A stretch of DNA of 63,722 nt, the filler included, from an uncultured Methanoregulaceae archaeon (GTDB lineage Archaea > Halobacteriota > Methanomicrobia > Methanomicrobiales > Methanospirillaceae): the NCBI GenBank assembly GCA_964530035.1. It is 3 parts of 3 records of this genome, joined end to end, with 100 filler letters (N's around TTAATTAATTAA, not from the genome) between each part and the next. Parts side by side here need not be neighbours in the genome. Positions count along the whole stretch, not along the records: positions 51,584 to 63,722 come from CAZGXZ010000067.1; 2 more parts are not named here. One strand, written 5' to 3'. Both the position numbers and the translations under genes were made by a program. This document shows, piece after piece, positions 1-63,722 of this stretch. Numbering within the stretch: position 1 is the stretch's first letter; each line of letters opens with the position of its first letter. The notes beneath the pieces are model-generated. The model did no database searches. It saw only the letters and a list, made by a program, of their open reading frames with translations, and was not told the DNA's origin.

Positions 1-569
1 TAATACGTATCAGGGGTCGTTATGTTCCAGTAGCCCGGTGTCGGGACGTACATCGGGTCGACGTAGCTCCCACCTACTTTCGTATCGTTCAGTGGCGGGT
101 CAGGGTTGGAGGCGACCGCGAGGTCGAATGCCGCCTGGTTGAACCCTCCGCCGGTTGAAGATGGTGTTTCCGCTGTTCCAGGTGTGACTTCAACCGTTGG
201 TCCGGCGAGTGGTGATTGTGGCGTTTCCTCTAAAGGTGCCTGTGTAGGTTCCTCTGTTGGCGCTTCAGTCGGGGCCTCGGTTGGTACTTCCGTTGGAGGC
301 TGGGTGGTTTCAGCGGTTATTTCCCCGGTAGGTATTTCCGTTGGAATTTCCGTCGGGACTACCGTAGCGGCTTCCGTAGGGACATCCAGGGCTGCCTGAA
401 CAGGGGCCTCCGTAGGGGCCTCGGTTGGAACTTCAGTGGGCATCTCCGTGCCAGTATCAGTCCCTTCATCGGCGAAGACCGGTTCCAGGAGGACGGTGAA
501 AAAGATGCACACGATCAGTATTGCGAGGAGATAGCCATGGTCCGGCTCTCCGGTATTCTTTTTGGGCAT
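1..569 (-). CDS. 5' part of a large secreted surface protein, paralog of 997..4520; runs off the window edge and is absent from the ORF track
   Basis: Hand translation from ATG 569: MPKKNTGEPDHGYLLAILIVCIFFTVLLEPVFA-DEG (signal peptide), then a PTE-rich linker, then GGFNQAAFDLAVASNPDPPLN...GYWNITTPDTY. This matches GGFDAGAFAAAIASNPDPPLN...GFWNITTSDTY in the neighbouring gene. Confidence 0.85.
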   Translation of the reverse strand, partial: MPKKNTGEPDHGYLLAILIVCIFFTVLLEPVFADEGTDTGTEMPTEVPTEAPTEAPVQAALDVPTEAATVVPTEIPTEIPTGEITAETTQPPTEVPTEAPTEAPTEEPTQAPLEETPQSPLAGPTVEVTPGTAETPSSTGGGFNQAAFDLAVASNPDPPLNDTKVGGSYVDPMYVPTPGYWNITTPDTY

Positions 570-806
570 ACGGGTTACACCTTCCTGCTATCCGGAAAAA
601 GTCCGTTACTTCCGGGAAAGGAACCCTTGTGCCAGGGCCCCGTGATAGAAAAAGCGGGGGATCCCGATCAACCGTTCGTATCAGTCAGCCTGGAATGTTC
701 GGACGGTGATTTCATGGACATCATCATTCATACCCTGTTCAGGGACCCTTCACCGGGTGGCAGGACCTTCTGTCGGGATAGTATGATCACTCCCTATTTC
801 ATTGCT

Positions 807-897
807 CATTTAAGTTAATTTGCGATATATCCTTATTTTTCGATAAAAGGAGACATTATTGGCGACTGTTACCTCTCAACGCATGACCGCATTGTCA
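807..897 (-). promoter_or_regulatory. Putative TATA element plus TGAC-N6-GTCA dyad upstream of the 1..569 gene
   Basis: CATTTAAG at 807, TGTTACC at 867 and TGAC-cgcatt-GTCA at 884-897. The same motifs recur with the same spacing at 4744-4834. Confidence 0.55.
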
Positions 898-996
898 GGC
901 ATTGCCGCTTCTAAAATCTTTATATTGTACCCTGGGTTTCACGGGAACCCCGACATCGCTGGTGGAAAACAATCGGGAAAAAAGGAGGTTATCGGA

Positions 997-3900
997 TCAG
1001 TTACGCGGCTTGATCAGGTCCCTGAAGTTGAAGGACGGGGTCGGGATGAACCCGACCTGGGCCCTGAACGAGGTCACCATCGCGGATATGGTCGGCATCG
1101 GGCCGACATCCCCGAGGAAGGACGGGGCCTGCTGTTCAGTCACCTTGTTCGTGAACCGGTCGGTGGAGGGGAGCTTGCTTGCGGCAAACTCTGTTACCTG
1201 GCCACCACCGTTCACGACCTTCGTCGGGACCATCGTGAAGCGGTTCATGATGGTTGGCTTCGAGTAGGCCTTCTCGGTCAGTTTCTCGGTGGCCTTGTTC
1301 GTGTTCCCGACGACCAGCACCGGGAACTCGAGGATGCCGCCGCACCGGGTCTCGTTGTTAAAGACGAGCTGGTACTTGAGGACGTGCTCACCGTTGTCGT
1401 TCGTCGGGGCTGCCAGCTCGAAGAGGAACGGATGGACCATGCCACCGCAGCACTCGCCCTTCATCGGGATTACCGTCGGCCCGAACTTCTTTGCATCATC
1501 GTTGATCGGCGTGAGGTAGGTGTTGTTTGCATACCAGCAGCCGGTGCAGGTGTTCCATGCCGTTGCATTCACCCAGAAGACCTGGCCGGGTGCTACCTGC
1601 CTGGGTGCCGTCACATTCATCCACGAGGCGTTGCAGCAGGGCTTGATGTCCGGGAAGGTGAGCGGCGGGATGACAAGGGCCGGGTTGTAGGGCTGTTGTG
1701 GGGTGGGGGGAGTCGTTGTTTCCTCGATAATGACACCACACGTTTTCCCTGTGGGTACCCATTCGCAACCTTCGGTTGACACTTCTTCAGGCTTCTTCTT
1801 GATGGATTCAGCCACTCTGGCAGTATTGCAGGTTAATTTATACTCAACACCATCGACGCATTTGATTTCATTGATGGTACCGCAGGCGTTATCGGTGGGT
1901 GTATCCGTTGTAGTTCCGTCGGGGTGGAGACAGATATGATGCACGTAACCGTCGTCATTGCAGACGTCGTTACAGATGTCATCACACTGGACACCCGTTT
2001 CTACCCATACAGTTCCCGTATAGCGTTCCTGCATATGGGACTGTTCGTTGCACCTGAGGGCTCCCTCACAAGGTACGCCGGTCTCTACCCATGCGGTTCC
2101 CGTATAGCGTTCCTGCATATGGGACTGTTCGTTGCACCTGAGAGCTCCCTCGCAAGGTACGCCCGTTTCTACCCATACGGTTCCCGTATAGCGTTCCTGC
2201 ATATGGGACTGTTCGTTGCACCTGAGGGCCCCCTCGCAAGGTACGCCCGTTTCTACCCATACGGTTCCCGTATAGCGTTCCTGCANNNNNNNNNNNNNNN
2301 NNNNNNNNNNNNNNNNNNNNNNNNNNNNNNNNNNNNNNNNNNNNNNNNNNNNNNNNNNNNNNNNNNNNNNNNNNNNNNNNNNNNNCATACGGTTCCCGTA
2401 TAGCGTTCCTGCATATGGGACTGTTCGTTGCACCTGAGAGTACCCTCACAAGGTCCGCCCTTTACCCAGTGGCAAGCGGGACAGTCATCACACTCAGGAA
2501 CCTTTGTTGTACAGGTATAAGTGTAGACATACCCGTCGATGCACATAGTCTGACCTTCCATTGGGTTGGTCGGACAATCACCACCAGGGCAATCGGTATC
2601 AAGCTTATTTTTATTCTTTAATGGGGTTGCTTCTGTATTGTCGAGGTCGGTGTCGCCATCCTGATCGATTGTGTATGGATATGATGACGGGCAATTATAC
2701 TCGTATTCCCTGCAAGACCCGCTGGACCAATATCTAACACAGACCTGCGTACAGGAAGCTCCGTATGACCCACTTGGCCTGGTATCACAATAGCCATTGT
2801 GGTCATTATCTACACAGGAAGGTCGATCACAGTAGCCATCATTGTTCGTGTCCTGGCAGTTTTCAGAGTATCCATATTTATTGGATCCATCGATTGCCCA
2901 GTAGTTACCATTCCAGTAATTATTGGGATTGGACCCGGATAATTTCGCGTTGAGAGCGTTATCGCTGCTACCAGTGTTCTTCTGGAGGAAATAGTTCGAA
3001 GTAAACTGCGAGTCTGATACGTCATGGAGATCCAGGTTAGTATTGGAACTCCTGCTTACGCTGTTGTTGGCCACGGTGGCATGATCAACATCTGTTAACG
3101 ATATCCCAATACCCGAGTTGCCCTGGATGTCATAGATGTTGTTTCTATAGAGGGTTGTATCAGAACTTCCCGAAACAGCAACACCGTTTGCTCCGGTATT
3201 ATCTGGGCATTCATACTGGGTTTCCGATTTTGTGCAATGACCCCACTTGTCATATTTAACACAAACCGATACCGGGGTACAAGTCAGGCCTGGAATTTGG
3301 GGATTTTCATCACAGTAGCCGTTATTATCCTTATCATCGCAAAGACCCGCGTTCCCTGTACCTCTGATATCATAGATAGTGTTACAGGTCAGGTTCGTTG
3401 AATCGGAGTCGGTTACCTTGATGCCGGTGATTTTTGCATTACCCGAACCACTCAGACCATGGATCTTATTATTGATAAGCTCGGTATTGGTTGACAAACC
3501 TGTTACGGCAATTCCATTGATTTGCCCCTCGCCGTGGATGCCGGATATTTCGCTGTTCCATATCTGGGTGTTTTGTGAATTCTGGACCAGGACGCCAGTC
3601 CAGTCATTCTTGTCTGCATTGTTTCCCTGGGCGTCTGCAATATTTGCATTGTTCACCAGGACATCCCTTGAGTCCTGAACGACAATACCCTTATCTGCAG
3701 CACCTATTGTCACCCCATCGACGAGCCCGTTGAGGACATTGACCAACTGGATACCGACACTCCATTTCTGAAGCGCGAGGTCTGAAATCCCGACATTTTG
3801 GAGTTCACCACCAGATGGATCAGAGACAATTACTCCGATTCCCGATCCATCACCTGTGAGTGTTTTTCCATTACCATTTAAGAGCACATTTGAGGCCTGG

Positions 3901-4520
3901 ATCCATATCCCCCAAAGTCCGTCAAGACTCCAATCTTTCTCCAGATAATAGGTATCCGAGGTAGTGATGTTCCAGAACCCTCCCCCTGTCGGCGTTGAAT
4001 CCTTTGGAACCATATTGCCCGCATTTAACGGTGGGTCGGGGTTCGAGGCAATCGCTGCTGCGAACGCCCCCGCATCAAATCCACCATTGCCCGAAGCCGC
4101 TGTTTCAGTCGGAGCTGGTGTCACTTCCGATGTCGGTGCCGCTGAGAGCAGCGCCTGGGTCGGCTCTTCCGTTGGTTCTTCGGTGGGTTCTGCAGTAGGC
4201 TCCTCAGTAGGCTCGGCGTTCAAGGGAGCCAGGGTCGGCAGTTCTACCGTCGGGGCCAGGGTCGGGACCGTGATCTCTCCTGTTGTCGTTTGTTCAGGAG
4301 GTGCCTGTGTCGGTTCACCGCTCGGGACCTGCGTAGGCTGTTGTGTAGGTGCCTGGGTCTCTTCGACGGTCGGGGGAGCTTCAGTTACTTCCGTGGTCGG
4401 CTCCGTTGTTCCCGCCCCGTCATCGGCCGCGACAGGGCTGACAAATGCTGCAATGCACAGTACGGCAAGGAAAAGCGCAATGCAAACAGGGACGAATTCC
4501 TTGATCTCTCTCAGGGTCAT
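997..4520 (-). CDS. Large secreted surface protein: PT/E linker, parallel beta-helix (NosD-like), DxDxxG Ca-binding-like motifs, Cys-containing 28-aa repeats and an Ig-like C-terminal domain; spans an assembly gap
   Basis: ORFs 2253..4520 and 997..2433 continue the same repeat on both sides of the 100-N gap. Signal peptide ends in VAA-DD. Beta-helix repeats; DKDNNGYCD, DTNNDGYCD and DNDHNGYCD motifs. Confidence 0.8.
1993..2453 (-). repeat. 84-bp coding tandem repeat (CEGALRCNEQSHMQERYTGTVWVETGVP), at least 4 copies, interrupted by gap 2286-2385
   Basis: TAGCGTTCCTGCA recurs at 2021, 2105, 2189 and 2273 (84-bp period) and again at 2401 after the gap. Confidence 0.95.
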
Positions 4521-4743
4521 GGTAGATCCTCAACAATGTCTATCCACATGGCCCGGGAGAGCCGGGAAAGGGGATTAGCGGACCGGTGGGGGTCCCGGAA
4601 AAAGAAACCGGATCAGCAGGCCGCGCGAGGATTTTCCGCTGCCTGGTATGCTGGTTTCACACCATTCTTCCGGGAATGGTCCGCGTCACCCCTCCCGGTG
4701 CCAGGACCGGCAGGGATAGGATGAAAATGATGTTTTCGCTGAG

Positions 4744-4834
4744 CATTTAAGAGAATTTGCAAGATATTGTGGTATTTCATTAAAATAACTCATCAGTGTT
4801 GATTGTTACCCCTCAATACCTGACATCAATGTCA
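4744..4834 (-). promoter_or_regulatory. Putative TATA element plus TGAC-N6-GTCA dyad upstream of the 997..4520 gene
   Basis: CATTTAAG at 4744, TGTTACC at 4804 and TGAC-atcaat-GTCA at 4821-4834. Offsets of +60 and +77 are identical to the 807-897 copy. Confidence 0.55.
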
Positions 4835-5060
4835 CCCATTGGCATTTTGTAAACTATACCTTCCTTTTTGTACAGAATAAACAATTAAAACGAATCGGTT
4901 TTTAAAACGAACTGGTAACGAGGCTTGCCAGGGCCCGGAACTCACCTCAGATCCCCTCAAAACAAATCACTGGTACGGTTCAGGAGCCGGGTTTATGTAC
5001 CGTATTGGCGTTCCCTGATCTCCCCTCGAAATGACCTGAAAAATGGGCGGATTCCGGCCG

Positions 5061-6287
5061 TTACACTACCTTCGCGTCGTCTGCCGGCTGTTCCTGGACC
5101 GGGATCTCCTCCACCCGCCGCTCGATCATCTCGAGCGCCCAGAACGCCGCCTTCCTGACCGCCGTGTTCTTGTCGCGCATCGCCATGTTGAGGGCATCGA
5201 CCGCGGACGCGTCGCCGGCCTCGCCGAGGAGGAGGGCCGAGCGTTTCCTGATGTCCGGGCTCTCGTCCCGGAGCGACTCGACGAGGAGCGGGACGGACGG
5301 TGCCCCGATCATCCAGAGCGACTCCATCGCACCGTACCGGGCGAGCGGCTCCCCGGCCTTGAACGCCTCCATGAGCGGGCCGGTTGCAGGGCCTTTCATG
5401 CCGGCGAGCGCCTTGACCACCTCGCGCCTGACCTGGCGGTCCGGGTCGTTCAACGCCCTGATAAGGGACGGGATTGCCCTCTGGTCCCTGATATGGCCGA
5501 GTATCGAGGCAGATCCCTTTCGAATGGCAGGGTTCGTCGCTTCGAGCCCCTCGATCAGCGGGCCTACGGAGGCCTGCCCGATCTGGACGAGGGCGAAGGA
5601 GGCCCGCTCCGGGACCTCGGGCTGGTCGGACACGAGAGCCTGGATGAGCGGGTCGATGGCGGGAGAGCCGAGGGAGACGATGGTCTTCACGGCCTCGTTC
5701 CTCACCTGGCCGTACGGGTCGGACAATAGGTCGATCAGGGGATCGATCGCGACAGGGTCGCCGATAGTACCGAGGGCCCGGGCCGCCTCCTCCCGGACGT
5801 GACGGTCGTCGTCCCGGAGGGCGCGGATGATGAGGTCGGTCGCCTGGGCTTCGCGCAGGTTGCCGAGCGCCTCGATGACACCCTGCCTGATGAGCGGGCT
5901 TGAATTCCCGGCCTCTCTCAACAAGGGCTCGACGGCAGGAGTGCCGATGGCTGACAGGGCCCGCATGACCTCCTGCCTCGTGTCCTCACGGGAGTCGTCG
6001 AGGGCCGAGATGAGGGGCATCACGGCAGGTGCCCCGAACGAGACCAGGGTGTTCCCCGCCTCCCGCCTGATGATCCAGTAGTCGTCCCGGAGCGCCCGAA
6101 TCAGGGGGTCGATGAACGCCTCGCCGAGCTCTCCGACCGCCCTGATCGCATGCCAGCGGTCGTCAACGTCGCCGTATGTCAGTGCCTTGAGGACGCTTTC
6201 TGAATAGTCCCCATGATTGGGCGACCCGTCGCGGTCACCAGGACCATCAGGGCGTCTCCGCCTGAATATTGACCCCATGCCACTCAT
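5061..6287 (-). CDS. HEAT/PBS-lyase repeat protein
   Basis: Many LIxALxDxDxxVRxxAAxALG repeats. Confidence 0.9.
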   Translation of the reverse strand: MSGMGSIFRRRRPDGPGDRDGSPNHGDYSESVLKALTYGDVDDRWHAIRAVGELGEAFIDPLIRALRDDYWIIRREAGNTLVSFGAPAVMPLISALDDSREDTRQEVMRALSAIGTPAVEPLLREAGNSSPLIRQGVIEALGNLREAQATDLIIRALRDDDRHVREEAARALGTIGDPVAIDPLIDLLSDPYGQVRNEAVKTIVSLGSPAIDPLIQALVSDQPEVPERASFALVQIGQASVGPLIEGLEATNPAIRKGSASILGHIRDQRAIPSLIRALNDPDRQVRREVVKALAGMKGPATGPLMEAFKAGEPLARYGAMESLWMIGAPSVPLLVESLRDESPDIRKRSALLLGEAGDASAVDALNMAMRDKNTAVRKAAFWALEMIERRVEEIPVQEQPADDAKVV

Positions 6288-6395
6288 CCGCTCACCGTTT
6301 TGAAAATCTATCTCATATAAGGTAATAATAGGTATCGCCCCCGCGGGGGTTTTTGCCCGGATTTCCGGGCGGAGACCGGCAGGAAGGAGTGGAGG

Positions 6396-7301
6396 TCAGG
6401 TGAGGGCCGCGGCAATGCCAGCTACCGCACGGGCGAGTTCCCTGCTCTTCTTTTCATCGACCATGAGTGTATCGAGCCGAGACGCCCCCGGGACCTCCGT
6501 GGTGTCGCGGATGTCCTGGACGAAGACGTCAACAAAGTCCCGGTAGAGTCCATGGACTCCCGCCGAGGACGGCTCGAGCTGCCGCGCCCGCATGAGGTCG
6601 GCTGCGGGGCCCGAGACCGGGCGGTCTCCGATGAACGGGCTGATGGCAATCACGGGTTTCGTCTCCAGGACCTCGGCTACCCCCTCACATTCTAAGATAG
6701 GCAGGATGCTGGTCACCGGGTTGCTCGGTCCCAGGATGACCGCATCAGCACCCTGGAGTGCCGCTATCACCTCCGGGGTGGCTTTTTGGGGTTCCTGGAC
6801 GCTCCGCAGGACCTCAAGGACTGGCACGGACCCCCGGTGCCTCACCCAGTACTCCTGGAAATGCATCATCCCCCCTGGGGTCTTCACCATGGTGGAGACG
6901 GGGGTGTCGCACATCGGGAGCACGGTGGTCTTCACGTCAAATGCCTCCGCTACCCGCCGCGTAGCCGCCGTCAGGCTGAGCCCGGCCTTCAGCATGTCCG
7001 CCCGGGCGATGTGGGTCGCCCGGTCCCGGTCGCCGACGGTGATGAAATACTCGTCCCCGAACCTCGCCAGCGCCCGGTGGGTTTCAAACGTGTCCCCCCG
7101 GATCCCCCACCAGGTGTCGGTGTCGAGGATCCCCGCACAGAGGTAAATGACCGTGTCGATGTCGGGTGAGAGGTGGTTTCCGCCATACCAGAGGTCCTCG
7201 GCGGTATTGACGACAACGGCCAGGTCTTCGGCAGGATACCCGGCGAGAAAGCCCATCAGCAGCTTGGGTGTGCCGGTCCCGCCCGAAAGGAACGCAAACA
7301 T
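6396..7301 (-). CDS. cofD: 2-phospho-L-lactate transferase (F420 biosynthesis)
   Basis: [33 protein letters not shown] and GPSNPVTSI motifs. Confidence 0.95.
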
Positions 7302-7359
7302 ACCGTATATATTATCCGCTGCACTGATATGCTAGCATTCAGGACGACGCAGGACTGCG

Positions 7360-8565
7360 ATGAAGATCATCAAGGACCCGGTCCACGGCTATATCGAGGC
7401 TCCCCCCGGGATAGTCCCGGTCATAGACCTCCCGGTTATTCAGCGGCTGCGGCACGTGAAGCAGCTCGGGTTTTCCTTTCTCGTCTATCCGGGGGCGAAC
7501 CATTCCCGGTTCGAACACTCCCTCGGGACGATGCACCTTGCCCGCCTTGTCTGCCGTGAGGCGGACATCCCAGGGCGGGACGAGACCGGGGTGGTCGCCG
7601 CCGCCCTCCTCCACGATATCGGGCACGGCCCCTTTTCCCATGCCTCAGAGGGGCTTATGGCAGAGCTGCTGGGGAAGGAGCACATGGACATCCGCGGGCT
7701 CCTCGCTGCGTCCCCCCTGCGTGATGCACTCGATGACCTGTCGCTCCCGGTCGACGAGATAGCCTGTCTCGTCAACGGGACGCACCCCCTGGCAGGGATC
7801 CTCCATGGAGAGCTCGACGTCGACAGGATGGACTACCTGCTCCGCGACGCGCATTACACGGGAGCTCCCTACGGGACCGTTGATGCCGAACGGCTGGTCC
7901 GCTCCCTCATCCCCGGGGACCAGGGGTTCCTCCTTGACGAGAACGGTGTCCAGGCGGCCGAGTCCCTCCTGATCGCCCGGACCCTGATGCGCCCGGCCGT
8001 CTATTACCACCATGTGAGCCGGATCGCCGAGCAGATGTTCATGCTGAGTCTCTCCCGGTACCTCGAGGCCTGCCCCGGGGAGAGGGAACACGCGTTCCGC
8101 TGGGACGACTGCTTCTGCATGCAGCGGCTCACCCAGTCCCCCGACCCCGTCGTCCGCGAGCTCTCCATGCGGCTGTATGAACGAAGGCTGTACAAGCGGG
8201 CCCTGTATGCCGGCCAGAACGAGGTGAACGCCAGGAGCCTCCGCGACAGGGTCCCGTACCGGGAAAGCCGCAGGCTCGCACGGGAGATCGCAGAAACCGC
8301 CGGTGTCGCGGAGCATGAGGTCCTGGTCGACATCCCCCCGGTCCCGCATGACATGACCATGGGTGTCATGGTGCAGAACCGGCACTCGGTCATGACCCTC
8401 TCCGAGGTCTCACCCCTTGTCGGGACCCTCAACGAGACACGCCGCGGCCAGTGGAGACTCGGGGTCTACTGCCCTCCCGCCTACCGCGGCCCGGTGGGTG
8501 AGGCTGCACGGGAGGTCCTCCACGTCCACCCGATCACCCTGCAGGACAGGCTCCCCCTCGACTGA
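7360..8565 (+). CDS. HD-domain phosphohydrolase (SAMHD1/dNTPase-like)
   Basis: DPVHG, QRLRHVKQLG, HSRFEHSLG, LLHDIGHGPFSH and DVDRMDYL motifs. Confidence 0.92.
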   Translation: MKIIKDPVHGYIEAPPGIVPVIDLPVIQRLRHVKQLGFSFLVYPGANHSRFEHSLGTMHLARLVCREADIPGRDETGVVAAALLHDIGHGPFSHASEGLMAELLGKEHMDIRGLLAASPLRDALDDLSLPVDEIACLVNGTHPLAGILHGELDVDRMDYLLRDAHYTGAPYGTVDAERLVRSLIPGDQGFLLDENGVQAAESLLIARTLMRPAVYYHHVSRIAEQMFMLSLSRYLEACPGEREHAFRWDDCFCMQRLTQSPDPVVRELSMRLYERRLYKRALYAGQNEVNARSLRDRVPYRESRRLAREIAETAGVAEHEVLVDIPPVPHDMTMGVMVQNRHSVMTLSEVSPLVGTLNETRRGQWRLGVYCPPAYRGPVGEAAREVLHVHPITLQDRLPLD

Positions 8566-8783
8566 AAAAGAGTGAGAACCACCATTTTCATGCCATACAG
8601 GGGAAGATAACTCCATATGGCCGCGCATTCACATCCCTTCACTAGGGCATCCCTGGCCGCGCCGGCCCGGGCACCCTGTCCCCCCCAGGCGGGTTCATAT
8701 ACCTATTTAAATTCCCAACGTGACATCACTCATAAAAGGAGCCTGTTCGAGCCGACAGGCTGTACCTGCAGAGGAAAAAAAAT

Positions 8784-9227
8784 ATGAACGAGGATGTTAT
8801 ACTTGTCCTGGTGGTCGCAGCCGTGATGGCAGGGGTCGCCATAGCGGTTTACTGGTCGGGAAAACGACGGGAGATCGCGCTCGTCGAGGCGAGGTACCGC
8901 TTTGACCTCTACGGCGAGCTCTTCGACGCGATGACCGACCTCAACCGGTCGACCGGGGACGATTACAAGCTTTCGCGTGCAAAGGCCCGGCTTGCCCGCT
9001 CATTGAACCGTATCAACCTCTGTGCAGGGCCTCAGGTCCTTTCACACGTGAACGAACTTCTGGACTTTCTCAACCAGCACCGGGACCGCGAGTTCGATGT
9101 CACCCGTCTTTCTGCGATATGCAACGGCCTTGTCCTCGCCATCCGCAGGGAGGCGAAAGACCCTGGTGCCAGGGAGCTCGAGGCACAGAAGGCGCGTTTC
9201 AGGTTCTATATCCCCCCGCGGAAGTAA
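8784..9227 (+). CDS. Hypothetical protein with N-terminal membrane anchor
   Basis: Hydrophobic N-terminal helix followed by a helical soluble domain; TTTAAA TATA-like element upstream near 8706. Confidence 0.7.
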   Translation: MNEDVILVLVVAAVMAGVAIAVYWSGKRREIALVEARYRFDLYGELFDAMTDLNRSTGDDYKLSRAKARLARSLNRINLCAGPQVLSHVNELLDFLNQHRDREFDVTRLSAICNGLVLAIRREAKDPGARELEAQKARFRFYIPPRK

Positions 9228-9451
9228 CGGGAAATAAAGTCAGGGACAAACGACATCCCCTTTTTTACCGGTCCCCGTTCCTCTCGTGGCTCACCCGGGC
9301 GAACATGACATCTCTTCCGGCCAGATACCGTCCAGGGCCGTCCCGCGATGAGGAAGATGATGAGCTTTGAAAACAAACGGTCTATCAGGAGCCTCATGAT
9401 GAAGGACGTGGATGGATGGCCGGCCGCCGGACCGGCAGGAAGGGGGCCGCG

Positions 9452-10006
9452 GTGACCCGGCGCTTTGTTATTGGCGTCACCGGGGCGAGCGGCATGGCTT
9501 ATGCCCGCCGCCTGCTGGAGGTCCTCACACCCGCCGCCGAGGTACACATCGTGATATCCGACATTGCGCGTCCGATTGCCGTCCATGAGCAGGTCCGCCT
9601 GGACGGTTTCCCGGCGAAGTACCACGGTCAGTCGGACCTTGCCGCGGAGGTGGCCAGCGGGTCGTTCCGCTACGATGGCATGGCGGTCGTCCCGTGCAGC
9701 ATGAAGACGCTCTCCGCGGTCGCCTCCGGGTTTTCAGACAACCTGATCACCAGGGCTGCTGATGTATGCCTGAAGGAGAAAAGGCCCTGTGTCCTCCTGT
9801 TGAGGGAGATGCCGCTTTCCAGGGTCCACCTGAAAAACATGCTCGCAGCAGACGAGGCGGGGGCAACCGTCATGGTCGCCAGTCCGCCGTTCTACAACAG
9901 GCCGAGGACCATAGCAGACCTCGTCGATGGCGTCGTGGCACGTGTCCTCGACCACCTGGGGGTCGAAAACGACCTCTTTCCCCCTTGGGGTGGTTTTAAT
10001 GCGTGA
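9452..10006 (+). CDS. ubiX: Flavin prenyltransferase UbiX
   Basis: GVTGASG, VASGS, VPCSMKTL, RAADVCLKE and REMP motifs; GTG start at 9452 preferred. Confidence 0.93.
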   Translation: MTRRFVIGVTGASGMAYARRLLEVLTPAAEVHIVISDIARPIAVHEQVRLDGFPAKYHGQSDLAAEVASGSFRYDGMAVVPCSMKTLSAVASGFSDNLITRAADVCLKEKRPCVLLLREMPLSRVHLKNMLAADEAGATVMVASPPFYNRPRTIADLVDGVVARVLDHLGVENDLFPPWGGFNA

Positions 10007-11234
10007 GTTTATCGAAAGGATGCGTGCGAGGAGCCGGGTTGTGGACGTGGAGGAGGAGTGCTCGCCCGTCCTTGAGGCGCCAAAAAGGGCTGCGGAGACG
10101 GGGAAGTTGCTCTATTTCCATAATCTGGGCGGAATGCGCGGGGTCATGAACGTGACCGCGGACAGGAGCTCGCTGGCCCTTGCACTCGGCATACCCGAAG
10201 GGGACCTCCTCCGGAAACTTGCTGCCTGCACGTACAACGGAAAGGTCGTTGACGATGGGTCCATTCCCATGGGCAGTCCCGACCTGTCCCGGATCCCGGT
10301 CATGAAACACTACCCGAAGGACGCCGGGGCATACCTGACCTCGGCCATCGTCTTCTCGGCATATGGCGGGGTCCAGAACGCCTCCATTCACCGCATGATG
10401 GTCCTTGACAGGACCCGTGTCGCCGCGAGGCTCGTCGAGGGGCGGCACACGTACAACCTCCTGAAGGCGGCCCTCGCCGATGGCAACCGTCTCCCGGTCG
10501 CCGTCACCATAGGCACCCACCCGCTCGTCACGTTCGCATCCTGCAGCCGTGTACCTGAGGGTAAGGAGATGCCGTTTGCTGCCGAACTCCTCGGCGGGGA
10601 GATACGGGTGAAGACCTGCAGGAATGGCATCAGCGTCCCGGATGCCGAGATTATCCTTGAGGGATACATCGGCGGCGACCTCGTGGACGAAGGGCCGTTC
10701 GTCGATATCACCGGGACCTACGATATCGTCAGGAGGCAGCCGGTCATTGAGTTTACCGGCATGTACATGAAGCCGGACCCGATCTACCACGGGATACTCC
10801 CGGGTGGCGAGGAACATAAGATCCTCATGGGCACACCGTACGAACCTCTCATCTACAAGGCCGTCGCAGGGGTCACGGGCGTAAAGGATGTCGTACTGAC
10901 CAGCGGGGGGTGCGGGTACCTCCACGCCGTGATCCAGGTGAGGAAACGCACCCAGGGCGATGCGAAGAATGCCATCATGGCGGCCTTCGCGGCGCATACG
11001 TCCTTGAAGCACATCGTGGTCGTGGACGAGGACATCGACCCGAAGAACCCTGTCGATGTCGAGTATGCCATGGCGACCCGCGTCCGCGGCGACCGTGACA
11101 TCATGGTCATAACCGGCGTCCGCGGCTCGTCCCTCGACCCGACCATCTGCGGAGACAGGACCAACGTGAAGGTCGGGGTAGATGCGACCATGGTGATGGG
11201 CCACGAGGACGAGTTCATCAGGGCCACGTGGTGA
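9999..11234 (+). CDS. ubiD: UbiD-family decarboxylase, probably anhydromevalonate phosphate decarboxylase
   Basis: NASIHR, EGPFVDITGTYD and VVVDEDID motifs; overlaps the ubiX stop and sits next to acnX. Confidence 0.88.
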   Translation: MREFIERMRARSRVVDVEEECSPVLEAPKRAAETGKLLYFHNLGGMRGVMNVTADRSSLALALGIPEGDLLRKLAACTYNGKVVDDGSIPMGSPDLSRIPVMKHYPKDAGAYLTSAIVFSAYGGVQNASIHRMMVLDRTRVAARLVEGRHTYNLLKAALADGNRLPVAVTIGTHPLVTFASCSRVPEGKEMPFAAELLGGEIRVKTCRNGISVPDAEIILEGYIGGDLVDEGPFVDITGTYDIVRRQPVIEFTGMYMKPDPIYHGILPGGEEHKILMGTPYEPLIYKAVAGVTGVKDVVLTSGGCGYLHAVIQVRKRTQGDAKNAIMAAFAAHTSLKHIVVVDEDIDPKNPVDVEYAMATRVRGDRDIMVITGVRGSSLDPTICGDRTNVKVGVDATMVMGHEDEFIRATW

Positions 11235-12400
11235 CAATGGAGCTGACCCCTGGAGAGGAGAGAGTCCTATCGGGAGAAGAGGGCCCGACCCGCGCCAAGA
11301 TGATGGAGATCCTGGTCGCCCTTGGCCGGGTCTTCGGGGCGGAGCGGCTGATCCCCATCAGGAGCGCCCAGGTATCCGGTGCCTCGTACAAGACAATTGG
11401 GCCATACGGGCTCGAATGGATCGAGAGCCTGGACGCCCGCGCCGCCGTCCCCGCGGTGGTGAACCCTATCGGGATGCCCCGCGACAGGTGGCGGGAAATG
11501 GGTATCGACCGCAATTTTGCACGGAAACAGGAGCAGGTCGTCCTTGCCTATGAACGGCTCGGTATCCGGCTCGACTGCACCTGCACGCCGTACTACCTGA
11601 ATATCACCGAGTACGGGGACCACATTGCATGGTCAGAGTCCTCAGCGGTCGCATATGCCAACTCGGTCATCGGGGCCAGGACGAACCGCGAGGGTGGACC
11701 CGGCGCCCTTGCGGCGGCGATCATCGGCAAGACCCCTGACTACGGCCTCCACCGGCTTGAAAACCGGCGGCCGACCTTGGCTATCGAGGTGGACCCCGGG
11801 CTTGACCTGTCTGACCCTGCCCTGTACGGGGCGCTCGGATATGTCGCAGGGAAGCAGGTCGGAAACCGCATCCCCCTGTTTACCGGTATCCGTCCCACCA
11901 AGGACCAGCTCAAGGCCCTCGGTGCCGCAATGGCCGCCACGGGAGCCGTCGCCCTGTTCCACGTCGACGGGATCACGCCGGAGGCACGGATATTTCACTT
12001 CTCACCCGAAGGTCTCGAACGGGTACCGGTCGGCGGCCAGGACATTCGGGCGGCCCTCCAGGAGATCCCCGTCGAGGCGGTCGCCCTCGGCTGCCCGCAC
12101 TGCTCTGATGACGAGCTCGCGACCGTCGCCGGTCTCCTCGCAGGAAAGACCGTCCGCATACCGGTGTATGTCTTTGCGTCCCGCGGGGTCATCACCCGGA
12201 ACGAGCCTCTCATCCGGACCATTGAGCGGAGCGGAGCCCGCGTGTATGCCGATACCTGCATGGTGGTTTCACCCGCCCTCGACCAGTACGGCAGCATCAT
12301 GGTGAACAGCGGGAAAGCCCTGGCCTATGTCCCGACGATGTGCGGGGCTGCCGCAAGACTGGGGACCACTGCCGAGTGTATTACAGTAGCGACAAGCTGA
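11228..12400 (+). CDS. Aconitase X catalytic subunit, probably phosphomevalonate dehydratase large subunit
   Basis: CTCTPY, WSESSA, GARTNREGGP, LGCPHCS and DTCMVVSP motifs. Confidence 0.88.
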   Translation: MVTMELTPGEERVLSGEEGPTRAKMMEILVALGRVFGAERLIPIRSAQVSGASYKTIGPYGLEWIESLDARAAVPAVVNPIGMPRDRWREMGIDRNFARKQEQVVLAYERLGIRLDCTCTPYYLNITEYGDHIAWSESSAVAYANSVIGARTNREGGPGALAAAIIGKTPDYGLHRLENRRPTLAIEVDPGLDLSDPALYGALGYVAGKQVGNRIPLFTGIRPTKDQLKALGAAMAATGAVALFHVDGITPEARIFHFSPEGLERVPVGGQDIRAALQEIPVEAVALGCPHCSDDELATVAGLLAGKTVRIPVYVFASRGVITRNEPLIRTIERSGARVYADTCMVVSPALDQYGSIMVNSGKALAYVPTMCGAAARLGTTAECITVATS

Positions 12401-12416
12401 CCCGGTCTATTGCTGA

Positions 12417-12445
12417 AGGGGCTGCCGGACCCGGCAGGAGCCCCT
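12417..12445. terminator. GC-rich hairpin between convergent genes
   Basis: AGGGGCT-GCCGG-ac-CCGGC-agg-AGCCCCT. Confidence 0.35.
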
Positions 12446-12578
12446 CCCAGCCCCTGGTATGCCGATCTATCCTCGCAGGTGACCCCTTATTAAAAAGGCA
12501 GATGATATACAGGTCATCCTGTCTCTGCAATTAGATGATGAAAACAGGCTAGGACTCTTCCATACGGGAGCCTCGTCT

Positions 12579-13709
12579 TCACGCCGGGATGATCCCGAGG
12601 TATACCGGTGCAAACAAGGCGATGAAATAGATGACCATTGCGACCATTCCTATCGGTACTGCGGCTTTTGCCCACTCCTTCGAGGATATCTTCAGCTTTC
12701 CCGCAGAGATAATGTTCGGGATGTTTCCCGGGATCAGCATGCCGCCTGAAACGAGCAGGCCGGTAAGTGCGCTCTTGATCTGCAGTTCGGAGAGTGAAGG
12801 TCCGATCTCGGCCGATGCCAGCGTTGCGTTGTCGAGGATTGCCGACACCATGTTTACCCAGTAGAGTACTTCCGGCGGGACCCTGGTCACATACTCGATG
12901 ATGAGCGGTTTGAACCCGTCTCCAAGGAATATGAGGGCCATGATGAACAGGTAGACCTTGCCTGCACGGATGACGATGTCCCTGACGCTCTCGACATACA
13001 TGCTGCAGTCTGGGGTCCTGGTCGCAACATTCCCTTTCCTGACGACCAGGTAACCGAGGACCCCGAAAATGAGGACCCCCGGGATGATAAGATATCCAAT
13101 CGTTGATGCGAGGTATCCGAACCCGGCATAATAGGGTGGCCCGGAGAGTTTTGACACGGCGATGGTTGAAAGTGGCTCGCCAAGCGGGGTGAGTGCAGCC
13201 CCGAGGCCTATGGAAAAACAGGAAATGACCGTGACGTTCACTTTTTCCCCGCGGGAGAGCGGAATGACGCAGAGCATCTCGACGAGGACGATCGCGGCGA
13301 TAATGGCAGAGATAATGCTCGATGTAAGGCCGAGGACGACAATAAGGATACAGACGGTTGCCGGGAGTGAGAATACCTCCACGGACTTTGCTATTGCTGC
13401 CTCCACCTCTGAATGCCAGAAATAAATGGCAAGACCCACAACAAGCACGATCTGGACGATACCGACGGGGACGCCAAGAACATCCGTGATACGGATGGGT
13501 GCCATCAGCGCCTCGGTGACGATCTCCCCGCTCCACCCGGTTGTCTCCCCGGGGATCCTGATAAAACCTGCAAGGGTAAGCGCGATGACCCCGTTGATGA
13601 AGAGGAACACCTCGAGGTTCTCTTCGATCATCCTGACCCGGAACGGGACGATAAGAACGATAAGAAAGATCAGGAAGAGCCCGATGGTAGCAATAAGATC
13701 CGCCGTCAT
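12579..13709 (-). CDS. DUF1646-family predicted cation transporter
   Basis: Multi-TM protein with EENLEVFLF, GLGAALTPLGEPLST, SAILDNATL and GGMLIPGNIPN motifs. Confidence 0.85.
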   Translation of the reverse strand: MTADLIATIGLFLIFLIVLIVPFRVRMIEENLEVFLFINGVIALTLAGFIRIPGETTGWSGEIVTEALMAPIRITDVLGVPVGIVQIVLVVGLAIYFWHSEVEAAIAKSVEVFSLPATVCILIVVLGLTSSIISAIIAAIVLVEMLCVIPLSRGEKVNVTVISCFSIGLGAALTPLGEPLSTIAVSKLSGPPYYAGFGYLASTIGYLIIPGVLIFGVLGYLVVRKGNVATRTPDCSMYVESVRDIVIRAGKVYLFIMALIFLGDGFKPLIIEYVTRVPPEVLYWVNMVSAILDNATLASAEIGPSLSELQIKSALTGLLVSGGMLIPGNIPNIISAGKLKISSKEWAKAAVPIGMVAMVIYFIALFAPVYLGIIPA

Positions 13710-13986
13710 GAATGTTTCCCCGCCTGGTCCTGGTCCAGGTATTAAAAGCCCTGATGCGTGATTCCCCTGGAGGGAAACCCTGGGTCTCCAGGATCATCGT
13801 GAAAGCCCAGGGGACATGGTATCTCTCCTGCCACCAGGCATGGAAAGTCCCCTGATACCTGTTTGTCCAAGCTAATATCCCGTGCGCACACAAAAGGTTG
13901 TCCTCATGTCACGTCACGGTTCACGATTGGCAGGGCCCGGTGGATTGTCTCCATCAGGTGGTTTTTTTTAGGACCGGGCAGATGCA

Positions 13987-15249
13987 TTGGTCAGGAGTGA
14001 TCACCCTATTCCTCCAGATTCCCGGTCGGCAGGACTGCTGCTCGTTTCCGTCCTGACAATCGTTGCCATAATCATATGTGTCGTTTCTTATGCAACAACC
14101 CCGGGCTCAACCTTTTACTCCCATTTTTTTTACATACCCGTCCTTGCAGCGGCCTTTTTATTCGGACGGAAGGCGGTAGGCGTTGCGGTGCTCCTCGCCG
14201 GAGTACACCTGGCCGCCACGTACAGCGCAGGAAATCCCCTTTTCCCTGATGCGATCGCAAGGGCGCTTATCCTTGTCCTGGTCACCCTGATAGCAGGGAG
14301 CATCGTCAGGTACTGGTCCCGTTTATCAGGCAACGCATCAGCCGGGGAGAGAAGCACTCCTTCAAGGGGTTTTTTTCCAGGGAATTCAGCCCTCAAGGCA
14401 AGGCTGCTCAAACCAGGGATGCTTGCACGGTACCGGGGGGATACAGGTCTTCTCATCGGGGCCCTGGACCACCCTGACCCGGTCGTGGTCTACGAGGCAG
14501 CCGAACTCCTCGGCAAGACCAGCGACGAGCGCGCGGTGGAACCGCTCATCAGGGTTCTTGCGGGAGAAGGGACCGGGGGTGTACGGTGGAAGGCTTCTGA
14601 GGCACTCGCACGGATCGGGCCACGTGCCGTTGCACCCCTCTCGGAACTCCTCGGTGGACACGAGGACCCTGATGTCCGCTGGAAGGCTGCCTTCGCCCTT
14701 GGAGAGATTGGAGACGAAAAAGCCGTGGGGGCGCTCATATCTGCTCTTTCCGACGCCGACAGGTTCGTCAGGACGAGAGCGGCCCACGCCCTCTCCCGCA
14801 TGGGGAACAGCATCTTTCCGGCACTCGAGGGTTCCCTGAACCATCCGGACTCCAAAGCCCGGCAGGGCGCCGCAGAAGCTCTTGGCCGGCTCGGCAACCC
14901 GCAAGCCGCCGTTCCCCTCCTTCTAGCCATGAGTGACCCCTCGGAGGAGGTAAGGACATCTGCCGCGTATGCTTTCGGAACCCTTCCGGAACCCCTTTCC
15001 GGTGTGGTGGCATCATTGTCCCTTGGGAAAGACCAGGAGGAATCCGTGAAGGTCCTTCACGCCCTTCAGCAACCGTATGCGGCCGAAAGCATCCTTCTGG
15101 CACTTGAAAGGTTGGAAGAACCAAAAAGAAACTCTTTCAACGAGGTACTGGTACGTGCCGGTCACCCGGGGATACAGGAACTCCAGACGGTAGCCGCCGG
15201 TGTATGCATTCTCCCGGCCCGGCGGAATAAGAATGAGAAGAGCCTATAA
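13987..15249 (+). CDS. Membrane-anchored HEAT-repeat protein (about 4 N-terminal TM helices)
   Basis: TM region containing YSHFFYIPV, followed by HEAT repeats; start codon uncertain. Confidence 0.8.
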   Translation: MVRSDHPIPPDSRSAGLLLVSVLTIVAIIICVVSYATTPGSTFYSHFFYIPVLAAAFLFGRKAVGVAVLLAGVHLAATYSAGNPLFPDAIARALILVLVTLIAGSIVRYWSRLSGNASAGERSTPSRGFFPGNSALKARLLKPGMLARYRGDTGLLIGALDHPDPVVVYEAAELLGKTSDERAVEPLIRVLAGEGTGGVRWKASEALARIGPRAVAPLSELLGGHEDPDVRWKAAFALGEIGDEKAVGALISALSDADRFVRTRAAHALSRMGNSIFPALEGSLNHPDSKARQGAAEALGRLGNPQAAVPLLLAMSDPSEEVRTSAAYAFGTLPEPLSGVVASLSLGKDQEESVKVLHALQQPYAAESILLALERLEEPKRNSFNEVLVRAGHPGIQELQTVAAGVCILPARRNKNEKSL

Positions 15250-15276
15250 GTCCTGACCAGGATATAAGGATCCCAC

Positions 15277-15984
15277 GTGTACGGGACCTATCGCGGGGAC
15301 GTGTCCCTGTCAGACAATGGGATCACCCTTAAAACCCGGACAGAAGGGAGCCTTGTGTCATACCGCAGGTCGTGCAACGGGGAGGTCGTTGAAAAAGTCC
15401 TTGCAACCCCTCCCAAGGCCCTGCTGGTTCACCCTGTCCCACCTCTCTACCTGCCGAAGCCGGTAGCCCGGCACCTTGAGGTCTCATTTCCCCCCGTTGT
15501 CGTCGGAGCGGGTGAAGAGGCCATCTTCTACCTTACATTTCCCATTGAAACCGGGGTTTTCGCCGGCAGCGGTGACAGTTATGATGTCCTCGATGTCTTT
15601 TCCCCGCTCCATGCTAAGTACACCCTCTACGGGAGCGCCAGCGGAGGAAAGATCGCCAGGTGGTGCGAGAGCCGGGTAAGCCCGTCCCCACCCGCCACCG
15701 ACAGCCGCACTGAGGCGGTCCTCGAGCTCTCGGTGAGAAACCAGTCACGGAGTTACACCGAAGTCCGGAGGGTTGTGTTCGAGGACACCACGATCTACCT
15801 CTATTTCGACAACGGGGTGGTCTTCATGACTGGGATCATGGAGGTTTTTTCTGATACGGTTGCCGAGACGAGGACATTGAAAAAGGCACCCCGGGAGGGG
15901 ATGGAGAATGCACTGCCGCCATTTGCTGCACGCAACCTCCTCCCGGTAGAAAAGGGACGTTTCATGATGGAGTACGGGGTTTGA
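15277..15984 (+). CDS. DUF432-domain protein
   Basis: PVPPLYLP, YLTFPIE and KYTLYG motifs; directly upstream of mscS. Confidence 0.75.
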   Translation: MYGTYRGDVSLSDNGITLKTRTEGSLVSYRRSCNGEVVEKVLATPPKALLVHPVPPLYLPKPVARHLEVSFPPVVVGAGEEAIFYLTFPIETGVFAGSGDSYDVLDVFSPLHAKYTLYGSASGGKIARWCESRVSPSPPATDSRTEAVLELSVRNQSRSYTEVRRVVFEDTTIYLYFDNGVVFMTGIMEVFSDTVAETRTLKKAPREGMENALPPFAARNLLPVEKGRFMMEYGV

Positions 15985-15987
15985 GCC

Positions 15988-16788
15988 ATGAATGAGACCG
16001 CGGCTTCGTTCTGGGCAGTCATCCAGACACCCGTTATCGGGAACCTGACCTACGCCGACCTGATCACCATCGGGGTCATCCTCATCGCCTCGGTCATCAT
16101 CGGGAAGGTTCTCGGCGTCTACCTCAAGAAAGTCTTCTCCGACCGGATTGGAAAGGCGGAGCTCGACCTTGGCATCCGGGTGCTGCAGTATCTCATCATC
16201 ATCGTGGGACTACTTGTCGCGGCACCGTTTTTCCAGATAGACCTGTCAGCCCTCCTCGTCGCGGGAGGGTTCGCCGGAATCGTCATCGGTTTTGCCTCGA
16301 AGAGCGTGGTGGCCAACCTCGTTTCGGGTGTCTTCCTCCTGATGGAACGGCCCCTCAACATCGGGGACGCCGTGACGATCGGCGAGATCACCGGTACGGT
16401 CTCCCAGGTCAGGATCATGTCCACCATCATCAGGACGGACGAGGGCACGTTTGCACGGGTCCCGAATGAACGTGTCTTCACGGCGAACGTCATCAACCTC
16501 GTCGCGAACCCTGCCAGGAGGTGCGATATCTTGTTTCATATCGCCTACCAGGACGATGCCAGGAAGGCTGCGGCCGTGATCATGGCATTCCTCGATGCCG
16601 AACCGCTCGTCCTGCACCACCCCCCTCCGGTTGTTTCAATCGATCAACTCGGGCAGGAAAGCGTTGTACTGAGGGTACAGGCATGGGTCCCTTCCACGGA
16701 GTGGAAGGCGATGAAACGACGGCTGACCTGGTCGGTCCGGGAGCTGCTGGCGGCCTCCGGTATCACGCTCCCTGTCCCGGTACCATAA
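15988..16788 (+). CDS. mscS: Small-conductance mechanosensitive channel
   Basis: GIVIGFASKSVVANLVSGVFL, ERPLNIGD and VPN motifs. Confidence 0.9.
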   Translation: MNETAASFWAVIQTPVIGNLTYADLITIGVILIASVIIGKVLGVYLKKVFSDRIGKAELDLGIRVLQYLIIIVGLLVAAPFFQIDLSALLVAGGFAGIVIGFASKSVVANLVSGVFLLMERPLNIGDAVTIGEITGTVSQVRIMSTIIRTDEGTFARVPNERVFTANVINLVANPARRCDILFHIAYQDDARKAAAVIMAFLDAEPLVLHHPPPVVSIDQLGQESVVLRVQAWVPSTEWKAMKRRLTWSVRELLAASGITLPVPVP

Positions 16789-16860
16789 CAGGACCGGTTG
16801 TGGCGAGAACCGGGATCCCGACCGTAAATTCCATTCCCTCTGACCACCTATCAGGGAGGC

Positions 16861-17385
16861 ATGGAACCGGCACACCCTCTCATCTCCGCCCTCGACGACC
16901 CTGACCTCGCGGTACGCAGGTCGGCGGTAAAGGCCCTGGCCGGGCTGGGAGAAGCCGGTATCGGTCCGCTCATAGAAGCCCTCCGGCAGTCGGACAGCAA
17001 TGACCGGTCGTGGTACCTGGCATCGGCGCTCGCCCTGATCGGGGCTTCTGCGGTCAGGCCTCTTTTGAAAGCCATGGACGAAGACCCGTCGGAACGGTTC
17101 AGGAGATATGCCGCAGCAGCCCTCGGGCATATCGGCGGGCCCGCGGTGGGTCCGGTTATCGAAAGCATGCCCTTTGCCGGGTCCGAACTACGGGGCTACC
17201 TTGTGCTGGCCCTCTGCAGGATTGGCGAACCGGCGAGGTCAGCCCTTGCTGAAGCTCTTAAAAGCCCTGACGAAGGACTGAAGGCATGTGCCTCGCTTGC
17301 CCTCTGGAAAATGGGGGAAAACGGGGTTGAAACCCTCGTTGACGCGGAACGAGGGGTCAGCCCGAAAAATAGCCCGGGTGGATGA
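16861..17385 (+). CDS. HEAT-repeat protein
   Basis: HEAT repeats. Confidence 0.8.
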   Translation: MEPAHPLISALDDPDLAVRRSAVKALAGLGEAGIGPLIEALRQSDSNDRSWYLASALALIGASAVRPLLKAMDEDPSERFRRYAAAALGHIGGPAVGPVIESMPFAGSELRGYLVLALCRIGEPARSALAEALKSPDEGLKACASLALWKMGENGVETLVDAERGVSPKNSPGG

Positions 17386-17391
17386 GGGTGG

Positions 17392-19987
17392 TCACCGGGG
17401 CGGGTTGACCACGATACAGTACCTCTTTTCGGCAGTATCTATCCCAAGCGGGTTCTGACAGGTCAGCCTGACGGTATAGGTGCCATTGTACTCGTACAGG
17501 TGTTCAGGGTCATTCTCGATGGAGTAGTGGTTGTCGCCGAAGTCCCAGAGGTGGGTGAAGTCACGGGTCGAGTTGTTGTAGAACCTGACTGACAGGGGGA
17601 CGGTGCCGACAACGATTGAAACGTTTCCTGCCGGTCCGCTGGTAATGAAATCAGCCACCGGCGGCCCTGATGGCATGATCTTCGTCGGTGTCGGAGTCAC
17701 GGTTACTGTGGGTGTCGGGGTTACTTCCGGAGTGACCGTGGGGGTTGGAGTAAACTCGGGGGTCGAGGTCGGTGTCGGGGTGAGGGTAACGGTAGGTGTA
17801 GGAGTTACCTCGGGAGTTGCGGTTATCGTAGGAGTCGGGGTTACTTCCGGAGTAAGAGTGGGAGTTGGGGTAACCTCCGGGGTCGAGGTCGGTGTCGGGG
17901 TGAGGGTAACGGTAGGTGTAGGAGTTACCTCGGNNNNNNNNNNNNNNNNNNNNNNNNNNNNNNNNNNNNNNNNNNNNNNNNNNNNNNNNNNNNNNNNNNN
18001 NNNNNNNNNNNNNNNNNNNNNNNNNNNNNNNNNGGGTTACTTCCGGAGTAAGAGTGGGAGTTGGGGTAACCTCCGGGGTCGAGGTCGGCGTCGGAGTCAC
18101 AGTAACGGTGGGGACCGGGGTGGCATCGGGGAAGAGCTGGGTGTGCATCGCGGAGGCGTTCACCCGTCCGAAACCGAACTCGTTGTTCTTACCCGGTGTC
18201 CCGAGGTGGTCTGCCGAGGAAAACAGGGAGTCCCTGACCTCATCCCTGCTCTTTGAAAGGTTCGCACTCCAGATGAGGGCGGCAATCCCGGCGGCATGCG
18301 GTGCCGATGCACTGGTCCCGTAGAACGGGGACGGGAACCCTCCGGCCCCGGTCACGGAAACACCATCGACGCCGATGACATCAGGCTTGGTACGGGACTC
18401 GGAAGGACTGATAATGGTCACCGGTCCTTTCGAGGAGAAAGACTCAAGGGTGACCGGGTCATCGGCAGGAACCGCTCCCGCTGCGACTACGCCTTTTGCT
18501 GCCGGCTGGCCGAAGATGGAGTCATCCGGGACGATGTTGATAGCATAGACATAGGCACCACCAGACCCATAGGTATATACTTCAAGGTTACGGCTAGATG
18601 CAAGTCCTCCGTAGTTATTAACCCATATGTACCGGTAATTTTCAGTTAGGTTGTCATTGGTGTATGAGATCCATTCCAATGGATTTTGAGACCCGTCCTG
18701 CAAATTGTATGAATAGGCAAGGACGCTTCCGGACGCATTCGTGAGCTCGACGTCATAGTCGTTGAAAGACATACCCCAGAGATCGTTCCATTCGAGGACA
18801 ACCCATATTGAAGAGCTGGTTGGCATGAATACTACGAGATATGGGATACTTCCGTCTCCACTGAAGTCATGATACGTATATCCAGCAAGTGGGAAATAAT
18901 CGCCCTGGTAGTGTGCCCTGCTCACATAAGCAGATGAACTCCTTGGCCACCCTGAGTTACCAGCCGAAGAGATGTAGAGGACAGGGAGGGTCGAGACCGT
19001 GTTATTGATATGAGTGGCAACAAGCCCGTCCTGGAAAAAAGGTTCAATGGTCCAGCTTATATCATCCACGATGACGGTGCAGCCAGCAGCCACGAGTGCG
19101 TCCACAGCCTGGTTGAACTCCACCGTTGAACCGCCGCAATCATGGAAGTAAAGTTCGGCGCCGGGAGCAAGGTCGTGGATGATTTCAAGCATTGCCGTGC
19201 CTTCGTCACCACCATACGAATCCCGCAAAATATGGAGACCTGGTGGGAGATCCCCACTGGCTATCGCTGAAGCGTTGTTGTTTGCACCATCAGATATCAC
19301 ACCGACCTTGATTCCCGTCCCATTAATCCCGAACGTATTTCTTACATACTGGGCGAAATGCACGACATCGCCCTCTGTTGTTACAGATCCTGTGTTCACT
19401 ACCGGTCCATAATTGACGACTGGCGGATAGATAGTACTAATCGATTGAACGGAGGGAGAAAACGCAAGCTTCCTTGTGTCCGATACACGGACCCATGCAG
19501 CAGCGATCCTTGCCTGGCGGTCATATCCAAGCATCTCCTGGACATACGGAGTGATATCAAGGGGGTCCCCCTCTTTTCTGATCTTGATCTCAACCTTGAC
19601 CTCAGGTTCTGAAACCCCGTTTTTCAGGAACCCTGCAATGTTCTGTCGGGGTTCGCGGATTATTCCATCAGAATACATGGTGTTTACTAGGTTCACCGGC
19701 TTCTGGCCTTCAGGGAAGGGTGAAAGGCCCGTAAGCAAACGGAGATCGGTCGACATCTTGGACGCAATGACCCGGCTCGCGATTGTCTCAGGTGTTCCAC
19801 CAGCTGTTGAGGGCTTCAGGAGGGAATAATTTGGGATTTTGGGAGTAGGAACATTGTGGACATCAGGCCCAATGGCAGAAGGGCTGGAAGAACCCACTCC
19901 CCCTGCCGACCCGGTACATGGCACCTGCGTGGCAAGCAGGAAAAAAATGAAGGTAATGGCCGGTATCGTTGTCTGCAACGGCTTCAC
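17392..19987 (-). CDS. Secreted S8/S53-like serine protease with prodomain, Pro/Thr linker and C-terminal PKD domain; spans an assembly gap
   Basis: [28 protein letters not shown] and [10 protein letters not shown] motifs; PKD motif WDFGD at the C-terminus. ORFs 17651..19987 and 17392..17700 join across the gap. Confidence 0.88.
17686..18116 (-). repeat. Pro/Thr linker repeat (about 30-bp units, 120-bp higher-order period), with gap 17934-18033
   Basis: GGTCGAGGTCGGTGTCGGGGTGAGGGTAACGG at 17761 and 17881. Confidence 0.9.
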
Positions 19988-19993
19988 GGCTCG

Positions 19994-21610
19994 TCACCGC
20001 CCGGATGCCATGACAACCGGCGGAGCAGGGACTGCCACATACCTCACCCTGGGGTCCTGTGCGATTGCCGTAACTTTCGGGATTGGGAGCCATCCGACCG
20101 TGAGGCCGCTTTCCGGGTGGACCGCGATCACGCTGTCGAGGTACTTCTCGACCGTCCCGTCCGGCGTACATGGAAGGGTCGTGACCTCCACCCTTACGTT
20201 ATAAGGGGCCTCAGAACCGGGCGAGGTCTCGTTCCCCCTGACAGCCAGTCCCTGGTCTGCCAGGTCTGATACAAGGTCGGCCTGCGTTTTCCCTTCAGGC
20301 AGCAGGCCCGGGTCGATGAACGGCATCAGGGTCGAATCAAGCTTCCGCGGCCCCCCCTTTCCGGCACTCTCCATCGCCACGACATGGACCGGCTGGCCCC
20401 ACATGGCAATCGTCGAGACCCCGGTCGCACCGGTGACGATGAACCTGACCTCCAGTCCGTCCCCGGCGTACTGCTCCGGGAGGTCGAGGGGGTAGAGGTC
20501 ACGGGCGTCATTCGTGATGATCCCGTAGAAACCCCCTTCAAGGTCGAAGTACCGTATCCTGCCCGATTCGGTGGCTGGAGGGTCCAGCGCCCAGAAGGTC
20601 TCCGACAGGTTGGCCGCCGGAGAGCCATCCTCATAGGTTACGTTGACCGTCACGTGCACCGAGCGGTTTGCCGGGACTTCGAAGGGTATCGTGGCGTTCA
20701 TCCCTGCGGTCAGGTTCGGGAGGAGCCGGTCAGGGTCTGAAAGTGAGAACCCGTTGTTGCCGGTAACTACAGACGAGGCATTGTACGTGTGTTCAGCGGT
20801 GTCAGCCGGAGACCAGGTGACTGAAATGGTTTCCGTTGCCTCCCCGGCAGGTCTCTTTCCGGCGAGGGGCAGAAGGTCCTTCATGGTGCCGGCAATCACA
20901 TAGGGACTCCCTGAAAAGCCGTCTCCCGTGCAGTCATACACCCGGTCGGAGAAGCCGTCACCAGCAGGCGTCCCCCAGTAATTGCCCCCCTTGAAGGGCC
21001 CGCCGGCTATCGAGGGGCCGGTCTCCCGGGTAACGTTCCAGGCGATCCCGAGGCCTGCGGTGCCATCGGGCAGGACCAGGTTGACGGAGTTTACGAAGGA
21101 GTTATCAGCGACAAGCCCCGTGGTGTTTCCGGACACCGAAATGCCGGCCAGCTTGTTGGCATCGAACCTGTTGCCCATCAGGAATATGCCGTTCCCTGAA
21201 ATGTCCATGCCTATCGAGTTGTTGCGGACAAGGCACCCTGATACGGTTGCAGCCGAATGCCCGGAGATGATGATCCCGGTGTCGTACCCTTCGATCGCAA
21301 GACCCCGTACAGTTACATTGGACACCGGCAGGGCGCCCTCCGTGAGGTTGCCAATCACCAGTCCGGTGGTGTTTGCCCCGCCATTTCCGATAAGCCTGTA
21401 TCCCGCCCCGTCAAGGGTCGTGTTCGGGCACTGGACGACCAGGCCTGCTGCTGCTGGCGTAGCAAGAATATCAGTTCCGAGCCGGTACTCACCGGGGACG
21501 GTTATGGTCCCCGGTTCATTGATGATGATGGGTTCTGCCACTGCTGGCAAAACCAGGCACAGGACGACAAGGACAATGACTCCTGCCATCCGGTACGAAA
21601 AACGAACCAT
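19994..21610 (-). CDS. Secreted NosD/beta-helix protein with a C-terminal protease-prodomain-like domain
   Basis: Signal peptide, PGEYRLGTDI, beta-helix repeats and GGNYW motif. The C-terminus aligns by eye to the prodomain of the adjacent protease. Confidence 0.8.
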   Translation of the reverse strand: MVRFSYRMAGVIVLVVLCLVLPAVAEPIIINEPGTITVPGEYRLGTDILATPAAAGLVVQCPNTTLDGAGYRLIGNGGANTTGLVIGNLTEGALPVSNVTVRGLAIEGYDTGIIISGHSAATVSGCLVRNNSIGMDISGNGIFLMGNRFDANKLAGISVSGNTTGLVADNSFVNSVNLVLPDGTAGLGIAWNVTRETGPSIAGGPFKGGNYWGTPAGDGFSDRVYDCTGDGFSGSPYVIAGTMKDLLPLAGKRPAGEATETISVTWSPADTAEHTYNASSVVTGNNGFSLSDPDRLLPNLTAGMNATIPFEVPANRSVHVTVNVTYEDGSPAANLSETFWALDPPATESGRIRYFDLEGGFYGIITNDARDLYPLDLPEQYAGDGLEVRFIVTGATGVSTIAMWGQPVHVVAMESAGKGGPRKLDSTLMPFIDPGLLPEGKTQADLVSDLADQGLAVRGNETSPGSEAPYNVRVEVTTLPCTPDGTVEKYLDSVIAVHPESGLTVGWLPIPKVTAIAQDPRVRYVAVPAPPVVMASGR

Positions 21611-21759
21611 TTTCAGTCTCCCTCAAAGCACCTGATCCAGAAGATGATCCGTTTCCTTATAATAATTTCCCTTTCTAAAGCCGCAATGCGCGCAATTTTT
21701 CCAGCCCGACCCTCCTGCAAGGATACCATAAAGCAGCTGACGGCTGATCTATCCTATCG

Positions 21760-24700
21760 ATGCTCAACGTGTCACCTGCCATGGAGGCGTATCACAAAAA
21801 ACTCCGTGAAGGCCTCGAATCCGCACTATCGGTCGCCCGGGAGGCACGTTCACGGGGACTAGACCCCTCGGCTGGTGTCGAGATCGCGCTCGCAACCGAT
21901 CTTGCCGACCGCGTCGAAGCGGTTATCGGGGTCCCCGGGGTAGCGGAGCGCGTGCGCGTGCTCGAACGGGACATGTCGCGGGAGGAGGCAGCCCTTAGGA
22001 TCGGCGACGACTTCGTGGCCGGGATGTTCGGCGGCGGGAGCCCGGAGGTCATCCTCGACCATTCCATCAGGTGCGCAATGGCAATCCTCACCGAGGGGGT
22101 CACCGCCGCGCCCACCGAGGGGATTGCCAAGGTGGGCCTCGGCAGGAACGATGACGGGACCGAGTACCTGAAGATCTATTACGCCGGGCCGATACGTTCT
22201 GCGGGAGGGACCGCCCAGGCCCTGTCGGTCCTTGTCGGGGACTATGTCAGGCGGAAGCTGAACATCAACCGGTACATCCCGAGAGAAAATGAAATCCTCC
22301 GCTATATAGAGGAGATACGGCAGTACAACACGATTATGAGCCTCCAGTACCTGCCGAGCGATACCGAGATCCGGCTCATCATCGAGAACTGCCCGGTCTG
22401 CATCGATGGTGAAGGGACCGAGCAGGCCGAGGTGAGCGGGTACCGTGACCTGGACAGGATCGAAACGAACACGGTACGCGGCGGCATGGCCCTTGTCATA
22501 GCGGAAGGCCTGGCTTTGAAAGCCCCGAAGGTCCAGAAAAATGTAAAAAAGATGAAAATGGAGGGCTGGGACTGGCTGGACACACTCCTCCACCTCTCGG
22601 CGAAGAAGGGAGGGGGGGACGAGGACCGGAAGGTCGCCCCGAAGGACAAGTACCTGCGCGACCTTATCGGGGGGCGGCCCGTCTTCGCCTACCCGATGCG
22701 CAAGGGGGGCTTCAGGCTCAGGTACGGACGTTCCCGGAACACGGGGCTCGCGGCCGCCGGGCTCAACCCGGCGACGATGGAGGTCCTTGGCAACTTCCTG
22801 GCGGTAGGGACACAGATGAAGGTCGAAAGACCGGGAAAAGCCGCAGGTATTTCTCCCGTTGACACCATCGAGGGACCGACCGTCCTCCTCAGGAACGGGG
22901 ACCTTGTCAGGGTGGACACGCTTGCCGCTGCCGCTGCAGTCAGGGGAAAGGTCGAACGAATCCTTGACGTCGGGGAGATCCTGGTGAGTTTCGGAGAGTT
23001 CCTTGAGAACAACCACCCTCTCGTCCCTCCCTCGTACTGCGAGGAATGGTGGCTCCTGGAGGGTGGACCCCGTCATCCCCGGGACGAGGACGAAGCGGTC
23101 GCGTTTGCAGACGGAGGGGCTCCGCTCCACCCGGCATGGACCTGGTTCTGGGACGATATCACCCCTGAACAGTTCAGGGACCTGTCACGTTTTGTCCACA
23201 CCCATGCAAAACTGGAGGACGGATACCTGGTACTTCCTGCCGACCCGGCTGTCAAGGAAGTCCTCGAGGAACTCCTCGTCCCGCACAATGTCAGGGAAGG
23301 TACCCTGCGCATTGGTCAATGGAAAGCGTTCTCACGGTGTCTCGGCCTTGGTCCCGTGCCCGGTGCCGGAGCTCTGCCGCCCCTTGATTCCCTTGAAGGG
23401 TCCGACGGACTCGCCCTCGCATCGGCCCTCTCCGGGTGGACGGTCAGGTCCCGGGGTGGGACGCGGATAGGCGGGAGAATGGGCAGGCCGGGCAAATCGA
23501 AGCCCCGGGAGATGAAACCGCCACCCCATGCCCTCTTTCCCCTGGGAGAGGCCGGGGGCTCCAGGCGGTCCTTCCAGGAAGCACAGACCCATGCGCCGGT
23601 AGCGAACATGGACGGCGGAGTCATCACCATCGAGGCCGGGAGGCGCAGGTGCAGTGCCTGCGGGACTCTGACCTACCGGAACCGGTGCCAGTGTGGGAGG
23701 CACACGGACCCCGTGTATACCTGCCAGAACTGCAAACGAGAGACAACCGGCCCTGAATGCCCGAACTGCGGTACCGGGACGACCTGTTCACAGGTATGCA
23801 CCATCAATATCCGTGAAGAATATGCACGAGCACTCGAACGGCTGGGCCTGAGGCAGAACGCCGTCGTGCTCGTCAAGGGGGTGAAAGGTCTCATATCCCG
23901 TGAGCGGTCCATAGAGGAGATCGACAAGGGGATCCTGAGGGCGTTCTGGGAGCTGTTCGTGTTCAAGGACGGTACCGTGCGGTACGACATGATAGACCTC
24001 CCCCTGACGCATTTCCGGCCACGGGAGGCCGGGGTCGGTGTCGATGTCCTGAAGCGCCTGGGATACCTGCATGATATCCACGGAGATGAGCTTGTAAACC
24101 AGGACCAGGTCCTCGAGCTGCCCCCCCAGGACATCCTGGTGTCCGAGGACTGCGGTGACTACCTTGCCAGGACCGCGTGTTTCATCGACGACCTCCTGGA
24201 AAAGGTCTACGGTCTTCCGAAATTCTACGGGATTACCGACCGTCACGGCCTTCTCGGGCACCTCGTCGTCGGCCTCGCCCCCCATACGAGTGCAGGGGTG
24301 CTTGCACGTATCGTCGGGTTCTCGAAGGCCGGGGTCGGCTATGGCCACCCCTTTTTCCATGCTGCAAAGAGACGGAACTGTTTCCACGGCGATACCCGCA
24401 TCGAGCTCTATGATGGCCAGGCATGGAAACAGGTCCCGGTCCGCCAGTTCATAATGGAAAACTTCGACATCAACCGGCCGGGTCTTGACCGGCTCGGCAC
24501 CTACTTCTCGGACCTGGCCAGGCCGCATTATGCCAGGACAGTGGACACCTCCGGGACGGTCCATATGAGGAAGGTCACATCGGTGTCGGTCCACAGGGCA
24601 CCCCGGTTTCTTATCAGGTTCGAGACCTCTCGGGGCATGACGCTTGCCGTTACCCCGGACCACGCGATGCTGGTATGGGACCTGTGCTATCTCAGGAAAA

Positions 24701-25626
24701 TCAAGGCGCTCGAGGTCAAAGAAGGGGATGCCTTCCCGGTCTACCAGGGCGGAGCAGTCATCACCGACAGGGTTACCCGCGTTGATACGGTCCCCTGCCC
24801 CGAAGAACAGGTCTATTGTCTCACGGTAACCGATGAGCACACGGTCCTTGCGAACGGTGTCTTCACGGGACAGTGTGACGGTGATGAGGACTGCGTGATG
24901 CTCCTCCTCGATGGGTTGCTCAACTTTTCCCGGAGTTTTCTCCCCGAGACCCGGGGTGGCTCGATGGACGCGCCCCTCGTGCTCTCGACAAGGCTCGATC
25001 CGAAGGAGATCGATAAGGAAAGCCACAACCTTGACGTGTGCGGATCATACCCTGCCGAGCTGTACCAGAAGGCCCTTGTGTATGCCCAGCCCAAGGAGGT
25101 CGAGGCGGCAATCGACCGGGTCGAACGCAGGCTCGGAACGCCGGCGCAGCTCGAGGGTTTCCTGTATACCCATGACACGTCCGATATCTCATCGGGACCG
25201 CTTGAATCGACATACACCCAGTTAAAAACGATGATTGAAAAACTGGACGCCGAACTGGACCTTGCCGTCATGATACGGGCGGTGGACGCCGATGACGTGG
25301 CCGAACGGGTCCTGACCACCCACTTCATCCGTGACCTGATGGGCAACCTCTCGGCGTTCTCGAAACAGAAGTTCAGGTGTTCAAAGTGCAACACGAGCTA
25401 CCGGAGGATGCCGCTCTCCGGCAAGTGCAGCCGTTGCGGGGGAGGGATCATCCCCACGGTCCATGAAGGATCAGTCAAGAAGTACCTCGAGATGTCCAGA
25501 AAGATCTGCACGGACTACAGGGTATCTCCCTACACAAAGCAGCGCGTTGACGTCCTGTGCATGGCCATCGAAAGCACGTTTGCGGAGGAGAAGAGCCAGC
25601 AGATGGGCCTGGCCGATTTCATGTAG
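21760..25626 (+). CDS. polC: DNA polymerase D large subunit DP2 (intein-containing)
   Basis: [29 protein letters not shown]...CDGDED and zinc-finger motifs. Confidence 0.98.
24379..24873 (+). mobile_element. 165-aa mini-intein in PolC (Cys1 to Gly-Gln, +1 Cys), no homing endonuclease
   Basis: Interrupts KRRN|CDGDED. Begins CFHGDT, has block B TPDH and block F VYCLTV, and ends FTGQ. Confidence 0.95.
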
Positions 25627-25796
25627 AGAGACCGGTTTCCGGGGGTCGCACCGTCCCCTTTCCGGGGGATCAAACCGGAACATTAACCCCTTCATCCTCC
25701 AGATAGTTCTTTTACCTGGTGTCAGCAGCCTTCTGTCAGGCCTGACAGCCGGGGGAGTTGCAGCCATCATGCCGGTCGACCGGATCCTGACCATAG

Positions 25797-25896
25797 NNNN
25801 NNNNNNNNNNNNNNNNNNNNNNNNNNNNNNNNNNNNNNNNTTAATTAATTAANNNNNNNNNNNNNNNNNNNNNNNNNNNNNNNNNNNNNNNNNNNN
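25797..25896. other. Artificial contig linker
   Basis: N44-TTAATTAATTAA-N44, giving stops in all six frames. Confidence 0.95.
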
Positions 25897-26248
25897 ACTC
25901 AACACCCTTGACCGCCCCCCTGCTGAAGAATGGGTGCGGGCGGCAACCGGGGCGGAACTGGAGTATGTGAAGGAGACTCTGGAATGGCCTGATACTGTCA
26001 TTATCGGCCATCACCCTTCCACCCAGGGGATAATCCGGGTGAATACCGGTTCAGCGGAGCGAATCCTGGCAACCCTCCGTCGCAGACCTTCAACAATTGA
26101 AGACCTTGTCCGGACCACCGGGCTTAGCGGAGGGGAGGTTGCAAAACTCCTCAGGGCCCTTGAACAGGGTGGTCATGTCACGTCACAACAGGGCCTGCGT
26201 GGAGTATTTTACATGATATCCGGAGGAAACCATCCGGGAGATGTCTGA
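25897..26248 (+). CDS. 3' fragment of a probable radical SAM protein with C-terminal HTH (truncated by contig start)
   Basis: LNTLDRPPAEEWV...ILATLRRRPSTIEDL resembles the C-terminus of that family; the stop abuts the next ATG. Confidence 0.6.
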
Positions 26249-27097
26249 ATGAATGTGACCATACTCATGGACAATACTGCGCTGTTTGACAGGTTCTACA
26301 CCGCAGAGCACGGGTTTTCCGCGTATATCGAGGCGGATGGCTGTAAAGTGCTGTTCGATACGGGATACTCCGGTGCGACCCTTGCCAATGCACAAAAAAT
26401 GGGGATTAACCTGCTTGACCTTGATTTCATCGTCCTTTCACACGGTCATTCAGATCATACCGGCGGGCTTTTTCACATAATGAGGCTCTTTACCGAGGCC
26501 ATCATAGAAAAGACCTCCTGCCGCCTGCCAAAACTGATCGCACATCCCAGGTGTTTCCAGCCCCGCCCAAAGCCTCCCCTGCCGGATATCGGGGCGGTGC
26601 TAACCGCGGATGAAGTCAGGAGGGTAATGCCGATCGAGTTCTCGCGGGGTCCTGCAGCCCTGACACGAAACCTGTTTTTTCTCGGAGAAATAGAGAGACA
26701 GTACCCGTTTGAACTGACCATGCCCGGTCCACGGCGTATCGTCCTTGAAAACGGAAGCACCGTTGAAGATACCCTTATCGATGATACGGCGGTCGCCTGC
26801 CGTTGCAGTGAAGGAATTGTACTCATAACGGGGTGTGCACATGCAGGGATCTGCAATACGGTCGAATATTCAAAAAGCGTCCTTGGAAGTAACAAGGTCC
26901 ATGACATCATCGGAGGTCTACACCTCCGGGGAGAGGGGGCCCAGCTTGAAGGGACACGTGCCTATCTCCAGGACCAGGGGCTCAATGCACTCCATGCATG
27001 CCACTGTACATCGCTGCAGGCTAAAATCGCTCTCGCAGGAGTTGTGCCCATTAAGGAAACCGGCGTTGGCCTGAGGCTGAATTACGGGGATACCTGA
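26249..27097 (+). CDS. MBL-fold metallo-hydrolase
   Basis: EHGFS, LFDTG, SHGHSDHTGG, GCAHAG, GGLH and CHCT motifs. Confidence 0.9.
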   Translation: MNVTILMDNTALFDRFYTAEHGFSAYIEADGCKVLFDTGYSGATLANAQKMGINLLDLDFIVLSHGHSDHTGGLFHIMRLFTEAIIEKTSCRLPKLIAHPRCFQPRPKPPLPDIGAVLTADEVRRVMPIEFSRGPAALTRNLFFLGEIERQYPFELTMPGPRRIVLENGSTVEDTLIDDTAVACRCSEGIVLITGCAHAGICNTVEYSKSVLGSNKVHDIIGGLHLRGEGAQLEGTRAYLQDQGLNALHACHCTSLQAKIALAGVVPIKETGVGLRLNYGDT

Positions 27098-27165
27098 ACC
27101 AAAACCGCCCTCTGCCACGTCAACCCGAAAACCATGCATTGAAACGAGCAACCACCGGGCATTGA

Positions 27166-27456
27166 CTACAACCGGTAATGCCCACCCTGGATTCGGATGG
27201 TTTTTCCATGCAGGAGCCCCTCAGCAATTTTTTTCCGTGCACCGATGACAAGACGGTGAAAAGTCGGCTGAGAGATCTCCATCATCCGGGCACACTCGAC
27301 CTGGTCCAGCCCTTCGAGGTCCTTGAGCCTTATCGCTTCAAATTCATCCACGGTGAGAACCGTTTCTTCAGAACCCGCCGGACCTTCGGTCTCAGGCCTG
27401 AATGAAGTAAAGGGGGGGGTACAACCCACCCTCCTGCAGCGCCTCCTTCCTGGCAT
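27166..27456 (-). CDS. DUF134-family DNA-binding protein
   Basis: EFEAIRLKDLEGLDQ...MEISQPTFHR...ARKKIA. Confidence 0.9.
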   Translation of the reverse strand: MPGRRRCRRVGCTPPFTSFRPETEGPAGSEETVLTVDEFEAIRLKDLEGLDQVECARMMEISQPTFHRLVIGARKKIAEGLLHGKTIRIQGGHYRL

Positions 27457-27725
27457 TACTCAATGGAGTTGAGTCGTCTTTCGATTTCAGCCTTTTCAGC
27501 TTCGATGCGTTTTAATTCAGCCTCGAGGAGCTGCTTCTGCGCTTCCTTGCCGATAGGCTCTGCATCCGGAAAACAGTTCCAGACATAGCCGTACCTCCGG
27601 CCATTACCACGGGCAAACCCCTGGCGGCATCCCCGGCCATACGCCATTCCCCTGCCACAAGGGCCCATACCTCTTCCCGAACCGGGTCCATACCCGGCAG
27701 GGCCAGTCATATCATATCCGGGCAT
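27456..27725 (-). CDS. DUF5320-family protein
   Basis: MPGYDMTGPAGYGPGSGRGMGPC N-terminus and coiled-coil C-terminus. Confidence 0.85.
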   Translation of the reverse strand: MPGYDMTGPAGYGPGSGRGMGPCGRGMAYGRGCRQGFARGNGRRYGYVWNCFPDAEPIGKEAQKQLLEAELKRIEAEKAEIERRLNSIE

Positions 27726-28121
27726 CTTTGTATGCCTCAGTATATGAATATATATTCACATCATGATAGCCCTGTCGTTTGTGACACAATTCGCAAACGA
27801 CAGGTAACCGTGTTTCGAGTCAGCAGGATGGGGAAACAGCTAATGCGGGGGACTTATCATGTGGCATCATTCCCGGATGAACTCCGATCGTCCAGCCCGG
27901 CACCTTCAGGGAACGCCGGTGAACGCGATCATTCCAGGTCTCATTTCAGGACGATGCTGTGAACCAGGACCTTTTCCGTCGAAAATTTTCAGAGTTACAG
28001 AAATACTGCCGCCATGACACCCCCGGAACCCCGGGTATGCGAGGTGCCGGACAACCTTGATACCCTGCGGTCATATGGAAAATCCATTGCTTTATTTTCC
28101 CCAACCGGAAATGGATTTCAG

Positions 28122-28433
28122 ATGACATCTCCTTCAGCCATGACCGTGTCCGAAGCTGTTGCGGTCCTTGGGATCCCGGGAAGGGCGAGCCTGAACCAGA
28201 TCCACACCCGGTTCCATGATCTGGTTAAAATCTGGCACCCGGATGTCTCACGGAACGACCCTGCCCGGTCCCATGAGACGTTCATCAGGATCAAGGAGGC
28301 ATACACCGTACTGATAGAATATTGCATGAACTACGAGTTTTCGTTCCTCCCGGAAGATATCCATGCAGGAACTGACTATGACCCACAGGAGTTCTGGATG
28401 AGCCGTTTTGGAGATGACCCCATATGGGGATGA
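28122..28433 (+). CDS. Small J-domain protein
   Basis: HPD motif (IWHPDV) and IKEAYTVL. Confidence 0.85.
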   Translation: MTSPSAMTVSEAVAVLGIPGRASLNQIHTRFHDLVKIWHPDVSRNDPARSHETFIRIKEAYTVLIEYCMNYEFSFLPEDIHAGTDYDPQEFWMSRFGDDPIWG

Positions 28434-28928
28434 GGCTTCCCTGCTGAAGACCCTGTGTCCCACCCGGGGTTCTCTTTCTCTGACCATCCCCAGTATGAGC
28501 TCTAGGCCATGTTCAGAAGAAAAACGGCATATACATCAGCCCCGGGAAAAACCATGCTGTATCCTGGCAGAGGTCAACAACCAAAGCATTAAGAAAATTG
28601 TGCGCATATGAGTAATTAAGATGCCCCAAGGGGTATCGTTGTGAACACACTGCCGGGACCTGGCAAAACCTTAATCAGAGAGGTAAGCCCCTCCAGAAGA
28701 GCCCGCTATGGCAGGAAGAGCATTCTGCCTTATATCAAGGGTTCCGGAATCCAGGTAACCCCGGCAGCGGAGGAGAGAAAAAAACCATCGATTCCCAGGT
28801 TCACAGGATTGCTGCGACCTGCAGCAGGAAGAGGGAGATCGTGCTTCACCATGGAAGACCGATCAACCGTTTTCAGGATCTGCATGGCAGTTCAAATCGG
28901 ACAACTACATCGTTACAAGGTCATCAGT

Positions 28929-29285
28929 ATGAAGGTAGCAATTGCAAAAGAAGGAGATTATGTTTCAGAACATTTCGGACACTGTACAGAATATGCTCTT
29001 TTCCTTGTTGAAAACGGAGCAGTCACCAAACGTGAAATCCTCATGAGCCCGGGGCATGAGCCGGGAAAACTACCGCCGTTCCTTGCAGGACACGATGTCA
29101 CCCATGTACTGGCAGGGGGAATGGGGCCGCGGGCTGTGGAGCTGTTCTGCCAGAACGACATCGAGGTGTATCTTGGCGTACGGGGATCCATCGAGGATGC
29201 AATACAGGATTTCATTTCAGGAAAGATAGAGCAGGGTGAAAGCAGCTGCACCCACGGCCCGGGCCATGCCGGGTGTGACCACTAG
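28929..29285 (+). CDS. NifB/NifX-family cofactor-binding protein
   Basis: MKVAIA...VSEHFGHC and AGGMGPRA motifs; His/Cys-rich tail. Confidence 0.88.
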   Translation: MKVAIAKEGDYVSEHFGHCTEYALFLVENGAVTKREILMSPGHEPGKLPPFLAGHDVTHVLAGGMGPRAVELFCQNDIEVYLGVRGSIEDAIQDFISGKIEQGESSCTHGPGHAGCDH

Positions 29286-29640
29286 GTTACCACGATAGAG
29301 ACATCTGCATCAGAGACAGGGGGCATCCCTAACCTTCGGGACGGGAGAATGAATAACCGCCGGAAAATGGCGGCCACCGTTTTCAAAAGTCGTTATTTTT
29401 CACGCAAACAGGAAATAATCGTCACATGGGGGGTTCCCCAGGTCATTCCTCCCGGTATCTTATGGGGATACGGAAACTGATATTTCCAGCAGGAGCGCTC
29501 ATCCAGGAGTATTCTGGCATACCTGCTGTTCAACTTTTTTTTCATTAAAGTAAAAAGATGTTCTTAATTTCCGATTCTATTGCCCGTTTCCAGAAATAAA
29601 GGCTATATAAGGCCTGATTTTTCAAAATCGTTTCGAAACC

Positions 29641-29650
29641 TTTAATAAAT
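29641..29650 (+). promoter_or_regulatory. Putative TATA box of the mtr operon
   Basis: TTTAATAAAT in an AT-rich region about 105 nt before mtrE; GAGGAGG RBS before the ATG. Confidence 0.4.
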
Positions 29651-29754
29651 TCTCTACCGACTGTTGTATGAATCACAAAGGGTTTGAACTCGATGTGAGT
29701 GGCAATGCATGATGAATACTCTGGTGCCGAATTGGGCACAGAGGAGGATTTTAC

Positions 29755-30666
29755 ATGGTAGAATCTATTGTCTTAGGCATTGGGATTACTGCATTGGCAG
29801 GTTCACTTGCCGCGGTAGCCGGTGCTGCGGAGGATACTGAATCAAACATCGGGTCACAGGGTGACCCGAACTCTCAGGTCCAGCTCGCTCCCCAGATGGG
29901 GTACGTTCACCGTATCTTCAACAAGGCGGTAGCTGGCGAACCTCCGGCATACGGCTTGTGGGTTGCCCTCGGCGCAGGTATCGCGTGGGCATTCATGGCA
30001 ATGGCAATGAACCCAATCATTGCAATTACTCTCGGGGCGGTCCTCGCCACCTTCGTTCAGGGGGTCTATGCCACTACGGCATACCTCGGAAGGACGGCAA
30101 GCCTGGCCAAGTTCGGGCAGCCGGTCTTCATCGACATCTTGAAGTCGATGACGACGGTGACGATGGCACACGCCTTTATCGCAATATTCGCTACGGTGGC
30201 ACTCTGCCACTTGATCAACGCTGCCCTCGGGCACCCCTTCCCGCTCCCGCTCCTCGGGCTCGTGTGGGGTATCGCTCTTGGTGCCGCCGGTTCTGCAACC
30301 GGAAACCCGTACTACGGAAAGGAACGCCAGTACCAGACCCAGAAGTTCGGTGCAGGTGTCCCTATCGCCGCGTCCGGGAACATCGTCCGGTATGCAGAGG
30401 CTGGTGTCCGTAACTCCATCGACAACGGGTGGTTCACGGCCAAGCTCGGCGGTCCGGCATCCGGGGTCTGTTTCGGTCTTATCGTCTTCCTTGAGCTCTG
30501 GAGAACGGTGCTCTTCGAGAATGACAAGATCAACAGCCCCTGGGGTGCGATCATCCTCGGAGTGATCATGATCCTGATCTTCACGGTCATTGACCGCTAC
30601 ATCGAGCTCTGGGCACGCAAGAACTACGGACCATACACCAAGCCCACTGAGGAGGCATCCTCATGA
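29755..30666 (+). CDS. mtrE: Tetrahydromethanopterin S-methyltransferase subunit E
   Basis: AEDTESNIGSQGDPNSQVQLAPQMG and HPFPLP motifs. Confidence 0.97.
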   Translation: MVESIVLGIGITALAGSLAAVAGAAEDTESNIGSQGDPNSQVQLAPQMGYVHRIFNKAVAGEPPAYGLWVALGAGIAWAFMAMAMNPIIAITLGAVLATFVQGVYATTAYLGRTASLAKFGQPVFIDILKSMTTVTMAHAFIAIFATVALCHLINAALGHPFPLPLLGLVWGIALGAAGSATGNPYYGKERQYQTQKFGAGVPIAASGNIVRYAEAGVRNSIDNGWFTAKLGGPASGVCFGLIVFLELWRTVLFENDKINSPWGAIILGVIMILIFTVIDRYIELWARKNYGPYTKPTEEASS

Positions 30667-31526
30667 GTGCATTGGGAGGCCCGAAGACATCGTCCGGCCA
30701 GGGTCTTGACCCGGTCGCGTCGGTCGTAGGAATCGTCATCTTCCTCGCCCTTGTCGGGGCAGGATATTACATCAGCATGATGCTGCAGATGCCCATCGCG
30801 TTCATGGCCCTTATCGGGATCGTGGTCGGCGGTGTGCTGATCGGGTTCGGCGTCCACTTCGTCCCGGTCGGTGGTGCACCCGCAGCAATGGGCCAGGCGC
30901 CCGGTATTGCAACGGGTGTCGCGATGCTTGCAGCAGGTGGAGGGCTCGCCGGCCTGTTCGGCGGTGCATGGGCTGCAGAGCAGGGGATCGTCCTCGCGAC
31001 CATAACAGGGGCAATCGGTGGCGGACTCATGATGGCCATCACCTGCATGATGGTGAACTTCATCTACGTCTACGGCATGGGTATCCCCGCAGCTTCCGGT
31101 AAGGTCGCAAAGGACCCGATAACCGGAGACACCCAGGCGGAGTACAAGTCCCAGGGTACTGAAGGGCACGGCCTGCCGTTCATCTCCTTCGTTGGCGGTG
31201 TGATAGGCGGTCTCTTCGCCGGGGGCGGGGGAACGATCATCTACGTCATGCTCCTTGATGTCTACAAGGTCGGACTGCCCGCCATGATGAATGCGAGACT
31301 CGAACAGATCCTGCCCATTGCAATATCGCTTGCAGGTATCTTCGCAGTCGGGATGTTCCTCGTCAACGCAGTGCTTACTGCGTACAACATCACGGGGACC
31401 ATCGAAGGTCCGCACGACCCCAAGTTCAAGAGGTGGCCGAGGGCCATCATCGCGTCTGCGGTCGCATCAGCACTTTGCGGGCTGGTTGCAATTCTTATCG
31501 TCATGCCGATAACAGTGGGGGTATAA
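30663..31526 (+). CDS. mtrD: Mtr subunit D
   Basis: VHFVPVGGAPAAM and GTIEGPHDPKFK motifs. Confidence 0.97.
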   Translation: MSALGGPKTSSGQGLDPVASVVGIVIFLALVGAGYYISMMLQMPIAFMALIGIVVGGVLIGFGVHFVPVGGAPAAMGQAPGIATGVAMLAAGGGLAGLFGGAWAAEQGIVLATITGAIGGGLMMAITCMMVNFIYVYGMGIPAASGKVAKDPITGDTQAEYKSQGTEGHGLPFISFVGGVIGGLFAGGGGTIIYVMLLDVYKVGLPAMMNARLEQILPIAISLAGIFAVGMFLVNAVLTAYNITGTIEGPHDPKFKRWPRAIIASAVASALCGLVAILIVMPITVGV

Positions 31527-31527
31527 A

Positions 31528-32379
31528 ATGACGGTAAAAGTTGAGATAATCGAAGGCGGAATGCCCCATAACAAGATCCTGATCACCGGGCTCATCGCCT
31601 CGCTGGTCTGCATCTACCTCACCATGGCAAACACGATGCCGGGAACATACCAGTTGTTCTCGTTCTTCGGCGGATTTGCAGTCGTCGCCGCGATATGGTG
31701 GGGCAGCGACACGATCAAGCACCTGTGCAGCTATGGTATCGGTACGGGAGTCCCGTCCGCAGGCATGGTCGCACTCGGTTCAGGTGTCATCGCCATGCTG
31801 TTCGCCACGAAGTTCGGCATGCTTGCACCCATCGTCGCAGTTATCCTCGCGGCGGTCATCGGGGCAATCATCGGCTACACGGCAAACAACATCCTCAGGA
31901 TGCACATCCCGGTCATGATCATCTCCCTGGTCGAACTCGCTATCGTAGGAGCCATCATCTTCATGGGCTTCGGCGCCATGATGACCGGCAGTTTCACCTT
32001 TGCAGGGCTTACCGACAGGGCCATCGACCTCGCGGGACTGCAGGTGCACTTCTACAATGCGACGTTCATCGGCGGGAGCCTCATCGCAACGGCGTTCATG
32101 CTCGGTGCAATCGCCGTCCAGCACCCGTTCAACGCGTGCCTCGGCCCGAACTGGACCCAGGACAGGATGCTCATGCTCGCCGCGGAGTGCGGGTTCATAT
32201 CCATGATTGCCGGCGCAATCATGTCGTTCGCCCTGATAAGCCAGCCTGCAGCGATTGTATCGCTGCTGATCGCGGTTATCTGCTGGGCGTACACGTACAA
32301 GCAGTACTTCGTGCTCTCAAAGCGTGACGCCGCCGGGTGGCTCGACTCGAAGCCAATCCCCGAACCGGAGGGACACTGA
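31528..32379 (+). CDS. mtrC: Mtr subunit C
   Basis: SYGIGTGVPS and HPFNACLGPN motifs. Confidence 0.97.
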   Translation: MTVKVEIIEGGMPHNKILITGLIASLVCIYLTMANTMPGTYQLFSFFGGFAVVAAIWWGSDTIKHLCSYGIGTGVPSAGMVALGSGVIAMLFATKFGMLAPIVAVILAAVIGAIIGYTANNILRMHIPVMIISLVELAIVGAIIFMGFGAMMTGSFTFAGLTDRAIDLAGLQVHFYNATFIGGSLIATAFMLGAIAVQHPFNACLGPNWTQDRMLMLAAECGFISMIAGAIMSFALISQPAAIVSLLIAVICWAYTYKQYFVLSKRDAAGWLDSKPIPEPEGH

Positions 32380-32380
32380 G

Positions 32381-32665
32381 ATGTACATCCAGGCACTCCC
32401 CGAGTTCGGACTCGTCGTCGACCCGATGGTCGGAATCCTCACCTCGGCAGGCGAGAGCTACGCCCCGGTCCTCGAGAAGGTAGACGTGCTCGAAGCAGTA
32501 TCAAACGACCTCGTCAACATGCTCTCAGGAGAAGGGAACTACCTTGCGTCCTTCCCGAACCGTGAGAAGACCCTCCCGTTCGCCGGCAGCATGACGTCAT
32601 TCTGGTACGGTATCGCAATAGGACTCTTCCTTGCTGGAATCGTGGTGTTCCAGCTGGCGAGGTGA
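32381..32665 (+). CDS. mtrB: Mtr subunit B
   Basis: [15 protein letters not shown]...SFPNRE; position in the operon. Confidence 0.93.
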
Positions 32666-32670
32666 AAACC

Positions 32671-33399
32671 ATGGCAGACAAGAAATCACCAGCAAGCGGG
32701 TGGCCGATCGTCCAGGGTGACTTCCATTCGGGAGACGCCCAGAGCCCGGTAGCCGTCGTCACCATGGGTTCGCACCTTGACGAGAAGGGGCTCTGCGACG
32801 CAGGCGCCGCCATGACCGGTTCCTGCAAGACCGAGAACCTCGGCCTTGAAAAGGTCATCGCCAACATCATATCCAACCCCAACATCAGGTTCGTCCTCCT
32901 TGTGGGGACGGAAGTCAAGGGCCACCTGTCAGGCCAGACCTTCGCGGCGCTCCACAAGGGCGGCGTTAAGGACGGGCGTGTCGTCGGTGCGGAAGGAGCC
33001 ATTCCCTTCATCGAAAACCTCGATGATGCTGCCATCAAGCGGTTCCAGGAACAGGTCGAGATGGTCAACATCATGGAGACCGAGGACCTCTCCGTCATCA
33101 AGGCCAAGATCAACGAACTCAAGGGCAGGGACCCCGGAGCTTTCGCCGGCGACCCGATGGTCATCGAGGTCAAGGAGGCCGGTGGGGCCGGTGGTGAAGA
33201 AGCGGGTGGCGAAGTGCGGCCCCTTTCAGGCGAGCTCGCACTGATAACCGCCCGGATGAAGATCATCGAGCGGATGGTCACTGATATCGGGTACCGCGAC
33301 AAGTTCGCGTCCGGTGTCTACGCCGGCAAGATTGAAGGTCTCATGATCGGTCTTGTCGTTTCGTTCATACTGCTCGGCTTCGTCTTAACGGGGGTCTGA
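32671..33399 (+). CDS. mtrA: Mtr subunit A (corrinoid protein)
   Basis: [25 protein letters not shown] and GAIPFIENL motifs; C-terminal TM helix. Confidence 0.97.
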
Positions 33400-33401
33400 A
33401 A

Positions 33402-33602
33402 ATGGCAGAAGAACAGAAGACAGCAGGACCTATCAGGATGGCGGCGATCGAAAACACCGTCGAAAACATCCGGTACAAGGCACAGATCCTCGCACGGACC
33501 AACAAGCTCGACTCTGCGATATCAGGGTCCGGCATTACGGGGTTCTTCCTTGGAGCAGCGATTGCGTTCGTGCTGATCGTCATACCGGTCCTGGTCGTGT
33601 GA
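33402..33602 (+). CDS. mtrF: Mtr subunit F
   Basis: IRYKAQILAR...KLDS followed by a TM helix. Confidence 0.92.
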   Translation: MAEEQKTAGPIRMAAIENTVENIRYKAQILARTNKLDSAISGSGITGFFLGAAIAFVLIVIPVLVV

Positions 33603-33613
33603 GGTGAAGAAAC

Positions 33614-34357
33614 ATGGCAGATAAGAAATCACCAGCAAGCGGGTGGCCGATCGTCCAGGGTGACTTCCACTCGGGAGACGCCCAGAGCCCGGTAGCCGTC
33701 GTCACCATGGGTTCACACCTTGACGAGAAGGGGCTCTGCGACGCAGGCGCCGCCATGACCGGTTCCTGCAAGACCGAGAACCTCGGCCTTGAAAAGGTCA
33801 TCGCCAACATCATATCCAACCCCAACATCAGGTTCGTCCTCCTTGTGGGGACGGAAGTCAAGGGCCACCTGTCAGGCCAGACCTTCGCGGCGCTCCACAA
33901 GGGCGGCGTTAAGGACGGGCGTGTCGTCGGTGCGGAAGGAGCCATTCCCTTCATCGAAAACCTCGATGATGCTGCCATCAAGCGGTTCCAGGAACAGGTC
34001 GAGATGGTCAACATCATGGAGACCGAGGACCTCTCCGTCATCAAGGCCAAGATCAACGAACTCAAGGGCAGGGACCCCGGAGCTTTCGCCGGCGACCCGA
34101 TGGTCATCGAGGTCAAGGAGGCCGGTGGAGCGGGCGGAGCCGCCGCGTCGGCAAGTGCCAACCCGCAGTTCCTGGAGATCGAGCGGCGCCTCGATGCTAT
34201 CGAGAAACAGATAGAGTTTGTCGATGCCGAGATCGCCCAGCGTGTGGGGAGAAAGATCGGACGTGATATCGGGATCCTCTACGGTCTTGTCGCAGGACTG
34301 ATCGTATTCGTGTTGATGATCACGATGTACACGACCCTGATGAAATTCATTGGATAG
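33614..34357 (+). CDS. mtrA: MtrA-MtrG fusion (second MtrA domain plus MtrG membrane anchor)
   Basis: N-terminal ~172 aa identical to MtrA; C-terminus [11 protein letters not shown]...[13 protein letters not shown] is the MtrG signature. Confidence 0.93.
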
Positions 34358-34375
34358 ACGGAGGTGTGATAACAT

Positions 34376-35413
34376 ATGTTCAGGTTTGAGAAAGAACAGA
34401 AGGTCTGGGACTTCAATGGGACCAAGATCGGAGGACAGCCTGGTGAATACCCGACGGTCCTCGGGGCCTCGATCTTCTACAACAAGCATGAAGTAGTGCT
34501 CGACGACCACAAGGGCGTCATTGACAAGCCAAAGGCGGAAGCACTCTGGAACCGCTGCCAGGAACTCTCGGATATGACCGGTATTCCGCATTTCATCCAG
34601 ATCATCGCGGAATTCCCCGAGGCATTCGAGAGCTACTTCACCTGGTTTGACAGCATCGACAATAAGACGGCGTTCCTGATGGACTCGTCGGTCCCGACAT
34701 CGCTTGCACATGCATGCAAGTATGTCACCGAGGTCGGTCTTGCAGACAGGGCCATCTACAACTCGATCAATGGGTCAATCCCCCCCGAGAACATCGAGGC
34801 CATCAAGAACAGTGACGTCAGCGCGGCAATTGTTCTCGCATTCAACCCGGCGGACCCGTCGGTCGTTGGAAGGGAGAAAGTGCTCGTCGAGGGTGGAGTC
34901 GCAGGGCAGACCAAGGGCATGCTCCAGATCGCTGAGGAGGCAGGTATCACCCGCCCGATCCTCGACACCGCGGCAACACCCCTGGGACTCGGTTCAGGTG
35001 GATCATACCGTGAGATCCTTGCATGCAAGGCAATCCACGGGTACCCCACTGGTGGGGCATACCACAACATGACCGTGTCCTGGACCTGGCTCAAGAGGTG
35101 GAAAGGCTCGAAGAAGAACCCCTCGAAGCTCGCCGAGAGCCTGAAGGGCAAGGACCTCTACACCGAGCAGCTCCTCCACCACTACCAGGGAGGCATGGAC
35201 GGCGTCATCCAGGCGGCATGGTCAGCACCCGATATCGGCTGCAACCTGATCGCCAGCACGCTCGGAGCGGACCTCATTATGTACGGTCCGATCGAGAACG
35301 TGGAAGCTATGATGACGGCTCAGGCATACGCCGACATCACCATCCTTGAGGCGGCGAGGCAGCTCGGCACCGAATGTGCGTCCGAGACCCACCCGTTCTT
35401 CAAACTCATCTAA
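34376..35413 (+). CDS. mtrH: Mtr subunit H
   Basis: MFRFEKEQ, GGQPGEYPTVL, IYNSIN and YGPIEN motifs. Confidence 0.97.
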   Translation: MFRFEKEQKVWDFNGTKIGGQPGEYPTVLGASIFYNKHEVVLDDHKGVIDKPKAEALWNRCQELSDMTGIPHFIQIIAEFPEAFESYFTWFDSIDNKTAFLMDSSVPTSLAHACKYVTEVGLADRAIYNSINGSIPPENIEAIKNSDVSAAIVLAFNPADPSVVGREKVLVEGGVAGQTKGMLQIAEEAGITRPILDTAATPLGLGSGGSYREILACKAIHGYPTGGAYHNMTVSWTWLKRWKGSKKNPSKLAESLKGKDLYTEQLLHHYQGGMDGVIQAAWSAPDIGCNLIASTLGADLIMYGPIENVEAMMTAQAYADITILEAARQLGTECASETHPFFKLI

Positions 35414-35446
35414 TCTTTTTTTTAAAAAGATTTATTATCAGGCTGT

Positions 35447-36004
35447 GTGCTATCCTCAACCGTGGAGAACACTGACTCCGGCACGGATTCCCCGCCCCTT
35501 GGGAAAAAGCTTGACCGCGAGACCCTGGACGAGCGAAACTTCCAGGTCATCCTCAACCAGGTCAACGATGAAAACCAATCATACCAGACAAGGGCCATCG
35601 AATCCCTCGGCAGGATCGGTGACCAGAGAGCAACGGGACCTCTCATCGACCTGTTATCAAGGGCAGAACCTGAAATTGCATACGTCATTGTCAGGGCGCT
35701 TGGGAAACTCAGGGACCCCATGGCAGTCGACCCGCTCATCAGGTGCCTTGACAGCCCTGACCGGTGGCTCAGGCAGGGTGCTGCATGGGCCCTTGGCGAG
35801 ATAGGTGACCCAAAAGCGGTCGAACCCCTCATCGGTCACCTGGCTGACAGCAGGGAGAAGGTCAGGTCCGAGATCGCACAGGCCATCGGGAAACTCGGGG
35901 ATGACGATGCGGTCGCCGGTCTTGAACGGTTCATCATCGGGGAGGATGACCCCGAGGTCCGCCATTCGGCACGCCAGGCAATAAAAATGATACAAGGGTC
36001 ATGA
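35447..36004 (+). CDS. HEAT-repeat protein
   Basis: LGxIGDxxAVxPLI repeats. Confidence 0.85.
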   Translation: MLSSTVENTDSGTDSPPLGKKLDRETLDERNFQVILNQVNDENQSYQTRAIESLGRIGDQRATGPLIDLLSRAEPEIAYVIVRALGKLRDPMAVDPLIRCLDSPDRWLRQGAAWALGEIGDPKAVEPLIGHLADSREKVRSEIAQAIGKLGDDDAVAGLERFIIGEDDPEVRHSARQAIKMIQGS

Positions 36005-36136
36005 GCATCCGCCCCGTCACTATGATAATCATTTTCATGCCAAGGAAAGCGGGTGGTGGAAACTGACTACCCGGGAAAAGCAGGATATGAAACGAAAATC
36101 CCTTTGAGGGGTTCCCGTTGGCTGAAAGGTTTCTGC

Positions 36137-36520
36137 TCAGTCCGTATCCAGCGGTTCAAACTGGGTCCTGCCTACTTTACCCATACTTTTTGTAATCTTC
36201 GTATCGGCAAAACACACCGGACACTTGTAATCATCAGGAAGCTCTTCAAAAGGAGTACCCGCCTTAATTCCATTGTGGGGTTCTCCCCGCTTCTGGTCAT
36301 ATACATATCCGCAGATGACACACCTGAACTTCGTCGGAGCCCATTCGTCAAAGCCCCATTTTCCGATCTTCCCTTTTCCTTCCATACCACAGACCGGACA
36401 GACATAGGTATCCGGAAGATCCTCGAACTCGGTCCCGGCAGAGATGCCGTTGTGGGGCTCACCCCTGAGAGGTGAATAAATATATCCGCAGAGCTTGCAG
36501 CGGTACCGTTTTACAACCAT
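36137..36520 (-). CDS. Two-domain rubredoxin
   Basis: Two CxxCGY.Y...G..FE.LP..Y.CPVC units. Confidence 0.92.
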
Positions 36521-36984
36521 TTGGTGACCTGCCTGTTCTGAAACGTGGCAGGAAGGCCCGGACCATGCCATGCCCTCCACCACATAGAACTCATGCCCAC
36601 CTGCGTCAATAAAGGTATTCATCATGCCAACAGGGGCATCCATTCATGCCGGATGCAGCTGTTAGGCGTTGCGAAACTCCAGAACTTCCGGGCAACATGC
36701 ATCCCAGCCAACCACCATTGATTCATGAGGGTCCTGGATGAATACCCTGGTTCCATCTACTCAGGAAAAAGGAGGGAACATTCATGCTCCCTTGTAGTGG
36801 TATCAGGAAAGATAAACGGCATAACCTTCTTTTCCCGGACGGGGTTCCGGGAAACCTGCATTCTGATTCTAAAAAAACCGTAAACGGCTGGCCCTGCTGT
36901 CCCACGACAATGAAAAATCCCCGGGTACCCGGGAGACACAGGATGAAAAGCATTTGATCTCCGGCACCCAATACCTATCCTACC

Positions 36985-37650
36985 ATGCTTGACGCCCTCC
37001 CACCCCTGATTGACCTTGTCCTCCATTTCGAGAAATACCTCCCGGCGTTCATCGAGGCCTACGGGCCGTGGATTTACGGCCTGCTCTTTCTCATATTTTT
37101 TGCCGAAACCGGTTTCGTGGTGACCCCGTATCTCCCGGGGGACTCCCTGCTCTTTGTCATCGGGGCCCTTGCAGCGGTCGGGCAGATGAACCTGCCTGAG
37201 GTGATCCTTATCCTTTCTGTTGCCGTCATCCTCGGCGACACCGTCAACTACTGGATAGGAAAGAACATCGGCATGCGGATCTTCGACTACCAGATCCCCT
37301 TCGTGAAAAAGTCGCACCTCGAACATACCCATGACTTCTTTGCCCGGTATGGTGGCAAGACCATTGTAATCGCACGTTTTGTCCCCATCGTCCGTACCTT
37401 CGCTCCGTTCCTGGCCGGGCTCGGCGAGATGACTTACTCCCGGTTCATCGTCTTCAATGTCGTAGGAGGGATTGCCTGGGTAATCACCTTCACGCTTGCA
37501 GGATACCTGTTCGGCAACATACCCATTGTCAAGGATAACTTCGGTATCATCGTCATTGCCATCATTATCATCTCCCTCGCAGTGGTAGCCCTGATGATTG
37601 CAGGCATCCTCGGACTTTTTTCGGGATTTTCCAGGAGATTCCAAAAATAG
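36985..37650 (+). CDS. dedA: DedA/VTT-family membrane protein
   Basis: FAETG, LPGDSLLF and ARFVPIVRTFAPF motifs. Confidence 0.92.
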   Translation: MLDALPPLIDLVLHFEKYLPAFIEAYGPWIYGLLFLIFFAETGFVVTPYLPGDSLLFVIGALAAVGQMNLPEVILILSVAVILGDTVNYWIGKNIGMRIFDYQIPFVKKSHLEHTHDFFARYGGKTIVIARFVPIVRTFAPFLAGLGEMTYSRFIVFNVVGGIAWVITFTLAGYLFGNIPIVKDNFGIIVIAIIIISLAVVALMIAGILGLFSGFSRRFQK

Positions 37651-37771
37651 TACCGTATTTGAGGGCCTTTTTAATCCATTATACCAAACATAACCATTTT
37701 TCCCTTGCAGGACAAGGTTCGTACACCGTGACCCTGGCTCCAGGCACCAGGCAGGGTATGGATGGATAAAA

Positions 37772-39130
37772 ATGGACGGGAGCAGGTATTTCAACCGGGA
37801 AATAGAAACCATGGACCGTGACGGCCTCGATTCCGTCATTGACGAACGCATCGCATACACGGCCAGGTATGCAGCGGAACACTCTCCCTTTTACCGTTCC
37901 TATTTTCGAAGCCATTCCATCGATCCAAAGGACATCAAGGCACACGAGGACCTGATCGAACTCCCCATCATCAGCAGCCAGACCATACGACAGAACCAGC
38001 CCCCCGAGACACCGGACTTCCGTTTCATGTCTGCCGGATGGGAAAATATCTTCACCGTCCATGAGACAAGCGGTACCTCGGGCACTCCGAAGAGTTTCTT
38101 CCTGACCTGGGAGGACTGGAGGAGGTACGCTGAAAAATACGCCAGGATTTTTGTTTCACAGGGATTATCCTCTTCAGACAGGCTGATCGTCTGTGCCAGC
38201 TATGGTATGAACGTCGGCGCAAACACGATGACCCTCGCGGCGCGTGATATTGGCGTCAGCATCATCCCGGTAGGAAAATGCACCTTTCCCCTTCGCCTGT
38301 ATACCTCGTACAACCCGACCGCCATCGTAGGGAGCGTGTTCAAGCTCCTTCACCTTGCCGAACGGATGCGGTCGGGAGGTATCAACCCCTCCCAGACCTC
38401 CCTTGAACGACTGATCGTCGGAGGAGAGTCCTTCGCCCCCGAGGCGAGGGAGTACCTGTCTGAAGTATATGACCTTCCTGTCTACAATACCTACGGTTCC
38501 ACTGAAGGGACGATGTGCGGCGAGTGCGAGCAGATGAACGGCCTCCACGTCCCTGAGGACCTCGTCCACATGGACATCTATGACCCGGGGATGCAGTCGT
38601 TCGTCCCTGAAGGCGAATGCGGCCGGATCGTCCTGACGACCCTCCTCCCTCCGGGAGGAAAATCCGGAACGCTCCTGCTGAACTATGACACCGACGACAC
38701 GACCGTGGTTATTTCACGGAAACCATGTGCCTGCGGAAGGACGCACATGCGCATCCTGAACCCGCAGCGGGAGGCTGAAACCCTCTGGGTATTCGAAACT
38801 CCCTTCAACCGGGTCGATATAGAACGCGGAGTGTTCCAGAGGGAGAACCTCACCTGGCTCACCGGGGAGTACGAAGCATTTGTCTATGGAGGGGAGGATG
38901 CGGGGGAAGTGACCCTCCGTGTCAGCATGGAGACGGTACGGCAGGATGAGGTGAACACGCGGATAATCGAGGAGGCCTTCCTCGGATCGTTCCTGAAACA
39001 CCGGCCGAGGCTCTCGCAGGCCCATGCAGACGGCTCCTTCAAGGTCGTCTTCCATTATGCACCTCCAGGCGGTCTTGAGCTGTCCCATGTCAAGGGACGG
39101 CCCAGGAGGCTCGTCGACAGGAGAGGGTGA
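37772..39130 (+). CDS. ftsA: Coenzyme F390 synthetase (adenylate-forming family)
   Basis: HETSGTSGTPKSFFLTWEDW, SYGMNVGANTM and YGSTEG motifs. The symbol refers to the methanogen F390 synthetase, not cell-division FtsA. Confidence 0.85.
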   Translation: MDGSRYFNREIETMDRDGLDSVIDERIAYTARYAAEHSPFYRSYFRSHSIDPKDIKAHEDLIELPIISSQTIRQNQPPETPDFRFMSAGWENIFTVHETSGTSGTPKSFFLTWEDWRRYAEKYARIFVSQGLSSSDRLIVCASYGMNVGANTMTLAARDIGVSIIPVGKCTFPLRLYTSYNPTAIVGSVFKLLHLAERMRSGGINPSQTSLERLIVGGESFAPEAREYLSEVYDLPVYNTYGSTEGTMCGECEQMNGLHVPEDLVHMDIYDPGMQSFVPEGECGRIVLTTLLPPGGKSGTLLLNYDTDDTTVVISRKPCACGRTHMRILNPQREAETLWVFETPFNRVDIERGVFQRENLTWLTGEYEAFVYGGEDAGEVTLRVSMETVRQDEVNTRIIEEAFLGSFLKHRPRLSQAHADGSFKVVFHYAPPGGLELSHVKGRPRRLVDRRG

Positions 39131-39229
39131 TGACTCCCGGGTCCTCACACGGCCGGAGCTACTGACATAACCGATCCCTCCCAACATATACGCACCCGGT
39201 TGCATCAGATCGCCGGGAGCAGACCCCCC

Positions 39230-39874
39230 ATGATCGATCTCATCGGCCCCTTTGCCGATACGGTTGTCCATTTCGACCGGACCATCCTCGTATTCTTTCA
39301 GCAGGGCGGGATTATCCCATGGCTCCTCCTCTTCTTCGCCTTCATCCCTGAAACCGGGTTCATCCTTGTTCCCTACCTCCCCGGAGACACGCTCCTCTTT
39401 ATAACCGGTGCTTTTGCAGCCTATGGTGGTCTCAACATATGGTTCATCGCGGCAGTAATCCTGGCGGCGGTATGTATCGGGGACACCTTCCATTTCCTGC
39501 TCGGCAGGCTGGTCGGTATAGGTCTCTTTGAGCGGGGGATCCCGTTTCTCAAAAAGGAGTACTATGACCGGACTCATGCCTTCTACGAGCGGTACGGCGG
39601 CTGGTCGCTCATCATCGCCAGGTTTTTTCCCCTTTTCAGGACATTCGTACCGTTCCTTGCCGGGATCGGGGCTATGAGCTACCGGAGGTTCTTCCTCTTC
39701 AGCATCACAGGAGCAGTCCTCTGGATAGGAGCATTCCTTTTCGGGGGATATGTCCTTGGCACCATGCCCGCAGTCCGTGATAATTTCCTCCTCCTCACCG
39801 TTGCCGTTATCATCGTTTCCCTCATAGGTGTGCTCGTCCTTGCAAGGAGCGTGGCACGCGGTGGCCTTGCCTGA
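39230..39874 (+). CDS. dedA: DedA/VTT-family membrane protein (second copy)
   Basis: ETG, LPGDTLLF and ARFFPLFRTFVPF motifs. Confidence 0.88.
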   Translation: MIDLIGPFADTVVHFDRTILVFFQQGGIIPWLLLFFAFIPETGFILVPYLPGDTLLFITGAFAAYGGLNIWFIAAVILAAVCIGDTFHFLLGRLVGIGLFERGIPFLKKEYYDRTHAFYERYGGWSLIIARFFPLFRTFVPFLAGIGAMSYRRFFLFSITGAVLWIGAFLFGGYVLGTMPAVRDNFLLLTVAVIIVSLIGVLVLARSVARGGLA

Positions 39875-40074
39875 CCGAGACAACCCTTTACCCTTCCGAC
39901 AGAGGGGGGGCGGTAAAAACCCGGGCTCTCTTGAAATAATGCCTGGCACGAGTGACACACCTCTCCGCAACACAGCCCTGGCGGTTCCGGTGACCTGGGA
40001 AATACAGGAAAATGACAGCCCTGATGATTTCTCCACCGGGTTTAACAATGAGGATATCGAATAAGTACGAACAT

Positions 40075-40677
40075 ATGAGCGATTTCTTGACATCCCTTGC
40101 CTACTCGTTCGGGGCGCTCTTTGTCATACTCAACCCCCTCCTGTCGGTCCCGATCTTTGCCGCGATGACCAGGGGGCTTTCCCCCGGCGAGGTGAATCAC
40201 CAGGCGCTCATCGCCGTGGCCGTGGCAGGGGCGCTGATGTACATCTTCCTGTTCTTTAATTTCATCATCTTCGACATCCTTGGCATCACATTTTCAAGTT
40301 TCCAGGTGGCAGGTGGATTCCTCCTCTTTATTCTGGGTATCCAGGAGGCGCTCGGCATTGAGATCGGGCGTGCGAAAGACCATTCCCACACGGTGGCCGG
40401 TGTGGTGATAGGAACTCCCCTGCTCTGCGGACCAGGGACGATCACGAACGTCCTGCTCCTCTCGAAGGAGTACGGAATACCCATCACCTTCGGGGCCATC
40501 ACCCTGTCCCTGATCGCCACCTGGGTCATCCTCAGGTTTGCTGACCCTATCCAGAGGCGCCTCGGTGACGTTGTTACCGACGTGATGGGGAAGGTCCTTG
40601 GGATGCTCCTTGCGGCTATTGCCATAAAAATCATGTCCCAGGGGATATTCGGGCTCATTGCGGGTGCCCCGTTATGA
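40075..40677 (+). CDS. MarC-family membrane protein
   Basis: LFVILNP, FQVAGG and PLLCGPGTI motifs. Confidence 0.9.
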   Translation: MSDFLTSLAYSFGALFVILNPLLSVPIFAAMTRGLSPGEVNHQALIAVAVAGALMYIFLFFNFIIFDILGITFSSFQVAGGFLLFILGIQEALGIEIGRAKDHSHTVAGVVIGTPLLCGPGTITNVLLLSKEYGIPITFGAITLSLIATWVILRFADPIQRRLGDVVTDVMGKVLGMLLAAIAIKIMSQGIFGLIAGAPL

Positions 40678-41147
40678 ACACCGCCACGGTCGAGGAACAT
40701 CTCGGGTACCGGTTCACGGATGCCGGGCTCCTCCTGCGGGCCCTGACCCGCAAGGCGTATGCAATCGAATCCCGGCAAAGGGGTACGGCTTGTGAAGACC
40801 AGGATGCATTTGCGACCCTCGGGGACTCGGTCATCCGCCTGAGCCTCGTGGACCTCCTGATGAGGGCAGGGGCCTCGACCCCTGATCAGATCACCCGGTC
40901 CAAGCGTGAACTTGAACGGGAGGAGCTCCTTGCAGAGATAGCCCGTGACCTTGGGATCGGCCCGGCGCTCCGCCTGGGTGCGGGCGAGGAAAAACAGGGT
41001 GCACGACAGCAGCCCTATGTCCTCGCGGAAAGCCTTGAGGCAGTGGCCGGGGCTTTGTATCTTGACGCGGGTTTTATATCGGCATATGCTGTAATACGCG
41101 GTTGGTTTGAAAAGAGGGTAATAAAAGCCCTGGAACCAGTCCCCTGA
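40674..41147 (+). CDS. RNase III catalytic-domain protein without dsRBD (mini-III-like)
   Basis: LGYRF...LLLRALT, ATLGDSV, LGAGE and LAESLEAVAGALYLDAG motifs. Confidence 0.82.
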   Translation: MNTATVEEHLGYRFTDAGLLLRALTRKAYAIESRQRGTACEDQDAFATLGDSVIRLSLVDLLMRAGASTPDQITRSKRELEREELLAEIARDLGIGPALRLGAGEEKQGARQQPYVLAESLEAVAGALYLDAGFISAYAVIRGWFEKRVIKALEPVP

Positions 41148-41284
41148 CACTGCAGTCACAGGCCAGGCAATCTGGCAAGGGGAGCGGGCATGGTCTTTAA
41201 AAAGAACGGGAGGAGGGGGGAAACGCCCTTTCCCGGGTTCTGGTGATATATTACTGAATATACGAGGAACGGGTACTCTGCCCT

Positions 41285-41710
41285 CTACTTCCTCATAACG
41301 GTGTTGTAGTCCATGTGGGCTGCCCCGAAGAAGTCCTGGCAAAACCGTGCGGTCTTTTCCGGGGGATACTCCTTGCAGCTGAATATATCAAGGTATGCTG
41401 CATTGGTATCGTTCGCGAAGTGGCCTGAAACCAGGGAAGTCTCGATGAGCTGCATCATGGAGTACCCGGCTACACGGTCGTTCTGGCCGAAATGAACTAT
41501 TGTCGGCTCCCCGAAACGTTTCATGTCAATGAAATCGCACAGTTTCACGATAAACTCGTGGATCTTGTCCGGATTTCTGATGGTCTCCGGGTTGCAGCCT
41601 TTTAGGTCCACATTTACGACCAGTCCCCAGGCGTTCGATCTCCTGAACGCTTCGATGACCTTCTCGTCAGACGTTTTGGGGATAGCCATTTCCTGTTTCA
41701 TTGCAAGCAT
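41285..41710 (-). CDS. speD: S-adenosylmethionine decarboxylase-family proenzyme
   Basis: VDLKGC, GYSMMQLIETSLVSGHF and YLDIFSCK motifs. Confidence 0.78.
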   Translation of the reverse strand: MLAMKQEMAIPKTSDEKVIEAFRRSNAWGLVVNVDLKGCNPETIRNPDKIHEFIVKLCDFIDMKRFGEPTIVHFGQNDRVAGYSMMQLIETSLVSGHFANDTNAAYLDIFSCKEYPPEKTARFCQDFFGAAHMDYNTVMRK

Positions 41711-41986
41711 TGTTTCATCACTCCTCTTCGGATAGCCACCGGTTTCCCGATTGGTTGAGAAATAGGTGTATATTCACCTATCTTAAACTTTTCCCAGGCC
41801 GAAATCAAAAAATGTCCATTTTTGTCATGAATAATCCAAAAATGGCCTCACAAAAGAGAGAGAATTATTATGACACCTCGTGCCATGGATCAGACGATAA
41901 AGACAGGATTATCCTTTATTGATCCGGCACACGGGAGAGGGGGGACCTGCCGCGCACCTGAGCCACCGGTCTGAACCATGGAATGA

Positions 41987-42928
41987 TCAGGCCTCAGCCC
42001 TGTGTTCAATACCCCCGCGGCTACAGAACGTTTCCAGGTCGCCGTGCCTGATCCGATATGCCTCCACCAGGTGGTGGGGGTGGTATCTCACCTTCGCCTC
42101 CCTCAACCCGGGAATGCCCATATCACTCTCCCTGTTGACGTAGGTAAACCGCGGGGCAAGGAGGGCTGCCGTCTCGGCATTCACCGCCTTGTAAATCCCA
42201 GGGCAGTCAGAGAGGCCTTTTTCAAAATGGACCACCGCAGTGGTTACATTCAGCCGCTCGAAGAGGGATATCGCGCTCACGACGCCTTTCACGCGTATGA
42301 CAAGCCCGGACAACCCGATCTCCCGGTAGTGGTCGATACCAAAAAAGACGGCGTCCCGCTCATGCGCAAGAAGTGAGTCCTCGTCACAGCCTTTCCACTC
42401 ACACCACCGGGAAAGGAACTCCCTGACCTCGTCGATGTTGCCATCATCGAGGGGCTCACTGGTATAGGGACACCGTTTTCTGAATTTATTCACCTGACGA
42501 CGGATATTAAAATACTTCTTGCCTTCCAGGTTGGCGAGGTCGGTGGCCCGGTAGACATATTCATAGTATTCGCGGGCCGGTACGAGGGGGAGGTCGGGGA
42601 AGGCATGTTTCACCCACTCGCGCTTGAGACTGTCAATGAGGACGAGCGGCTGCTCGTCCCCGGACTCCAGGGCCAGCCTGCATACGTCAAGGAACAAGGT
42701 CGCATCAGGAGGCCCGATAGGAGTTCTGTAACGGGTCCTGCCCTCGATCGTACTCGCGAGAATGACGGAACCGTTCAGGTACGCATAGGAATAGTTCGCA
42801 TAATGGTTCCAGCAGACCATGTTTGCAAAGGTATTGTCACTGTGGACCTGGGGGTATTCGTGGTAATGTTTTTTAAAAAGTGCGTAGTCTCCAAGGGTCA
42901 CCGGCCTGAAATCTTCCCTGCTCAACAC
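41987..42928 (-). CDS. DUF2156 / aminoacyl-tRNA-dependent transferase-fold protein
   Basis: EYVY...LEGKKY, VHFEKG and YVNRESDMGIPGLREAK motifs. Confidence 0.87.
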   Translation of the reverse strand: MLSREDFRPVTLGDYALFKKHYHEYPQVHSDNTFANMVCWNHYANYSYAYLNGSVILASTIEGRTRYRTPIGPPDATLFLDVCRLALESGDEQPLVLIDSLKREWVKHAFPDLPLVPAREYYEYVYRATDLANLEGKKYFNIRRQVNKFRKRCPYTSEPLDDGNIDEVREFLSRWCEWKGCDEDSLLAHERDAVFFGIDHYREIGLSGLVIRVKGVVSAISLFERLNVTTAVVHFEKGLSDCPGIYKAVNAETAALLAPRFTYVNRESDMGIPGLREAKVRYHPHHLVEAYRIRHGDLETFCSRGGIEHRAEA

Positions 42929-42935
42929 GGGACCA

Positions 42936-43358
42936 TCACCTCCCTTCGAAAAGCATTGGTACAAAACCACCCATGCGCCTGAAACCGGCACGCGTGTAAA
43001 AGTATTCGGTCCCGGGCCCTGCTATCAGCCCTATCCAGCCTATGCCGTTCTCCCTGCAGATGTTCAGCAACTCCTGGACGACCGCCATTCCAATACCCTG
43101 GTCACGGAATTCAGGGAACACGATGACGTCCTGGATGTAGGCATCTGATGCCCCGTCGGAGATCAGCCTGCCCATTCCAAGGATCTTCCCGGAAACGGAA
43201 TCTGTGGCAACAAGGAATGCATAGCTGCCCCTGATCAGGCCTCCAAGGGAGGGCTCGTCAAAACCCTCGCTCCACCAGCCGCCCTCCTTGTACAGGCGGA
43301 TTATCTCGTCCTCATCGCCAGTCCGGATACGGCGGACCTCAAACGGTATCTTCGTCAT
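42936..43358 (-). CDS. GNAT-family acetyltransferase
   Basis: YIQDVIVFPEFRDQGIG and FYTRAGF motifs. Confidence 0.9.
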   Translation of the reverse strand: MTKIPFEVRRIRTGDEDEIIRLYKEGGWWSEGFDEPSLGGLIRGSYAFLVATDSVSGKILGMGRLISDGASDAYIQDVIVFPEFRDQGIGMAVVQELLNICRENGIGWIGLIAGPGTEYFYTRAGFRRMGGFVPMLFEGR

Positions 43359-43446
43359 GTGGGAATGATGTCCAGGTAAGGGCCCGGGAAGCCCTGATAA
43401 TGGGAGTACTATTGGATTCTTCAGTATATGAACGGATAGAACGCCA

Positions 43447-44292
43447 TCAGGTATAGGTCAGTACCATCCCGGCCCCGGTTTCCTTCACGTCGAGGGACCC
43501 TGACAGGATGGAACGGGCGTCCGATCCTGTACAGTGGCAGGGATGGACGGTTGTCACCCCTCGGGCTGCCAGGGTGGCGCCGATGTGCTGTACATCCCCG
43601 GCGGGAGTCCTGAAGAGGTGGAAACCCCCGATGATGTCCTGGACCCGGTCATCACCACACACGGTACATGCATATTCAACGATTGCACATATCCCCGCGT
43701 GGCTGCACCCTGTCATGATGACAAGCCCTTTTTTTCCACGCCAGACCAGTGCGGTATCATCCGCCAGAGGGTCTTCTTCCAGGTCTCCATTTTTCCTGAC
43801 ATACCGTCTCCCGCTCTCCCCGGGGGCACCAGCACCAGCCTGCCCCGGGATTTCCCCGAGAAAAACCAGGTCTTCCCGGATAAAGACCGGATTTCGTGAG
43901 GTTACGACCGTGCCGTGGACCTCCAGCCTCTCCCGGGTAACAAGCATCCCGACCTCGGGGAGACCATGTGCCGTCCGTGAGAGGAATGCATCGGGGTGCG
44001 CATAAAATACCGGTGACCGCAGGGTTTTTCCGTTGACCATCTGTTCGAAGCGGTGTGACAGCAGGTAGGAGAGCCCCCAGGTGTGGTCTGCATGACCATG
44101 GGAGAACGCAATGAAATCACAGTCACAGACGTCTATCCCGGCTTTTTGTGCATTTATAAGAAAGCAGCCGGAGTACCCGACGTCAAAAAGCCCTGAAAAG
44201 TCTTCCGACTCAATAAAAAGGGAGAAACCGGGCTCCCCTGAGAAATACAGGTCGGTCAGCGTGTTGTTGTCCACGAGGACGGTGAGCTTCAT
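43447..44292 (-). CDS. MBL-fold metallo-hydrolase (paralog of 26249..27097)
   Basis: SHGHADH, GCSHAG, GGFH and CHCTG motifs. Confidence 0.9.
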   Translation of the reverse strand: MKLTVLVDNNTLTDLYFSGEPGFSLFIESEDFSGLFDVGYSGCFLINAQKAGIDVCDCDFIAFSHGHADHTWGLSYLLSHRFEQMVNGKTLRSPVFYAHPDAFLSRTAHGLPEVGMLVTRERLEVHGTVVTSRNPVFIREDLVFLGEIPGQAGAGAPGESGRRYVRKNGDLEEDPLADDTALVWRGKKGLVIMTGCSHAGICAIVEYACTVCGDDRVQDIIGGFHLFRTPAGDVQHIGATLAARGVTTVHPCHCTGSDARSILSGSLDVKETGAGMVLTYT

Positions 44293-44300
44293 GATAGCGA

Positions 44301-45155
44301 TCAGAGGTTCCCGCGGTAGTATGCCAGCTTCTCCGCCTGCGGCCTGAATTTTTCGACCAGCGCCTCCTGTTGCCCAACGGTCATGGGAGCAGGGTCCTTT
44401 GCTGCCGAGGCGAGGGCCTGCACTTCAGCCCGGGAAGAGCACCCGGCAACGATCATGGCAACCGGATGGGACAGGGCGAACCGGAAGAGCACCCCTGGGT
44501 CTATACCGGCACCAGGGAAGATGAAATGGCCTCCGCCAAGGGTCTTCGTCCCGATGATCTCAATACCCCGACGAAGCGCCCCATCGACAGTCATATCAAG
44601 AAAACCACCAAGCACCGTTTCCACGGGGTTCACCGGTATGACGACGGTGTCAAGAGGCCAGTTGTCGACAGCGTAGGTGAGTACCCCCGGGTCGTAATGG
44701 CCTGCTATTCCTACGTACCGGACAACACCGGCTGCCCTCGCATCGATGAACGCTTCCAGGGCTCCCCCGGGCTTCCCCAGCGCCCGTATCTCCGCCATGG
44801 TCCGTACATCATGCATAAGCCAGAGGTCAAGGTGCCTGATGCCCAGGACCTGGAGCGTGCCCTCGAGATCTGACATCGCCCCGTCATATGTCCTGCAGGC
44901 CGACCTGCCTGAGATAAAGACCTCTTCGCGTGCACGCCCGAGCCCTTTCAGAAAAGCTCCAAGGTAGTGTTCACTGGAGGACTCAGTTTTTAAGGTGTCA
45001 AAAAAACGGATACCATTATCAAATGCTTCCTGGATAAGCGCGACCGCTTCTTCCTGCATATCGGGTGATTTCAGGGCCCCGCCACCGCCAAGCCCGGCCC
45101 TCGGCATGCGCCGTAGTACCTCTCCGACAGGTGGACGCCTGGATGCTCTCGCCAA
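44301..45155 (-). CDS. Aldo/keto reductase
   Basis: GIRFFDT, SEHYLG, LDLWLMH and GVVRYVGIAGH motifs; start codon uncertain. Confidence 0.8.
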   Translation of the reverse strand: MARASRRPPVGEVLRRMPRAGLGGGGALKSPDMQEEAVALIQEAFDNGIRFFDTLKTESSSEHYLGAFLKGLGRAREEVFISGRSACRTYDGAMSDLEGTLQVLGIRHLDLWLMHDVRTMAEIRALGKPGGALEAFIDARAAGVVRYVGIAGHYDPGVLTYAVDNWPLDTVVIPVNPVETVLGGFLDMTVDGALRRGIEIIGTKTLGGGHFIFPGAGIDPGVLFRFALSHPVAMIVAGCSSRAEVQALASAAKDPAPMTVGQQEALVEKFRPQAEKLAYYRGNL

Positions 45156-45247
45156 ACACTACCGCCTCATACCGAAATCCGCGCCGTAGCACTTGAAGCT
45201 GTACCATTTGGATCCGGCGGGACCCCGGTCAGGGAGCCCATGGGTTC

Positions 45248-45790
45248 TTATGCAGAGGACTTGCTGATAAAAGCGAGGGCGGTATTGACAATTGCCCCCA
45301 ACTGGTCGACACTCCACCGTTCAGAATTCAGGACAAGGTCGTACCGGGTTAAATCTCTGATGTCAATGTTATAATATGTCCTGTACCGTTCAGCTTCGCA
45401 CCGCTCCCTCTCTTCGGTTGTGCGGAGGGCCTCTCTTTCGTCGGTAATCTGGTCACGGACCAGGATCCTCCGCACACGGCATGCAAGGGGAGCGTACAGC
45501 CAGATCTTAAGGTCGGCCTCATGGATCATCCATCCGGAAAGCCTGCCTTCAGCGATGATGTCATCCTTCTGGAGGGAGGTCTCTCTCTGGCGGTCGTCGA
45601 TGAGGTGGTCGATGGCCGGGTCCCGCTCCGCCAGCGCACCGAACTCAGCAAGGCTCATACCCCTTTCAGAAGCCATCTGCCTGAAGACCTCTCCGGCAGA
45701 GATAAGTGCATAACTATGCTCTGATGAAAGGTGGCGGGCGAGCGAGGTTGTCCCGCTCCCGGGAAGACCGCTGATGGTAATCCGCATCAA
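45248..45790 (-). CDS. cmk: Cytidylate kinase
   Basis: ITISGLPGSGTTS and EGRLSGW motifs. Confidence 0.95.
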   Translation of the reverse strand: MMRITISGLPGSGTTSLARHLSSEHSYALISAGEVFRQMASERGMSLAEFGALAERDPAIDHLIDDRQRETSLQKDDIIAEGRLSGWMIHEADLKIWLYAPLACRVRRILVRDQITDEREALRTTEERERCEAERYRTYYNIDIRDLTRYDLVLNSERWSVDQLGAIVNTALAFISKSSA

Positions 45791-46386
45791 AGTCCCCCGA
45801 TATCAAGCGACTTCCTGATGACCTGGCTGATGGCTATGGAACAGATGAAGTACCAGAGCATCCAGACCGGAACAATCGCCAGAACCGGGTTTGTAAGGTT
45901 CTGAGAACCAAAAAACGGCATGATGATGGTTTCATTGATGGTTGACAACCGGTAGATGAGGAAAAAGAACAGGGGGATGGTGAGGACAAGGATGTAAGCC
46001 ATCGGCTTGAACTGTTGCTGCGACATTTCCAGCTGGTCCTTCATCATCTTGTCCTTTTTCGCGTCCAGCTTCTTGATCCTTTTTTCATCCTGGGAGAGCA
46101 TCGCTTCCCGGTACTCCTTCTGGAACTCCTTCATCACTTCCTGGTTTTTCTTCATTTTCTCGTAATCGATGGTGTATTTCTGGATTATAGACGAATAGAG
46201 TGCAGTAATCGATGAGAGAATGATGATGAGGATGTAAAAGGGGATCTGGTACGTATCGATCAATGGCCCGAAGACCCCGTTCAGGGCTATTCCGATGGAA
46301 TCCCTGACATTCTGCATACTGGAGATCAAAATCATCCCGAATGCAACGAGAAGGGCGATATACCCCCCGTTTTTCCCTAAGTCCAT
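45787..46386 (-). CDS. DUF106 / EMC3-TMCO1 (Oxa1 superfamily) membrane protein
   Basis: TM helices, coiled coil, QFKPM and WYFICS motifs; conserved position between adk and cmk. Confidence 0.9.
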   Translation of the reverse strand: MDLGKNGGYIALLVAFGMILISSMQNVRDSIGIALNGVFGPLIDTYQIPFYILIIILSSITALYSSIIQKYTIDYEKMKKNQEVMKEFQKEYREAMLSQDEKRIKKLDAKKDKMMKDQLEMSQQQFKPMAYILVLTIPLFFFLIYRLSTINETIIMPFFGSQNLTNPVLAIVPVWMLWYFICSIAISQVIRKSLDIGGL

Positions 46387-46393
46387 TATTGTG

Positions 46394-46969
<576 letters not shown>

Positions 46970-48403
46970 TCATTCCTTGCCGAAGAACGTCCTCATGAAG
47001 GGGTACATTTCCATGATCTGCTGGCTCGCAATCTCCTCGTACAACCGGTAGGTGATACTGACCGTCAGGAGGAGCCCGGTACCGCTGACCGCTCCGATTA
47101 CTCCGAAGAGGTTCGCGAATACGGAGAGTACCCCGATGAATACACCACCTATTACCGTTACCCGGGGGATATATCTTTCGAGATATTTCTCGAGGATCTG
47201 TGGGTTACGACGATACCCGGGAATCGACATGCCGCTGTTCTGGATCTGCCGGGCCACGGCAGAAGAATCGAGACCTGCGGTCTTGACCCAGAACAGGGCG
47301 AAGATGGCGCCCCCAACGACCATGAAAACGATATCGACACCCATCCTGATGAGGACCTCCCATGGAGCATGCCCGAGGTCGGTTATCCACCACATCCAGT
47401 CCGATGGACCGTTTATGGGGGCGAGGTAGTACATCAGGCCGGATACCGGGGTCTGCCCCTCGAATTTACCCAGGATGGTTATGCCCATGTTTGAAAGGAA
47501 CATTCCAAGCATCTGGATGTTCGCCTGCAGGACCCGCACCAGGATCATCGGCAGGACGCTGGCATAGATCAGCTTCACGGGGAATCGTGCCCGTGCACCA
47601 CGCACCTGTGCATGGGCGAGCGGGATCTCGATCCTCGTGGACTCGACATACACGACGATCAGGAAGATCGCTATCGTTGTTATGAACGCCAGGAGGTCAG
47701 TACCGAAGTACTGGAGGTAATTGCCTCCCGATATGCCGATTGCTATCAACCTCGGGAAGAACCCTACGGGGTAGGGGTCACTGACGGCCGTCCAGTTGAT
47801 AAAGCCGTTTACGAGTGCCTGGGATATCCCGGCTATGATGAAGAGACCGACACCGGAGCCTATACCCCACTTGGTCACCACTTCGTCCATGAGGAAGATG
47901 AGGACGCCTCCAAGACAGATCTGGAGGAATATGATGAATGACAGCAGGAAGAGGTTACCACCGAAAAATGCGTTTGCTATCGCAGGGTCGGGCTTGAGGA
48001 ACCCGCCGACGAGGTTCGGAGCCGCCTCGATAATGATCATGGCGAAGATGAAGACCTTCTGCAGGCCCATGTACATGACCTGGCCACGTGCCTCGGATGT
48101 ATCAATATGGAGGATATCCGCTCCCTTTAACAGCTGCAGGACGATGGAGGCCGTGACGATCGGACCGATACCGAGCTGGATGATCGAGCCGCTCGAGCCG
48201 GCAAGAAGGGCCCGGTAATAGAGGAAAATATCCTGGGAGTCCGGTGCAAGCCCGAAGAGGGGGATGTTCGAGAGGATGAAGTATATGATGAGGATTACCG
48301 CCGTCCAGATCAGCTTGTTCTTGAAGTGAACATGCCCTTCCGGTGGCTTTACGGCAGGCATCTTCGCCAGGATTGGTTCCATTGAGTCGAGGAAGCTTCC
48401 CAT
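46970..48403 (-). CDS. secY: Preprotein translocase SecY
   Basis: LGIGPIVTASI, KWGIGSG and GTGLLLTV motifs. Confidence 0.98.
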   Translation of the reverse strand: MGSFLDSMEPILAKMPAVKPPEGHVHFKNKLIWTAVILIIYFILSNIPLFGLAPDSQDIFLYYRALLAGSSGSIIQLGIGPIVTASIVLQLLKGADILHIDTSEARGQVMYMGLQKVFIFAMIIIEAAPNLVGGFLKPDPAIANAFFGGNLFLLSFIIFLQICLGGVLIFLMDEVVTKWGIGSGVGLFIIAGISQALVNGFINWTAVSDPYPVGFFPRLIAIGISGGNYLQYFGTDLLAFITTIAIFLIVVYVESTRIEIPLAHAQVRGARARFPVKLIYASVLPMILVRVLQANIQMLGMFLSNMGITILGKFEGQTPVSGLMYYLAPINGPSDWMWWITDLGHAPWEVLIRMGVDIVFMVVGGAIFALFWVKTAGLDSSAVARQIQNSGMSIPGYRRNPQILEKYLERYIPRVTVIGGVFIGVLSVFANLFGVIGAVSGTGLLLTVSITYRLYEEIASQQIMEMYPFMRTFFGKE

Positions 48404-48428
48404 TGTGTGTCACCCGGAAACTGGGGGA

Positions 48429-48854
48429 TCAGGAGGTCAGTGCCTGACCGCCCAATCCCTCGATCTTTGCCTTTGCCTGCTCCGAGAATGCCCGGGCAGT
48501 GATCTGCATCTTCCGCGTAACCCTTCCTCCGCCGAGGACCTTGTCAATTCCTATGCGGGATGCATCAAGGGAAACGGTGTCACCGTCCATCATGGCATAT
48601 CCCATGGCCACCAGGTCAGGAACGGCCTGGTCAATGTCACCGATGTCTATGACATCATCGACGGGCTTTGCAATACTGATGAACCCGTTTTTCCCGTTGT
48701 GGACCTCGCCTGCCAGGAGGAAGTGGGTAAACCGGTGGTCACGGTGGCCGGCACGGCCCCTGCCTCCCCTGTTCCCCGCGCCTCTCCTGTTCTTATGGGT
48801 CCCTCCTCCACAGGTCCGGGATCCCCGGTATTTTGAGCGTTTGTTAACCGGCAT
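48429..48854 (-). CDS. rpl15: 50S ribosomal protein uL15
   Basis: RGSRTCGGGTHKNRRGAGNRGGRG. Confidence 0.96.
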   Translation of the reverse strand: MPVNKRSKYRGSRTCGGGTHKNRRGAGNRGGRGRAGHRDHRFTHFLLAGEVHNGKNGFISIAKPVDDVIDIGDIDQAVPDLVAMGYAMMDGDTVSLDASRIGIDKVLGGGRVTRKMQITARAFSEQAKAKIEGLGGQALTS

Positions 48855-48861
48855 TCCAGAT

Positions 48862-49323
48862 TCACCTCATCGCATGCAGAAGATGGTTGATCTCGTTTCC
48901 ATAATAACCGAGAGCCCCTCCCTGCTGGAATGTCCTCTTTGTCGTCTGGTAACCCTTTCTCGGCGGGTGAAGCCTGAGCACGGGTTTCAGACCGGGCAGG
49001 TCCGAGAGCCGTGCCTCGCCGCGGGACAGAGCCTCGGCAAATCCTCTGATGCCCTCATACGTCGAGTTCTCCCGGACATACTCGTCACTCAGGTGACGGT
49101 CACCGACAAGCCGGCCCCGGGTCTTGAGGATTGCTTCGATCGTAGCGATATCAGCCTCGCCGTATGCGACATAGTCCTTGACCTTACGGATCATTCCGGC
49201 ATAGGCCGGGGTATCCGGGACGAAGACGCAGTGGTTGATGTGATGCAGCCTCAGCATCTTCAACGTGTCCTTGATCTCGCTCCGTGTCTTCACGGTTCCG
49301 CGGACCTGAACCACAGCATACAT
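48862..49323 (-). CDS. rpl30: 50S ribosomal protein uL30
   Basis: AVVQVRG, TLKMLRL and RLHPPRKG motifs. Confidence 0.96.
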   Translation of the reverse strand: MYAVVQVRGTVKTRSEIKDTLKMLRLHHINHCVFVPDTPAYAGMIRKVKDYVAYGEADIATIEAILKTRGRLVGDRHLSDEYVRENSTYEGIRGFAEALSRGEARLSDLPGLKPVLRLHPPRKGYQTTKRTFQQGGALGYYGNEINHLLHAMR

Positions 49324-49324
49324 C

Positions 49325-49945
49325 TTACCGCTTCCCCCCGCCGATCCTGACCATGTTCGTGGCCTTTAAAGCGTTGAAGGTTGCCTTTGCAAAGTTAATC
49401 GTCGTACGGGTCTGACCGCGCGAGAATACCCACACGTCACGGATGCCTGCAAGTTCCAGAACCTTCTTTGAGACGTCCCCAGTCACAAGCCCGATCCCCT
49501 GTGGTGCGGGTTTCAGGGTGACCCTGACGCTCCCTGCGGAGCCTTCGACCTGCATCGGGATCGAGTGATCGGTGCCGCAGCCGCATTCCCAGCTGCCGCA
49601 GCCACGGTTGACCCGGATCAGGTTCGTCTTTGCATCGGTGATCGCCTTCTTGATAGCATCGCCGACCTGGTTGTCCTTGCCCTGTCCGAACCCGATGTAC
49701 CCGTTCCGGTTGCCCACTACGACAACCGCCCTGAACTTGACCCTCCTTCCGGAGTCGGTCATCCTCTGGACCATCTCGATATCAAGGACCTCATCCACGA
49801 GGTCGGGGATGAACGTCTCGACGATCTGGGGCTCCTTGATGGGTTTGCCACTGAGGAGGACATCATCGATGCTCGCGATCTCCCCGGCAGCGACCAGTTT
49901 GCCGAGTCCTGTAAGAGGGACCCACTCTTCCTTTTCGTATGCCAT
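49325..49945 (-). CDS. rps5: 30S ribosomal protein uS5
   Basis: [13 protein letters not shown] and RGCGSWEC motifs. Confidence 0.97.
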
Positions 49946-49946
49946 G

Positions 49947-50474
49947 TTACTTCAGCTCCCTCATGATCGCATCAGCCGTTTCCTTGACGTTTGCAACGAG
50001 ATTTGCAGCTCGTTCAGGTGCATAGGCGACGATGTGCTCTCCCCTGATGCGTTCCTCGGACGGCAGTATGTCCTCTCCATGCGGGACATCGAGGCCGGCT
50101 TCGACCGCACCCTTCAGTGCGGCAAAGACCCGTGCGCCCTTCTTGGCGCGGTGAAGCCCGATATCCAGCACAGCCGCATTATTTTCGGCGTTGAGGGCCC
50201 GGACGGCAAACAGCATGCCCGTAAGGTATGCCGCAGGCGTTGATGACAACCCTCCGGCATATCCGAACTGGACGAGCTCCTTTGAATTTGCTGATACCAG
50301 CGTGTAATCGCCTTCCATTGCGGCAGTCACCATCTGGACGATGATATGCCGGTTGGTCTTCCTGACCACCATCCGCGGGCGGTCGCCTGATACAAGACCT
50401 GTCCGTTTCCTGTAATTGGTCTTTCCATCCCGGCGTCTCCGGAACGGAACAAAGTAATTGGTCCCGTATGCCAT
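49947..50474 (-). CDS. rpl18: 50S ribosomal protein uL18
   Basis: [14 protein letters not shown] and AAYLTG motifs. Confidence 0.96.
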
Positions 50475-50475
50475 T

Positions 50476-50928
50476 TCAGCGCCTCCCTGCGAGCAGTTCG
50501 ACATGAGCTTTCAGGTGGGCCACGTTCCTGAACTGTCCACCGGCAGCGCGCCGGTAGAGGAGCCGGTATGAATGCGGGTCAAGCGTCCCGTCAGCTCTCA
50601 GCTCGACCAGTGTCTTCCTGATCGCCCTGATCTTCTGTATCCATGCCCTCTTGGAGGGATTCCTGGCACCCGCGGCTCCTTTCCTGCGCCCAGGTCCCTT
50701 GCAGTGGCCATATGCACGCTTGGCTATACGCGCCCTGGCCCTTCCACGGCTGACACCGACCTTCTGCCGGTCATCGATAGCGCCTTCCCCGATGAGACCG
50801 CGAACGTCCTCGCGTGAGATGGCGTCCTTGATGTCGGAGATCCTTTCCGGGTCGAACCAGACGCGGTTCACCCCGCACTTGAGGAGGCTTGCAGCAATGC
50901 GCCGCTGGGAGGTGATATCAGTCATCAT
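50476..50928 (-). CDS. rpl19e: 50S ribosomal protein eL19
   Basis: [20 protein letters not shown] and GPGRRKG motifs. Confidence 0.96.
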
Positions 50929-51361
50929 CTTCCTCCTCGGTCTCTTCTGACGTCTCCGGGACCGCCGCCTTAACCGGTGCAGCCCTGATGTTCAGGACCC
51001 TGAACCCTGCCTCTTCAGCCTTCTGCTGGATATCAAGGCGCTTTTTCATCCCGACAGTCCCGCCTATCCTGACCGCATGGACAGCAGGGTCGAGTGCCCC
51101 GATGTCGGCAGGTGTGAACACCAGGATATCGGCGTAACCACTTGGGTGGAGGTTCCTGACCGCAATGGGACTTCCGTACCCGGGAGTCGGGAGCGGGCCC
51201 TTTGCCTTTTTCTGAAGTCTCTGCTTGTTATGGTTGCCTCTCGGCCTTCTCCAGGATGAAGAGATCTGTTTCTTCTTCCCGAAACCGTCCCGTTTGAACC
51301 GGGCTCCTTTCCGGTCACGGACGCGTAACAGTCGTCTTGTTTCACCCACCATCGCCATCAC
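50918..51361 (-). CDS. rpl32e: 50S ribosomal protein eL32
   Basis: WRRPRG, GYGSP and HPSG motifs. Confidence 0.95.
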
Positions 51362-51483
51362 GCCTTCTTTACAAGGTATATTCCATCCTGGAACACGCGG
51401 GGGTCACGGTTCCGGATCTTGGTCGCATGTTCGATATTCGCTGCCGAGTTCCCGACCAGCTCCTTGTCAATGCCTGAAAGGAC
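51358..51483 (-). CDS. rpl6: 3' end of 50S ribosomal protein uL6 (truncated by contig end)
   Basis: Hand translation: [41 protein letters not shown]. Confidence 0.93.
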
Positions 51484-51583
51484 NNNNNNNNNNNNNNNNN
51501 NNNNNNNNNNNNNNNNNNNNNNNNNNNTTAATTAATTAANNNNNNNNNNNNNNNNNNNNNNNNNNNNNNNNNNNNNNNNNNNN
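51484..51583. other. Artificial contig linker
   Basis: N44-TTAATTAATTAA-N44. Confidence 0.95.
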
Positions 51584-51627
51584 GTCCCGCAGAACGGGCA
51601 TATTACGTCTGTTACGGTCTGTGTCAT
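51584..51627 (-). CDS. fwdB: Probable 5' end of formylmethanofuran dehydrogenase subunit B (truncated)
   Basis: MTQTVTDVICPFCG resembles the FwdB/FmdB N-terminus; only 14 codons are visible. Confidence 0.55.
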
Positions 51628-51717
51628 TGTCCATCACCGTATTTGGGAACTTCACCAGGCCGCCGGCGAAAAACGGAGACCGCGATTTATTAATTAGAGT
51701 GGGCAGCCGCAATAAAG

Positions 51718-51752
51718 TTCTACTATATACGAACAGTTTTAGTGTGTGCGAA
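51718..51752. promoter_or_regulatory. Two putative MsvR-type boxes in the divergent promoter region
   Basis: TTCT-N8-CGAA (51718-51733) and TTTT-N8-CGAA (51737-51752), next to TATA-like sequences. Confidence 0.5.
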
Positions 51753-51812
51753 CTAAATATTTAAAGAATACCGACATACCAGATTTTCAGGAACCCGAAA
51801 GACCGGACAACC

Positions 51813-52595
51813 ATGGCAGACCCCTGTTCCAGGGCTCCCGAAGTGGCCCTGATAGACCTTGTTTCCTCAGATTCAGGAGTCCATGCCATAGACAGTCCGG
51901 TCAAGATCAAGATCCTCTCCCTCCTCCAGGACCGGGACCTCTCGTTCGATGAAATCGTCTCACGGTGCCAGAAGGCGAAATCAACCGTGTCGGTCCACTT
52001 AAAGGATCTCTATGAGGCCGGGATCGTCGGTTCCCGCCCTGACCCCGTTGACCGGAGGAAAAAGGTCTTTTACCTTGATTCCTTCCTGCTCGGCGGGACG
52101 ACCCGCCCGGAAAGGGAAAAATGCCCTATCAGTATTCCTGAAGGTATCGTTTTTCCCAGGGGGGCCTCATCAGCAGTCTTTTTCAGGTTCACCCTCCGGA
52201 CCATCAGGGTGAGCCTGATCAGGGAGGGGGTGTCGATTGACCCGCTCCTCCACCGGGCGGGCCTCCAGATCGGCCAGGCGGTGTACCAGGAGGTTGCCGA
52301 CCCTGAATTCGGAGTCTTCCTCGCGAACCTCAAGGCATTCTGGAAGACCCGGGACCTCGGCAGGATCGAGGTGGAGTCTTCTGACCCGGTCGTGCTCCGT
52401 ATCTATGACTGTTTCGAGTGCATCGACCTCCCCCGTATCGGCAAGCCCGCCTGTGCCCTTGATGCCGGCATCCTTACCGGCCTGTTTTCAGCGTGGTACG
52501 GCAACGACCAGGCCGCGACCGAGACGAGCTGCTACGCGATGGGCAACCAGTACTGCGAGTTCGTGGTCGAGGAAAAACCTCCGAGGCTGGTCTGA
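51813..52595 (+). CDS. ArsR-HTH plus V4R transcriptional regulator (MsvR-like)
   Basis: KAKSTVSVHLKDL HTH; V4R cysteines in YDCFEC, KPAC and ETSCYAMGNQYCEF. Confidence 0.9.
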   Translation: MADPCSRAPEVALIDLVSSDSGVHAIDSPVKIKILSLLQDRDLSFDEIVSRCQKAKSTVSVHLKDLYEAGIVGSRPDPVDRRKKVFYLDSFLLGGTTRPEREKCPISIPEGIVFPRGASSAVFFRFTLRTIRVSLIREGVSIDPLLHRAGLQIGQAVYQEVADPEFGVFLANLKAFWKTRDLGRIEVESSDPVVLRIYDCFECIDLPRIGKPACALDAGILTGLFSAWYGNDQAATETSCYAMGNQYCEFVVEEKPPRLV

Positions 52596-52644
52596 AGCAG
52601 TCTTACGTCCTGCGGCAGGGGTCATTGCCAGGGTTCACCCGTCC

Positions 52645-53514
52645 ATGAAGGTCCTTGGAATCGACGTGACGAGCCGTCCGTCCCGGAAAAAGCCGCTGGT
52701 CATCGCCTCCGGAGGCTTCCGTCACGGGCGGCTTTGCATTGAGGAGATTTCATGCCAGTCATCCTTTTCCGGGTTTGAAGACCTCCTGGTTTCCAGGTGT
52801 TCCTGGGTAGCGGGGGTGGATGCCCCGCTCTCGTTTCCCCATGGCTTCTGTGATTACCTTGGGACCTCTGACTGGAGGGAGTGCTGCCGCAGGGTCTGTT
52901 CGCTCGGCAGGAAGGGATTCGAAGAATCGGTGTATGCCTATCGTGCGACGCTCCGGAAGGGAGAGCGTCTTCCGCTCCGGGAATGTGACCAGCGTGCCGG
53001 GGCGAAAAGCCCGCTCCTGCTTGCCTATGTCCCGGTCGGAAAAATGGCATACGAGGTTATGAGCCGGCTTTCCTGTGCGGAGTGCAGGGTTATTCCCTTC
53101 GAACGGCCTTTACGGGGCAGGGGGGTGGTGCTTGAAACATACCCTGCCCTGATCGCCCGCCGGTTCATCCCAGGCAGGAAGTACAAGCACGAGGTCCGGA
53201 AGAAACCTGACGCGTCATGCCGGAATGCACGGGAAGACCTCGTGAATGCCCTGGGCGAGCGCCCTTTTTCCGACTATTTCGGGTTCCCTGTGAGCATGAC
53301 CGGACCGGCTGAAGGGTTGTGTGTAAATGATGTACAGGGGGATGTCCTTGATGCCGTCCTGTGTGCCGCGACCGCGGCATGGGGATACTCCATGAGGCGG
53401 GAGGGATATGGTGTGCCCTGTGGTCCTGGATCAGCCGAGGGGTGGATCGTGTCGCCTGACTTTTTCCAGGCGGCGGTACTGGCCGGCGGTATGACCGGGA
53501 CCGGTCCGCCATGA
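52645..53514 (+). CDS. DUF429-family predicted RNase H-fold nuclease
   Basis: VLGID, GVDAPLSFP, LETYPAL and DVLDAVLCA motifs. Confidence 0.82.
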   Translation: MKVLGIDVTSRPSRKKPLVIASGGFRHGRLCIEEISCQSSFSGFEDLLVSRCSWVAGVDAPLSFPHGFCDYLGTSDWRECCRRVCSLGRKGFEESVYAYRATLRKGERLPLRECDQRAGAKSPLLLAYVPVGKMAYEVMSRLSCAECRVIPFERPLRGRGVVLETYPALIARRFIPGRKYKHEVRKKPDASCRNAREDLVNALGERPFSDYFGFPVSMTGPAEGLCVNDVQGDVLDAVLCAATAAWGYSMRREGYGVPCGPGSAEGWIVSPDFFQAAVLAGGMTGTGPP

Positions 53515-53661
53515 GCAGGGGTTCATGCCTTGGATGCCCGGTCCCGGTGAAAAGAGCGCCAGTGAATTGAAGGGCAGGTTCAGGGAGAGTCTTTTTGAGC
53601 ATCCCAAGAAAGGTGGCTTTCCGGCTTGGGAACGGCGAGCCCGGTCCCCCAGGTGAACACC

Positions 53662-54093
53662 CTATCGCATGACAACCTGGACGGCGGTCCTGTACCTGGT
53701 TGCGATGGCATATGCGATCGGTTTGCCGACGAACAGCCTGCCGTCCACGAACCGTCGCAGCTCCGACAGTTCCCCAAGCTGCTTCAGGGCCAGGAATGCG
53801 GTCTCGTCGTCGATGAAACAGCTGTCGGTCACCGTGGTATCGAAGAAGAACAGGACAGGAAGTTTCAGGTGGCGTTTCGTATGGGAATCGACCGCCCCTG
53901 CAATGGTCTCCAGGACCCTGCGGTCGAACCGGTATTCCTGGCCTCCCCTGGTGACCGTCGCCGGGACCGGCTCGCTGAGAAGCACCGCCAGCGTCTTTCT
54001 TGCCGCGACGGTCCCTTCGTTCATTTTCTTCAGTTCATGGGCAAGCCACCGCGTCATGACCGTTTCTTCACTTACATGGGGCCTTTCTGTCAT
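53662..54093 (-). CDS. DUF61 (UPF0216)-like protein
   Basis: ELKKMN...RKTLAVLLSE...LKLPV. Confidence 0.7.
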   Translation of the reverse strand: MTERPHVSEETVMTRWLAHELKKMNEGTVAARKTLAVLLSEPVPATVTRGGQEYRFDRRVLETIAGAVDSHTKRHLKLPVLFFFDTTVTDSCFIDDETAFLALKQLGELSELRRFVDGRLFVGKPIAYAIATRYRTAVQVVMR

Positions 54094-54323
54094 GGGTCAC
54101 CCGGCATATGGTGCTCCGGTTGCGAGGGATCGGTCGTCGGAGGATAAAAAACCGGTGATTGCGGTTATGGCAGATGCATTCCCGTAACAAGCACCATTCC
54201 TGCATCAGGTCTGGGAAGGGGAGGAAAGTGAATTATTGGTGAATCTGAAAGGGCTCCCGGAAACCATCCAATGGTGCGTCCGGGAACCCGCGATGGTGGT
54301 AATGGTCAGGGAAGGGACCGGGG

Positions 54324-54434
54324 TTACCGGTTCTTTTTTCCCTTGACCGCCTTGGTGGCTGGAACTACTTCTGAGGTCTTTACATCGTTTGCAACGCTTT
54401 TCTGCGTTGTATCGAGAGTGTTTTTCTTTGTCAT
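54324..54434 (-). CDS. Putative 36-aa Lys-rich small protein
   Basis: MTKKNTLDTTQKSVANDVKTSEVVPATKAVKGKKNR*; TTTTTATA TATA-like element about 40 nt upstream. Confidence 0.5.
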   Translation of the reverse strand: MTKKNTLDTTQKSVANDVKTSEVVPATKAVKGKKNR

Positions 54435-54698
54435 ACAATACAGGGGTGGTATCCGCGACCCGATAAGGTTTCTCTATAAAAACCTCTGTACGGGGTTTTT
54501 CCTTTCCGTGGCTCCCCCAAGCGCGGGATACACTCGACAGAACCACAAGCAGTTCCATCCATGTGAGTAGTCCGGGAGCTCCCCACGACCGGCCTCCGTG
54601 TCCTGATGGGGGTCTGGCCGGAGGTCCGGACTGGGGTGGGAGTGATCAGTGCTTATCGGAAGGATTGAACCCTTCACCTGTCCATAGATATACTCCAG

Positions 54699-55271
54699 AT
54701 GGAGATGGAGAAGGATTCCCTGACCGGTGAGAACGACACGAAGGCCGGCAGACCTGAACGCGGGCAGCAACACACGGTGGAACGGGTATTCGAACGGTCC
54801 CTCTGGAGTACGCGGTATTTCGTTCTCCTTGGCGTAATCTGCAGTGCACTCAGCGCACTCGTGCTCTTCATCGCCGGGTCGCTCGAGGTCCTCCAGGTCC
54901 TTGTCGAGTATGTCGGCGTTGGCGAACACCACCTGACGCACGAACGGATACTCATCGGGATCATCGGGGCTGTCGACTTCTACCTGATAGCCCTCGTCCT
55001 CCTCATCATATCATTCGGCATCTACGAGCTCTTCATCTCCGAGATCGATGTCGCACGTCACGAAAACCGGTTCGGGGGAGTCCTCGACATCGAGTCCCTC
55101 GACGACCTCAAGAACAAGATCATCAAGGTCATCATCATGGTCCTCATCGTGAACCTCTTCCAGCGGGTCCTTTCGATGGAGTTTTCCACCTCCCTTGACA
55201 TGCTGGCCATGGCGCTCTCGATCGGGGTGATCTGCGTGGGTGTCTATTTCCTCGGGCGGCACGGCGAATAA
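54699..55271 (+). CDS. YqhA/UPF0114-family membrane protein
   Basis: VDFYLIA, FGIYELFIS and SLDDLKNK motifs. Confidence 0.88.
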   Translation: MEMEKDSLTGENDTKAGRPERGQQHTVERVFERSLWSTRYFVLLGVICSALSALVLFIAGSLEVLQVLVEYVGVGEHHLTHERILIGIIGAVDFYLIALVLLIISFGIYELFISEIDVARHENRFGGVLDIESLDDLKNKIIKVIIMVLIVNLFQRVLSMEFSTSLDMLAMALSIGVICVGVYFLGRHGE

Positions 55272-55557
55272 GACCGGCGGGCTGACCCGGTGCAGGGGGC
55301 CGGAGGAGGTATACCGGGTATGGGCGGGGGAAGGTACCTGCCACCGTCCTGGATGTGTCCTGACCGGGGCCTTTGGCATGGAAGGAGCGTCATGCCCGGG
55401 TCATTCCATAAAAATACCATTGGATACTGTTTCGTTTGGGAATGGGACCTTTTCCAGTTCTCCAATGCACTGTCGCTCACGTTTTCATCCTCTATTATTG
55501 ACGCCACCTGTTGCCGCTTGGCAAAGGTACATATCCTGAACTCCGTGATGTAAGCCT

Positions 55558-58182
55558 ATGGCACGAAATGTTGGGATCTGGTGTACGTTCCTCGTTTTGT
55601 GTGTCGTTTTAACCGGTGCTATTGTCACGGCGGCACTTTCAGGCGGGGGGCCATCCGGGAAGGGAGCGGGGCGGTATCTTGAAGCGACGACTACGCCGCT
55701 TGCAAGCCTTGCTTCATGGAATATACTGACCGTTCCGTGTCCCTGGAACGAGACATGGTGCGTGACCGATGACCCGCCGTTGCACAAGTACCGTATCCTC
55801 GTCGACCTTGGCCATGCCGAACGGATTAAGATCGACGGGATGACGTCATCGAACCTCGACAAGTCCTCGAACTCGAGGATCTTCGACTGGCAGGACTGGG
55901 CCAAGGACATGAGGGCACAGGGGTACGAGGTCAGCGTCATAACCAAGCGGCCGGTGGCTGCTGCCGACCTTGTCAACGCCGACCTTTACATCGTCGCCCA
56001 GCCAGACAAGGGGAAGAACGGCCCTGTCTATTTCACGAAAGATGAAAAGGAGGCAATAGCATGCTTTGTCCTCCGTGGCAACACGCTCCTCGTGATGGCC
56101 CAGCAGTTCATGGGCGGAAAGGACCGGACGACCTATACCGGGGACATGAAGACGACCTACGCCTCCGCCGATGTCATCAACGACCTCCTCGAGGGCATCC
56201 ATGTCGAGGGGAGGTTCACCGAGGGCAAGGTATCAGGCAGCGTCCTTGACCTGATGGACTCGGACAACGCCGCCACGCAGGTCTTTACCGGGACACCGCC
56301 CGACATCTGGCTCCCGGCAGGGAACCTGAAGCCGGAGATGAAGTCCAATACCTTCGCATATTTCCACGGGCTTTCCATCGTGCCCGATACCGTGGACTGG
56401 CTCGTCCGGGGTGACAGCACGACCTTCACCTCGCCGAAGAACACGAAGTACGCACCGGTGGTCCAGCCCGCAGGGAGCCAGCCGGTTGCCATCGGGGTCA
56501 ACGGCCTCGGGTGCGGCAGGGTGTACCTCTACGGTGACCCGTCCGCATGGCAGAAGGACTCGTACATCGGCAAGGTCTACTCCGAGCAGAAGTACCACGA
56601 GCAGGAGGCCGCCCGGGTGCTCGTCAGCAGGATGCTCTCCTTCAACCGGACCTGCGAGCCGTGCGAGTCGCAGGCACAGCAGCAGCCGGTACAGACCCGT
56701 ACGGTGACCACCCGGGCCACGCCGTACCGGCCGTTCGACACCCCGACAACGACCAGGACCATCCTGACACGGACCCCCACCCGCACACGCACGCCGACGG
56801 TGACACCCACGGTGACCCCGTTCGGGGACTGCAGCAGCTGTCTTGTCGACTGCAACCAGGGGACGGACGAGGCAAGCCTCATGGGCCGTATGGAGTGCTA
56901 TCTCGGGTGCACCGGGACCTTCGAAGGGTCGATGAAGTGCCGGTACTGCCTTGACCGTGCCCGTGCGTCCGGTGAGACAACGCTCGAGGGCGTCACGAAC
57001 TACTACTCGCAGTGCCTCATCGACAGTGGCTGCACCTGCCCAGAAGAGGACTGTAACACGTGTATTGCCGGCTGCGGTGACAACACCGCCTGCCAGCTGA
57101 GCTGCTATGACGAAAACAACCGTCCGTGCCTCACGACCTTCACGGACGACTGCACGTCGTGCGTCAGGAACTGTGGCGACAGGGTGGACTGCCAGCTGGC
57201 CTGCACGGATGGCGGGCAGCCCTGCATACCGCCGTTCCAGCTGGACTGCAAGACCTGTATTGACCGGTGCGAAGGAAATGGTGAATGTGCGACGCAGTGT
57301 GTTGACGAAAACAACCAGCCCTGCATCAACCGGGGGACGATCAGTTGCCCGAACGGCTATTCGGCCTGTTACCAGAACGTGAATGGCGGGTATGACTGCT
57401 ATGCTTCCGGCACGGGGCCCCTGCACGCATGTGCGTTCGGCCAGACCATGCTCTGTACGAACGACAACAATGACCCCTGCAGGACCTACTGCAGCTGCGT
57501 TGACAGCGGGCCGCTCTCGTACGACATCGATGCCTGTCCCGTGACGTCCATCCAGACGATGTACAGGGACGAGTTCGAACAATGGGTCCGCCTCCCGCTC
57601 GGTTCGGGACTGGACTGTCCGAACGGTGTCACGCCTGAATGCAAGCTCGATACCGACACCTGCATAGAATACTGCGAATGCCCGCCGGCCTCGGCCGTCT
57701 GGACGCCGACGCCGACACCGACCGGTGCATACGCATGGACCCCCACACCGACCCCCACGGGTGCCCAGTCCTGGACGGCCACCTCGGAGTGCCAGGCCTG
57801 TTACTTAGGCTGTACCCAGAAGACGACCTCTTCGGCGGGCAGTAAGGACACCGAGGCAGTATTCCCGACCAATGCCTGCCGGAATGCCTGTGATAAAAAG
57901 TATGGGACGACTGTTCTCAGCTGCGCCTGTGCCAACAAGCCTCCGTGCGGAGAAGGGTATTTCCAGACGGTATTCACGAACAACATGACCTGCGCCTGTC
58001 TCCCCAGCCAGACCACGGGCGGGGGTTCTTTCGACTGGACGTCACTGAGCAGCCAGTGGACAGGGCACTATACTGGTTCACCACAAACGGGAAGTTCAAC
58101 CTGCCGGTATACCTGTGACCGATGTTGTGATCCTTCGGGCTACAAATGCTGGGACTGCAACTGCAGGAATGTCTGCAGTTAA
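55558..58182 (+). CDS. Secreted protein: GATase-like (DUF4350/GIFT-like) domain, Thr-rich linker and long Cys-rich C-terminal region
   Basis: Signal peptide; ILVDLGH, FTKDEKEAIACFVLRG and GRVYLYGD motifs; dozens of patterned cysteines. Confidence 0.8.
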   Translation: MARNVGIWCTFLVLCVVLTGAIVTAALSGGGPSGKGAGRYLEATTTPLASLASWNILTVPCPWNETWCVTDDPPLHKYRILVDLGHAERIKIDGMTSSNLDKSSNSRIFDWQDWAKDMRAQGYEVSVITKRPVAAADLVNADLYIVAQPDKGKNGPVYFTKDEKEAIACFVLRGNTLLVMAQQFMGGKDRTTYTGDMKTTYASADVINDLLEGIHVEGRFTEGKVSGSVLDLMDSDNAATQVFTGTPPDIWLPAGNLKPEMKSNTFAYFHGLSIVPDTVDWLVRGDSTTFTSPKNTKYAPVVQPAGSQPVAIGVNGLGCGRVYLYGDPSAWQKDSYIGKVYSEQKYHEQEAARVLVSRMLSFNRTCEPCESQAQQQPVQTRTVTTRATPYRPFDTPTTTRTILTRTPTRTRTPTVTPTVTPFGDCSSCLVDCNQGTDEASLMGRMECYLGCTGTFEGSMKCRYCLDRARASGETTLEGVTNYYSQCLIDSGCTCPEEDCNTCIAGCGDNTACQLSCYDENNRPCLTTFTDDCTSCVRNCGDRVDCQLACTDGGQPCIPPFQLDCKTCIDRCEGNGECATQCVDENNQPCINRGTISCPNGYSACYQNVNGGYDCYASGTGPLHACAFGQTMLCTNDNNDPCRTYCSCVDSGPLSYDIDACPVTSIQTMYRDEFEQWVRLPLGSGLDCPNGVTPECKLDTDTCIEYCECPPASAVWTPTPTPTGAYAWTPTPTPTGAQSWTATSECQACYLGCTQKTTSSAGSKDTEAVFPTNACRNACDKKYGTTVLSCACANKPPCGEGYFQTVFTNNMTCACLPSQTTGGGSFDWTSLSSQWTGHYTGSPQTGSSTCRYTCDRCCDPSGYKCWDCNCRNVCS

Positions 58183-58399
58183 ACCGCCACATTTTTAATG
58201 GAACTATTCAGTCTAACCGTAAAATCCATTTTTAATCGTGTTGCGATGAGGACTTCAGGGAAAATTTTTCCAGAATCTGATATCGACATCAGAAGGTCTA
58301 TCTGCAACGTGTTTTCTTTTCATCCTTTTTCCAGGGACTATCCCGATGAAAAAGCACTGAACAGGTGGATGAAGCGTTTTACCGTGGACGGTGGCCTTT

Positions 58400-58642
58400 A
58401 TGGAATTCACCTTTGACAGGGCCTCCAACCTCCGTGAACAGCTGGAGTTTGTCAGGATGTATGCCGCCTGGGTGCGGCGGACGCCGAACGCAGAGTGGAG
58501 CCGGCAACAGGCGGTCCTGGTGGACAGCTTCTATGAAAACGCCGTCAACATGCCTCTTTCGGCCCGGGAATACATGGAGAAGATAGCTGTACGGAGAAAA
58601 TCCGAAGACCGGCGGGCTCTCCCGAAGGACCAGCCCCGGTGA
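58400..58642 (+). CDS. Small hypothetical protein
   Basis: Open frame with host-like codon usage and a GGTGG RBS-like motif. Confidence 0.65.
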   Translation: MEFTFDRASNLREQLEFVRMYAAWVRRTPNAEWSRQQAVLVDSFYENAVNMPLSAREYMEKIAVRRKSEDRRALPKDQPR

Positions 58643-58769
58643 AAAGAATCACGCAAACGCCCCTTCCTGTGCGGTCATCAGGCAGGCCCCGTGGGCATTG
58701 ACCGTACGGAGAAGTCAAATGGTATTCTATAAATCCCACGGTGGCACCTCTTCATCATAGAGCGATACC

Positions 58770-59267
58770 ATGCACAGGGTAGTTGACATCTCCGGGTTGC
58801 CCGATTCCCCGGCGCTGTACGTCTTTAAGGGGGGGAAGGGAACCGTCACGTTCGTCGCCTATGTCGGGACCGCGGACCATCTGCGGAACGCGGTCAACCG
58901 GCACATGAACAAGAGGGACAGCCACGAAGTGATGGGGACATCGGCCGTGTCCCTGAACCCGGACTACATCACCGGGCTGGACTGGTGGGAGCACCCTTTC
59001 TTCTCCGCATCCGGCTCTCTCGAGGCGGCGGCAGCACTGGCCACGGACATCTTCGACCCCATCATACGGAGCAGGACAGCCCCGTCCAGGAGAGCAAAGG
59101 ACCTCCTCCAGGACCGGGTGTTCAAGCAGGAGATCACCCAGCTGCTGAAGGGTTCTCCATCGGGGTCGATGTCGTTTCCGTTCTTCCAGGACCTCGTGGA
59201 GAGGATAACCAGCCTGGAAACCGATGTGGAGGAGATCAAGAAGAAGCTTGAGCCGGCCGGGGAATGA
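58770..59267 (+). CDS. Hypothetical protein, degenerate GIY-YIG-like N-terminus and coiled-coil tail
   Basis: LPDSPALYVF...AYVGTADHLRNAVNRH resembles the UvrC-type LPxxPGVY...YVGxAxNLRxR pattern. Confidence 0.6.
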   Translation: MHRVVDISGLPDSPALYVFKGGKGTVTFVAYVGTADHLRNAVNRHMNKRDSHEVMGTSAVSLNPDYITGLDWWEHPFFSASGSLEAAAALATDIFDPIIRSRTAPSRRAKDLLQDRVFKQEITQLLKGSPSGSMSFPFFQDLVERITSLETDVEEIKKKLEPAGE

Positions 59268-59384
59268 CCGGGTGGTTTCCCCCTGCTGATCTCCGTAAAT
59301 TCTCGGAGCAGTATGGAGATGTCATACAGTGGGACCAGTCAAACCGGGGCATGATTTATCAGGCATGATTTGTCAGGAGTGCAA

Positions 59385-59520
59385 TGAGGGTATTACTCGA
59401 ATCCCTTGCCGGAATACGTGTATGATGCCTACATGAAGTATTGGGGGCCGGTTGGATTATTATTAGAGAATGATTAGCATTGATGACCACATCATAGTTC
59501 AACACATTTTTATAAAAAAA
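59385..59520 (+). promoter_or_regulatory. Conserved upstream element (dyad plus TATA), copy 1
   Basis: CCGG-AATAC-GTGTA...TACAT-gaa-GTATT-ggggg-CCGG at 59409-59451, then CACATTTTTATAAAA. Confidence 0.65.
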
Positions 59521-59569
59521 GAGAGAACCTCACGAAATAGGCCTATTTGGCTAGTAGTGAGGTTGTATC

Positions 59570-60643
59570 TTGAAAAAAACGATGGTAATCGCCCCGATAT
59601 TGTTGGTTGTTTTCGTATTGATCAGCGGCATGGCCGCGGCGGACCGTCTGCCGAACCAGACTCCTGAAAACCAGGTGTTCAGCATGGCCTCCTCGGTTGA
59701 GGCAATTGGGATGTATTCCGGCTCACAGAGCCTGCAGTGGACGGGAGGGTATGATCCTGTTCTGGCATTTCCCTCTGATCCAACAAGCCCGATGTTCGAT
59801 GGCTACAATGGCTGGAATGGTGATTGGACGCTTCATTGGTTGATGGGTGATTGGGATTTTTATAATCAATACGGTCTTGAAGGTTATCCGGCCGGATTAA
59901 CTTTCCAACAATATCTGGCTCGTTTGCCAACAGATATGAATGTAATCCGTCCCGAGATAAGAACAGGTGCTCAAAGCCTTATTGATTATCTGAATGCTCA
60001 ATTAGGTCACGGGGGGCTTCACACCGGCATCCTCGACCCCAACGAGGTCCGTGCGACAACCGCCTATAGTGAAATGTCCGAGACAAACGGTGGCTATGTC
60101 TCCGAGACCAAGACCTTCGACCCCGACACCCGGAACAAGGCCCTTGACCTCTACAACGTCGAAGCCACCAAGACCTTCACCTACGCAACCGATGCGAACA
60201 CCGGAAGCGTAGCCCAGACGTCAGAAATGATCGCTCTCGACCTCATGGGCAGTCCGACCCGAACAGCCGACGTCATTGCCTGTCCGTTCGGACCGTCCGT
60301 GAGCGAGTTCTACCCGGCGTTCTGCAACGTGGTCTACGCTAAGTCCATGAGCCAGGGAGTGACTTCGGCAGCCCAGTCCTCCTCGGCACAGGTCAGGATG
60401 ATTGCAGCAACCGCTGACGTAGGAAGTGCCCTGAACTACAACTTCGATGTCAGGCCCGATGCATCGGCTGGAATAGGCTATGCCATGGGAACGTTCGGCA
60501 CGGAGTTCGGAGTGTCGATCAAGGAAGCCCGTGGGAACAACCTGACCCCGTCACAGACCGTGGTCTACACTGACAAGGCAACGGTTGCCGGCATGGTGGC
60601 CAAGTTCACGAAGCAGCACTCGTACAAGGGCTTCTTCGGCTGA
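59570..60643 (+). CDS. Major sheath protein (MspA)-like secreted protein, paralog 1
   Basis: TTG start, GTGAGG RBS, signal peptide ending AAA-DRLPNQTPENQVF; PAFCNVV, ALNY and SIKEAR motifs. Family call is from recalled similarity to Methanospirillum sheath proteins, not a database search. Confidence 0.7.
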   Translation: MKKTMVIAPILLVVFVLISGMAAADRLPNQTPENQVFSMASSVEAIGMYSGSQSLQWTGGYDPVLAFPSDPTSPMFDGYNGWNGDWTLHWLMGDWDFYNQYGLEGYPAGLTFQQYLARLPTDMNVIRPEIRTGAQSLIDYLNAQLGHGGLHTGILDPNEVRATTAYSEMSETNGGYVSETKTFDPDTRNKALDLYNVEATKTFTYATDANTGSVAQTSEMIALDLMGSPTRTADVIACPFGPSVSEFYPAFCNVVYAKSMSQGVTSAAQSSSAQVRMIAATADVGSALNYNFDVRPDASAGIGYAMGTFGTEFGVSIKEARGNNLTPSQTVVYTDKATVAGMVAKFTKQHSYKGFFG

Positions 60644-60645
60644 AT

Positions 60646-60670
60646 AAAACAGGGAGATATCCCCTTTTTT
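60646..60670 (+). terminator. Putative terminator
   Basis: GGGA-gata-TCCC hairpin followed by a T-tract. Confidence 0.5.
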
Positions 60671-60703
60671 CCTTCTACAACGCTCTTTTTAATGTGGGGA
60701 CGG

Positions 60704-60840
60704 TGAGGGTATTACTCGCATCCCCTGCCGGGATACGTGTATGATCCATACATGGAGTATTGGGGACCGGTTGGTGGAGTGGAAGGTGATTGATGAGCAT
60801 CGAATAATCCCATTACAACTCAACACATTTTTATAAAAAG
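60704..60840 (+). promoter_or_regulatory. Conserved upstream element, copy 2
   Basis: CCGG-GATAC-GTGTATG-atc-CATACAT-gga-GTATT-gggga-CCGG at 60728-60770, then CACATTTTTATAAAA. Confidence 0.65.
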
Positions 60841-60890
60841 CGGGGCAACCTCATGAAATAGGCCTTTTGGGCCGGTAGTGAGGTTATATC

Positions 60891-62000
60891 TTGAAAAAAA
60901 CGATACTGATCGCCTCGATATTGTTGATTGTTTTCGTATTGCTTACCGGTATGGCTGCGGCGGACCGTCTTCCGAACCAGACCCCTGAAAACCAAGTGTT
61001 CAGCATGGTTTCTTCGGTTGAGGCAATTGGGATGTATTCCGGTTCCCAGAGCCTGCAGTGGACGGCGGGGTATGCTCCTATTAGCGGATCTGCGATGAAC
61101 ATATATACCCTGGGGGGGGAGGGAGCTTGCGCTCGAATGAATGATGAAGAATATGAGCAGTTTCACTCAAGACTTGTTGCCGCAGGTGGTTCTGATACCG
61201 GTACACCTGGTGAAGGATATACCGTTTGCTCCATGAATATGCCAGCGACGCTTTATAACGTCAATGCATATGGTGATGAAAGGCAGGGATACACTACGTT
61301 TGGAGAGATTGGAGAAGGGATAACGGGGGATGGGCCCACTCAAACTCTTCAAATCTCTACCGGTCATGGCGGTCTTCACACTGGTATCCTCGACCCTGAC
61401 GAGGTCCGTGCGACAACCGCCTACTCCGAAATGTCCGAGACAAACGGTGGCTATGTCTCCGAGACCAAGACCTTCGACCCCGACACCCGGAACAAGGCCC
61501 TTGACCTCTACAACGTCGAAGCCACCAAGACCTTCACCTACGCAACCGATGCGAACACCGGAAGCGTAGCCCAGACGTCAGAAATGATCGCTCTCGACCT
61601 CATGGGCAGTCCGACCCGAACAGCCGACGTCATTGCCTGTCCGTTCGGACCGTCCGTGAGCGAGTTCTACCCGGCGTTCTGCAACGTGGTCTACGCCAAG
61701 TCGATGAGCCAGGGTGTCACATCAGCAGCACAGTCCTCCTCGGCACAGGTCAGGATGATTGCAGCAACTGCTGACGTAGGAAGTGCCCTGAATTACAACT
61801 TCGACGTGAAGCCCGATGCATCGGCTGGAATAGGCTATGCCATGGGAACGTTCGGCACGGAGTTTGGAGTGTCGATCAAGGAAGCCCGAGGGAACAACCT
61901 GACGCCTTCACAGACCGTGGTCTACACGGACAAGGCAACGGTTGCCGGCATGGTGGCGAAGTTCACGAAGCAGCACTCGTACAAGGGCTTCTTCGGGTGA
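60891..62000 (+). CDS. MspA-like secreted protein, paralog 2
   Basis: Same architecture as paralog 1; the C-terminal constant region differs from it at only 2 residues. Confidence 0.7.
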   Translation: MKKTILIASILLIVFVLLTGMAAADRLPNQTPENQVFSMVSSVEAIGMYSGSQSLQWTAGYAPISGSAMNIYTLGGEGACARMNDEEYEQFHSRLVAAGGSDTGTPGEGYTVCSMNMPATLYNVNAYGDERQGYTTFGEIGEGITGDGPTQTLQISTGHGGLHTGILDPDEVRATTAYSEMSETNGGYVSETKTFDPDTRNKALDLYNVEATKTFTYATDANTGSVAQTSEMIALDLMGSPTRTADVIACPFGPSVSEFYPAFCNVVYAKSMSQGVTSAAQSSSAQVRMIAATADVGSALNYNFDVKPDASAGIGYAMGTFGTEFGVSIKEARGNNLTPSQTVVYTDKATVAGMVAKFTKQHSYKGFFG

Positions 62001-62076
62001 AAAATAACAGGAAAAACCTCCTTTTTTCCGTCTATAACGCTTTTTTTAATTACAGGACGGGGAGGTCATTACAACC

Positions 62077-62198
62077 ATCCCCTGCCGGAATACGTGTATG
62101 ATGAACACATGAAGTATTGGGGGCCGGTGGCTTTGTGTGAGGGGGATCTCATGGGCATTGAATGACCGTAGAACAATTCAGCACATTTTTATGAAAAG
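62077..62198 (+). promoter_or_regulatory. Conserved upstream element, copy 3
   Basis: CCGG-AATAC-GTGT...ACACAT-gaa-GTATT-ggggg-CCGG at 62085-62127, then CACATTTTTATGAAAA. Confidence 0.6.
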
Positions 62199-62248
62199 AA
62201 AGGCAACCTCACTTAATCTGCCCATTAGACGCGTAATGAGGTTTTATC

Positions 62249-63385
62249 TTGGAAAAAACGTCAGTGATCTCCCCAATTTTATTAACCCTCCTCGTATTGC
62301 TCAGCGGTATGGCCGCGGCTGACCGTTTGCCAAACCAGACCCCGGAAAATCAGGTCTTCACAACAGCCTCATCGGTTGAGGCGATCGGGTCGTATTCGGG
62401 ATCACAGGACCTCCAGTGGACGGCGGGGTATGACCCGGTAACAACGAGGATGTCCGTGATGCATGTGTATGCATCTGCTACTCCCTCCCGGCTCGAGGCG
62501 GATAGTTATGGGAAGATTCACGGGATCCTTGTCAATGGTGGAGGCTCTGATAACGGCGAGATAAAACAGGGTTTTAGTTTTTGGGAACTCTCATCGATGA
62601 CTATCCCGGAGTCGTTGCTTGGAACTGTTATAGACCTGGACGGGTTCCACACTCTTGGGGACTACGCATCTTTTTTCTATTTAGATTATAATGGCCAACC
62701 CTCTCACGGATCCCATACCGTCTTTGACGTCCCTTCGATGACCGGTCATGGAGGACTCCACACCGGCATCCTCGACCCCGACGAGGTCCGTGCAACAACC
62801 GCCTACAGCGAGATGACGGAAACGAACGGTGGGTATATTTCTGAAACGAAGACATTCGACCCCGACACCCGGAACAAGGCGGTCGGACTGTTCAATGTCG
62901 AGTCCACGAAGACCTTCACCTATGCAACCGATGCCAATACCGGCAGTATCGCCCAGACCTCCGAGATGATCGCCACTGACAACATGGGATCTCCCACGGC
63001 GACTGCCGACGTCATCGCCTGCCCGTTCGGGCCTTCACAGAGCGAGATCCTCCCTGCGTTCTGCAACGTGGTCTATGCCAGGTCAATGAGTCAGGGCGTC
63101 ACATCCGTAGCCCAGTCTTCGTCCGCTCAGGTCAGGATGGTGGCGGCAGGTGCGGACACTCCAGCCGAGCTGAACTACAACTTCGACGTGAAGCCTGACG
63201 CATCAGCCGGAATCGGCTATGCCATGGGGACCTTCGGCACGGAGTTCGGAATATCAGTCAAGGAAGCCCGCGGGAACAGCCTGACACCATCGGCAACGGT
63301 TGTCTATACGGACAAGGCAACGGTCGCCGGCATGGTGGCGAAGTTCACGAAGCAGTACCAGTCGAAGTCAGGGTTCAGCCTCTAG
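62249..63385 (+). CDS. MspA-like secreted protein, paralog 3
   Basis: Same architecture with a more diverged constant region; ends QSKSGFSL. Confidence 0.7.
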   Translation: MEKTSVISPILLTLLVLLSGMAAADRLPNQTPENQVFTTASSVEAIGSYSGSQDLQWTAGYDPVTTRMSVMHVYASATPSRLEADSYGKIHGILVNGGGSDNGEIKQGFSFWELSSMTIPESLLGTVIDLDGFHTLGDYASFFYLDYNGQPSHGSHTVFDVPSMTGHGGLHTGILDPDEVRATTAYSEMTETNGGYISETKTFDPDTRNKAVGLFNVESTKTFTYATDANTGSIAQTSEMIATDNMGSPTATADVIACPFGPSQSEILPAFCNVVYARSMSQGVTSVAQSSSAQVRMVAAGADTPAELNYNFDVKPDASAGIGYAMGTFGTEFGISVKEARGNSLTPSATVVYTDKATVAGMVAKFTKQYQSKSGFSL

Positions 63386-63722
63386 AACCTTGAAAAGAGA
63401 TAATCCCCTTTTTCCTCATAACCTGTTATTTCCGGTCCAGTCTCCTGCTGACCATGGCCCGGCAGACCCGGGGATCTCAGCGGTCCTGGTGGGCGTCGAT
63501 CCCGGCTTCGGTTGTCCCTTTCCCAGAAGCAGGTGGACCTCGTGACATCCAGGTGCATTTCCGGTTTGCCGGACCGGACACCCTTTGCCCTGGCCTGCCT
63601 GGTCCCGGGTCCTGTCTGATATTCAGGTCTGTCCGTTCCTGCCGGATGGTCCGTGTCGTGACCGGCACCAGGGGCTATTCAAAGGACAACCGTTTAAAAA
63701 AGGCTCTTCCGATCAGGATGGG

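What the first reader, a model, noticed from the sequence alone, without database searches (positions are those of the whole stretch)
59570..63385. Tandem array of sheath-like proteins with a fixed scaffold and a hypervariable cassette
Seen: three genes share a signal peptide, the stretch DRLPNQTPENQVF...QWTxGYxP and a ~210-aa C-terminal region starting GHGGLHTGILDP. Between these anchors each carries a different insert: 82 aa (59759-60004, Trp/Tyr-rich), 94 aa (61080-61361) and 102 aa (62438-62743). Inserts 2 and 3 are remotely related (YEQFHSRLVAAGGSDTG vs YGKIHGILVNGGGSDNG); insert 1 looks unrelated. Known: Methanospirillum sheaths are built from the amyloid-like protein MspA/SH; my family assignment rests on recalled motifs. 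Inference: an invariant polymerising scaffold displays interchangeable surface domains, which would diversify the archaeal sheath for virus evasion, partner adhesion or permeability.
Basis: partly seen in the sequence, partly recalled or inferred. Interest (0 to 1): 0.8.

Follow-up and report, generated by a model that had tools for sequence, protein, structure and literature searches.

The report
Archaeal sheath genes with recombined caps
Three neighbouring genes of an uncultured methane-making archaeon encode relatives of the known cell-sheath protein, each with a different insert that likely forms the outward-facing cap; the caps were likely reshuffled between gene copies by slow recombination and matched letter for letter in the other populations checked, so this is a new member of a described family, not a fast switching system.

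Summary
Observation confirmed to the base. The three genes are SH/MspA sheath-protein homologues: 32-35% identical and colinear with M. hungatei MspA, cysteine pair kept. The insert sits where MspA has its exterior cap. Inserts 2 and 3 are distant members of one cap family that includes the Methanospirillum cap (profile probability 95.5%); insert 1 is a separate aromatic-rich type with one clear relative. Cap diversity, tandem clusters and mixed rings are in print (PMC11576556), and this scan noted a similar cluster on other DNA (e1-6504813). Added here: signs of cap-core reshuffling (incongruent trees, caps 1 and 2 with foreign-looking codon use, a 269-bp identical tract in cores 1 and 2, a saturated cap in a syntenic Methanospirillum pair), and a probable fourth copy with an 89-codon cap missing from this assembly. 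Against 'hypervariable': cap 1 was identical in 6 of 6 runs, cap 3 in 4 of 4; one orthologous cap has dN/dS about 0.08; no silent donor cassettes were found. Verdict: new member of a known kind; virus evasion untested.

The parts
59385..59456 (+). 72-bp upstream block shared by the three gene units (copies at 60704-60774 and 62077-62128); part of the duplicated unit, likely regulatory
   Evidence: BLASTN of the genome finds only these three copies; no significant RNA fold, z 0.57, -0.50, -1.19; not seen before the other paralogs
59509..59564 (+). TATA-like TTTATAAA (59509-59516), then inverted pair AACCTCAC (59526-59533) / GTGAGGTT (59557-59564) that overlaps the ribosome-binding-like site; same layout before genes 2 and 3
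   Evidence: sequence, alignment; hairpin z -5.3 for g1, -3.0 for g2, 0.1 for g3 on windows chosen after seeing the repeat; promoter role inferred
59570..60643 (+). g1: SH/MspA homologue, 357 aa, Cys238/Cys252
   Evidence: 35% identity to MspA over 362 columns, E 5e-54; AF2 core confident, cap not
59759..60004 (+). cap 1, 82 aa, Trp/Tyr/Phe-rich, separate cap type; GC3 0.34
   Evidence: no match to the main cap family; related to the P0008 cap, z 7.7, 0 of 1000 shuffles; pLDDT under 50 over most of it; GC3 in the lowest 0.1% of 3162 windows
60071..60339 (+). 269-bp tract identical to 61428-61696 of g2 within cores that differ at 30 of 639 bases; likely gene conversion
   Evidence: 0 of 20000 permutations give such a gap
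60891..62000 (+). g2: SH/MspA homologue, 369 aa, core Cys250/Cys264, cap Cys80/Cys113
   Evidence: AF2 mean pLDDT 84.6, long-strand beta core; core 99% identical to g1
61080..61361 (+). cap 2, 94 aa, main cap family, predicted five strands and two helices; GC3 0.39
   Evidence: blocks 73-93 pLDDT; leave-one-out profile E 2.8e-23; GC3 in the lowest 0.5%
62249..63385 (+). g3: SH/MspA homologue, 378 aa, Cys258/Cys272, core of the other subtype (ends SKSGFSL)
   Evidence: 32% identity to MspA, E 2e-54; core tree
62438..62743 (+). cap 3, 102 aa, main cap family; GC3 0.53
   Evidence: leave-one-out profile E 7.2e-14; 69% to P0003 cap and 44% to P0018 cap

Best explanation
The three genes encode homologues of the archaeal sheath protein MspA/SH whose conserved beta core likely polymerises into the sheath rings and whose insert likely folds as the outward-facing cap, and the different caps likely came onto near-identical cores by occasional homologous recombination through the conserved flanks. 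The array arose by tandem duplication of a promoter-gene-terminator unit (shown by sequence). The core is held by strong purifying selection, with patchy conversion between copies (shown for g1/g2). Caps are old lineages that are moved or imported over species-level time and then kept (inferred). The capped copies would be minor subunits that decorate a sheath whose bulk may come from the cap-less paralog on contig C33 (inferred, weak).
For: Homology, colinearity and Cys pair. The MspA residues reported as exterior cap residues (T86, S144, N157) fall in the stretch aligned with the insert. Main cap family is homologous to Methanospirillum caps: hhalign 95.5%, E 1.5e-8; 17 of 70 caps hit at E<1e-3. 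Core pN 0.01-0.18 but pS 0.37-0.69 between G000 paralogs other than g1/g2. Cap groups cross core clades: cap clade g3+P0003+P0018 (SH-aLRT 100) and cap pair P0005/P0016 (57%) span the starred 24-row core clade; cap 1 relative P0008 lies outside it too; the 99-supported cap clade C27/P0017/C63a/P0015 splits into two core clades. g1/g2 cores group with the cap-less C33 gene (100/98) while carrying caps. GC3 of caps 1 and 2 (0.34, 0.39) against cores 0.72-0.75; only 2 of 2630 adjacent windows in long ORFs differ by 0.33 or more. In one syntenic Methanospirillum pair, two flanking genes have pS 0.28 and 0.33, the core 0.30, the cap 0.74.
Against: No donor was found for any cap. Low GC3 could come from a local mutational or expression effect. 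The cap tree was the quick tree with long branches, and no formal one-clade test was run. The C27/C63a core dS of 0.86 against cap 0.33 lies within the spread of neighbouring genes, 0.17-0.92. Fast drift of an unconstrained surface domain also gives low cap identity. No expression or protein data. A codon index did not single out the C33 gene.
Confidence: 0.72

Rival explanations
1. Old paralogs with fixed, specialised caps: no cap exchange; cores look alike only through purifying selection, caps drifted apart long ago.
For: Core synonymous sites are near saturation between most paralogs; orthologous caps conserved, dN/dS about 0.08; caps identical across runs; most caps homologous.
Against: g1 and g2 have 99% identical cores (pS 0.17) with unrelated caps; low GC3 confined to caps 1 and 2; saturated cap between conserved flanks in L055/L056.
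Confidence: 0.18
2. Active surface-variation system: caps are switched within populations, as in donor-cassette antigenic variation, to escape viruses.
For: A contig with g1-type flanks and another 89-codon insert stands in 5 of 6 runs as a joint and in part in the sixth; depth ratios of array pieces vary between runs, and two runs branch just upstream of g1 (weak, contigs only).
Against: The other insert lies at a depth like that of cap 1 while cap 1 stays at full depth, which fits an extra gene better than an allele; no stand-alone or template copies of caps in the 86%-complete genome; every cap is in a full ORF with its own promoter-like region; zero differences in cap 1 (6 of 6 runs) and cap 3 (4 of 4).
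Confidence: 0.07
3. Assembly chimera: the assembler joined caps to the wrong cores.
For: Cores 1 and 2 are near-identical repeats, no listed contig piece spans the array, and a fourth copy seems to be missing.
Against: Each cap with its flanks is reproduced without differences in independent runs; P0049 and P0050 from another assembly show the same sequences as g2 and g3.
Confidence: 0.03

Closest known systems
MspA/SH of Methanospirillum hungatei JF-1 (WP_011449234.1, Mhun_2271; PMC6242892, PMC10593813)
   Same: Colinear homologue, 32-35% identity; leader ending before DRLP; cap inserted at the same place; Cys pair 14 residues apart; caps 2 and 3 remotely homologous to its cap family.
   Different: MspA is the capped major subunit at one syntenic locus; here six capped and two cap-less close paralogs are spread over five contigs, the most conserved being cap-less; cap 1 is of another type.
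SH protein clusters with diverse caps in Methanomicrobiales, Methanotrichales and ANME-1 (Medvedeva et al. 2024, PMC11576556)
   Same: Tandem clusters, cap diversity among close relatives, a five-strand cap as inferred there for Methanolinea, proposed mixed rings.
   Different: In the parts I read (parts 1-4 of 6, abstract to start of references) the paper reports duplication, loss and transfer of whole genes, not recombination of caps between cores, and no within-species test of cap constancy.
Donor-cassette antigenic variation such as Treponema tprK (mechanism recalled; seen here only as a search listing)
   Same: Conserved framework with variable surface segments; gene conversion is involved.
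   Different: No silent donors found, no within-species cap variants seen, each cap sits in its own complete gene.

Membership tests
SH/MspA archaeal sheath proteins | Sequence homology to M. hungatei MspA | tested here: met
   g1 35%, E 5e-54; g3 32%, E 2e-54; colinear over about 95%; reference named
SH/MspA archaeal sheath proteins | N-terminal signal peptide | tested here: inconclusive
   Basic then hydrophobic 24-residue leader ending AAA before DRLP, in register with MspA's reported 23-residue peptide; no predictor was run
SH/MspA archaeal sheath proteins | Beta core of two six-stranded sheets | tested here: met
   AF2 models of g2 and g1 give the same set of long strands at high pLDDT; sheets were not counted from coordinates; fold also follows from homology
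SH/MspA archaeal sheath proteins | Two core cysteines (MspA Cys257, Cys271) | tested here: met
   C238/C252, C250/C264, C258/C272; invariant columns in 114 sequences; role from PMC10593813 passages
SH/MspA archaeal sheath proteins | Cap domain inserted after the first strands | tested here: met
   Position matches; caps 2 and 3 homologous to Methanospirillum caps; cap 1 not
SH/MspA archaeal sheath proteins | Polymerises as cross-beta rings in a tubular sheath | not testable with these tools
   Needs cells, proteomics, cryo-ET
Donor-cassette antigenic variation | Silent donor copies of the variable segment | tested here: not met
   All 5 profile matches in G000 lie in full genes; cap 1 occurs once; no DNA copies; genome 86% complete
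Donor-cassette antigenic variation | Variants of one locus within a population | tested here: inconclusive
   No letter differences in caps, but an extra insert between g1-type flanks that contigs cannot place
Diversity-generating retroelement | Template repeat matching the variable region | tested here: not met
   BLASTN word 7, E 0.05: each cap matches only itself
Diversity-generating retroelement | Reverse transcriptase gene | not tested
   No search was run
Integron-type cassette array | Folding attC-like site between promoterless cassettes | tested here: not met
   Shared upstream block has no significant fold (RNA parameters), occurs three times only; each gene has a TATA-like box

The most novel reading that the evidence does not exclude
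Sheath caps are a horizontally traded pool of surface modules across Methanospirillaceae: a cap is swapped in through the conserved flanks, in Methanospirillum together with the neighbouring glycosylation gene, giving sheath 'serotypes' under virus pressure, and arrays like this one expand and contract within populations to change the mix shown on the sheath.
Probability: 0.3. Interest if true: 0.62.

Novelty: new member of a known kind. Interest (0 to 1): 0.36.

Why it matters
The sheath is the outermost layer of these digester methanogens and is thought to shield them from viruses. The family and its variable caps are described; what this locus adds is sequence evidence for how cap diversity is made (recombination between conserved flanks on a species-level time scale), a second cap type, and a genus whose most conserved sheath gene has no cap, although in M. 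hungatei cap-cap contacts join the hoops. The Methanospirillum major-gene locus offers a cultured system in which cap exchange and virus host range could be tested.

Tried and rejected
Pfam and NCBIfam: 0 families for the three proteins. PDB by sequence: 0; the cited passage lists EMDB maps for the sheath. Foldseek on the g2 model: no match at E<=0.001 in PDB or BFVD; VIA-align best Z 6.7, rmsd 5.5, generic beta sheets. Viral contigs: 60 pattern hits, none confirmed. JGI metagenome scan: 1 of 168 stretches, a weak 31% match, not followed up. Cap profile against 1.84 billion representatives: 2 hits, P0005 and an unrelated repeat protein P0170 taken as chance. Cap 1 against longer proteins: itself only, 19 candidates, weak search. 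Cap 1 not found in G019, 77% complete. ESM Atlas gave no answer. Codon index did not rank the paralogs. Upstream block as structured RNA or attC site: rejected. Wholesale recent homogenisation of cores: rejected, pS mostly 0.4-0.7. P0013 cap as relative of cap 1: weak, z 1.8. Upstream GIY-YIG-like ORF as a dedicated nuclease: only weak N-terminal matches to 519-550-aa frames in 12 of 60 relatives, no full-length relative. No complex prediction was sent (filament; mixed rings already modelled in print).
Full report
Observation. Cores are 84-99% identical and inserts 18-24%. Inserts 2 and 3 are related (z 9.0, 0 of 1000 shuffles); insert 1 is related to neither. The window is three contigs joined by N; the array lies near the end of contig C67. 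Each gene comes with a duplicated upstream region (72-bp block, TATA-like box, ribosome-binding-like site) and a T-rich stretch after the stop.

Identity. A family-wide search found relatives of the core in 90 of 151 genomes and 14 of 19 genera. The protein of locus L005 is listed as WP_011449234.1, Mhun_2271, the MspA/SH of PMC6242892 and PMC10593813; it has the residues those papers number (D43, T86, S144, N157, C257, C271, K363). g1 aligns with it at 35% (E 5e-54) and g3 at 32% (E 2e-54), end to end. The insert lies against the part that holds the exterior cap residues. The core cysteine pair is kept in all three. The closest named records are titled uncultured Methanospirillaceae archaeon. 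For g1 the core is confident and the cap is not.

Paralogs. The genome holds eight close paralogs: six with a cap (g1-g3, C111, one on C8, C27) and two without (C8, C33), plus shorter distant ones. The cap-less C33 gene has dS 0.075 to its counterpart in the sister species, where eight other frames of that locus give 0.31-0.62. This fits a highly expressed major subunit or a recent transfer; a codon index did not decide it.

The caps are mostly one domain family. Of 27 capped proteins from this lineage, 24 were grouped as the main type; leave-one-out profiles were run for 4 of them and gave E 2.8e-23 (g2), 7.2e-14 (g3), 1.6e-11 and 2.5e-9, against 0.065-0.093 for the three others. The main-type profile matches the profile of 70 Methanospirillum-type caps at 95.5% probability. 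Cap 1 has one clear relative, P0008 (z 7.7), and one doubtful, P0013 (z 1.8).

Evidence for reshuffling. (a) g1 and g2 have cores with pN 0.008 and pS 0.17 and unrelated caps. (b) Their cores share a 269-bp identical tract among 30 differences in 639 bases (0 of 20000 permutations); a collapsed contig at about three times local depth covers most of it in run X13. (c) In the core tree (35 rows; two incomplete cores left out) g1/g2 group with the cap-less C33 gene (100/98), and a starred clade of 24 rows excludes P0008, P0016, P0018 and P0020; in the cap tree (22 rows, quick method; the three other-type caps left out) P0018 groups with g3 (100) and P0016 and P0020 with P0005 and kin (93). (d) Caps 1 and 2 have GC3 0.34 and 0.39, in the lowest 0.1% and 0.5% of 3162 windows, while the cap shared with the sister species (C27) has 0.81. 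(e) At the syntenic major locus of six Methanospirillum-type genomes the cap is near saturation in all 15 pairs; in the closest pair, L055/L056, two flanking genes give pS 0.28 and 0.33, the core 0.30, the cap 0.74 with pN 0.44, and the adjacent 830-aa gene 0.66 (I label that gene aglB-like from recall, untested). Among 68 of 70 such proteins, 11 of 51 pairs with cores at least 97% identical have caps under 50% identical; these are 90%-cluster representatives, so near-identical pairs are under-counted.

Evidence against fast variation. Cap 1 is spanned without a difference in 6 of 6 runs from six studies, one of which may be the source sample. Cap 3 shows none in 4 of 4; cap 2 none in two full and one partial piece, the fourth not being listed. 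The C27 cap and its syntenic counterpart are 94% identical, dN 0.026, dS 0.33; their cores give dS 0.86, suggestive of core replacement but within the spread of neighbours. Most paralog cores are near synonymous saturation, so selection, not recent copying, explains most of the 'fixed scaffold'. No silent cap copy or template was found in the 86%-complete genome.

A probable fourth gene. A 367-base contig with g1-type flanks and 265 other letters in place of 244 appears in X1, X2 and X11, as the same joint in X5, X11 and X14, and in part in X13. That makes an in-frame insert of 89 codons, the length of the P0027 cap, the only one of that length among 20 listed and the only other with QWTGGYDPV. 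Its letters were not shown, so the match is by length and flank only. Depths are 0.45-1.3 times that of cap 1, and the g1-g2 spacer piece is at nearly double depth in X14, which fits a fourth tandem copy that this assembly lacks. Contigs cannot tell an assembly collapse from a strain difference.

How it most likely works. Shown: homology, architecture, duplication, one conversion-like tract, cap constancy in the runs laid. Inferred from MspA (PMC10593813): export by the leader, polymerisation of the core into beta rings, cysteines linking rings, caps outward. Inferred here: caps moved between cores by homologous recombination at the conserved flanks; capped copies as minor subunits. Untested: any benefit of the caps.

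Comparison with print. PMC11576556 (read parts 1-4 of 6, and a two-term search of its four supplements) describes the core, diverse caps, clusters with up to 100% identity, 3-31 copies per Methanomicrobiales genome, mixed rings, and a role in virus defence and adhesion. PMC6242892 (parts 2-3 of 5) and PMC10593813 (part 2 of 6 and passages) define MspA and its structure. Three searches showed no paper on cap-core recombination; none of the three sheath papers holds the words 'hypervariable' or 'recombination' in its main text. Supplementary figures and papers outside the library may bear on this.

Verdict. Real, a member of a described family, with a described kind of variation. The additions are evolutionary evidence, a second cap type and a likely missing copy. 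New member of a known kind; interest 0.36.

Noticed in passing
window 58770-59267 +: 165-aa ORF just upstream of the array whose first 55 residues weakly resemble the GIY-YIG/UvrC N-terminal region (NCBIfam E 1.6e-4 to 0.07, far below cut-offs); no full-length relative in 60 family genomes.
   Followed up: partly
window 55558-58182 +: 874-aa protein with a leader, a weak DUF4350 match, Thr/Pro linkers and a Cys-rich repeat region; related DNA on contigs C96 (twice) and C65. Likely another surface protein family.
   Followed up: no
G000:C83:628-1350 (outside the window): About 720-bp element with roughly 85-bp direct repeats at its ends; 145 BLASTN hits on 75 contigs, 55 of them 250 bp or longer; none in the window. 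Possibly a non-autonomous mobile element.
   Followed up: partly
window 32659-33185 and 33601-34128: Direct repeat of about 528 bp, 99% identical.
   Followed up: no
window 1982-2285 and 17693-17933: Tandem repeats (about 84 and 120 bp period) next to assembly gaps.
   Followed up: no
L055-L059, L051: At the Methanospirillum-type major sheath locus the 810-840-aa gene next to the capped gene is as diverged as the cap (pS 0.65-0.81, pN 0.19-0.45) while other flanks are conserved; it looks like an oligosaccharyltransferase (recalled, untested), suggesting a co-varying surface locus.
   Followed up: partly
G000:C33:12143-12973 (L040): Cap-less close paralog with dS 0.075 to the sister species, followed by a short distant SH-like gene; candidate major sheath subunit.
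   Followed up: partly
P0104: A protein labelled Cutibacterium avidum by its source has a cap 100% identical to that of MspA; likely contamination of that record.
   Followed up: no
window 45800-51360 -: Ribosomal protein and secY-like operon on the middle contig (names recalled from motifs).
   Followed up: no
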